Shown here: positions 1 through 40,353 of the stretch, piece after piece
Position numbering within the stretch: position 1 is the first letter of the stretch
How the letters are laid out: every line of letters starts with the position of its first letter
NCBI GenBank assembly: GCA_032718475.1
Contig: JAUCBJ010008546.1
Coordinates: 1 to 40,353, forward strand
Length of the DNA: 40,353 bases
Direction of reading: 5' to 3'
Source of the DNA: Nemertoderma westbladi
Taxonomy: Eukaryota; Animalia; Xenacoelomorpha
Notes under the pieces: generated by a model
Told to the model about the DNA's origin: nothing
Database searches by the model: none
The model's input: the letters and a program-made list of their open reading frames with translations, nothing else
Program-made: the position numbers and the translations under genes

Positions 1-460
1 TGCTGCTTCTAGTGTTGGTCTTTTTATTAACTCCAGAAAGACCAAAATTCTGACAGTTAACTTTGAAAGTCCTCAGCAAGTCTCTGACCGGATGAGCATA
101 AGCTCAAAGGATGGTATGCTTGAGCATGTGGACGACTTCTGTTACCTGGGATCATGGATCCGGAAGTCAGGTGAGGACCTTCGAATACGTAAGGGAAAGG
201 CATGGGCAGCCTTGAATAGGCTTTCCAGGATTTGGAAGTCACCTAGAATTAATCGGAAACTTAAGGTCCGATTATTTAGAGCAGCAGTAGTTCCAGTACT
301 CCTCTATGGGAGTCCATGCTGGGCTCTAACTGCTGAGGACACCAAATCTCTGGATGGCACATTCACAAGAATGCTACGCCGGGTACATTGTGTCAAGTAC
401 AATGCACACATCTCCAACCAGACACTATATAACATTGGAGGTGTCTCATTGGTTCCCCCA
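1..460 (+). mobile_element. RTE-type non-LTR retrotransposon fragment (RT thumb/C-terminal region); runs off the left edge of the window
   Basis: Frame open from nt 2: AASSVGLFINSRKTKIL...DDFCYLGS...KAWAALNRLSRIWKS...KLKVRLFRAAVVPVLLYGSPCWALT, typical of the post-YADD region of RTE-clade RTs. Closely similar copies at 13210-13566 and 32327-32867. Confidence 0.85.
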
Positions 461-477
461 TAATGAACGTGTTGAGT

Positions 478-535
478 TGATTCACCCCAACTCTTTGCGG
501 TAGGTCTGATTCACCCCAACTCTTTGCGGTAGGTC
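478..535. repeat. Perfect 29-bp tandem duplication
   Basis: TGATTCACCCCAACTCTTTGCGGTAGGTC occurs twice (478-506, 507-535). Confidence 0.9.
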
Positions 536-944
536 TTGCAGCCTTGAGTTTTATAGACCATACTGGTACCATATTACAGTTCTACTGCAGTCCGCCCTAT
601 GCTGTTGATTTGCAATGGTAACGGTAACTAATAGGCAATAAAGGCCATACTCTGCATATTTGATTCTAACCCAAACAGACGATGTTTTCCAAATCTATTT
701 TCTGTTAATGCTAATTTTTATTAATTATATAAATGATATGAAACGGGCTTAGCTATATTAAATTTGTTTTAATGTTGTAACAAGATAGAAACTTGATAGC
801 TAGTTGGGATCGACCTTATTTATTTTACAATTTTCCTTCATGGCAATTTATTATTGTCTGGGGGGCAATTGTACTGTCACGGATGTATGAAGTAATCACT
901 ATTTTGTACCACAGCATTATAATAATTAAGCGTAGCAGCTACCT

Positions 945-1100
945 TCAGTTCAGTTTGTCCAGAATGACAGAGCGTCGGTCTCCCAACATGGGAGGTTGTG
1001 AGTTCGAGCCCAGAATAGGAATAGCCCACTTTTCGGTGTTAACTATAAGGAACTAAAACTGCTCATCCCGCTGTAATGAGGACCTAGTATATCCTGGGGG
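945..1100 (+). mobile_element. tRNA-derived SINE, 5' part (interrupted by the satellite)
   Basis: Degenerate A-box region followed by AGAGCGTCGGTC; B box GAGTTCGAGCC at 1000-1010; SINE-core-like CATCCCGCTGTAATGAGGACCT...CTGGGGGAGTAA. Confidence 0.55.
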
Positions 1101-4100
1101 AGTAATGGTAGAATAATAAGTAATGGTAATGGTAGAATAATAAGTAATGGTAATGGTAGAATAATAAGTAATGGTAGTGGTAGAAGAATAAGTAATGGTA
1201 ATGGTAGAATAATAAGTAATGGTAATGGTAGAATAATAAGTAATGGTAATGGTAGAATAATAAGTAATGGTAGTGGTAGAAGAATAAGTAATGGTAATGG
1301 TAGAATAATACGTAATGGTAATGGTAGAATAAAGTAATGGTAGTGGTAGAATAATAAGTAATGGTAGTGGTAGAATAATAAGTAATGGTAATGGTAGAAT
1401 AATAAGTAATGGTATAATAATAAGTAATGGTAATGGTAGAATAATAAGTAATGGTAATGGTAGAATAATAAGTAATGGTAATGGTAGAATAATACGTAAT
1501 GGTAGTGGTAGAATAATAAGTAATGGTAATGGTAGTGGTAGAATAATAAGTAATGGTAGTGGTAGAATAATAAGTAATGGTAGTGGTAGAATAATAAGTA
1601 CTGGTAATGGTAGAATAATACGTAATGGTAATGGTAGAATAAAGTAATGGTAGTGGTAGAATAATAAGTAATGGTAATGGTAGTGGTAGAATAATAAGTA
1701 ATCGTAATGGTAGAATAATAAGTAATGGTAATGGTAGAATAATAAGTAATGGTAATGGTAGAATAATAAGTAATGGTAGTGGTAGAATAATAAGTAATGG
1801 TATAATAATAAGTAATGGTAATGGTAGAATAATAAGTAATGGTAGTGGTAGAATAATAAGTAATGGTAATGGTAGAATAATAAGTAATGGTAATGGTAGA
1901 ATAATACGTAATGGTAGTGGTAGAATAAAGTAATGGTAGTGGTAGAATAATAAGTAATGGTAATGGTAGAATAATAAGTAATGGTAATGGTAAAATAAAG
2001 TAATGGTAGTGGTAGAATAATAAGTATTGGTAATGGTAGAATAATAATTAATGGTAGTGGTAGAATAATAAGTAATGGTATAATAATAAGTAATGGTAAT
2101 GGTAGAATAATAAGTAATGGTAATGGTAGAATAATAAGTAATCGTAATGGTAGAATAATAAGTAATGGTAATGGTAGAATAATAATTAATGGTAGTGGTA
2201 GAATAATAAGTAATGGTATAATAATAAGTAATGATAATGGTAGAATAATAAGTAATGGTAGTGGTAGAATAATAAGTAATGGTAGTGGTAGAATAATAAG
2301 TAATGGTAATGGTAGAATAATAAGTACTGGTAATGGTAGAATAATACGTAATGGTAGTGGTAGAATAATAAGTAATGGTAATGGTAGAATAATAAGTAAT
2401 GGTAATGGTAAAATAATAAGTAATGGTAATGGTAGAATAATAAGTAATGGTAGAATAATAAGTAATGGTAGTGGTAGAATAATAAGTAATGGTAGTGGTA
2501 GAATAATAAGTAATGGTAATGGTAGAATAATAAGTACTGGTAATGGTAGAATAATACGTAATGGTAGTGGTAGAATAATAAGTAATGGTAATGGTAGTGG
2601 TAGAATAATAATTAATGGTAATGGTAAAATAATAAGTAATGGTAGTGGTAGAATAATAAGTAATGGTAGTGGTAGAATAATAAGTACTGGTAATGGTAGA
2701 ATAATAAGTAATGGTAGTGGTAGAATAATAATTAATGGTAGTGGTAGAATAATAAGTAATGGTATAATAATAAGTAATGGTAATGGTAGAATAATAAGTA
2801 ATGGTAGTGGTAGAATAATAAGTAATCGTAATGGTAGAATAATAAGTAATGGTAGTGGTAGAATAATAAGTAATGGTATAATAATAAGTAATGGTAATGG
2901 TAGAATAAAGTAATGGTAGTAGTAGAATAATACGTAATGGTAATGGTAGAATAAAGTAATGGTAGTGGTAGAATAATAATTAATGGTAGTGGTAGAATAA
3001 TAAGTAATGGTATAATAATAAGTAATGGTAATGGTAGAATAATAAGTAATGGTAGTGGTAGAATAATAAGTAATGGTAGTGGTAGAATAATAAGTAATGG
3101 TAGTGGTAGAATAATAAGTAATGGTAATGGTAGAATAATAAGTACTGGTAATGGTAGAATAATACGTAATGGTAGTGGTAGAATAATAAGTAATGGTAAT
3201 GGTAGAATAATAAGTAATGGTAGTGGTAGAATAATAAGTAATGGTATAATAATAAGTAATGGTAATGGTAGAATAATAAGTAATGGTAATGGTAGAATAA
3301 TAAGTAATGGTAATGGTAGAATAATAAGTAATGGTAATGGTAGAATAATAAGTAATGGTAGTGGTAGAATAATAAGTAATGGTAATGGTAGAATAATAAG
3401 TACTGGTAATGGTAGAATAATACGTAATGGTAGTGGTAGAATAATAAGTAATGGTAATGGTAGTGGTAGAATAATAATTAATGGTAATGGTAAAATAATA
3501 AGTAATGGTAGTGGTAGAATAATAAGTAATGGTAGTGGTAGAATAATAAGTACTGGTAATGGTAGAATAATAAGTAATGGTAGTGGTAGAATAATAATTA
3601 ATGGTAGTGGTAGAATAATAAGTAATGGTATAATAATAAGTAATGGTAATGGTAGAATAATAAGTAATGGTAGTGGTAGAATAATAAGTAATCGTAATGG
3701 TAGAATAATAAGTAATGGTAGTGGTAGAATAATAAGTAATGGTATAATAATAAGTAATGGTAATGGTAGAATAAAGTAATGGTAGTAGTAGAATAATACG
3801 TAATGGTAATGGTAGAATAAAGTAATGGTAGTGGTAGAATAATAATTAATGGTAGTGGTAGAATAATAAGTAATGGTATAATAATAAGTAATGGTAATGG
3901 TAGAATAATAAGTAATGGTAGTGGTAGAATAATAAGTAATCGTAATGGTAGAATAATAAGTAATGGTAGTGGTAGAATAATAATTAATGGTAGTGGTAGA
4001 ATAATAAGTAATGGTAATGGTAGAATAATAAGTAATGGTAGTGGTAGAATAATAAGTAATGGTAATGGTAGAATAATAAGTAATGGTAGTGGTAGAATAA

Positions 4101-6437
4101 TAAGTAATGGTAATGGTAGAATAAAGTAATGGTAGTGGTAGAATAATAAGTAATGGTAATGGTAGAATAAATTAATGGTAGTGGTAGAATAATAAGTAAT
4201 GGTAGTGGTAGAATAATAAGTAATGGTAATGGTAGAATAATAAGTAATGTAGAATAATAAGTAATGTAGAATAATAAGTAATGGTAGTGGTAGAATAATA
4301 AGTAATGGTAATGGTAGAATAAAGTAATGGTAATGGTAGAATAATAAGTAATGGTAGTGGTAGAATAATAAGTAATGGTAATGGTAGAATAATAAGTAAT
4401 GTAGAATAATAAGTAATGGTAGTGGTAGAATAATAAGTAATGGTAGTGGTAGAATAATAAGTAATGGTACTGTTAGAATAATAAGTAAAGGTAGTGGTAG
4501 AATAATAAGTAATGGTAATGGTAGAATAATAAGTAATGGTAATGGTAAAATAATAAGTAATGGTAGTGGTAGAATAATAAGTAATTGTAGAATAATAAGT
4601 AATGGTAGTGGTAGAATAATAAGTAATGGTAGTGGTAGAATAATAAGTAATGGTAATGGTAGAATAATAAGTAATGGTAGTGGTAGAATAATAAGTAATG
4701 GTAGTGGTAGAATAATAAGTAATGGTAGTGGTAGAATAATAAGTAATCGTAATGGTAAAATCATAAGTAATGGTAGTGGTAGAATAATAAGTAATGGTAA
4801 TGGTAGAATAATAAGTAATGGTAATGGTAGAATAATAAGTAATGGTAGTGGTAGAATAATAAGTAATGGTAATGGTAGAATAATAAGTAATGGTAATGGT
4901 AAAATAATAAGTAATGGTAGTGGTAGAATAATAAGTAATGGTAGTGGTAGAATAATAAGTACTGGTAATGGTAGAATAATAAGTAATGGTAATGGTAGAA
5001 TAATAAGTAATGGTAGTGGTAGAATAATAAGTAATGGTAATGGTAGAATAATAAGTAATCGTAATGGTAGAATAATAAGTAAAGGTAGTGGTAGAATGAT
5101 AAGTAATGGTAATGGTAGAATAATAAGTAATGGTAATGGTAGAATAATAAGTAATGGTAGTGGTAGAATAATAAGTAATCGTAATGGTAGAATAATAAGT
5201 AATGGTAATGGTAGAATAATAAGTAATGGTAATGGTAGAATAATAAGTAATGGTAATGGTAGAATAATAAGTAATGGTAATGGTAGAATAATAAGTAATG
5301 GTAGTGGTAGAATAATAAGTAATGGTAATGGTAGAATAATAAGTAATCGTAATGGTAGAATAATAAGTAAAGGTAGTGGTAGAATGATAAGTGATGGTAA
5401 TGGTAGAATAATAAGTAATGGTAATGGTAGAATAATAAGTAATGGTAGTGGTAGAATAATAAGTAATGGTAATGGTAGAATAATAAGTAATGGTAGTGGT
5501 AGAATAATAAGTAATGGTAGTGGTAGAATAATAAGTAATGGTAGTGGTAGAATAATAAGTAATGGTAATGGTAGAATAATAAGTAATGGTAATGGTAGAA
5601 TAATAAGTAATGGTAGTGGTAGAATAATAAGTAATGGTAATGGTAGAATAATAAGTAATCGTAATGGTAGAATAATAAGTAATGGTAGTGGTAGAATAAT
5701 AAGTAATGGTAATGGTAGAATAATAAGTAATGGTAATGGTAGAATAATAAGTAATGGTAGTGGTAGAATAATAAGTAATGGCAATGGTAAAATAATAAGT
5801 AATGGTAGTGGTAGAATAAAAAGTAATGGTAATGGTAAAATAATAAGTAATGGTAGTGGTAGAATAATAAGTAATGGTAATGGTAGAATAATAAGTAATC
5901 GTAATGGTAGAATAATAAGTAATGGTAATGGTAGAATAATAAGTAATGGTAATGGTAGAATAATAAGTAATGGTAATGGTAGAATAATAAGTAATGGTAA
6001 TGGTAGAATAATAAGTAATGGTAATGGTAAAATAATAAGTAATGGTAATGGTAGAATAATAAGTAATGGTAATGGTAGAATAAATTAATGGTAGTGGTAG
6101 AATAATAAGTAATGGTAGTGGTAGAATAATAAGTAATGGTAATGGTAAAATAATAAGTAATGGTAATGGTAGAATAATAAGTAATGGTAATGGTAAAATA
6201 ATAAGTAATGGTAGTGGTAGAATAATAAGTAATGGTAATGGTAGAATAATAAGTAATGGTAATGGTAGAATAAATTAATGGTAGTGGTAGAATAATAAGT
6301 AATGGTACTGTTAGAATAATAAGTAATGGTAGTGGTAGAATAATAAGTAATGGTAATGGTAGAATAATAAGTAATGGTAGTGGTAGAATAATAAGTAATG
6401 GTAATGGTAGAATAATAAGTAATGGTAATGGTAGAAT
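1101..6437. repeat. ~5.3 kb minisatellite/satellite, 24-bp unit AGTAATGGTA(A/G)TGGTAGAATAATA
   Basis: Directly visible tandem array with recurrent variants (AGTACT, ATACGT, AATCGT, short deletions). The ISNGNGRI and LLIILPLP ORFs are by-products of the repeat. Confidence 0.98.
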
Positions 6438-6541
6438 GGCCTTGGGAGTTAGTGTGGTGTCCTTATTCTCTTCGGGTTGCCCTTATTCTCTTCGGGTTGC
6501 CTCCCGGTGTCGTGTTTAACCTTTAGCGATAACTTTACTTT
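6438..6541 (+). mobile_element. Probable 3' part of the SINE that begins at ~945
   Basis: GC-richer segment with a 20-bp duplication (CCTTATTCTCTTCGGGTTGC x2, 6461-6500), ending in an ACTTTACTTT SINE-like tail. Confidence 0.45.
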
Positions 6542-6570
6542 CTACTGCAATCCTTACTTATTTATTTCAG

Positions 6571-6702
6571 GCTTGGTATAAGTGTGAGAACAGAATGACA
6601 GACCGTTTAATGTGGAACAGGAGCACATGGGCTGGTGTTTTATACGATAAAGGCTACATTGATAAGCTCAGATGTATTTACACACCACCTTCCCTGGAGT
6701 AG
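6571..6702 (+). CDS. Putative terminal coding exon of an unidentified upstream gene (AWYKCENRMTDRLMWNRSTWAGVLYDKGYIDKLRCIYTPPSLE*)
   Basis: Strong acceptor CCTTACTTATTTATTTCAG at 6570. Only the phase-0 frame stays open (43 codons) and it has protein-like composition. AT-rich 3' region with AATAAA at ~6748 and ~6785. Protein not recognised. Confidence 0.4.
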   Translation, partial: AWYKCENRMTDRLMWNRSTWAGVLYDKGYIDKLRCIYTPPSLE

Positions 6703-8049
6703 GAAGGATAATCTCAAACTCATTCAAACTACAGTACAACTAATAATAATAAATTGTCAATAATAATTAAGAATTAAGAACTGTAATAAATAATTGTCAT
6801 TACTTGCTATAATGGTTAATATATTGATATATCGTATTAATAAATTAAATTAACAAGTATTTATAATTAATATATTTGTATTTAGTATTTTGAATAGGAA
6901 TAGGAATATATTAATATTAGTAATGTTACTATTAATACTATAGGCCAAATTAATATATTTTATATTGTGTATTGGACTATTGATTGATATTAATATTTAT
7001 TAGGCCTAGTGTACTTTTATTTTGGTGTTGGTGGTGTGACTTGTTCATTGGTGCTCTCTGCTGGAATGATATTATAAAGGTATAGTACATTTTTGAAAAT
7101 TTTATTTTGCTTAAGTAAACTTTGTTGGGAGCTAGCCCAGCCCAGTCCACTACATGCGTGAAAAAAATTTGTCATACACATTCAAGTAGGCCTAATCCAG
7201 TCATTAACAGATTAATTATGTCGGTTTTTTTTGTTGGGGGGTGGGGGGTGGGTGCAGGTACCTGAATAAAGCCATATATTCCGGGACATGGTGTAATTAA
7301 CTATAATTTTATAATCTTAAATAATAAAATAATATTGTTAATTACGATTTATAATTACTTATTGGAAGATGCAAAATCACGAAATTTTCGAACGCCAAAT
7401 ATTGTTATATTAATTATAATATTAATAATAATATTAATATTAATTATAATATTAGTTATAATAATTAAAATGTCTCCTCACAAAGCAACATAATGGCGAA
7501 TAATACAATAATACCGATGCAGCTGAATTTAGTAAATATAGCTCCAGTAATAACACAGCGTAAATATATACGACTTTACAACGCCCATATCTGCTATTTC
7601 TCAACGAAATTACATATTTGGAGTACCTGCAATAACGTTGATGCAATATGGGACGAGACGAGAATGTAGCTAAATAATAATAGGAAAAATAAAAATTTTG
7701 TACTCATCCAGTAAGTGATCGCGAGTTTAAAACATCCCGGTCGAGGGTTTGATAGTGAAACTGGGGGCGTCATAGTCACAATAAAGTTATCTCAACTACG
7801 TTGACGATAACGTATAAAATGGTCTATAATATCACAATCACCCCACCTAGGAGACATATTGTCACCAAGAGTGATAGATCTATTATAATACAGTAATATG
7901 CTCCAGGCTACTGAAATAAGCTGATAAGGGGGCATGTGTCTAGTTTCAATTCTCCAATAAAAACAATAAATATTTATTCGTAAAGGGCGGGAAATTTTAA
8001 ATTTCCAAAATTATTCAAAACGAATGGACTGAATGTCAGAATGTCTGAA

Positions 8050-8625
8050 TGTAGCTGTAGGCCCCCTGGTAGGCATATAGGATAGGCCTGTCCAGTTGTA
8101 GTACTGTAGTATACAGTACAGCAGTAGGCCTATATACTGACAATATACCGCCACCATAACGTACAAACGCACTCTGTCAGTGGTGCAGTTGTATCGATAC
8201 CAGCAGCAGGTAGCGGTAGCCGTGATGGTGCTAGAAATGATTACACTCGAGAACTCAAACTCTACTCAGCTACTACCGGTACCGGTACTGTACTAGACAC
8301 AGCACTTGGCCGTGGGATGGCCGTGGCGCTGCCTGACAAGACAGAAAGAGCGGCTACCCTGGCACTTGGTGATATATAATTGTAGCCTACCTTTTCCGTC
8401 CCGGAATGATTTGCATACCAGACTGCCGGAGTCGTATCAATTTGCATGAATTACTGAATTACGATATGTTAGACCATGACCAGATACATCAGTTTCATTA
8501 GGTACATAGTCTGATAGTATATAAGTGGCACGTTAAACGCTTAGACCTAGACCGTTGTATCCTCCACGTATAGACAGTCACTAACCAGTGACAAAGTCTG
8601 GTTTTAAATTTATTTATTATCGACA
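8050..8625 (+). promoter_or_regulatory. Probable promoter/5' UTR region of the Greatwall kinase gene
   Basis: Locally CpG/GC-richer and rich in TAGGCCTA/CAGTAC/TACTAG words, directly upstream of the ATG at 8626. Inference from position and composition only. Confidence 0.4.
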
Positions 8626-8694
8626 ATGCCGACGTCATTAACGATTAAAGATTTTGTTATACTTGATCCGATAAGCAAGGGAGCCTTCGGCAAG
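8626..8694 (+). CDS. MASTL: Greatwall/MASTL Ser/Thr kinase, first visible coding exon
   Basis: MPTSLTIKDFVILDPISKGAFGK matches the Greatwall N-lobe/Gly-loop (F.I.KPISRGAFGKV). Donor AAG|GTTAGT, phase 0. Confidence 0.88.
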
Positions 8695-8772
8695 GTTAGT
8701 GTCGAATTTCGGTTTATATATTTGATAATTAAACCAATAGGCCTAACTGCCTAAGCATAAATATAATAATAT

Positions 8773-9035
8773 GCAGCAGCTTGGTCTGGTGGTGACATTA
8801 CTGTGCTTCCGATTACGGAACCCGGGTTCAATCCCTAGATGGGGCAGCACTGTTTGGGCACAGTGCTTTAAATGCTGCAGCCTAGCCCAACCCCGGCTTT
8901 CATCCTTCAGTGGTCGTTAAATGGGAACCAAGGCAACTTGGGAAACAGAGTGGAAGGGTCTACTGTAGAAGATCACCCATGGTGGTGAACAGGCATTCCT
9001 TGGCTTAACGAGCCTAAAAGATTCTCCCATTCATA
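8773..9035 (+). mobile_element. tRNA-derived SINE in MASTL intron 1
   Basis: A box TGGTCTGGTGG (8782-8792) and B box GGTTCAATCCC (8825-8835). Central GCTTTCATCCTTCAGTGGTCGTTAAATGGGAACCA resembles conserved Nin/Deu-type SINE cores. Confidence 0.7.
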
Positions 9036-9799
9036 AATATAATAATTAGTACAGTAGTATTGTTATATAGAGCCTACAACAAGGGCCTATTCTTATTGTT
9101 CTATCCGTTAATTAACAATTATTACGATAGGTTGGGTGGGGACTTTCGGCGCAATCAAAACTCACCACTCTCCAGAGAATAATCGACTCAAATAACAACT
9201 CACAGTAACGCCCCCCTTTAAATTTAGTTAATAGTTCACTTGGACCTCTTTGGATCTACTTCACTATTTTTAGGTTTTTCTAAGTGGTTTTTTTTTCTAT
9301 TCATTAGAATTGAGGTCAACCCCGTATTACAGGGTTATATTTAAACAGTGTTGATTCGGCCTTGCGCCTACACTACACAATAAGTTAATTAACATGTAGA
9401 TGAGATTATAGGCCATAAGACATTATCAACCGATTCTTAATTTCCCACCCTTATATTGTGATATTTTATTTGTTAATTTAAGTTTCTGAGTTTAGTATTT
9501 GGTCACCATTGAACTAAAACCAATAAACAATAGGCTATTCCAATAGAGCACCGTCACTAACTCACAAAGAAAGCGCTGTCACCGCCAAGTGTGAATCTGC
9601 GAACATAGCTTTAACCTTTAAAGTATCAAACCACTTAAACCTTTGAGGCATAAAAAAGCAACTAGCGAATTACTTATGGGGTATGTGCAACTTTATAGTG
9701 TGCGTACATGTACATTTCAGTCTTAGAAGTTCAACAATCGATCTCCTTTTATTAACTTTAAGGTTTTTGACTAACAGATTATATCAATTTATATATTAG

Positions 9800-9895
9800 G
9801 TATACCTTGGACGAAAAGTTGCAGATGACAACCGAATTTATGCCATTAAGGTGATGAAGAAAGCCGACATGATCAATAAGAATATGACAAATCAG
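9800..9895 (+). CDS. MASTL: Greatwall/MASTL kinase, second coding exon
   Basis: Acceptor TTAG|; VYLGRKVADDNRIYAIKVMKKADMINKNMTNQ contains the VAIK Lys and the Greatwall KKADMINKNM motif. Donor CAG|GTGACT, phase 0. Confidence 0.92.
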
Positions 9896-9897
9896 GT

Positions 9898-10226
9898 GAC
9901 TACCACGGTTGTAGTAGTAACTACAGTAGTATAGTAGTGTAACTACTGTAATAGTAGTAAAAACTACGGTAATAGTTTTTTTTTTTTTTGAAACCAATCC
10001 TCATTTTATTTACAGTAGTTAAAAAACTTTCAAACGAACAATAGGACATGACATCGATATACACACGGATAAAATAAACCCACCACCAGCTGACTTGCTA
10101 ATAGATAGTTTAAATATATATATTTTATGGTTCCACCTCCACGGTAATAGTAGTAAAAACTACGTAGTAGTAGTAAAACTACGGTAGTAGTAGTAAAAAC
10201 TACAGTAATAGTAGTAGTAAAAACAA
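9898..10226. repeat. Two blocks of degenerate GTAGTAGTAAAAACTAC repeats (~9900-9977 and ~10140-10225)
   Basis: Directly visible simple repeats. Confidence 0.7.
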
Positions 10227-10261
10227 TTTGAATATTTTTATTCACCAAATTGCTCTTTTTA

Positions 10262-10417
10262 TGTCGGTTGTCTACAGACGGTTGTCGGCTGTCAGTTGTC
10301 CACTGTCGGTTGTCGGCTATCGGTTGTCTACTACTGTCGGTTTTCGGCTGTCGGTTCTCTACTGTCGGTTGTGTACTGTTGGTTGTCCACTGTCGGTTGT
10401 CTACTTCGGTTGTCGGC
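10262..10417. repeat. Degenerate TGTCGGT microsatellite-like array, possibly the head of a Helentron-associated (HINE-like) element
   Basis: Repeated TGTCGGT/TGTCTAC units preceded by a T-run. The element assignment is tentative. Confidence 0.6.
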
Positions 10418-10705
10418 GTAACGTTTTACACCCGTGATCTACATACCCAAAGGTACTTACAAAAATGTTTTTGAAAGTTGGCTCTATCACACTACAGGCG
10501 CCTCTTTTTATATGGAAAACATGTAGCATTATTTTACTTGGCTGTCTTGGGTTACTTAATGACTTGGTTATTGGGGTGTTTTTTAGGTACTGACTGGGAT
10601 AATTGTTTGTTTTTTACATTAGGGTGTCAGGCACAAACCATAATATAAAGCAGCAATTTACCCCTAACCCGAAGTCATGAGGCTCTAATTTGATAAATTT
10701 TGTGG

Positions 10706-10762
10706 AATTTCGGACTTTTTGCTATTGACCCGAAGGGCCATCCAATAGTAATGTCCGAAATT
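10706..10762. repeat. Imperfect palindrome/hairpin
   Basis: AATTTCGGAC...CTATTG...CCCGAAGGG...CAATAG...GTCCGAAATT. Confidence 0.7.
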
Positions 10763-11896
10763 ACGGGCAGTTTTTAATTAGTTAATTAAGTTGATTGCGG
10801 GGGGAAAGACATCATTTTCTGCCAGTCATTTATGGAAATTTAAATATTTTCTAGTATAAGAATTAAATAATTATACGTAAATAATTATACAGAGAGAAAG
10901 GAGCCAGACTAATAAGACAGGGTGATTATTTCGCAAAATGATTGGATTGGGTATTTAGGTAAAACTTTAGAACTAGCTAAATTATTTCATTGAGGCGTTG
11001 TCATGGTAAATGAATTTTAATAATATTTCAGTATCAATGCTACATCGGCGTAAGCTGAGTTTTAATAATTCTTACAAATTGGAACGCCTCCACTCCTAAA
11101 ATATCTTACTTTTAAATCACAAATTTTCTGTTAATACCTGCCTGTCATCAATACTCTGTGCTCCTTTTGGATGGGGTGTTGCAGATTAAGAAGGGGGTTG
11201 AAGGGGATGAACTTTCCCCTCGTCTTTGATTTTTGGCGGTTTGTGGTTAAATTTCTTCAATACCTATTTGGTGATATAATCGCTCAATTTTAATTTCTAC
11301 CTTATAACGAAGCCTCGTGCTGCGCGAAGCGCCACCCCACCAACATGTCAGCGTCAGGTCAATACGGAATATTTTTAAATGGATAGACTGCTTTCTCATT
11401 TCTTTCTATTGCTACTATTAATAACTATTATTGATTATTGATTTCCTTAAACAATGTCCTTTGACTTTATATTAATTTAATTTGTAAAGGGTAGGCCTAC
11501 ATATTCCAATAAAGAAGTGTGGCCTTCTCACTGCCCCTGAACACTTGGTTACCCAATCCGCTAAGTAGTTGGTGATGTGTTTCGAGATTCTTTATTTTAG
11601 AGGTCATACAAAGACGCTGCCCTATGGTCTAGTACATATTTATAAGTTTATGTTAATCGCCCTGCATCTGTGTTATATTCTATATTATCAATATCTTAGT
11701 TACGTTAGTTAGTCGAAATTAGGCTGATTACCATGTATTGACCTCCTCGTATCATTGAAGAGTGCAAATGCAGATTATAAAGTTTATATGTAAATCATAC
11801 ATTATGGAACTTTGGTTTTATTTATAGACTCCTAATGTATTGTGGAAGTTCCATTTTATGTAAAAAAAATATGTAAAAAATTTTAAACAGGACTAT

Positions 11897-12138
11897 TATT
11901 CGATAAAAAAAAGTAAGCGGAAAACACCGATTTTTTCACTCATTTTCAATTTAGCGAAATTCAATTATTCTGTCCGAGTGTTTGAGTTTTACACGAGTTG
12001 GCAGGTTTTTAGCACGAGGGAAGCGAGTGTTAAAATGCCCACGAGTGTAAAAGTCAACACACGAGGGCAGAATATCTGAAATTCGCCACAGAAAATGAGT
12101 GGAAAATAGTGTTTTCCGTTACTTTTTTATATTGAATA
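11897..12138. mobile_element. ~240-bp foldback (palindromic) non-autonomous element
   Basis: Left arm TATTCGATAAAAAAAAGTAAGCGGAAAACAC...CACTCATTTTC pairs with right arm GAAAATGAGTGGAAAATAGTGTTTTCCGTTACTTTTTTATATTGAATA. Pairing continues to a centre near CACGAGGGAAGCGAGTG. Confidence 0.7.
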
Positions 12139-12935
12139 TATTGTTTTATTTGAAAAAAATATCACCTGCATTATCAATGTTTACGACGTATAATAATACT
12201 ATATTTTAATTGTGAAGATTAATTTAATTAATTTAATTTAGAAGATTGTGTGAGCTAGCTATACAGTAAGCTACCCGACAAGCCTCGGTCTACATTATAT
12301 AATCATAATGTACCAGGAACTTACTCAATTATAGTTATTGGGGGTAAAAAATAACAGACCGCTTTGTGCGGTATAAAAAAAACACTGTATAACTCAAGTT
12401 CACTTAAACGCGAGAAAGTGATATTACTACCATTTGAAAGAGCGTTTTTTATTGGATTAGTCAGTATCCAATCAAATAAGAAGTCCTACAATAAGAAGTC
12501 GTTAACCAGCTGATTTCAAGTTGTTATTATTTTGGCAGGTGGAGGGTTCCAACCACAGTATTTCCAAACCATGAATTCTATTGGGTGCTTCGAATTCACC
12601 GTAGTGTCTCAATTCCCTTAATACTAAAATGTCAATGCTCTTTCCAACACAAATGGTCTCATTGTATCATACCAACCAGTTCTCTCTGTACAACGTATTT
12701 TTTTTACCCACCTAAAATGGGTGAAAAGGGTGATTCCAGCCGTTTCACATTCTGTTGAACAATACAAGACTGAACTCAGCATAGTGAGGTGGCTAAAAGT
12801 ATAATAATCTATGAATACCTTACGAGGTTACAGGTTTCAAAGGTTGCGTGTGATTGAACACCAAGGCCTTCGCGCAGCACGAGGCTAAGATTAGAAACCA
12901 GTCGCCAGATCCGGTGATCCTGGCAGCCCGGTATG

Positions 12936-13047
12936 GGAACCACGTAGGACCCGGACCCGGACCCGTAGGACCACACTATTGTACTGGAGGGAACCACGTA
13001 GGACCATACTATTGTACTGGAGGTAACCACGTAGGACCACACTATTA
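12936..13047. repeat. Short tandem repeat, ~33-bp unit (GGAACCACGTAGGACCACACTATTGTACTGGAG-like)
   Basis: Three to four partial units. The nearby motif GCCTCGTGCTGCGCGAAG recurs at ~11311 (+), ~12868 (-) and ~34555 (+). Confidence 0.7.
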
Positions 13048-13209
13048 TGCTGGTCAGAACATTTTCGCATATGTTGTTAGATTGTATCTCCTTTCCTCAT
13101 GTATCTTTAAATAAATAGCAGCTGCGGGGGGGGGGGGGGGGGGGGGGGGGTACACGATCTAAACAACTACCCAAGCCTGATTCCAAGACTGCATGATTCG
13201 AGTCTGATT

Positions 13210-13566
13210 GAATGCTACGTCGGTACTGTGTCAAGAACAATCAATGGACACATCTCCAACCAGACACTATATAACAATGGATATGTCTCTTTTGTTCCCC
13301 CAAGCTTGACACTTAAATAAAGCCGCATCCGCTTTTTAGGACAACATAGTTTTCGCCGTGAGGACCAACTGTGCACAATCATGTGCTTTGGCAGCCCAAT
13401 GGAGAAAAAAAGCATGGTGGACAGCCCGTGACTTTCTTGAGACGCCTCTTAAAGGACACTGGCCTTGAAGATGCGGATAATCTCGCGAAAATTATGGGTG
13501 ATAAGGAGTTGTGGCGGCGCAAATTTGTCGATAAGCCGACACAGCATTCTTAATGCACGCTGCATT
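13210..13566 (+). mobile_element. Decayed 3' fragment of the RTE-type LINE
   Basis: Matches 369-460 (CACATCTCCAACCAGACACTATATAAC) and the copy at 32327-32867 (...LLKDTGLEDAD...FVDKPTQHS*). Confidence 0.85.
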
Positions 13567-14306
13567 GGCAAAAATATTTTTGTCATGTCAGCATACATCT
13601 CAATGTGCAGCTTCAATGCAGCCTATTATAGTAGTAGATCGAATTTTCATTCAACCGTTTCACCACAGAGTAGTTTCTATCCGCATCAATCACCGAAATC
13701 CTTGTCAGATATGCGGCCTGATCCTTCGGTTGTTGCGTGATTTATAACAGAGGCATCAGATTTGTCAGGGGTGGGTTGCTGGACGCCCTACTTAACCCCT
13801 ATTAGTTAAAAGCGCTTTTAAAAAACTTTAAATAACGCTATTAGCTTAATAAGGTTGCTTGACACCCTTTTAACCTAAAAGCACTTTTAGTCTGCTAAAA
13901 GCGCTTTTACTAAGACAACTATTTTCTATGGAGCCACTAATAGGGGTTAAAAGTTACTTCGAAGCACCTTCTTGTTGCTATTAAAGGCTATAACAATAAT
14001 GCATTATATATTTTTGTACCATAACATCATTAATATCGTGTCATTTTTTGTGGCCACATTTGTTCTAGAACAATGAATATATCAATGTTTAATGTCAAAT
14101 ATATTCTAGAATAATCATACTATACTAGAACCAATATTATAAGCTATAATGATCATTAAAAGTGACTTAAAGCTACGAAGTCCAAAAAACGTAGAGGGTT
14201 GACTCCTTGGCGATATATTACCCTAATTAGATTCTAGAAATATATTATTTCGTATTATTTAATGTTTTTATTTCGTTATCTTACACATGCAAGTTTATTT
14301 TTTATT

Positions 14307-14492
14307 ATGTCAGTGCATTTGATGTTGATGCTTGACAACATAACGCAAATACAGTTAAATCGTGAGCGCGTATTAAGAAGTAAAGACAACCCATTTGAGG
14401 TTTTCAGTGACAAAGAACTTATCCAAAGTTTTCGGTTTGATAAATCAGCTATTATAGACATTTCAGATATCATTCGCGACGATTTTAAGTGA
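14307..14492 (+). pseudogene. N-terminal remnant of a Harbinger (HARBI1-like) transposase
   Basis: RERVLRSKDNPFEVFSDKELIQSFRFDKSAIIDISDII resembles the Harbinger transposase N-terminus (RER.FR...NP...SD.EL..RFRF). No DDE domain follows. Confidence 0.7.
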
Positions 14493-14557
14493 TATGATTA
14501 ATTAATACATAATTAATATTTATTTATCAATTCAACTTTTTACTTTTATTATATTAT

Positions 14558-14644
14558 TTATTGACGCGGGGGTGGTCTAACGCATTCCACTAGACAGGCT
14601 CGTTCTTTGTCATTCCATGCTGGCTTTCTATTTCTTTTCGCCAT
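14558..14644 (-). pseudogene. N-terminal remnant of the Harbinger Myb/SANT-like DNA-binding protein
   Basis: MAKRNRKPAWNDKERACLVECVRPPPRQ* resembles the R.P.W...E...L.E.V start of Myb/SANT-like partner proteins. Convergent with the transposase remnant. Confidence 0.55.
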
Positions 14645-15776
14645 CTTAATGTCTAAGTTAGTATGTAGTATAATGAGAGTCTCATTCGTATATTCAGGCA
14701 AGTCAATCTAGCATAAGACCCAAAATATAGTTATAAATTTTAGTGACAGAAAAATTTATTTTCTAATCACATTTTCTACATTTCTATGCTCGAACGCAGA
14801 TCGAATACTGTAGGACCGTAATACATACAGTACATATAATTTGTATGAAATTATAATAAATAAATCAATTTATAAACGCAAAAGTATATCTCTGTCATTG
14901 CGTTATAAAAGTTTTAGTTTTAAGTTAAGGAGTTTAGTTTTAGCGAATTAGTTTTTGTTTACATGTTTTCCCCTTCTTTTCCTAGATTGAATGGACTACT
15001 TGTGGGCCTTTATTATTTTTTACAATTAATATTTAATACTCAAACTTGAATTCTAGAAATAGTGATAGAGCTATAGTGATGAGATGGTATTATTTATTAT
15101 TAGCGCTATTAAAGTCCTATATTAGCACTAATAATCCTATTAGTAAAAAGGGCTATTAATAATGTTTCACGCAACGCTTCTTAAAGTCGCTATTTACTAA
15201 CAGCACTATTAGTGCTAATAGCCCCTTTAATCCTAATAGCGCTTTTCCACTAATAGCGCGTCCAGCAACCCACCCCAGTTAGGTAGGACTACTACACTAC
15301 TGAGCTGTGATGATTCCACACTTGAAACTGTTTTTTTATTTACCCACACTTGTGTTTTTACCCCATTTTGGGGTAAATAAAAAACATCACCTTTTTGACC
15401 ATAATTTCTTTAAATATATCTTCTGTGATATTGTTTGATGATCATTAAATTACATTTTTGATTCGCTTTCAGACAATACCAAATTTATTTAAATCCATGG
15501 AATACTAACAATTTTATTGACAAAAAACGGAAAATTGTTTTTTTTACCCCCAATGACTATATATGAAAGTATGTATCAATTTGATTATATTGTGTAGTAA
15601 ATAGTTCATTAAATAAAACAAAATTAGTTAAATAAATTAAAAAATTAGTTTAAAAAATAATTTTTTAACTAATTTTCTGGAAATTAGTGAAAAAAAGTTA
15701 GATAAATTAACTCAATTTTAAAAATATTAGTGAGAAAAAGAGCTATTAATTATAAATAAATAAATAAATAAATATA

Positions 15777-17002
15777 GTTTTTTTTTATTAACACCCCGAG
15801 CGGGGTAACAGGTTATGTTTTATTTAATTAACTATTAGTATTATACAGTGTACTTTAATATACGAAATTAAAATAATTTAAAATATAATAGGTAAAAAAT
15901 AATACTAAAAGGGGATAATCCGAAGACAGAACTAGAGGCTTCCTAGAAGGGATAGGTGTGGGCAACTCGCACATCTAATAGCATGGAGCCGGTTGGAAGC
16001 AGGACCCCCGCAGTAGATACAGGTGCAGGCATCCCCAAGTTCGTGAAAGGGGGTTTTATTTCGGCATATTTTCCAATGGAAACCATGGACAGTTACTCGA
16101 GTTATGAGGTGTCGATTCTTTTGGCCGGGAGAGCGCCACTGTGATGTTGTAAATGCAGGGCCTTCGGAATAATTTTCTGCAACAAATAAGCTTTCTTTTG
16201 TCTGGCGATGTAGTCGATATTGTTCTAGAACAGTAGGTTCAAACATTGAAGGATAACGCAGTGACAAATCTTCTATGTATGTGTTCGTTGGAATCATTTT
16301 CAGGGCCACGGTGGAAGATGCATTTTTTGGCAAACCAAGAAGACGTTTCACATAAGTTGATTTGATGATATCAATTTGTTTAAGGTTCGCGAGAGTAAAG
16401 AATTTGGCGATCTCTGTGAAGGCATAATTAACCATAGGGTCTATTTTCATTTGGAAGATAGTTAGACCAGTGTTAATAGAAACATGGTGAAGATCTTTTA
16501 GGCATCCTATTGCTGAGAAAGCTTTCCTTTTCTTCTGGTTTATGTGTCGTGAGAATGATAACGATGGTTGTAGGGTGACCCCTAGGTACTCGTATTCGTT
16601 GCATAACGGTACTTGGACGCCGTTGTAGTAGAATATATCTGCCCTGGATGTTCGACCGCCTTTCCTAAATTTAATTATTTTAGTTTTCCCCATATTTAAT
16701 TCCATCGAGTTTTTAATGGACCATTTGTAGAGTTCGTTTAGTGCGTTTTGGATATCACTGTTCTTTAGCGAGTATATAACCAGGTCGTCAGCAAAAAATA
16801 TGAATCTTATGGTAGAAGCAATTTGTTGAAGAACTTGTGCCAGGTCCGCAATAAACATCAGGAAGCAAGTAGGTGACAAAGAATCCCCTTGCAAAATACC
16901 CCGAAGTTGAACAATTACATTAGAAAATTTGACACCGTCAAAGACTTTCACAGAGTTTTTCAAGAGGGCCTTTATTAGATTGAGTGTTAATATTGTGATT
17001 GG
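15777..17002 (-). mobile_element. 5'-truncated LINE (RT C-terminal half, Cys/His motif and 3' UTR)
   Basis: Uninterrupted frame 17002-15932 with GILQGDSLSP, FADDL, KTK, YEYLG and CIYC...HAIRC. 3' hairpin ACCCC-GCTC-GGGGT, AATAAA and A-tail. 15-bp TSD AAATAAATAAATATA (15762-15776 / 17003-17017), which is low complexity. Confidence 0.9.
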
Positions 17003-17700
17003 AAATAAATAAATATAAAATATTATTATAAAAATAAGGGCTATAAAACATTTGTAAAAAATACAAATTCTTCATATAAATTTTCAATCCAATTACGACC
17101 AAAAAGTGAAATCCTGGTATTCTTCACAAGGGCGTCTGGGTCTTCTCACTGACTAGGTAGAGTAAAGCATAGCTATTAATTATCTTATATAGTTTTTAGT
17201 TTCAGTCAGTCGTTTCTGTCTGCCATTCCACTCAGTTTCGCCTAGTCGTTGATTTAGAGCTGTCAAGTTTATTATTACCTCCCAATGAATCGAATGTACC
17301 GCTGCTATAGTAGCTGTAATATGAAATATGATGTACCCCGGAGTTATAATATGCTATATAACAACTCGCTGCTTTGTTAAAATGTGGAAATATAATTATT
17401 TTGTTGCGCAAAGAAATTAATTTGAAGCGTGACATTTCATTCTGGAGAGAGAAAAAATAGTGGGATTTAATGTAATACAATATTTATGCATCTATGCAAC
17501 TATAAAGTACTTAAAAAATTCCGCATTTACTATGGCTTTCATTTGAATAACTCTTATGCTGAGTTTTGTATCATTGACTATATTACGTGCTAATGATAAT
17601 AATAATGGCTTTCGACTGGTAATTACTTTAGAGTAACAACGCCATACCCAGAGCGAAATTAATCTTATAAGATTACCATTACTGTATATTTTCACCAGTG

Positions 17701-18650
17701 TACGGACTACGGAGCCCTTAAAGGGATATGAAAAAATATGTGATATGCGTAAAACTTAGAGATGTGAGAAGTGGTTTCTATGTCGTATTTTAAAAATTCA
17801 TACCACGATGGAAGTTGTGTGCACAAGATACTAAGTTGTGCGCACAAGATACTAAGTTGTGCGCACAAGATACTAAGTTGTGCGCACACGATACTAAGTT
17901 GTGCGCACAAGATACTAAGTTGTGCGCACAAGATACTAAGTTGTGCGCACCGATACTAAGTTGTTCGCACAAGATACTAAGTTGTGCGCACAAGATACTA
18001 AGTTGTGCGCACACGATACTAAGTTGTGCGCACAAGATACTAAGTTGTGCGCACACGATACTAAGTTGTGCGCACAAGATACTAAGTTGTGCGCACAAGA
18101 TACTAAGTTGTGCGCACAAGATACTAAGTTGTGCGCACAAGATACTAAGTTGTGCGCACAAGATACTAAGTTGTGCGCACAAGATACTAAGTTGTGCGCA
18201 CAAGATACTAAGTTGTGCGCACAAGATACTAAGTTGTGCGCACAAGATACTAAGTTGTGCGCACACGATACTAAGTTGTGCGCACAAGATACTAAGTTGT
18301 GCGCACAAGATACTAAGTTGTGCGCACAAGATACTAAGTTGTGCGCACAAGATACTAAGTTGTGCGCACAAGATACTAAGTTGTGCGCACACGATACTAA
18401 GTTGTGCGCACAAGATACTAAGTTGTGCGCACAAGATACTAAGTTGTGCGCACAAGATACTAAGTTGTGCGCACAAGATACTAAGTTGTGCGCACAAGAT
18501 ACTAAGTTGTGCGCACAAGATACTAAGTTGTGCGCACAAGATACTAAGTTGTGCGCACAAGATACTAAGTTGTGCGCACAAGATACTAAGTTGTGCGCAC
18601 AAGATACTAAGTTGTGCGCACAAGATACTAAGTTGTGCGCACACGATACT
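17701..18650. mobile_element. Left half of a non-autonomous TIR DNA element with a ~40-copy 21-bp tandem array (17812-18650)
   Basis: Terminus TACGGACTACGGAGCCCTTAAAGGGATATGAAAAAA is the inverted counterpart of ~29578-29617. Repeat unit AAGTTGTGCGCACAAGATACT. TACGG..CCGTA ends recall IS3EU, but no TSD was found. Confidence 0.8.
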
Positions 18651-19290
18651 TCCTTTTCATTGTCTTTAATCAAATAAAATTGATATAAATGTAGTAAAAA
18701 GTGCACAGCACAATAAAAACTGACAGTCATTATAGTGTTACGATTCAAAATACACACTTGAATTAAATGTTACAGTACCAACCACAACCCATAAAAATGG
18801 AATAAGCGCAATAAACAGTTGTTAATATATTACATATTTGAAAGTTGTGTAACCATTTGTAGTGAAGCAATAGTGCAATTTAACAGGTAGAAATAGGGTG
18901 TCTTATTAAAAAAAAAATAATAATAATAATAATCCATGACAATATTCCAGTAGGGCTATTAAAAATTAAATTGAAATAAAATTAGACTCGATTAAAATAT
19001 CGTAAAATCCTGTCATGTTTTCCAGAGAAACTGATACCAACAAGGTCATAAGTCATTCTGATAAATTCAATATTTAAGATATCCTTTATGAGTGGTGTCC
19101 CCATTTCCAGCCGAGACATGAGAGATTTAAAATGATAGCTAAAGTTCAATAAAGATTTAGTTGTGGGTAACATGGTACCGCAGACCCGGAGTGTACTACC
19201 AATGCCACTATACTTTACACCATTGTCATTTAAACACAAAGCTACTCTCAAGGCCGATTGAAGTCTTGTGTTAGGACAGTTCTTTATTCT
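18651..19290 (-). mobile_element. 3' part of a 5'-truncated LINE ('LINE A'): end of ORF2 plus 3' UTR
   Basis: RIKNCPNTRLQSAL...CLND...YSGIGST...SLLNFSY...FIR...FSGKHDRILRYFN aligns with the C-terminus of the 1034-aa ORF2. ATTAAA lies near the 3' end. Confidence 0.85.
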
Positions 19291-19461
19291 TGATTCTAAA
19301 CTGTACAAATAGTTTGAACTGTACTGCTGTACTTGTAAACACTGTAACTGGATGACTGATTGGCCTGACTGTAGATTAAATTATTGTGGGCGCACACTTC
19401 GGCAACCATTCATTGAAATATAATAGGGGGATTTTCGTTGCATGGTGTACAATCCCACCCA

Positions 19462-22400
19462 ATGGATAACGTTCGGAAGATGAGCACGGTCAGGCTCAAA
19501 CGGTACTTAGAGAACTACGGCAAACCCACGGCTGGATCCCGTGCAGAAGTTCTAAGACGCGTTATGTGTCTCATAGATCGCGGAATAGCAGCTGCTCCCT
19601 CGGAGGTTCCGGTACCGGTAGTTAATCTAGTTGACGTTAAAATTCTAACGCCAACAGTTCTGGATCCAAAGTTTCCTGTAACCCGTGACAACCCCACCGA
19701 GGTTCCCGCAACCCGGAACGATTTCGCCGAGGTTCCTGCAACCCGGAACAACTCCTCTGAGGTTCCCATAACCCAGAATGACTCTCCCAAGGTTCCAGTA
19801 ACCCGTAACAACTTGAATGACTTTGCCAAGGTTCCTGCAATCCGGAACGACTACTCTGAGTTTCCAATAACCCAGAACGACTCTCCCAAGGTTCCAGTAA
19901 CCTGTGACAACCCCACCGAGGTTCTCGCAACCTGGAACGATTTCGCCACGGTTCCTGCAACCCGGAACGACTACTCTGAGGTTCCCATAACCCAGAATGA
20001 CTCTCCCAAGGTTCCAGTAACCCGTAACAACTTGAATGACTTTGCCAAGGTTCCTGCAATCCGGAACGACTACTCTGAGTTTCCAATAACCCAGAACGCA
20101 TCTCCCAAGGTTCCAGTAACCTGTGACAACCCCACCGAGGTTCTCGCAACCTGGAACGATTTCACCGAGGTTCCTGCAACCCGGAATGACTCCTCTGTGG
20201 TTCCCATAACCCAGAATGACTCTCCCAAGGTTCAAGTAACCCTTAACAACCTGAATGACTTCGCCAAGGTTCCTGTAACCCAGAACGACTTCACAGAGGT
20301 TCCATTAACCCGTGACAATCCCACCGAGGTTCCATTAACCCGTGACAATCCCACCGAGGTTCGAGTAACCCGTGACAATCCCACCGAGGTTCCATTAACC
20401 CGTGATAATCCCACCAAGGTTCCATTAACCCGTGACAATCCCACCGAGGTTCCATTAACCCGTGACAATACCTACGGGGTTCCATTAACCCATGACAATT
20501 CCACCGATGTTCCATTAACCCGTGACAATCCCACTGAGGTTCCATCAACCCGTGACAATCCCACCGAGGTTCCATTAACCCGTGATAATCCCACCGAGGT
20601 TCCATTAACCCGTGACAATCCCACCGAGGTTCCAGTAACCCGTGACAATCCCACCGAGGTTCCATTAACCCGTGATAATCCCACCAAGGTTCCATTAACC
20701 CGTGACAATCCCACCGAGGTTCCATCAACCCGTGACAATCCCACCGAGGTTCCATTAACCCGTGACAATTCCACCGATGTTCCATTAACCCGTGACAATC
20801 CCACCGAGGTTCCATCAACCCGTGACAATCCCACCGAGGTTCCATTAACCCGTGACAATCCCACCGAGATTCCTATAACCCAGAACGACTTCGCTGAGGT
20901 TCCCTCAAACCGGATCGACTTTACCGAGGTTCCAGTAACCCGTAACAACTCCACCGTGGTTCCAGGAACCCGTAACAACCCCACTGAGGTTCCAGCAACC
21001 CTGAACAACACTGCCAAGGTTCCCGTAACCCGGAGTGACTCTACCAAGATTCCAGTTACCCACGGCCACCCCACTGAAGCTCCAGCAACCCGGAGCAACA
21101 CTGCCGAGGTTCCCATAACCTGTAACAACTCCGCCAAGGTTCCAGTAACCCATGACAACCCCAATGAGGTTCCAGCAACCCGGAATGTGAATGCTAAAGT
21201 TCCTGTAACCCGTAATGACTCCACCAAGTTTTCAGTAACCCGGAACAACTCCACCGAGGTTCCAGTTACCCAGAACAACTCCACTGTGGTTCCAGTAACC
21301 CAGAACGACTCCACTGAGGTTCCCATAATCCGCGACAAACCAACTGATGTTCTAGTAACCCGGAAAGACTCTGCCAAGTTTCCAGCAAACCAGCACAACT
21401 CCACCAAGATTCCAATAACCCGGAACGATTCCGCCGAGGTTCCAGTAACCCAGTACTACTCCACCGAGGTTCTTGTAACCCATGACAAACTAACCAAGGT
21501 TCCAGTAACCCGGAATGACTCCACCGAGATTCCAATAACCCGGAACGACTCCGACAAGGTTCCAGTAACCCAGAACTACTCTGCCAAGGTTCCCGTAACC
21601 TATGACAAACTAACCGTGGCTTCAGTACCCCTGAATGACTTTCCCAAGGTTCCAATAACCCGGAATGGCTCCGCAAAGGTTCCTGTAACCCATGACAACC
21701 CAACAGAGGGTATAGCAACCCGGAACGACTCCCCCGAGGTTCCTGTGACCCGGAATTACTCCGCTGAGGTTCCCGCAACCCACATTGACTCTGCCAAGGT
21801 TGTAGAAACCTACAATGTCTCCCCCGAGTTTCCGGTAACCCAGAATTACTCCGCCGAAGTTCAAGTTCAAGTAATCCATAACAATCCCACTGAGGTTCCT
21901 ATAACCCGTAACGACTCCGCTGAGGTCATCATAACCCGTCACAACTCAGCCGTGTTTCCTGTATCCCATTACAACTCAGCTTCTGTTCCCGCAACCCGGA
22001 ATTTCCCCGCTGAGGTTCCAGTAACCTGTTACGACTACCTCAATGTGAATAGTGGATCTGGGACACAACCTTCTGCCTCCTCATTAAACGCATATGCCTC
22101 CTCATTTGTACCAGAGGTAGAAGACCTGGAAGATGATGGAAGCTGGACATTGAGGCGCCCTAGCATTACTCAATATCCATCTACTGTGCTTAATTCATCT
22201 GATTCACATGTTTTTGGTTCTTATGTTGGTTGTAATAGGGTCGATCTACAATTTCTAGGTGCTTACAATAGTAGTTGCAGTAGCGAGGTTGATTTACATG
22301 ATCTTGGTGCTTACATCAATAGTAGTAAGGCTGAGGTTATAGAGATAGCCCAGAATACTGATAATTATACATCTCCAACCCCTTTACTTAAGACTGGAAC

Positions 22401-25239
22401 TAATTCTATTCCCAATATACTTGACAATATTACTGATATTGAGGTCTATCCAGTCTCCTCCCAATCAAATGGAAAGTCCACTGATCAAATTGACATCATG
22501 ACTAGAAAATTCATGACTGACCACCTTAATATCAGTGATTCATCACGTTATACTGACATTGTTTTGCCAACAGCTAATGACTGTACCACTCTAAATACTT
22601 CTCAGTGGCTCAGTGACAATGTTGTTGATGGTTTTTTAGGAATACTGGAACGCCACTGTCAGAATTCAGTGTGGATATCAAGTGTCCTAACCCAAAAATT
22701 ACAGCATAAAAAGTTTGATACATACACAGCAGCTCAGTATGCATTTAAATACCTGATTGTTAAGCACCCAGTGCAATTTATTTTCTTTCCAGAGTGCTCA
22801 AACTCACATTTTGTTCTCCATGTCGGTGATACAACAACCAAAACAATCACCAGGTTATGTTCTATGGGTTCAACAAGGCCTTCAGCCGTGTCAAGGCGCA
22901 TCAGTTATATTTTAAATGAAGTGGATAGACTCAGCCCAAACCCTTGTAAGCCGGATCTTGAGAGCCATGTCAAGAGGTGGGGAGTATCAGCTTCCAAATA
23001 TGGATTTCCTGTTCAAAAAAATACTTATGACTGTGGTGTGTTTACATGTTTGTATGCTGTTGCGATTGCTTTGGGTAAGAAGGCATTACCAGACTTTTAT
23101 AAAGACAGCCTCTTAGCAAGGCAATGGATACGTGAAACATTAGAATCTCTCAAGTTGAATACTGATGATGTGTACATAAATCCACGTAACATGGATGCTG
23201 ATTCTTTTCCAACATACTCAGAGTATGATCTTTCTTCATTGCTTAATGTTCATAAGAGTACTACCATCAAGACCTTGGGTTCAGTAGAAACTCCAGTCAT
23301 ATCTGCCCTCCGTGATAGACTGTTCTGTGATGTCAAACCATTAATGAAACCCACTCAAGCTGCATCCTTGGAGTTACTCCCCCGTACATTAAAGAGGGAA
23401 CTTTCTACTGATATTTTCGAGTTAATGACTTGTCTCAAAGAGGGTACTTTCACAGCGTCATGCAGAAAAAGATTGAGGCTTAGTTGTAACTCTCACTCCA
23501 ATAGTTCCAGCAGTTCTAGCAATGGGTATGATCTACTGAAACATGAATTGATATCCTGCACTGAACTACTTCAAACTAGGATTACCATTGTCGATAATAA
23601 CAATGAGACCATGAAGCTAGAAATTCGTAACCTGAGGGATGAACTTAGTCAAGAAAGACATTCTAGGATTGTCCTGGAGGCAGAGTTAGAGGAAATTATC
23701 AAAGTAAAACAGAACAGAGAACCATCCACAACTGACTTTGTACCTTTCTCCCCCATTTCTCTCAGAAGGGGAGACGTTAACCTTGACAATTATTTAATAA
23801 TTGACGCAGCAAGTTCTTCAAATGACGATTGCGCCCTTAATTCACAAAATCCCGAATCTGTCAATAGATCATGTGATCTACTGCCTAATTCTCAGCAACA
23901 GAATTTACAAAAATTCCAGAAAGTTCCAACGAAAAAAAAAAAAAAAACTAGGAAACTAAAAAGGCATTGTAGCAATACTAAGGCAACATCTATGAATCAA
24001 GAGAAGGATCACAAGGATCCACAAATCGTTACTGAATCATCATCTGATTCTACTTGCTCTACCACGTTTAGCCCCGATCCTGTCCCACCCAATTGCAAAA
24101 CCACATCAATTCCATCAAGTGGTCTGATTAACAAGCCTACTGCACCGAAGGACACCAAATTCTCTAGTGAAATTTTGAGTATATCAAAGCCAATGCAATT
24201 TACTTCTGAGACATCCCGGCTTAGCACTAAATCATATCCGCGTGCATTTGGTGCCTCATCTAAAATTAATACATCTACTCATGGAACACAACATCTTACC
24301 AATTACGAGTCAGAGGACACACTCCAGTATCCTTACTCTCATCTGTATATAACTGGCGTAAAACGCAAATATAACATAGATGAGGTCACACATTACTTAA
24401 AAGCCAGGAACATAATATCCCATCGCATAAAAATTATTACTTACAACAAAGTTCTTGGAACTATCAATATGCGAGTCACTGTTGATGCTTGCAATGAGGA
24501 CAAAGTTCTTGAAATAAATTTCTGGCCACCCGGTGTGCGCTGCCGACTTTGGCGATTTTCTTCTTTACGCAATACACATCATATGCCTAACACTTATGAA
24601 ATAGGATTTAACACTCAATCTGGTAGAGAGTGCCACCACTATCATAACTATCAAAACTTCAATCATCATGCTTCCAAGAACTGTGGAAAGATTGTTGACC
24701 CAGCACATCTGGACGATTATCAACGACATCCATATGTCAAAGATCGGAACACTCAAATATGTCATGGTATTAATGATTACTCAGCTCAACTTGGTGGAGA
24801 TGGCCGAGGATCTCATTGCTTTAATCGACGTACTTCCAATTGCTATGCTAATGGTGAGGTCTCAGCACAATCGGATAGTGATCACTACACCTCAAGAAAT
24901 TATGCATACAACAATAATTCTAATCAATTACGTGGTTATGGCGGATGCTCCCCCAATTTTGATCATCGGAACACTTCCAACAACAATGCAAACACTAATG
25001 CTTCAGCTCATAACAATGGCGAATATTGCAACACTCATGACTTTGATCCGCATGCTGTGAATACAAGTGATTCAGCAGAATATGGCAGATTTGATCAATA
25101 CACTCACAATTCACCAAATCACCCATATAATTCATATACCTCAAGTAACTTTGTAGATTACAATTCAGCTCACTTTAGTGATGATGGTGCACGCATACGC
25201 GATTGTAACCTTGATCGGAACTTTATGAACTGTGTTTAA
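19462..25239 (+). CDS. LINE B ORF1, ~1925 aa: SAP, 10-aa repeats, PAM2-like motif, Ulp1/C48-like domain, coiled coil, basic patch, RRM-like domain, N/H/Y-rich tail
   Basis: First ATG at 19462 (the track starts at TTG 19438). Motifs: MSTVRLKRYLENYGKPTAGSRAEVLRRV; SLNAYASSFVP; WLSDNVVD...SHFVL...QKNTYDCGVF; HLYITGV...FWPPGVRCRLW. Confidence 0.9.
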   Translation: MDNVRKMSTVRLKRYLENYGKPTAGSRAEVLRRVMCLIDRGIAAAPSEVPVPVVNLVDVKILTPTVLDPKFPVTRDNPTEVPATRNDFAEVPATRNNSSEVPITQNDSPKVPVTRNNLNDFAKVPAIRNDYSEFPITQNDSPKVPVTCDNPTEVLATWNDFATVPATRNDYSEVPITQNDSPKVPVTRNNLNDFAKVPAIRNDYSEFPITQNASPKVPVTCDNPTEVLATWNDFTEVPATRNDSSVVPITQNDSPKVQVTLNNLNDFAKVPVTQNDFTEVPLTRDNPTEVPLTRDNPTEVRVTRDNPTEVPLTRDNPTKVPLTRDNPTEVPLTRDNTYGVPLTHDNSTDVPLTRDNPTEVPSTRDNPTEVPLTRDNPTEVPLTRDNPTEVPVTRDNPTEVPLTRDNPTKVPLTRDNPTEVPSTRDNPTEVPLTRDNSTDVPLTRDNPTEVPSTRDNPTEVPLTRDNPTEIPITQNDFAEVPSNRIDFTEVPVTRNNSTVVPGTRNNPTEVPATLNNTAKVPVTRSDSTKIPVTHGHPTEAPATRSNTAEVPITCNNSAKVPVTHDNPNEVPATRNVNAKVPVTRNDSTKFSVTRNNSTEVPVTQNNSTVVPVTQNDSTEVPIIRDKPTDVLVTRKDSAKFPANQHNSTKIPITRNDSAEVPVTQYYSTEVLVTHDKLTKVPVTRNDSTEIPITRNDSDKVPVTQNYSAKVPVTYDKLTVASVPLNDFPKVPITRNGSAKVPVTHDNPTEGIATRNDSPEVPVTRNYSAEVPATHIDSAKVVETYNVSPEFPVTQNYSAEVQVQVIHNNPTEVPITRNDSAEVIITRHNSAVFPVSHYNSASVPATRNFPAEVPVTCYDYLNVNSGSGTQPSASSLNAYASSFVPEVEDLEDDGSWTLRRPSITQYPSTVLNSSDSHVFGSYVGCNRVDLQFLGAYNSSCSSEVDLHDLGAYINSSKAEVIEIAQNTDNYTSPTPLLKTGTNSIPNILDNITDIEVYPVSSQSNGKSTDQIDIMTRKFMTDHLNISDSSRYTDIVLPTANDCTTLNTSQWLSDNVVDGFLGILERHCQNSVWISSVLTQKLQHKKFDTYTAAQYAFKYLIVKHPVQFIFFPECSNSHFVLHVGDTTTKTITRLCSMGSTRPSAVSRRISYILNEVDRLSPNPCKPDLESHVKRWGVSASKYGFPVQKNTYDCGVFTCLYAVAIALGKKALPDFYKDSLLARQWIRETLESLKLNTDDVYINPRNMDADSFPTYSEYDLSSLLNVHKSTTIKTLGSVETPVISALRDRLFCDVKPLMKPTQAASLELLPRTLKRELSTDIFELMTCLKEGTFTASCRKRLRLSCNSHSNSSSSSSNGYDLLKHELISCTELLQTRITIVDNNNETMKLEIRNLRDELSQERHSRIVLEAELEEIIKVKQNREPSTTDFVPFSPISLRRGDVNLDNYLIIDAASSSNDDCALNSQNPESVNRSCDLLPNSQQQNLQKFQKVPTKKKKKTRKLKRHCSNTKATSMNQEKDHKDPQIVTESSSDSTCSTTFSPDPVPPNCKTTSIPSSGLINKPTAPKDTKFSSEILSISKPMQFTSETSRLSTKSYPRAFGASSKINTSTHGTQHLTNYESEDTLQYPYSHLYITGVKRKYNIDEVTHYLKARNIISHRIKIITYNKVLGTINMRVTVDACNEDKVLEINFWPPGVRCRLWRFSSLRNTHHMPNTYEIGFNTQSGRECHHYHNYQNFNHHASKNCGKIVDPAHLDDYQRHPYVKDRNTQICHGINDYSAQLGGDGRGSHCFNRRTSNCYANGEVSAQSDSDHYTSRNYAYNNNSNQLRGYGGCSPNFDHRNTSNNNANTNASAHNNGEYCNTHDFDPHAVNTSDSAEYGRFDQYTHNSPNHPYNSYTSSNFVDYNSAHFSDDGARIRDCNLDRNFMNCV
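19675..22030 (+). repeat. Coding 30-bp tandem repeat (GAGGTTCCATTAACCCGTGACAATCCCACC; EVPLTRDNPT) within ORF1
   Basis: Directly visible. Most homogeneous at ~20297-20870; a 219-bp higher-order duplication lies at ~19760-20200. Confidence 0.95.
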
Positions 25240-25288
25240 CCCATCATCCAGGCAGCCCAGCAGCAGCACATGTCAAGAGGCTTCTGAA

Positions 25289-28200
25289 ATGCTTAATATA
25301 CGTATAGGTTCCTACAACTGTCATGGTATCAAGTCCAGTATGGATGAGGTAGCTCAGCTTCTAACTGACCTTGATATACTCGCAGTGCAGGAACACTGGC
25401 TAGACGATTTGGAGGCCAAACTACTTTTGCCTAATTTAAATAATGAATTTATCTGCCTCTTCAGCATCGGATCACTAATGCAGAATCCCAATCGGGTACG
25501 TGGTTCAGGCGGTGTATGTTTATGGTTCAGGAGGGATCTATTTCATCATGTTAGTGCCATTTACAGCTCCGATGACATTATTGGTTTCGAGGCTTCCCCT
25601 AAATGTTCTGATGTTTTTGGCCCAAATATCATATTCATCAGTTGTTATGCTCCAGATGCCTCCAAAGATGACAATTTATATGAGGACTTCCTTTCACGCC
25701 TTACAAACATAATCAACCTACACTCTTTCGCAATCCCGTTTATTCTAGGTGACACAAATTCAGATGTTGGCCGTTTGCAAGGACCCCGACACTGCAGGGA
25801 CAATGCAACAAAGCGTGGAAAAAGGCTAAATACTTTTGCTCTGAACAATAACCTTGTCGTCGCGGACACTCTTCCAAAGTTTTCAGGACCTTGTATTACT
25901 TACAGGGGTAATGGAACTTCATACATAGACCACCTTCTAATTAGTAAGCATACTTACGATAATTTACTTGTTGGAGTGATACATGATCAGGACATGTATC
26001 TATTTTCAGATCATGTACCAATAACTGCTGTCTTTAGTTTTCCAACCACAACCTCATCATCACCCAAAGTCGATGCATATAATATTAAGAAGACAAGGGT
26101 TTCACCTAAAGTAGCTTGGAACAGGGTACAAGAATATCATATCCTTAAATATGAGAAGGACATTCAGAATCAGCTGAATACATTATATGAATCTACTTTG
26201 GGACCAGCAATACACTGGACAGGCTTGGAGTTATATGAATTCGTTGTTCGATTTCAAGAAATAATTATAACTGCTGCCAATATCCACTTACCCAAGTGCC
26301 CTAAACGCAGTAAATTAAGTAGAAACTTACGGATTCGATCAGCTGTTTTGCACGACAGATCAAAAACGTGCAGTAAGTTACACTGGTTATGGACCATGAA
26401 TGGCAAGAAAGAAGACTGTAAGTTTGGAGCAGCATTTACAGAATCTCGACGATCACTCAAACGCTTAAAGAACTGGCTTTCAAAGTCAATTGTCACCGAT
26501 AATATTAAGAGGAGGGTGGGGAACATGAAGAGCAATCCACGTAATTTTTGGAATTTTTTCAAAGCCAAGTCTGTCCATACCCCGCCTGAGCTTGCTCAAG
26601 AAGCGATCCGTAAAGACCTCCACGACACCCACTTCAAGAACGATTTGTATGATCAGTCTAGAACCGAGTTTGTTCAGGAGTTGCATGATCGTTGCTCAAC
26701 CACAACTGCTCCTGTAATATCTGCTCTCACTGTGAAAAGAGCTATGGCATCTCTCTCACGAGGTAAATCTCAAGATGCATTTTCATTAGTGGCAGAACAC
26801 TTTCTTTGTTTAAACTCTGACTACACTTATCAGGCTCTCGCCGATATATTCAATGGCTGTTTCAGGTTAGGAGTGCCAGAACTCTTCGGGCACACTATTA
26901 TCACCAGTCTTCACAAAGGAAAAGGTCGGGATCCTCTTCTGGCCAAGTCATATCGCCCTATTTCAACAGTCAGTTGCTTAGGAAAGATTTTTGAATCTGT
27001 GGTACTGGCCGAATTTTTATCAATACCTGAATTCATACCTGGCTCTCAATTCGCATACCAACGCAAGATTGGTTCGGACATAATAATTGGGTGTATCCTT
27101 GAATTCCTTGAAGCACAGCGATCGAGTGGTAAATCGGTTTTCCTATGCCAGATCGACATCAAAGGGGCCTTTGATAATGTTGACCATATATTATTGTTCC
27201 GCAAGTTGTTACAACACATTAATCCGCATATATGTTTCGCTCTATACACTTACTATACATGCACAATGGCATTTCTGAAATTTGGCGACTACATTGATAG
27301 CGACGGGATACACCTAATCAAAGGAGTCAAACAAGGATCCTTACTATCACCCTTATTATTTTTGTTGTATACTAAAGATGCGCTACACAATATGAATGAT
27401 GATGGCGCTGGGTTCAATATAACTTTGATGTGGCTTGGTATCGTGGCTTATGCCGACGATTTTCTTCTTTGCGCCGACACAGCTGCCAAACTTGAGACAC
27501 TTGTTGCTCGCCTTATTGATGTACTAAATGATCTGAAACTTCAGGTCGAACATAGCAAGACAAAATGGATCTGTCATCGTGGAATTGGGACTACCACTGC
27601 ACCGATACCTTGCTTCATTAACGCAGGCGGTACTCTAATAAGCGAAAGTCCTACGTTTGTTTTCCTTGGATTCAATTTATTATCCGCACCCAACTCAAAC
27701 CTCCATAAAGACTGTATCCAGACAATCTCGATACTCTCAGATATGTTCCATCGGAAAGGTTGGACAGTCCGCAACATCGACATTGATACTATTTCCTATC
27801 TGTGGCGAACTATTGCCGTCCCATCTATTTCGTACAGTCTGAAATTCAACATAGGGGCACTCAGTAAGGTTGCCATTGAGAAGGTTGATGTTCACTACCG
27901 CAAGGCATTGCGTGGTCTCCTGCATATTGGTTCCTACGTTGACAACAACATTGTATACAAAATTTTAGGCTGCCATCCCATATCCACAATAGCATATCAA
28001 CTATGTGTTGGGACTATACTGAGGTCTCGTTATTGCCCTAATATAATTTTACAAGCTCTGCTGGGGGTTTGCTTAAATGATACAATGGCCGGTAACCGCC
28101 GTTATGTTGGTCTCGGCTCGACCTATGATGCGTGTAGATGTACTTTCCCACTGCCACGTCTGTCATCATTACTGAGTTACAGCTACAGTATGCGTTCATT

Positions 28201-28336
28201 GAAAGAGAGATTACAACCTGACCAACTCACATATCTAGAGACATTTCAACTCAATTTTATTCGCAGCTGCTATTACTCATCCGGTACTTTCACTGATAAG
28301 CATGAACGTATCCTAAGTTTTTTCAACATTTCATAG
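25289..28336 (+). CDS. LINE B ORF2: AP-endonuclease plus reverse transcriptase
   Basis: APE motifs SYNCHG, VQEHW, GGV, YAP, GDTN, IDH, SDH. RT motifs YRPIS, DIKGAFD, GVKQGSLLSP, YADD. First ATG at 25289, 49 nt after the ORF1 stop (the track starts at GTG 25232). Confidence 0.96.
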   Translation: MLNIRIGSYNCHGIKSSMDEVAQLLTDLDILAVQEHWLDDLEAKLLLPNLNNEFICLFSIGSLMQNPNRVRGSGGVCLWFRRDLFHHVSAIYSSDDIIGFEASPKCSDVFGPNIIFISCYAPDASKDDNLYEDFLSRLTNIINLHSFAIPFILGDTNSDVGRLQGPRHCRDNATKRGKRLNTFALNNNLVVADTLPKFSGPCITYRGNGTSYIDHLLISKHTYDNLLVGVIHDQDMYLFSDHVPITAVFSFPTTTSSSPKVDAYNIKKTRVSPKVAWNRVQEYHILKYEKDIQNQLNTLYESTLGPAIHWTGLELYEFVVRFQEIIITAANIHLPKCPKRSKLSRNLRIRSAVLHDRSKTCSKLHWLWTMNGKKEDCKFGAAFTESRRSLKRLKNWLSKSIVTDNIKRRVGNMKSNPRNFWNFFKAKSVHTPPELAQEAIRKDLHDTHFKNDLYDQSRTEFVQELHDRCSTTTAPVISALTVKRAMASLSRGKSQDAFSLVAEHFLCLNSDYTYQALADIFNGCFRLGVPELFGHTIITSLHKGKGRDPLLAKSYRPISTVSCLGKIFESVVLAEFLSIPEFIPGSQFAYQRKIGSDIIIGCILEFLEAQRSSGKSVFLCQIDIKGAFDNVDHILLFRKLLQHINPHICFALYTYYTCTMAFLKFGDYIDSDGIHLIKGVKQGSLLSPLLFLLYTKDALHNMNDDGAGFNITLMWLGIVAYADDFLLCADTAAKLETLVARLIDVLNDLKLQVEHSKTKWICHRGIGTTTAPIPCFINAGGTLISESPTFVFLGFNLLSAPNSNLHKDCIQTISILSDMFHRKGWTVRNIDIDTISYLWRTIAVPSISYSLKFNIGALSKVAIEKVDVHYRKALRGLLHIGSYVDNNIVYKILGCHPISTIAYQLCVGTILRSRYCPNIILQALLGVCLNDTMAGNRRYVGLGSTYDACRCTFPLPRLSSLLSYSYSMRSLKERLQPDQLTYLETFQLNFIRSCYYSSGTFTDKHERILSFFNIS

Positions 28337-28838
28337 TACAAACGGCAATGTTTTATTTTTTTATGTACTCTGAGTGACAGCATACTCTTTTCCATACACT
28401 ATATTGATTATAACATAATGTTGCCTTCATTGATTATATATTTATTTTACAATTGTGACAATTTCCTCTGCTCGATGTAATAATATCAATTTATAATATT
28501 GACTACAACCACAGGGATGTACCGTTGTAATATTTAAAACTTGGATCAGATTTCAATCGTTAATTATGTATTGTTATTTATTGTATTGCGTATTGCTCAT
28601 TGTCCGGTAATGCTCTAAATCATTTGAACTATTCAGTACAAAGTTTTTGCATGCAAAGTAATTGTGTCCATGAGTGGCGACTGACAACTAACACCTTGCA
28701 TTCTTCAGCCACCTCTATGATATTTTAATCACATACTTTATATTTTTAGCCAGCTGTTTTATTGTGCATTTGCGTGCATTTTTATTTACATTTACCCTGT
28801 ATTGTCGCCTCGTGCGAATTAAATCAAATATATATATA

Positions 28839-29401
28839 TATTCTAAAGAGTAATCCCACAGAGGCCCGAACGGATTCAAGTGACAATGGTCGCACCCCCA
28901 TAAGGTCATAGATTGCAGAGTTACTAACATAGCTGCCGACATGCAATAAGTTTCTGAGGACACGCCGATGCAAGGCATCAATGGACTCCCGTTCAGAACT
29001 AGAAATCGAGCCCATTACAAGGCGGGTAAAGAACAGTAGCCGAGGCTCAGCCACAGACCTCCACAATGTAGCTATGGTATCTATGCTATACCACCTTGTT
29101 GTCCAACCCTTCCTATAGAATAAACTTGAGAGGAGTAACAGTTCTTGACGAATATCGCAAACAATATCATTTTCTGACCCAAAGATTTTTACCCCAAGAA
29201 AGGTCATGTGTCGACCCCGCATAATATTGCAGCCGTTGATTCTTATGCTGCTGTGAATGTCAACACCCATTGGTTTGCCTGTAGGCTCCCGAACGATCCA
29301 ACATGTTTTGGAATCTTCAATGTCCAAAGAAATATTATTTGCACCCACATTAATCCGATCTGTAATAATTTGTAGATCTTTCTCTGAGGAACACATCACG
29401 A
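28839..29401 (-). mobile_element. 5' part of truncated LINE A (RT from just after YADD)
   Basis: SKTCWI...FLG...FYRKGWT...IDTIATLWRSVA.P...LRNLLHVGSYVSN aligns with LINE B ORF2 (SKTKWI...FHRKGWT...IDTISYLWRTIAVP...LRGLLHIGSYVDN). Candidate TSD GATACT at 18645-18650 / 29402-29407. Confidence 0.9.
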
Positions 29402-29617
29402 GATACTAAGTTGTGCGCACAAGATACTAAGTTGTGCGCACAAGATACTAAGTTGTGCGCACAAGATACTAAGACGTGCCGACGTGCGCACACGATACTA
29501 AGTTGTGCGCCAAACTTAGATAAGTTATGCGCAAGATACAACTGTAAGTTGTGCGCACAACTTACGAAACAAAATATTTTTTTTCCAAATGCCCCTTCAG
29601 AGGCTCCGTTCTCCGTA
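29402..29617. mobile_element. Right half of the TIR element with 21-bp repeats
   Basis: Same GATACTAAGTTGTGCGCACAA units in the same orientation, then the terminus TTTTTTCCAAATGCCCCTTCAGAGGCTCCGTTCTCCGTA. Confidence 0.8.
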
Positions 29618-29939
29618 CTAAAACATGTTTTTTCATACACGTTTTTCTGCGGCCATTTACACATACACCACCCCTACCTCTGGCTCCTTGGCCATGGCTA
29701 TTATGGGATAGATCGAACATTATAGGTTTGAGTCGAATGGCAAATTTAAAAAAACTTTTAGTTTTACTGTATTCGGAAACGCTGCTGTATCTACCCAAGT
29801 CACTTCTCGTTGAAGACAATCATTGGGAATTTGATTCCAAGACAATATACTGCAAACAATATCCAATTTTTTAGAGAACAGGAGTTAATTGTAATTTCTG
29901 CCATGGGTTAATTATTTGTGTTGACAGTGTGAGTCACTG

Positions 29940-30371
29940 TAATTATCAGTATACCAGACTGCCAGACCAGTCCTGTAGTCAGCATGTCAGTTGTAGTAGA
30001 CTAGAGGACTAGTACTAGTACGGTACTGGAGTCCAGTTCCAGTAGTCAGGTAGTGAGTACAGAGTATTCGACTCGAGGGAGGGGGTTGAGGCTAAAGCAG
30101 ATAAGCCGCCCATTCACCATTACACTATTGCTGTAGACCAGTACTGCAGTATACCGGCAATATACAGATATAGGGCCTACAGATATTATAGCTGTATAGG
30201 CCTAGGCACTAACTTCTCGTCTACAAGTCAGCAAGTCCTACTCTACTAGGCCTATTATACCTGTATACTGGTATACCGATAGTATTATTACCGCACACCC
30301 AGGTCTGCTTTCCAGTACAACTGCAGTAGCCTGGTAGCTAGCCTACCGGTTTTATAGCAGTAGGCTATAGA
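29940..30371 (+). promoter_or_regulatory. Probable promoter/5' region of DDX56
   Basis: Dense TAGGCCTA/TAGCCTA/CAGTAC/ACTAGT words, the same signature seen upstream of MASTL. Inference only. Confidence 0.4.
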
Positions 30372-32030
30372 ATGGAGTCGGCAGCTGCGAAAGAAGTTGG
30401 ATTTGCGACGATGGGATTGGACGATCGCTTGTTGAAGGCGATATCGTGGTTGGGTTGGAACAAACCGACGTTGGTACAAGAGAAAGCAATTCCGCTGGCG
30501 CTGGAAGGTAAGGATATACTGGCGAGAGCTCGGACCGGTACCGGTAAGACGGGAGCGATGACGATACCGATGCTACAGAAACTACTTCTAAGAAAGAAAC
30601 TCAAAAACCAACGGTGTATATCCACGCTGATACTAGCTCCCAGCAAGGAGCTTTCCACCCAAATCCACTCGAATATAGTCGGTTTAACTCGATGCTGTCA
30701 GCGGGATGTCCGTGTTCTAGACATATCCTCGGATTGCGACATCGACGAACAAAAACAACTCCTTAAAGATCTTCCCGATATTGTTATTGGAACTCCTAAA
30801 AGGATTGCCAGCCACATTAAGGCCGCCAATATGCTTTTAGATCAACTCAATACAGTTTGTTTGGATGAAGCTGATCTTTTATTCTCCCTCGGTTTCGAGA
30901 GCGACGTTAAGTTTATTATAGATAAACTCCCGAGCGTTTATCAAGCTTTTATGATGTCTGCAACGTTTAATTCCAATGTTAAGTCCATCCGTAAAGTTAT
31001 CCTTCACAACCCAGTGGTGTTGAAACTCAAAGAGAGTCGTTTACCTGAGTCGAATCAACTCGATCAGTTTCATATCGTTTGCAAAGACGACCTCGATAAA
31101 TTCCTTATTATTTGCGCTATTTATAAACTCAAACTACTCCGTGGTCGCTCCATTATATTCGTTAGTTCGGTGGACCGCTGCTATAAAGTCAAGTTGTTTC
31201 TCGACTTATTCAACGTTAAGTGCTGCGTGTTAAACGGGGAACTTCCATTGGAGACGCGATGCCATGTGGTGTCCGAGTTTAATGGGTTGAAGTACAATCA
31301 CATTGTGGCCACGGACACCAAGGCTAAAGGCTCAGAGTACTGCGTGTCCAGGGGGATCGACTTCCAGCAGGTGGACAACGTGGTCAATCTGGATCTCCCG
31401 AAGGATCTCACCGGATACATTCACCGGATCGGTAGGACTGCCCGCGGCGAGCGGTGTGGCACCGCGGTCTCACTGACTCTACCCGAGCAACTGCCTCTAC
31501 TCCGATCCATAGAGGAGGCTTTGAGTAGCGAGTTGGAGCAGAACGAGACGGTAGTTAAATCATTTACGTTTAAGATGGAAGAGATTGAAGGTTTGCGATA
31601 CAGAGTTGAGGACGCCTACAGGTCTGTTAACAAACACGCGGTCTTTCAATGCAGGATGAAGGAGATACGAGCTGAAATGATCAACTCTATTAAATTGAAG
31701 ACTTTCTTTGACGAGAATCCCAGGGACTTACAACTTCTGCGGCAGGATCGACAGAGGAAACCAAATCGTTTGAAGCAGCATCTACAACATATTCCGGACT
31801 ATCTGGTTCCTCAAGGTCTCAAAGATTTACAGGTTGATGAACCGAAGAACGAGGCGAAAGAGGTTCGAGAATCGAAGAAAAGGAGGAAGAAGAATCGTAA
31901 GAGGAAACGTACGGAAGAATCTGTGCCTCGTAGGAATACGGAAGAGGCGTCTAAACGGAAAGCGAAACGACCTAGGTTAACTGATAAAGACCCACTGAGA
32001 TCCTTAAAGATTGGTGATCGCAAACTCTAA
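30372..32030 (+). CDS. DDX56: DEAD-box RNA helicase DDX56/DBP9 (60S biogenesis), single uninterrupted 552-aa ORF
   Basis: GLDDRLL..I..LGW.KPTLVQEKAIPLALEGKD, ARARTGTGKT, LAPSKEL, LDEAD, MSAT, SRGIDF, YIHRIGRTARG, plus DDX56-typical FF.ENPRDLQLLR, HIPDYLVP and the terminal DPLRS. Confidence 0.95.
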   Translation: MESAAAKEVGFATMGLDDRLLKAISWLGWNKPTLVQEKAIPLALEGKDILARARTGTGKTGAMTIPMLQKLLLRKKLKNQRCISTLILAPSKELSTQIHSNIVGLTRCCQRDVRVLDISSDCDIDEQKQLLKDLPDIVIGTPKRIASHIKAANMLLDQLNTVCLDEADLLFSLGFESDVKFIIDKLPSVYQAFMMSATFNSNVKSIRKVILHNPVVLKLKESRLPESNQLDQFHIVCKDDLDKFLIICAIYKLKLLRGRSIIFVSSVDRCYKVKLFLDLFNVKCCVLNGELPLETRCHVVSEFNGLKYNHIVATDTKAKGSEYCVSRGIDFQQVDNVVNLDLPKDLTGYIHRIGRTARGERCGTAVSLTLPEQLPLLRSIEEALSSELEQNETVVKSFTFKMEEIEGLRYRVEDAYRSVNKHAVFQCRMKEIRAEMINSIKLKTFFDENPRDLQLLRQDRQRKPNRLKQHLQHIPDYLVPQGLKDLQVDEPKNEAKEVRESKKRRKKNRKRKRTEESVPRRNTEEASKRKAKRPRLTDKDPLRSLKIGDRKL

Positions 32031-32326
32031 CTTGCGCTAATTGTATCATATTTACTTATTGGCCTGTAAATTTTCTAGATAGATGTCCTATGAAATAATT
32101 GTGGGCGTGGTCGTTGTGTGGGCGTTAACTAACTCCATCTCGAATTGTGGCCAAATGTATGCACCGTGGTCAGTGTATAGTGTATATTATTGCTGCGAAT
32201 AGAGTACTTTATATCAATACTCGTTTGACGAGTTTCCATGATATCAGTCAATAATAATAATTTAAGCACGGTCTATCGGTCTATTCTTTGAAAGCGCATT
32301 TGCTTTTCTTAAACTAAAACTTTGTA

Positions 32327-33273
32327 CTACTACTAGGATCGGCATGCTGCATTGCAGCTGTATTTTTAAGAATGCTGTGCCGGCTTGTCAACAAAATTGC
32401 ACCGCCACAACTCCCTATCACCCATGACATTTGCTAGATCATCCGCATCTTCAAGGCCAGTGTCCTTTAAGATGCGTCTCAAGAAAGTCATGGGCTGTCC
32501 ACAATGCTTATTCACTCCATGAGGATGCCAAAGTACAAGATTATGCACTGGCTGGTCCTCACGGCGAAAGCAATGTCCTGCAAAGCGGAGGCGATTTTGT
32601 GCTAGTGTCAAGCTTGGGGGAACCAAATTAGACACCTCCAATGTTATATAGTGTCTGGTTGGAGATGTGTGCATTGTACTTGACACAATGAACCCAGCAT
32701 GGACTCCCATAGAAGAGTACTGGAACTACTGCTGCTCTAAATAATCGGACCTTAAGTTTCCGATTAATTCTCGGTGACTTCCAAATCCTGGAAAGCATAT
32801 TCAAGGCTGCCCATGCCTTTCCCTTACGTATTCGAAGGTCCTCACCTGACTTCCGGATCCATGATCCGGTCGCAATGGAGTCAGATATGAGGCCCATCAC
32901 CCATATCTACTCTGGCACACATGACCCACCATTGGCTGTTGCAGCTCATCTGCTGGGTCATGCCCTGTACCCTTGCTGCCAGGTGCAGGTCGCAGTGAAG
33001 TGCTCTCAGAGTGGACATGAGGACACTCTACTCCTGACCAGCCATTGGTAGATCACCATCTGCCTGGTCAGGCCATATACCCCTGCAGCCAAGTATATGG
33101 GTCCTTAATCCAGGACCAAGGGCGTCCTTATCCCAGAACGAAGGGGGTCCTAGTTACAGGACCAGATTTGCCCTAGTAAGAGGGTCTATGCAGCTACAGG
33201 TGGCACCTCCTTTATGCTGCACGGAGGTGGCAAGTTTTCTTGATCAATGACCAAGAATACCTGACCTGACCAT
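32327..33273 (-). mobile_element. Bipartite non-autonomous RTE-type retroelement (putative 5' region fused to the 3' end of RT)
   Basis: 32867-32366 matches the other RTE copies. (TAG)n tail; 9-bp TSD AACTTTGTA at 32318-32326 and 33274-33282. 32868-33273 is GC-richer and hairpin-rich, with no long ORF. Confidence 0.8.
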
Positions 33274-33369
33274 AACTTTGTAGGACTGAGTGAAAAATGA
33301 AAAAAGTAAAAGGAATGAAAAAAGTTGACTTTTCTTACAGACAGACTTCTACAATTCGCCTGTCTACTG

Positions 33370-34140
33370 TTAGGGGGCTACGTGTCTAAACAATAAATGT
33401 CCTCCCATTTCATTGGTTTTAATCCGTTCAAGATGAAACCTGGCAGATATGTTCTTGAACATAAGCTGTTGTCTTTCAAAGGTGGTTAATCCGTGATATG
33501 TGAAGTGAAGCGAAATCCTCCCTCTCCCATTAACTTCGTCATTTATGATCCTTCCAAGCTGAAACTTGAGGATATTTACTATAACACAACATCGTTCTTT
33601 ATGGGGAGGGTAACCGGTTTGCAGTTCTCCAGTCTGCCTCAAGGAGGCGAAATGGATAAAGTATCAACCTTGTCCCATATCCATGATATTAATCCGTTTA
33701 AGCTGAATCTTGGCATATGTACTAAACCACATGATGCGTTTTTGTGAGGAAGGTAATCCGTCTGTATTTATCCCGTCTGCCGCTAGAGGTCAAAAGACCT
33801 GAAGGTTAAAAGATGCCCCAGTTTCCATTATTTTCATCTATTTAATGAATTTGGCATAGTAGCTGTTGCACTAGAAAAGGGGTTAGTGACAAAAACAATA
33901 GTTTTTGAGTTAGTTGCTGGTTCTGATCGAGAATTTTCCGGGATTTCTAATATATACGTTTATTTGATTTCAGCTGATTGTCACTGCTTCCTGCTTAAAT
34001 AACCCAATTTTGGTGACATTCTGGTGCTCCAGAACGCTAAGTACAAGTAGCACAAATTTATACATTGTTAAATTTTGCCGTTGGTTTGCTAATTCTGAAG
34101 CTATCCTGGTTTTCAAGGTCGCTGATCACGATACAACTCA
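33370..34140. mobile_element. Decayed non-autonomous element(s) with recurring AATCCGTTCAAG(A/C)TGAAAC(C/T)TGGCA-like motifs, possibly Helentron/HINE-like
   Basis: Related motifs at ~33421, ~33547 and ~33691. Boundaries and family are uncertain. Confidence 0.35.
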
Positions 34141-35004
34141 TTAAAAATTATTCGTGGTAACGCAACTATCATTTTTGTCATTTTTATCAACTATCATGTT
34201 TGTCCGCTGGGGCATAAAATACAAGTAGCAAAATATTTCAAACGGCAAAAATCCCATTATGTCTAAAAATCAGGTTGTTTTGTTAATGATTTTGGACTAT
34301 CAAATTTGGGTTACTTGTATTTTTCGTGCCGCACATTGACACATCCAAAAAAGCCGTAATCAACAAGGTACGATATAATATGGTGAACTAGTTAGTAGCT
34401 TTATTAATTGCAATTAATAAATATTTGAAGGGCAATCTGAAATTACCTGTGTTTTTTACTACCAATTTAACGCAAACTGAAAGCCCCATTCATTGATATT
34501 TTTGGAAATGCGTTTTCGTAGATCTAATGGAGATTAGAACACTTTCTTATATAGGCTCTCGTGCTGCGTGAAGGCCTCACAACGTGTAATTCCTACGTAC
34601 GAAATTTCATCACTTCTAGCAGATTCTGTGATTCGAAGAATTAATTTAAATCCGCCTAGAACATCGATATTGTCGAACTCGAACTGTTCCAACAAAACCT
34701 AACGGATGGTAGACCAAATTTTAAATGTGTTTATTGTTTTGTTTAGAAACACATGCGATGTAACATGCTCCCACCCTACCCCCTGGTATATTTAATAATA
34801 ATGAGCCCTGTTACTTACATACACTAAGATAAGTTTTTTGTGACCATACTCCTTCCTCCATAGATGGGCTAACTGAGGATCTCGATATGGTCAGTTGGGC
34901 TGATAGGGGGACACTTTTGACGCAATTAAAATACCCCTCTCCAGGGGAATTTCGACGCCAATATCAGCTGTTTCCTCCCAAAAGTAACACTGTAGACTGT
35001 TCTA

Positions 35005-35576
35005 TTGACTTTTATTGTTGAGTTTCTATTTATTGTTATTGTTTTGGGTAGAATAACCTGCTCCTTTCCCTAAATTGGGAATTTAACAATGAGGCGGGAT
35101 ATTAATTCGCCAAGGTGGGTTTTTCGTCCAGCCCCCCCCCCCCCCTCCCCCCCTGTTGGGTAGGTGAATAGTTTATCCATTTATTTCACTGGCTTAGTGC
35201 CTTCACTCTACTGTATGATGCTGGAACTATATTGTTAAGACCGTTCTGATAAAACTTTTTATATATACGCTCTCGGCAATAGTTGGTTGCCGTAACTCGC
35301 AAGTTCGCACAATATTTGTTGGCTTCGAGGATTCAATGATTTCATAATTTTTATTGAATTACAAATGACTAGGAATGACAATGAAAGAGTAAGCAAGTAG
35401 CTACGTATAACTCAGTTAATGTCTTTTATATTAATAGTTGAATGGAGCGGGGGGGGGGGGGGGTGGTGTATGCTCGGCGAATTAAATATCTTGTATCAAT
35501 GTTCAATTACAAATGAAGGGAAAGGAGCAGGTTACAGCTATGCGTTATTCTAACCAAAACAATAAAGGAAAGTCAA
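35005..35576. repeat. ~100-bp imperfect inverted repeats flanking a ~365-bp spacer bordered by poly-C and poly-G
   Basis: ATTGTTTTGGGTAGAATAACCTGCTCCTTTCCCT...AATTCGCC versus GGCGAATT...AGGGAAAGGAGCAGGTTA...TTATTCTAACCAAAACAAT. A third partial arm lies at ~35933-35990. Confidence 0.65.
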
Positions 35577-36216
35577 CCCCTGCATGAATTTTGATTCATT
35601 GATTTTGAATTTGATTGCGTGTATTGTGCCGTCACCACCATCACCCCTCCCCCCCCAATATCGTATAATGACGATTAAGACACCGTTTTGGTCCGGGGTG
35701 GTGTATTTTCTTTGTTAACACGCGGATAAATTGTAGAGACAACGGTTTATGTTGCCCCCGTCGCCGAAAGGAAATTCAGTAAAACTGCTGCCATTGGCTG
35801 TTTAATAGTCCATCGCATCGTAGATATAATAATATCATTACGTTCTACAGATAAAATCGGGTTATGATATTCGACTATAATATGAGACAGGGGGGGGGGG
35901 GGGGGGGGGGATTTGATGCAAATCCAAAATCAGCGAATTCCTCTCTCGTCTCACTGTTAAATGATCAATTAAGGGAAATGAGCAGGTTACAGTGGCAGGT
36001 TATTGTAACCAGCACATTAAATCTCAAGGTATTAGAGCGGAGAGCAATCAGCTGTTATTTGCCTATTATTTTTTTATTGCATCGAAAGATCCCCCCCTCC
36101 CCCATCCGTAGAATGTATTCTAAATAAAGCTGTTATAATTTTTCGTATAATTTTTTGTCACCAAATCGTAGCTCGTGATATGTTCCTGTCCATACACTAT
36201 ATATTGTTGCTTTTAG

Positions 36217-36431
36217 GTTGTGAGGGAACGTGATGCCATGGCTTTATCTCATAGTCCATTCGTTGTTAGAATCTACTATAGTCTCCAAACCAACATCTAC
36301 GTGTTCCTTGTAATGGAGTATCTTATTGGTGGAGACATTAAATCGTTGCTCAAGGTCTTTGCGTTTTTTGAGGAGGATATGGCCTTGTTTTACATATCAG
36401 AGGTCGCCATTGCCTTGGACTATCTCCACCA
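36217..36431 (+). CDS. MASTL: Greatwall/MASTL kinase, third coding exon
   Basis: Acceptor TTGCTTTTAG|; [25 protein letters not shown]...[16 protein letters not shown]...[21 protein letters not shown]. Joins exon 2 in frame (NMTNQ|VVRERD). Donor CA|GTAGGT, phase 2. Confidence 0.93.
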
Positions 36432-38682
36432 GTAGGTACAATATAATATACTTACATATTTATCATTTATAATTATTTATTCTTTAATTGGATTTTCTCA
36501 TATTTTATGTTGTAAAATTTATAGGCACCAAAAAATTGGTATATCTTGGTGTATACATTTTTCGAACTAGATAAATCACTCTTTTAATTTCGATATTAGT
36601 TTGTAGTTAATTCGGTTTATATTTTTATTTAGGTACTTTTTGGACCGATTACAGGCTAAAACCTACCTTTTTTTTTTACCTGGGTAAACGTACCTCATAT
36701 TATTGTTATTGTATGTATTTGATTGTAAGTTGCTCTTATTTTACATTGAGCAAGGCAGCATCAGGAGTTGAAGAGTTAATAATAATTGGATTCGTGGTTA
36801 CTTATGAAGTAAAGTCTGAATTATTCATATTTCAATTTATATTGTTATCACTATTTCATTATATATTTTATCACAATTACAGAATCCAGCGTTTGGAATG
36901 TGCTTTAAGAATAATATTGTATACTACATTGGGAAAAACGTATCAGCAGATTTTCGCCTTTCTCTGTACATTTGTTTTTTTGCCTTCATCATATGGTGGG
37001 AAAATGTTCCAATTTTTCACCATTAAAAATTCATTTATTTCCAAAGTTTCTAACTTTTCAATTACGACCGCGCACTCGAATGATGTATTGGCACGTAAAA
37101 CTTTAAGGAATTAAATGTCAAATATTTTGGTCAAAGTTTTAAAATTTGAACCGCTAAACGGATTTCTGTCATTCAAGTATCGTTCGAAAGCTAATTTTTT
37201 GCTCTTTAACATATATAAATTGTAAAATTGTAGCACATATTTAATTATACACAACATGAGAAAGTAAATCCCAAAATACATAAAAACGTAGACTTGTCAA
37301 TGATTTGTGTTGTTTTGGAAGTGGTGGCGTCATAATAGATCGAAAATGAAGAATTAAAAACACGTTTATGCAAATATATAACATACCTATGTGATCCTCA
37401 TATAATTTACAGTTCAGTAAAACTACTTGCATTACATTAGCATCGATTTTATCGCGACAGGAAACCCAAGTATAAAGTATAAGGAGATTTTATGTGTCGT
37501 AAAACCTCTGTAACCACTTTATTTTCATAAAAAAATTATATCTTGAAATTTCAGTGTTAAATTTCATATATAATTTTTCTATACTAAAATTGTATGTTCT
37601 ATTCGGTGGAACCATCCAAAATATCATATCTACAGTATTAGCGGTATGAAATTGGGATAAAGTTTATTACAACTACGCGAAATATAGAGACAAGCTGTCT
37701 TGGAAATCAAAATTCAAGGCTATAAAAAAAATCAGAGACTGTCCTTAAAAATCCCCGGTTATGCTTCCAAGACTACACATATTGTTAGGCTTCATATGCA
37801 TTAAGTGTCATATTTTTAATGAATTGTAGTTTGGCTACAGGAGCTAGAATCTCCAACAGACAATTATTAAATAAGTAGTCTTGTCAACGTAGACTTGCCA
37901 AATATTGAGTGGTTTTGTCCATAAATATGGTAGTCTTGTAACAATGCCTTCGTGAATACTGTATATAAATTATTGGACAAGTTTACATATTTTTCTTGAC
38001 AAGTTACATATGAAATGCGTAACTTGTCAACAATAATCCCATAGGCGTACAGGACGGGAGGCATTCTCTATGGGCCGAAATTGCAGGCATAATGAAGAAT
38101 GAAGGGCAAAATTGTTGAGTATTAAAGCTTTTTCCAACAGTATTATATTACTGCAGAGGTAAAGGTCCACTGTTATATACCGAACGGTAATATACAAGCG
38201 TTAGTTTTATCAAACTATTATTACATTGTTTAAAACGTTTGATTTAAATGTGCAAAATCCCAACATTGTTAAAAAAATGTCAATTTTGCCCCCCCCCCCC
38301 CCCCCCCCCTCCCAGTGGAAATGGTTCCCGTACTCTTATGACTAGTCCCGTAGCCTTTGTCCACCGATAATTAATAATAATTACATGGTTGTATAATGTA
38401 GGCAAGATTTACATACTTTATGAACGTGGAGTACGGATATCACCGAGTATTCTCGTTCTAGAGGTTAGGGACATAATATAAAAGGAGCCTGTTTGCACTA
38501 TTAATTGTCCTGCGGTTGAAGGCCTAATATCGAAATTATGTAATTTAGTTTGATTGTTAATCAATTTTATATAAATGTAAACGTAATTCTGTTAAATGTA
38601 TATATTTTGAATGTTTGGATATTGAAAGATCTATCTATACTGAAAGCAGATTTCATTATGTCGTATAATTTATGTAGAGTCT

Positions 38683-39301
38683 GTTCCGTTATGCCCGGGT
38701 CGGGGTCACACATGAGTTTTCAACATTCAACTTAGCATTAGATAGATAGATAGATTTATTTATACATTATGTTAAAACAATAACAAATACACCAAACAAT
38801 GTACCGGTATAAAGGTATTGTCCAACATAACATATAGGATTACCCCTAAAGCTTTGCAGCTTATTTCCAAGTGGGTCCTTTATGTTACTTGGTTACAAAT
38901 ACAATATTACACTACGCTAACCTAAAACTAATATAAAACGTAATTACACTATGTACATGTACAACTTTACGTGACAACTTTACGTGAGCGTGACAATGTC
39001 CGACTCAACGATAAACATGTAATGTATAGAACAATTTAATATAAAACGTAATTACAGTATAAATAGTAAATAATGAATAAACTAATAACTTACTGTAGGA
39101 CTATTGTACCTATTTTTACATTGCACACGGAGGTGAGATTTAACCTGAGATTTACCGGAGGTGAGCATTAAAAGATAGAACATATTGTAGCCCATGGGGA
39201 CGTTCACACATAAACAGTTAACTTTCAACATTCAACTGTCAACATGCACAAGTCCTACAGTATGTTCTATCTTCATGTGTGATCCGCCGGGCTTAGCGGT
39301 A
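38683..39301. mobile_element. Small inverted-repeat element interrupted by a LINE tail
   Basis: CCGTTATGCCCGGGTCGGGGTCACACATGA versus TCATGTGTGATCCGCCGGGCTTAGCGG. Internal inverted repeat AAGATAGAACATATTGTAG / CTACAGTATGTTCTATCTT. Confidence 0.5.
38741..39163 (-). mobile_element. LINE 3' UTR fragment (L2/Crack-like) with (ATCT)n tail
   Basis: Minus strand reads GGACCCACTTGGAAATAAG...AATAAATCTATCTATCTATC. 7-bp TSD AGCATTA at 38734-38740 / 39164-39170. Confidence 0.65.
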
Positions 39302-40353
39302 ATTGTTTGATTGTGAATGAACTGAACATTAGCTACGTAGTGCTTAATGATGAAATACTCTGTAATAAGCAAGTTTCCAAGGTTACAATGTAGTCTTGGA
39401 AGTTGTACAAGACTACAGAATGTAGACTTATCATGCGTAGACTTGTCTGCGATTTGTAGTCTGGGAGACGCCTTGTTAAATTTAACCACATTTTATTTTT
39501 TAATTTGTCCTGTCTTAATTAACTTTATCTCTGAATAGCACTAAAAAAAGAGAAAATCTTTTGAAATATGTATAATATGTCATGCTTTTGAAAACTTTAT
39601 GTTTTGACCACTTTTTTCGGCTTAAAGTGTTAAGTGCCAATAAAACAAAAATTTTTAGTGTGTTGATGAAATTTATAACTAAATTATGACTTATGGATTG
39701 TAATAACGTAAGGAATTCTGTTATTAAATGAAATGTTGAATTTTAGAATAAAATGCTTAGGAGGAAACTCGTGAAAAAGGTTATCCTTTACGATTGATCC
39801 CCTTGTGATAATATCACCCGAAATTCTGCAAGGTTTACTTTCTCGCTGTAAATCGATCTTTCGTCAACGTTATCGGTGCAATTAGTGGATAATTTGTAAC
39901 AAATTTATTAGGCTGTGAAATAATTCGATCACATTTGAACTCTTATAAAAATCCGACATCATTAACCCCGTCCATGGCGTCTTATCTGATTGTCTGAGTG
40001 TAGAATATGCGGAACCGTTTAACACTACAACATCACAGATTGCTTTAATTACCCGTCTTCATTTCTCCCTAGGCTTAAAGCATGGCCCCCAGATATATCT
40101 GTAATCACTGATAATCCATAATCAAAATATGTTGAAGTTGTACAGCTGATCGCCCGTGTAGTGACTACTGAGTGAAGCAGCTCAAGGTTTTATTGGCATG
40201 TCTGGATGTCTCATTTTGTTGTTTCTGACTAAAGAAGGCCCGGGGCGTGAGTGTCGGAAGTTGTAACGTTGTCATTATTATGGTTTCGCGGAAAGGCAAA
40301 CGTGTGAGCTGGGTGGGTGGACGTTTGTCTGTTTATAGGTTTATATGTGGTCG

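Follow-up and report, generated by a model that had tools for sequence, protein, structure and literature searches.

A Ulp1/SENP-fold (C48-like) domain joined to a coiled-coil/RRM module in the ORF1 of an intact APE-type LINE from Nemertoderma westbladi

The genome of the xenacoelomorph Nemertoderma westbladi contains an intact LINE with an apurinic endonuclease-type (APE) domain and a reverse transcriptase (RT); the element entered an older LINE in one piece (Table 1). It was found in a window of 40,353 nucleotides, the whole stretch analysed here (assembly GCA_032718475.1, contig JAUCBJ010008546.1, positions 1 to 40,353 of the forward strand). From the sequence and modelled structure of this one copy, we tentatively propose that its ORF1 joins a C48-like (Ulp1/SENP-fold) domain to a coiled-coil/RRM module and may blunt SUMO-dependent silencing, a reading to which we give somewhat less than an even chance.

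Table 1 Features of the LINE and of its insertion site (positions in the window; aa, residues of the respective ORF).
Feature	Position	Strand	Basis or remark
Whole LINE insertion, 9,548 bp	19291..28838	+	older minus-strand LINE split at ORF2-equivalent aa 912
5' target site duplication copy, TATTCT	19285..19290	+	word recurs at 28839-28844
5' UTR, 171 nt	19291..19461	+	ends before first in-frame ATG, 19462
ORF1, 1925 aa	19462..25239	+	uninterrupted
SAP-like motif, aa 4-36, borderline	19471..19569	+	PF02037 profile
About 79 decapeptide repeats, [EK]VP[VLAI]T[RQ][DN][ND][PS][TA], aa ~70-855	19669..22026	+	
PAM2-like motif LNAYASSFVP, aa 875-884, weak	22084..22113	+	PF07145 profile, shuffles
C48 (Ulp1/SENP)-fold domain, aa ~1032-1225	22555..23136	+	profile, PDB phmmer, AlphaFold model
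Coiled coil, aa 1356-1420	23527..23721	+	heptad score, trimer modelling
Basic patch KKKKKTRKLKR, aa 1491-1501	23932..23964	+	sequence
RRM-fold core, aa 1625-1699, ends FWPPGVRCRLW	24334..24558	+	model and fold search
N/S/H/Y-rich low-complexity tail, aa 1706-1925	24577..25236	+	composition
ORF2, 1015 aa, APE and RT	25289..28336	+	uninterrupted
3' UTR ending in (TA)n tail (from 28829)	28337..28838	+	
3' target site duplication copy, TATTCT	28839..28844	+	6-bp match to 19285-19290
Older LINE, upstream half, 5'-truncated	28842..29405	-	~ORF2 aa 725-912, 33% identity, E 2e-25
Older LINE, downstream half	18991..19290	-	~ORF2 aa 912-1013, 40% identity, E 4e-12

The two halves of the older LINE were located by tblastn of ORF2 against the window, and their codon phase is identical on both sides of the 6-bp TATTCT. 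As the older LINE is interrupted at one codon boundary, all modules of the younger element moved in one insertion event. An alternative 8-bp duplication, ATTCTAAA (19294-19301 / 28840-28847), was rejected because it would shift the frame of the older LINE. The 3' tail is (TA)6-7 and not poly(A), with ATTAAA at 28818-28823 in the 3' UTR, and no terminal inverted repeats were found inside the element, where nine pairs were seen, the longest of 27 nt at 74%. The target site duplication, the 3' tail and the lack of LTRs or terminal inverted repeats are those of a LINE. The frame of ORF1 is open from 19417, upstream of its ATG, and the two intact ORFs, the duplication and the tail described in an earlier reading made from the sequence alone (the sequence-only reading) all hold. 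A metagenome scan for relatives of the element returned none.

Its assignment to the APE-type LINEs was likewise upheld, both enzymatic domains of ORF2 being matched by profile: the endonuclease (Exo_endo_phos, E 8.9e-12, aa 7-242) lies N-terminal to the RT (RVT_1, E 1.4e-25, aa 548-797, with a YADD box) in one ORF, which PF14529 also matches. A phmmer search of the PDB with ORF2 retrieved R2 RTs at E 6e-13; human L1 ORF2p was not among its matches at E ≤ 0.01. No further domain was found in the region after the RT.

The C48-like domain of ORF1 is real and its Ulp1/SENP fold was confirmed by several comparisons, as the sequence-only reading had anticipated. The Pfam C48 profile scored 24.5 bits against a cut-off of 20.7, and the 14 PDB sequences matched by phmmer at E ≤ 1 were all of the Ulp1/SENP type, the best being residues 31-213 of yeast Ulp1 (1euv_A, E 8.8e-8). 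Of the 95 matches at E ≤ 1e-3 from an exhaustive HMMER search with ORF1, 92 fell on this domain. The AlphaFold model (pLDDT 80.5, pTM 0.79) had Ulp1 as its best Foldseek match (E 3e-10; 58 matches at E ≤ 1e-3) and aligned to SENP5 with a TM of 0.85 and an rmsd of 2.6.

Alignment to 33 homologs showed that ORF1 keeps 18 of the 20 columns conserved in at least 85% of them, both missed columns sitting in the active site. H1116, Q1185 and C1191, corresponding to the His, the oxyanion Gln and the nucleophile Cys of an active isopeptidase, align to columns invariant in 33/33 homologs. The third member of the triad, Asp in 31 homologs and Asn in two, is replaced by Cys-1133 (codon TGT), and the Trp adjoining the catalytic His, found in all 33, by Phe-1117. 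The classical catalytic triad is, judging from this alignment, incomplete, and because its Asp is a Cys we name the domain C48-like and not a proven protease. With the Asp-to-Cys change and that of the substrate-tunnel Trp to Phe, activity may be lower or specificity altered. Random decay would not be expected to leave 18 of 20 conserved columns, and the confinement of the losses to the catalytic centre points to an active site that was remodelled and is not randomly decaying. True isopeptidase activity is possible, if doubtful, and binding of tags without cleavage is less likely still; the substrates may be SUMO, NEDD8, ubiquitin or the element's own protein.

The C-terminal third of ORF1 holds the remaining parts named from the sequence, that is a coiled coil, a basic patch, an RRM-like domain and a low-complexity tail, each of which was recovered. 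The coiled-coil segment has the top heptad score in ORF1 and is its sole Pro/Gly-free stretch of at least 45 aa. Modelled in three copies, it reached a complex score of 0.77 against 0.40 for the best control, on a mark calibrated with two copies, not three (passed by 21 of 30 solved same-chain pairs and by none of 23 single chains); at least 61% of contacts agreed between the trimer runs, with pLDDT of at least 72. The modelling supports a parallel coiled coil, self-associating as in L1-type ORF1 proteins. The basic patch is a putative nuclear localisation signal. The RRM-like core was modelled with a pLDDT of about 97, and its fold matched Pes4 RRM4 (VIA Z 10.1, most rows being RRMs) and the MEC-8 RRM (best Foldseek match, E 6.7e-4), with homology extending over aa 1577-1716. 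Type II (L1-like) ORF1 proteins likewise have their coiled coil ahead of an RRM; PF02994 (Transposase_22) gave no match in ORF1 at E ≤ 1, and the region after the RRM-like core was modelled at low confidence. The tail is rich in Asn (16%), Ser (10%) and His (9%).

The N-terminal modules gave a more mixed picture. With aa 1-60 alone, the SAP profile scored 23.6 bits (E 3.9e-5), 0.3 bits under its cut-off of 23.9, and 17.1 bits in the whole-protein scan, while phmmer from the ORF1 N-terminus matched no SAP chain in the PDB; the SAP-like N-terminus claimed earlier thus survives as a near-threshold match below the Pfam limit. The N-terminal repeats were borne out as an array of decapeptides that is ~71% self-identical, in which 62 of 73 pieces are 10 aa long, six are 20, three are 13, one is 9 and one is 22. 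The PAM2-like motif is present where it had been proposed, but its profile match is not significant (12.1 bits against a cut-off of 20, E 0.17); a strict pattern, which we take to represent PAM2, was present in 17 of 20,000 shuffles.

We propose that, whereas related LINEs use a coiled coil and an RRM-like module as ORF1, this element would have that module with a C48-like domain fused to it. ORF1p would use its coiled-coil and RRM-like part to bind the RNA of its own element in cis, and its basic patch to enter the nucleus. The N-terminal add-on, comprising a SAP-like DNA tether, a disordered repeat spacer of ~785 aa, a possible PABP-binding PAM2 and the C48-like domain, may be an accessory module acting on host ubiquitin-like tagging, in which the C48-like domain would take SUMO-type tags off host proteins close to the RNP or chromatin, or at least grip these tags. 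Such removal or gripping would blunt SUMO-dependent silencing; in Drosophila, piRNA-guided heterochromatin and transposon repression need SUMO, according to the accessible portions of three reports (10.1101/533091, 10.1101/2021.07.27.453956, PMC10363806). A bolder version, which we regard as unlikely on the sequence and models at hand, would make this the first known APE-type LINE whose RNA-binding ORF1 includes a SUMO-type deconjugating enzyme as a weapon against silencing: the SAP motif would tether the enzyme to DNA, the long repeat spacer would set the distance, and the retrotransposon would strip the SUMO marks required by the small-RNA-guided heterochromatin machinery. The sequence-only idea of a chromatin-tethered deSUMOylation module with a poly(A)-RNP hook stays conjectural and is weakened by the two active-site replacements, the sub-cut-off SAP score and the non-significant PAM2 match.

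Whether the long ORF1 is one protein at all was considered against two alternatives. The element is known from one copy and its base composition shifts at about 22000, as might be expected of an assembly artefact or of a post-insertion chimera between a LINE and an unrelated gene; this is very improbable, given that the 6-bp duplication bounds the insert within one codon-continuous older LINE, that the insert has no internal terminal inverted repeats and that a single open frame crosses every junction. The earlier worry over a chimeric or misassembled N-terminal part is largely removed, the whole 9.55 kb being one insert between adjacent codons of the older LINE. The compositional shift would also suit an ORF1 whose first ~855 codons (SAP-like motif and 30-bp repeats) are an untranslated, GC-rich, tandem-repeat 5' region of the promoter or UTR type with which other LINEs begin, translation starting at a downstream Met (e.g. 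aa 1011/1016) to give a C48-coiled coil-RRM protein of ~915 aa. GC is 0.50-0.52 in this part (0.52 in the repeat array, unlike the remainder of the element) with a CpG o/e of 0.64-1.02, against a GC of 0.39-0.40 from aa 856 on, and codon usage is uncorrelated with that of ORF2 (-0.17 and 0.16), whereas downstream it resembles ORF2 (RSCU correlation 0.33-0.67). In addition, the repeats lack a codon-position signature of protein-level selection (entropy 0.90/0.50/0.75 at positions 1/2/3, with synonymous:nonsynonymous counts resembling those of the other two frames), and the search for relatives of aa 1-860 came back empty. However, across the 2.4-kb array only the ORF1 frame is open among the three plus-strand frames, every unit-length variant is a multiple of three in an array whose self-identity makes it old enough for frame-breaking indels, and the near-threshold SAP motif lies in frame directly after the first ATG, so that we consider an untranslated 5' region quite unlikely.

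Other alternatives concern what the C48-like domain does. Proteins related through the RRM-like domain have lengths of 394-913 aa and no C48, and the counterpart of this domain in L001 stands directly upstream of an APE and RT ORF2 collinear with that of our element (E 9e-29 over 776 aa). By sequence comparison, the N-terminal add-on is not general to the wider RRM-domain group, since 0/24 of these relatives carry C48 or SAP; nor did any protein among 1.84 billion representatives match both the C48-like and RRM-like modules. This scarcity, like the replacement of the active-site Asp and Trp, would fit a passenger or pseudo-enzyme useless to the element, now decaying after the lineage of this copy had picked it up in frame, recently or as a single chance event, from a SENP-type gene of the host or from a DNA transposon with C48. 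The CpG o/e of 0.30-0.48 over 22001-24000, unlike the 0.57-1.0 of ORF2, points the same way and could mean that the segment came from a methylated host gene not very long ago. Ginger1, Mutator and other elements moreover often carry C48, as far as the available text of PMC2836005 goes, and such cargo appears among the homologs, in P0028 (integrase, C48 and UCH) and P0053 (C48 and DNA polymerase B). A useless passenger nonetheless seems unlikely when just two of the 20 conserved columns are lost, both in the catalytic centre, the model folds at high confidence, the frame is open for 5.8 kb, the codon usage of the C48 segment is like that of ORF2 (r 0.63) and the entire unit retrotransposed. The domain might otherwise be a cis-acting maturation protease cutting a giant ORF1 precursor, after a Gly-Gly of the tail or at a non-canonical site, to free the coiled-coil/RRM part from the add-on. 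Clan CE proteases cut after Gly-Gly, a dipeptide that ORF1 has just twice, each time in its tail (aa 1778 and 1827); the same role has been proposed for the Ulp1-like domain of NeSL. NeSL and Utopia-1_TSP have their N-terminal Ulp1-like protease in one polyprotein, according to the part of PMC4640811 available. Both Gly-Gly dipeptides, however, lie downstream of the RRM-like domain, so that cleavage there would trim the tail only, the Asp-to-Cys change counts here as well and the site is seen in one copy; we find maturation improbable.

The element of our preferred reading, with its C48-like domain joined to an RNA-binding module, resembles several known systems in part. The Zisupton DNA transposon carries SAP together with Ulp1. 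NeSL and Utopia-1_TSP of nematodes are also non-LTR elements with a Ulp1-like protease N-terminal to the replication machinery, but, in the accessible text of Kojima and Jurka 2015 (PMC4640811), they are target-specific and have a single ORF, zinc fingers and a restriction-like endonuclease C-terminal to the RT, whereas our LINE has an N-terminal APE, two ORFs and the protease-like domain in an ORF1 with coiled coil and RRM. The type II ORF1 (coiled coil, RRM and CTD) is described for the L1, CR1, L2 and R1 clades in the available portion of Metcalfe and Casane 2014 (PMC4120745). Like the L1-type ORF1, ours has one RRM-fold domain preceded by a coiled coil, but it lacks a Pfam Transposase_22 match and is longer by ~1,350 residues at the N-terminus (SAP-like motif, repeats and C48-like domain) and by a low-complexity tail of 220 aa. 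Ginger1 and Mutator-like elements also have a Ulp1-family domain fused to an element protein, for which a role in transposition via SUMO/ubiquitin pathways was suggested (Bao et al. 2010, PMC2836005, as far as the text is available); those are cut-and-paste elements with the domain on the transposase, and ours has it on the RNA-binding ORF1. Cellular Ulp1/SENP enzymes (1euv, 2iyc, 9gnv) share the fold (TM up to 0.85) and the His, Gln and Cys, but structural alignments give 21-23% identity, Asp and Trp are Cys and Phe in ORF1, and their domain is at the C-terminus of a host enzyme, not mid-protein in a transposon ORF.

In the published literature, as distinct from Repbase and Dfam, our searches turned up no APE-type LINE whose ORF1 is built in this way, and Ulp1-like domains only in NeSL/Utopia elements of the restriction-like-endonuclease type and in DNA transposons. 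The ORF1 modules surveyed in PMC4120745 were RRM, CCHC, PHD, esterase and coiled coil and no protease, and the words 'protease', 'Ulp1', 'SAP' and 'peptidase' do not occur in the accessible part of that survey. These searches agree with the earlier suggestion of an undescribed combination. Small RNA chaperones are the usual picture of LINE ORF1 proteins, and a link between mobile elements and proteases of ubiquitin-like tags is known from Mutator, Ginger, NeSL/Utopia and Polinton-type elements. A Ulp1/SENP-fold domain in a LINE ORF1 widens this link to a new element class, and the bolder version above, if true, would mean that a LINE of the animal type encodes an anti-silencing factor of its own. 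That two active-site residues were selectively changed in a fold otherwise well kept is a question in itself, and a LINE with a C48-like ORF1 offers a compact test of whether host silencing, DNA-repair signalling or the element's own protein is the target.

The element, an APE-RT LINE that looks autonomous, retrotransposed in its present architecture into an older, much diverged LINE lying on the minus strand. A tblastn comparison of ORF2 with the window recovered this older LINE in two parts, one on either side of the element. The word TATTCT occurs at both junctions and, when the flanks were translated separately, the codon phase of the older LINE relative to this word was identical in the two, so that removing the insert together with one TATTCT restores an unbroken older frame. 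The boundaries proposed in the sequence-only reading were thus right, as were the two uninterrupted ORFs, the target site duplication (TSD) and the tail that it described. An 8-bp TSD, ATTCTAAA, was also possible but ranked second, as it would shift the frame of the older LINE. A search for terminal inverted repeats that would betray a nested DNA transposon inside the element yielded no convincing candidate (9 weak pairs, the longest of 27 nt at 74%). The in-frame splitting of the older LINE, the TSD and the lack of internal inverted repeats together indicate that all ORF1 modules and ORF2 arrived in one event, which makes a post-insertion chimera or a misassembly, the alternative that the sequence-only reading had itself raised, very unlikely unless the assembly is wrong here.

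Coordinates of the element, its coding features and the interrupted older LINE
Feature	Position in window	Strand	Details
Element	19291..28838	+	9.55 kb
ORF1	19462..25239	+	1925 aa, uninterrupted
ORF2	25289..28336	+	1015 aa, uninterrupted
APE endonuclease		+	ORF2 aa 7-242; Exo_endo_phos E 8.9e-12
Reverse transcriptase		+	ORF2 aa 548-797; RVT_1 E 1.4e-25; YADD box in translation
TSD word TATTCT	19285-19290 and 28839-28844
Older LINE, part 1	29405->28842	-	equivalent to ORF2 aa 725-912, 33% identity (tblastn)
Older LINE, part 2	19290->18991	-	equivalent to ORF2 aa 912-1013, 40% identity (tblastn)

A leader of 171 nt precedes ORF1, and the 3' UTR of about 500 nt terminates in (TA)6-7 and not in poly(A). 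A nick at the insertion site would leave a primer strand ending in ...ATA, able to pair with a (UA)n RNA end, a pairing that would agree with target-primed reverse transcription. An ATTAAA hexamer at 28818-28823, some 15 nt from the 3' end of the element, might act as the polyadenylation signal of its transcript, although the DNA copy ends in (TA)n.

A 21-bp satellite, of unit AAGTTGTGCGCACAAGATACT, lies on both sides of the older LINE (17812-18650, with 40 copies at 97%, and 29397-29473), indicating that the older, 5'-truncated LINE had inserted into the satellite; satellite, older LINE and new LINE thus form a three-layer nest. Elsewhere in the window, approximately 958-6500 is taken up by a long tandem array, rich in G and poor in C, that repeats every 24 bp with a 6-bp sub-phase and has a GC content of 0.26-0.29, a GC skew of 0.8-0.97 and several open frames on both strands. 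A 379-aa minus-strand open frame at 15932-17071 contains a partial RVT_1 domain (E 2e-15) and had no tblastn match to ORF2 at E<=1e-3, and is therefore assigned to a different retroelement, of which it is a fragment. The intronless 562-aa plus-strand frame at 30342-32030 encodes a DEAD-box helicase (DEAD, E 5e-36; Helicase_C, E 2e-20) and may represent an exon of a host gene, a retrogene or cargo of a transposon. Dispersed inverted repeats of about 180-300 bp, at 149-459, 13242-13553 and 32366-32867, resemble a short interspersed element present in several copies (149-326 against 32690-32867, 98%; 13371-13553 against 32366-32548, 87%). A 14-bp tandem repeat with 9 copies of TGTCGGTTGTC-like units was also detected at 10248-10415, within a 131-aa minus-strand open frame that had no Pfam match.

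ORF1 contains the protease-like domain that had been proposed. The Pfam profile Peptidase_C48 scored 24.5 bits on ORF1 against a cut-off of 20.7, and all 14 PDB-sequence matches at E<=1 were Ulp1/SENP-type proteases, the best being yeast Ulp1 (1euv_A, E 8.8e-8), aligned over residues 31-213 of 221 and thus over the whole catalytic domain. An exhaustive HMMER search with ORF1 aa 851-1925 against 1.84 billion representatives returned 95 proteins at E<=1e-3, none of them at E<=1e-10, and 92 of these matches fell on the C48-like domain, with 23-36% identity. The AlphaFold2 model of aa 1010-1260, built from an alignment with 33 of these homologs, had a mean pLDDT of 80.5 and a pTM of 0.79. Among its 58 Foldseek matches with E<=1e-3, the top ranks were taken by Ulp1, SENP1, SENP2 and SENP5 (E 3e-10; TM 0.85 and rmsd 2.6 for SENP5), followed, among the matches listed, by NEDD8 proteases, bacterial deubiquitylase/SUMO-protease effectors and poxvirus core proteases.

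ORF1 agrees with 18 of the 20 columns conserved in at least 85% of the 33 homologs and retains the catalytic histidine (H1116), the oxyanion glutamine (Q1185) and the nucleophilic cysteine (C1191). Both mismatched columns sit in the catalytic centre. The aspartate position of the triad, occupied by D in 31 homologs and by N in 2, holds Cys-1133, whose codon, TGT, is two base changes away from any Asp codon, and the tryptophan adjoining the catalytic histidine in all 33 homologs is Phe-1117. In Ulp1 and SENP proteases this tryptophan, together with a second one, clamps SUMO's Gly-Gly tail. We read this pattern of conservation to mean that the fold has been preserved and its active site remodelled, and not that the domain is decaying at random, and use the label "C48-like" for what is a putative protease. 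Real isopeptidase activity is given somewhat less than an even chance, the altered triad position weighing against it; tag binding without cleavage is possible but rather improbable. A useless passenger, a reading at odds with the retention of most conserved columns, is considered unlikely, and a role in the self-processing of ORF1 more unlikely still.

The homologs of this domain comprise host-type proteins with a C-terminal C48 as well as transposon-borne proteins, among them a Ginger-like integrase-C48-UCH protein and a Polinton-like C48-polymerase B protein. The observed/expected CpG ratio drops to 0.30-0.48 at 22001-24000, which takes in the linker, the C48-like domain and the sequence behind it, against 0.57-1.0 in ORF2, with 0.79 over the whole window. 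Such a low ratio hints that this stretch may have been captured from a host gene subject to methylation, yet its codon usage is already like that of ORF2.

The C-terminal part of ORF1 is its canonical portion. The three HMMER matches outside the C48-like domain (P0064, P0080 and P0097) align with aa 1577-1716, and a profile search added 16 longer relatives of 394-907 aa (profile E down to 1e-67) on megabase-scale contigs, none of the 16 with a precomputed C48 domain. At 90% identity these relatives fall into clusters of as many as 52 near-identical members, spread over different contigs in the way that transposon proteins would be. The block that they share terminates in FWPxGxxCRxW. In the model of aa 1560-1730, residues ~1625-1699 form a beta-alpha-beta-beta-alpha-beta core with a pLDDT of ~97, for which the best Foldseek match was the MEC-8 RRM (E 6.7e-4); VIA-align gave Pes4 RRM4 with Z 10.1 and rmsd 2.4 over 74 aligned residues, and its best 50 rows were mostly RRMs, along with a few ACT-type domains. 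The RRM-like FWP domain of the sequence-only reading is thus borne out. At lead level, the ESM Atlas returned only unnamed eukaryotic clusters (0.90-0.92) for aa 1600-1720, and nothing usable for aa 1000-1740. A DNA context was obtained for one relative, P0118, which in locus L001 lies directly 5' of a 1178-aa ORF with APE and RT domains that is collinear with ORF2 (21% identity over 776 aa, E 9e-29), indicating that the RRM-like module is a regular LINE ORF1 module. The contig of L001 (1-6093), catalogued under a bacterial MAG, carries this eukaryote-type LINE, in which the RRM-like ORF1 stands before the APE+RT ORF2, and is most likely eukaryotic DNA mis-binned into that MAG.

The predicted coiled coil was also supported. 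Residues 1356-1420 are the only Pro/Gly-free stretch of at least 45 residues in ORF1 and have its best heptad score, by a crude, self-made measure. When aa 1340-1440 was modelled in three copies, the chains formed a bundle, parallel and in register, that scored 0.77 against 0.40 for the best control, with runs agreeing in at least 61% of contacts and a pLDDT of at least 72. In the calibration, done with two copies, 21 of 30 solved same-chain pairs attained this mark, against none of 23 single chains; the model does not distinguish dimer from trimer and, coiled coils being a well-known motif, the pass may partly reflect memorisation by the model. Between this coiled coil and the RRM-like domain there is a basic run, KKKKKTRKLKR. 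Scanned directly with Pfam (5 at E<=1e-4 and 19 at E<=0.01), none of 24 relatives with the RRM-like domain had C48 or SAP, only sub-threshold matches of coiled-coil type being seen, and phmmer of ORF1 against 19 relatives aligned the RRM-like region alone, in 5 of the 19. The ~1,350 residues before the coiled coil are thus an add-on of the element's lineage. A metagenome scan with ORF1 aa 851-1925 gave 17 pattern matches, none related to the element.

The N-terminus of this add-on is probably a SAP motif, as had been suggested, without being established as such: Pfam SAP scored 23.6 bits (E 3.9e-5) on aa 1-60 alone, 0.3 bits below the cut-off, and 17.1 bits in the whole ORF1, and a PDB phmmer search with the N-terminal 53 aa returned no SAP chain, only ribosomal protein S13 (E ~0.4). 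The repeats that follow are evident, with ~79 decapeptides; among 73 repeat pieces, 62 were of 10 aa, 6 of 20, 3 of 13, and one each of 9 and 22, and TRF found a 30-bp unit in 65.6 copies (71% match) with higher-order periods of 90, 99 and 219 bp. Rather than coding sequence, the array might be a GC-rich, tandemly repeated 5' stretch ahead of a translation start near aa 1011, since the GC content (0.50-0.52 vs 0.39-0.40 downstream) and codon usage (correlation with ORF2 of -0.17 and 0.16, against 0.33-0.67 in all segments from aa 856 on) of the N-terminal part differ from those downstream, and a codon-position test gave no signature of protein-level selection on the repeats. However, the ORF1 frame is the sole open plus-strand frame across the array and every unit-length variant is a multiple of three, and we consider it quite probable that the repeats are translated. 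The CpG ratio of the N-terminal part is 0.64-1.02, and none of 7992 scored candidates was related to ORF1 aa 1-860 at E<=0.001. The proposed PAM2-like motif, LNAYASSFVP, is present at aa 875 and is the only Pfam family reported in the 41 aa around it, but at 12.1 bits and E 0.17 it may be taken as a lead only; in a post-hoc test, 17 of 20000 ORF1 shuffles contained a strict PAM2 pattern and 239 of them a relaxed version.

Among known mobile elements, Zisupton combines SAP with Ulp1. Ginger1 and Mutator-like DNA transposons carry Ulp1-like domains (PMC2836005), and so do the non-LTR retrotransposons NeSL and Utopia-1_TSP, which are single-ORF elements with a restriction-like endonuclease (PMC4640811), unlike the two-ORF, APE-type element studied here. 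The words "protease", "Ulp1" and "peptidase" were absent, by word search, from a survey of Jockey-superfamily ORF1 proteins (PMC4120745), a 2026 survey of the CR1 group (PMC13343379) and a survey of gastropod non-LTR elements (PMC11203168). Full-text searches of the main texts of openly accessible papers found no APE-type LINE with a C48 domain. A word-based search with ORF2 returned seven distant hits (21-29% identity); PDB phmmer matched ORF2 to R2 RTs, with human L1 ORF2p absent at E<=0.01, which, like the tail other than poly(A), is a lead only to its clade. As a mobile element that carries a ubiquitin-like-tag protease-type domain, the element belongs to a known kind; as far as checked, it is the first to have such a domain inside the ORF1 of an APE-type LINE, in the single copy examined and with an altered active site.

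ORF1p would self-associate via the coiled coil, use its RRM-like domain to bind the RNA of the element, and enter the nucleus. Through the SAP-like motif, the add-on would deliver the Ulp1/SENP-type domain, borne on the long, flexible repeat arm, to the RNP or DNA. PIAS-type SUMO ligases start with a SAP domain. In Drosophila, SUMO ligases and SUMOylation are reported to be needed for piRNA-guided heterochromatin and transposon repression (10.1101/533091, 10.1101/2021.07.27.453956, PMC10363806). The sequence-only reading is supported in part: an APE-RT LINE with a C48 fold and an RRM-like domain stands, but the proposed chromatin-tethered deSUMOylation and poly(A)-RNP hook are weakened by the altered active site, a borderline SAP signal and a weak PAM2 signal. 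Because of the Drosophila requirement and the SAP domain of PIAS ligases, the most economical interpretation is that ORF1p would locally remove or sequester SUMO-type tags, which may shield the element from silencing or steer repair at its insertion site.

Follow-up and report, generated by a model that had tools for sequence, protein, structure and literature searches.

What might a Ulp1/SENP-like protease domain do in the ORF1 protein of a retrotransposon when the position of its catalytic Asp is taken by a Cys? SUMO-dependent chromatin silencing is a main host brake on transposons, and Ulp1-like domains are found in many unrelated mobile elements, in none of which, to our knowledge, has a role been demonstrated. 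In flies, the SUMO pathway is reported to be needed for the repression of transposons inserted in rDNA (PMC7676866). Here we analyzed a 40,353-nucleotide stretch of Nemertoderma westbladi DNA (the window), for which a sequence-only reading had proposed, at 22576..23142 and within the long ORF1 of a retroelement, a Ulp1/SENP-like domain with the catalytic His, Gln and Cys intact and the Asp replaced by Cys. That reading had left several functions side by side, i.e., a SUMO or NEDD8 isopeptidase, a self-processing protease, or a pseudo-enzyme that binds SUMO.

Results

The domain is carried by a full-length non-LTR (LINE) retrotransposon of 9548 bp, which occupies positions 19291..28838 on the forward (+) strand, the strand of all features described below, and is nested in another repeat. 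The element is bounded by a 6-bp target-site duplication, TATTCT, present at 19285..19290 and repeated at 28839..28844, and by an empty site, given by a loose contig end directly before 28839 that is identical to window positions 19255-19284. It contains ORF1 (19462..25239; 1926 aa from the first ATG, or 1933 aa if counted from the TTG at 19438) and ORF2 (25289..28336 from the first ATG, in a frame open from 25229). In ORF2, an APE endonuclease at about 25307-26023 (Pfam Exo_endo_phos, E 9.3e-12, residues 26-261) is followed by a reverse transcriptase at about 26930-27679 (Pfam RVT_1, E 1.5e-25, residues 567-816). The best matches of ORF2 in the PDB were R2 proteins (E 6.5e-13), and Pfam detected no restriction-like endonuclease in the 220 residues after the reverse transcriptase. 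The proposed placement of the domain within a retroelement's long ORF1 held, with an APE- and RT-bearing ORF2 downstream and target-site duplications on either side.

The 3′ UTR (28337..28838) ends in a short (TA)n/A-rich tail, and the loose contig ends of other copies of the LINE likewise show an A-rich tail after 28829. Contigs that start partway along the element, at 28720 and 28738, represent 5′-truncated copies, and read depth was higher at the 3′ end, reaching 447-685 at 28661-28903 versus 53-153 across ORF1. The order of APE and then RT in ORF2, together with the duplication, the empty site, the A-rich tail and the truncated copies, is that of an APE-type LINE. Given open frames of 5.8 kb and 3.1 kb, the 6-bp duplication, the empty site, the A-rich run-off, the partial copies and the 3′ depth, the LINE is intact and apparently recently active. 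The 21-nt arrays, considered as possible termini of the LINE itself, were rejected as such; they are part of the repeat that the LINE interrupts. An Rfam scan of the window returned 0 families.

Outside the protease-like domain, ORF1 has a modular appearance. At the N-terminus is a SAP-like motif (19471..19569), which in an 80-aa piece scored 22.6 bits against Pfam SAP (E 7.9e-5), below the cut-off of 23.9. It is followed by an array of about 70 in-frame ten-residue repeats resembling PVTRDNPTEV (19665..22026), with periods of 30, 90, 99, 120 and 219 nt, each of them a multiple of three. Downstream of the domain, a heptad-rich stretch read from the sequence at 23521..23721, with a weak Pfam leucine-zipper match (E 0.034), is likely to form a coiled coil, and the segment at 24322..24564, which is without a Pfam match, is a candidate RRM-like module that may serve in RNA binding by ORF1p. 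The C-terminal part of ORF1 gave a single-sequence fold with a pLDDT of 45.5 and matched only unnamed eukaryotic clusters in the Atlas, at 0.91; no Pfam family and no shorter homologues were found for this part, and no PHD finger was detected by Pfam in ORF1. Residue numbers in the sequence-only reading start at the TTG at 19438, and numbers counted from the first ATG at 19462 are 8 lower.

The segment at 22576-23142 is in-frame and stop-free, and holds the motifs QWLSDNVVD, SHFVLHVGD, TITRLCSM and PVQKNTYDCGVF. The Pfam profile, the alignment to Ulp1, an AF2 model and Foldseek together place the Ulp1/SENP-like (Peptidase_C48, clan CE) domain at 22555..23136. Against a gathering score of 20.7, Pfam PF02902 (Peptidase_C48) gave 31.2 bits for the domain alone (E 2.5e-7) and 24.5 bits for the whole of ORF1. 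A phmmer search of the PDB matched Ulp1 (1euv, E 6.1e-9, residues 31-213 of 221) and SENP1 (E 2.3e-8), and matches at the level of sequence were limited to Ulp1 and SENP1, 2 and 5. The sequence-only reading had asked whether a model would adopt the CE-clan fold; the predicted model does (pLDDT 78, pTM 0.77), an outcome to be expected of a model derived from aligned C48 sequences. Foldseek with this model returned 58 PDB matches at E ≤ 0.001, with Ulp1 (E 1.3e-10) and SENP1, 2 and 5 on top, the predicted model superposing on SENP5 with a TM of 0.81-0.84 and an rmsd of 2.8-3.2. NEDD8 proteases were found by fold only, at E about 5e-7 versus 1e-10 for Ulp1, and viral I7L proteases ranked far lower (E about 1e-5, TM 0.3-0.38). 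Judged by profile, alignment and predicted structure, with matches well past what chance would give, the domain is a genuine Ulp1/SENP-type Peptidase_C48 of clan CE inside a LINE ORF1, as had been proposed.

In yeast Ulp1, the catalytic residues are numbered H514, D531, Q574 and C580. In the phmmer alignment, SHF faces SHW, RLCS faces YVDS, and PVQKNTYDCG faces PQQPNGYDCG. All four residues singled out in the sequence-only reading map onto catalytic columns of Ulp1; the His+17 and Gln+6 spacings equal those of Ulp1, again as claimed, and a Cys falls on the Ulp1 Asp. Among the 150 closest relatives, the catalytic His (CAT at 22807, within 22807..22812) is H in 149, with one gap, the oxyanion-hole Gln (CAA, 23014..23016), six residues before the nucleophile, is Q in 150/150, and the nucleophile Cys (TGT at 23032) and the Gly after it (23032..23037) are each invariant (150/150). 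The Trp of WLSD (TGG, 22606..22608), which is the first tunnel Trp, is also kept, and is W in 128/150 relatives. Two positions deviate, each in a way that is rare among these relatives. The Cys (TGT) at 22858..22860 stands in a column with 141 D, 6 N, 1 H, 1 C and 1 gap, and the residue after the His, noted earlier as Phe in place of Trp, is indeed Phe (TTT at 22810), a residue unique to the query in a column with W in 148 of the 150 relatives, H in one and a gap in one.

Across four DNA runs, the Cys codon at 22858..22860 showed no variation. TGT is two base changes from GAT or GAC, with a stepwise path from Asp that must go via Gly or Tyr, and TTT is likewise two changes from TGG; changes of this kind, through such intermediates, would come about more easily under relaxed constraint. 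In an alignment with 115 relatives, 18 columns are invariant or nearly so, and the query retains 16 of them: the four fully invariant ones (His, Gln, Cys and Gly) plus 12 more. This retention argues against a long-dead domain; the residues that serve catalysis only are all present. With respect to membership in Peptidase_C48, the profile match, the His and nucleophile Cys, and the Gln are in place, and the catalytic Asp and the second tunnel Trp are absent. The Cys in the Asp column marks the domain as a family homologue with a non-canonical active site, not as a canonical triad enzyme.

The relatives of the domain are distant. An exhaustive search of 1.84 billion representatives found no close relative, the best showing 32-34% identity, and a search of long proteins with the domain gave 482 candidates, none at E ≤ 0.001. 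No sibling or close relative turned up in metagenome contigs searched with the domain and with ORF2, or in viral or prokaryote genome contigs, and the ORF2 relatives that were recovered are remote (7 matches, best 25% identity). In the DNA runs, no diverged sibling copies at ≥80% were seen across the covered part of ORF1 (22100-25258). No matching contig came from two small runs of the source organism or from runs of two further organisms, a result that does not imply absence.

In the tree, the query falls in a 33-member clade, with supports of 0.82-0.91 around it, on a terminal branch of 1.10 relative to a median of 0.62. The Asp column of the 32 other members of this clade reads 26 D, 4 N, 1 H and 1 gap, and that of the 118 matches outside it reads 115 D, 2 N and 1 C. 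On these column counts, the third triad position is one that varies in the branch of the query. Neighbours in the tree include a protein-primed PolB joined to C48 (P0054) and three proteins with C48 and PHD (P0040, P0140 and P0062). The unnamed C48 protein P0139 (320 aa, from a public assembly) has a second natural Cys at His+17. As in the query, this Cys is followed by Ser, and the His, Trp, Gln and Cys of P0139 are otherwise canonical; unlike a tree neighbour, however, P0139 shares 23% identity with the query and lies at a distance of 4.06, versus 2.3-3.3 for the nearest proteins. Shared descent of the two Cys residues was rejected on this tree position, and the distance and low identity suggest that the Asp-to-Cys change probably arose independently.

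Discussion

We tentatively read the domain, at somewhat less than an even chance, as a SUMO-type isopeptidase that has been weakened but remains catalytic and would travel with ORF1p. In favour of this reading are the family and predicted fold, the conserved columns that are kept, the variability of the third triad position in this branch and in P0139, the apparent recent activity of the element, and the precedents discussed below. The His-Cys pair, together with the oxyanion-hole Gln, would still cleave after the C-terminus of a ubiquitin-like protein; with Cys in place of the Asp, the His would be badly oriented and turnover slow, and the Phe would loosen the clamp on Gly-Gly. The SAP-like motif would keep ORF1p on chromatin or DNA, and stripping SUMO there from proteins of the host or of the element would weaken the SUMO-dependent repression that acts on the LINE. 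The D550A mutation of SENP1, like C603A and H533A, is reported to leave SUMO1 hydrolysis severely diminished (PMC9268427), which argues against full activity of the query domain. A Trp-lined tunnel is described as essential for the placement of Gly-Gly (PMC4397505); taken together, these two reports put both altered residues at known functional sites. The Phe that no relative shares, the two-step codon changes and the long terminal branch also speak against the isopeptidase reading. Action on NEDD8, which the sequence-only reading had also offered, is the weaker option, because sequence matches are confined to Ulp1 and SENP1, 2 and 5, and NEDD8 proteases were reached by fold only, with a lower-ranking E.

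The same two reports can be turned toward a different reading, in which cleavage has been lost while the hold on SUMO or a SUMO-like fold remains, such that ORF1p would dock on nuclear bodies or SUMO-marked chromatin. The two deviations both fall within the catalytic centre, where the SENP1 D550A enzyme is reported as severely impaired (PMC9268427) and the Trp residues of the tunnel are described as essential (PMC4397505); the WLxD motif and the fold persist, and the branch of the query is long. No reason is known, however, why a module used for binding only should require the His, the Gln and the nucleophile Cys, yet all three are kept, as are the Gly, Asp-1 and Asn. Moreover, Asn or His at the third position is common in the same clade with the rest of the site intact, suggesting that this position is tolerant and not diagnostic of a dead enzyme. 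We consider such a pseudo-enzyme unlikely, while giving it real weight.

Somewhat less probable again is that the domain is a passenger, i.e., a relic of a Ulp1-type module from another mobile element that is no longer needed and is intact only by virtue of sitting in a young copy. The nearest tree neighbours do include transposon-style architectures (PolB with C48, and C48 with PHD), the active site carries two two-step codon changes, and neither a diverged sibling at ≥80% over 22100-25258 nor a close relative emerged from the searches. Yet with identity of at most 34% to every relative, the sparing of 16 of 18 conserved columns is unlike neutral drift, which also would not leave a frame of 1926 codons open.

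Viral clan CE proteases act by self-processing, and Malik and Eickbush reportedly proposed the same in 2000 for the NeSL-1 polyprotein. For the query, a cut in cis of the 1926-aa ORF1 product that frees the SAP and repeat part from the C-terminal part is improbable and found no support here: ORF1 is unusually long and modular, and exchanging the tunnel Trp for Phe might in principle leave room for residues bulkier than Gly, but Gly-Gly pairs are near chance (2 versus 1.34 expected) and lie at residues 1786 and 1835, both in the C-terminal tail and not between modules, and the sequence matches are to Ulp1/SENP, with viral I7L far below.

The weakened-isopeptidase reading sets the domain beside several known systems. 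With Ulp1 and SENP1, 2, 3 and 5, it shares the family, the predicted fold, the WLxD motif, the His, the Gln, the Cys-Gly and the spacings; these enzymes have the catalytic Asp and the tunnel Trp after the His, whereas the query has Cys and Phe, and they are cellular proteases, whereas the query domain forms part of the ORF1 of a retrotransposon. That Ulp1-like proteases occur in the NeSL and Utopia-1_TSP non-LTR retrotransposons is already known (PMC4640811), and in NeSL-1 and Utopia-1_TSP, as in the query LINE, the Ulp1-like cysteine protease, which is N-terminal in those two elements, lies upstream of the RT. As described in that source, those elements are set apart by a single ORF and a restriction-like endonuclease after the RT (PMC4640811); the query LINE instead has two ORFs, an N-terminal APE and its protease-like domain in ORF1, and does not show the architecture of the NeSL/Utopia clade. 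Ulp1 domains are also reported in Ginger1 and Mutator transposases, with a C48 and PHD architecture (PMC2836005). Ginger1 and Mutator/KI-MULE are thus further cases of a transposon-borne Ulp1 domain, and tree neighbours of the query share their combination of C48 and PHD; there, however, the domain is described as fused to class 2 DDE transposases (PMC2836005), and the query has no detected PHD. Dualen/RandI is, like the query LINE, an APE-bearing non-LTR element with a protease of the type that acts on ubiquitin-like modifiers, reported in Dualen as a Josephin-like cysteine protease (PMC8557442), and it differs in that its protease is of the Josephin family, not C48, and in its element architecture (PMC8557442). 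We found no published report of a Ulp1-like domain in ORF1 of an APE-type LINE.

A bolder joint reading, which we regard as a long shot, is that this LINE lineage has rebuilt the site as His/Cys/Gln/Cys with a Phe-widened tunnel, so that ORF1p would carry a working enzyme with a new behaviour that counters SUMO-dependent silencing. A thiol- or metal-switched protease, or the acceptance of residues beyond Gly-Gly, are examples of what such behaviour might be.

An intact LINE that carries this domain in an RNP-forming ORF1p offers a compact system in which transposon-borne SUMO proteases can be tested as anti-silencing factors. The pair of Asp-to-Cys and Trp-to-Phe changes, together with P0139, provides a test of how far the third triad residue is dispensable in clan CE. 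Should the domain prove inactive, it would illustrate how a protease fold can be retained for binding. If instead the site has been rebuilt, this would be the first ORF1 protein of an APE-type LINE to be described as an enzyme, and would represent a direct counter-measure against SUMO-dependent transposon silencing.

Identity and fold of the Ulp1/SENP-like domain

Positions 22576-23142 translate in frame without a stop, contain all the motifs quoted in the earlier sequence-only reading, and lie in a single open frame, 19438-25239 (first ATG 19462), which is ORF1 of a LINE. Because that reading counted from the TTG at 19438, its H1124, C1141, Q1193 and C1199 equal the ATG-based numbers plus 8. 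Its proposal of a Ulp1/SENP-like domain with His, Gln and Cys intact and Asp replaced by Cys was confirmed by Pfam and by alignment with yeast Ulp1. Peptidase_C48 scored 31.2 bits (E 2.5e-7) on the domain piece and 24.5 bits on the whole ORF, both above the curated Pfam cut-off of 20.7 bits, and a PDB sequence search returned Ulp1 (1euv, E 6.1e-9), SENP1 (2.3e-8), SENP2 (2.6e-6) and SENP5 (0.02). In the pairing with Ulp1, whose catalytic residues we take to be H514, D531, Q574 and C580, the His aligns with the His of SHW, the Cys of TRLCS with the Asp of YVDS, and the Gln and Cys of PVQKNTYDCG with those of PQQPNGYDCG; the His+17 and Gln+6 spacings are exactly those of Ulp1, as had been claimed.

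An AlphaFold2 model reached a mean pLDDT of 78 and a pTM of 0.77, with the active-site blocks at 92-97. Foldseek against the PDB gave 58 matches at E <= 0.001. Ulp1 headed the list (2hl9, E 1.3e-10), with SENP1, SENP2 and SENP5 next; the SENP5 entry 9gnx had an rmsd of 2.9 across 199 columns and a TM by target length of 0.84. The NEDD8 proteases (2bkq, 2bkr, 1xt9) and SENP7 came at about 5e-7, and the clan CE enzymes of bacteria and viruses scored lower. The CE-clan fold, whose absence would have told against the earlier reading, was thus recovered, as is to be expected because the model was built from an alignment of C48 proteins. On its sequence, the domain is a C48-family homologue with a predicted non-canonical active site, a classification that follows from finding both the Asp and the second Trp replaced.

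Rarity of the active-site substitutions

HMMER, run exhaustively against 1.84 billion representative proteins, gave 206 matches at E <= 0.001, one of them at 1e-10 and none at 1e-30, with top identities of 32-34%. Residues were counted by column in the matched domains of the 150 of 206 matches listed, aligned with the query. The Gln, the nucleophile Cys and the Gly after it are present in all 150 and the His in 149 (one gap), and the query keeps all four. The column after the His, by contrast, holds W in 148 (one H, one gap) and Phe in the query, which bears out the reported Phe-for-Trp exchange, and the Asp column holds 141 D, 6 N, 1 H, 1 C and 1 gap, against Cys in the query. In the alignment that served as model input (115 of the 150 listed relatives; 35, mostly long or multi-stretch proteins, were excluded by hand), the query matches 16 of 18 invariant or nearly invariant columns, missing only W121 and D137. 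Neither substitution is a single fresh point error, because each lies two base changes away (TGT versus GAT/GAC, TTT versus TGG). The sole listed relative (among 150 of 206 matches) with Cys at the Asp column is P0139, a 320-residue protein from a public assembly and a clear C48 protein at 67 bits that carries TIYYFCSCG with the Cys at His+17 and has His-Trp, Gln and Cys intact; BLASTP pairs Cys with Cys, at 23% identity, and the two are not close kin. Judged by these column counts, the substitution pair is rare.

Origin of the domain

In a FastTree tree of 151 domains (the query and the 150 of 206 matches listed; 207 columns), the query is nested in a 5-member clade (support 0.91) within a 10-member (0.82) and a 33-member clade (0.83), on a terminal branch of 1.10 against a median of 0.62. 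Its neighbours include a protein joining a protein-primed PolB to C48 (P0054) and three C48+PHD proteins (P0040, P0140, P0062), an architecture described in the available text on Ginger1 and Mutator transposases (PMC2836005). Judged by these neighbours, the domain looks like the mobile-element kind of Ulp1, in a tree that is weakly resolved and made of unnamed proteins. At the Asp column, the 32 other members of the 33-member clade show 26 D, 4 N, 1 H and 1 gap, against 115 D, 2 N and 1 C in the other 118 listed matches, suggesting greater tolerance at the third triad position within the query's clade.

The host LINE and its copies

The element spans 19291-28838 (9548 bp) on the plus strand, and both of its long frames are intact. 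ORF1 begins with a SAP-like motif below the Pfam cut-off (22.6 bits versus 23.9, E 7.9e-5), followed by about 70 ten-residue repeats (19665-22026), every period a multiple of three, a linker, the C48 domain, a heptad-rich stretch, a lysine run, a candidate RRM-like segment read from sequence, and an Asn/His/Tyr-rich tail. The candidate RRM-like segment had no Pfam match and no homologues in our search, folded at pLDDT 45.5 and matched only unnamed Atlas clusters, at 0.91. Within the repeat array, higher-order periodicity appears at 99 and 219 nt (multiples of three, not of the 30-nt unit), and GC is 0.52 versus about 0.39 elsewhere; on the opposite strand an open frame extends for up to 311 codons, which is common for stop-free repeats. 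ORF2 (open from 25229, first ATG 25289, end 28336) encodes, by Pfam, an APE-type endonuclease (E 9.3e-12) together with a reverse transcriptase (E 1.5e-25). Among solved structures it comes closest to R2 proteins (E 6.5e-13), and human L1 ORF2p was absent from its 6 PDB matches at E <= 0.01.

Contigs from four DNA runs of one organism (three studies, at most three samples) were mapped on 22100-29380. One contig ends directly before 28839 in sequence identical to 19255-19284, an empty site, and the filled site therefore carries a 6-bp duplication, TATTCT (19285-19290 and 28839-28844). Other copies have A-rich tails after 28829, contigs start inside the LINE at 28720 and 28738, and depth, 53-153 over ORF1, climbs to as much as 447-685 at 28661-28903, a pattern expected of 5'-truncated copies. 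Over 22100-25258, three runs (X1, X2, X3) each gave one contig of uniform depth with 2, 2 and 3 differences, and in X4 two overlapping contigs reached from 22100 to about 24040 and showed no differences; in none of the four runs did a copy with up to 20% divergence map to the stretch covered. The C48 domain showed zero differences across all four, an agreement that is not independent support because the runs may include the window's own source sample. X2 and X3 come from one sample and carry different single differences, which hints that the organism has two or more full-length copies that are almost identical. Diverged fragments in these runs were of ORF2 only: a copy in X2 and X3 skips 660 bases at 26579-27240, with 101 other letters between, and has about 50 differences over 357 bases, so older, broken ORF2 relatives exist; for ORF1 the runs showed no such relative. 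Two further organisms sequenced in the same study contributed no matching contig, and neither did two small runs; metagenome, viral and prokaryote contigs, when scanned, likewise yielded nothing.

The LINE is inserted within another repeat (18651-19290 and 28839-29396) flanked by arrays of the 21-nt unit AAGTTGTGCGCACAAGATACT, which has a palindromic core (17812-18650, 40 copies; 29397-29530, about 4-6 copies). This outer repeat is multi-copy (depth 205-463 versus 53-153 for ORF1) and has minus-strand open frames at 28824-29405 and 18982-19380 that match no Pfam family. Elsewhere in the window, a 5.3-kb satellite at 1102-6437 consists of about 226 copies of the 24-nt unit GTAATGGTAGAATAATAAGTAATG (89% matches) with an extreme GC skew of 0.94-0.96 over 2001-6000, one strand being nearly without C. 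A frame open at the 5' end (2-463, plus) scores 25.2 bits for DUF6451, under the cut-off of 28. A minus-strand fragment at 15932-17071 (RVT_1, E 2e-15) belongs to another retroelement of a different family, at 21% identity to the LINE ORF2 over 182 residues. An unbroken 562-residue DEAD-box helicase frame on the plus strand (30342-32030; DEAD at E 5e-36 and Helicase_C at E 2e-20) is likely to be a gene of the host that adjoins the repeat cluster. Runs of 14-21 G or C lie at 35054-35989 and 38276-38313, around which is a 103-nt inverted repeat pair, 78% complementary and 730 nt apart.

The available texts describe Ulp1-like proteases in the restriction-like-endonuclease elements NeSL and Utopia-1_TSP (PMC4640811) and in Ginger1 and Mutator DNA transposons (PMC2836005), and a Josephin-like protease in Dualen (PMC8557442). 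This LINE differs from NeSL in its two ORFs and N-terminal APE, and Pfam found no restriction-like endonuclease. Literature searches for Ulp1-like, C48 or cysteine-protease domains in non-LTR elements or their ORF1 turned up, in titles, abstracts and accessible passages, no account of a Ulp1 domain carried by an APE-type LINE in its ORF1; Repbase Reports and subscription journals lie outside the literature covered. Within it, the architecture appears undescribed.

Possible function of the domain

In cysteine proteases the third residue is less important than in serine proteases, and a neutral thiol pairs poorly with His. The query keeps not only the His, Gln, Cys and Gly, for which we know of no role beyond catalysis, but also the Asp before the Cys, an Asn, a Pro and other conserved positions. 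Such retention when no known sequence exceeds 34% identity, in an element with intact frames, would favour continued catalysis; the rather improbable view that the domain is a passenger or relic has to accommodate it. SENP1 C603A, H533A and D550A each severely diminished SUMO1 hydrolysis (available text of PMC9268427), and the Trp-lined tunnel is called essential for positioning the Gly-Gly motif in the accessible part of a review (PMC4397505); by analogy, both would argue against full activity. Because the catalytic residues are kept, yet the Asp and Trp losses argue against full activity, we tentatively read the domain as a slow SUMO-type isopeptidase riding on ORF1p.

The earlier interpretation, which had offered a deSUMOylase or deNEDDylase, a self-processing protease or a SUMO-binding pseudo-enzyme, is partly supported. 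SUMO would be favoured over NEDD8 as the substrate type: the sequence matches Ulp1 and SENP1/2/5, and the NEDD8 proteases, matched by fold, make the weaker side. A pseudo-enzyme that binds SUMO would agree with the losses and leave the kept residues to be accounted for; we consider it possible but somewhat unlikely. Self-processing is quite improbable, as ORF1 has 2 Gly-Gly pairs against 1.34 expected, both in the tail, which lends it no support.

The SUMO pathway is needed for repressing transposons inserted in fly rDNA, according to the available text of PMC7676866. If the domain is a slow SUMO-type isopeptidase, the SAP-like motif may place ORF1p on chromatin or DNA, and a plausible gain for the LINE would be relief from SUMO-dependent repression.
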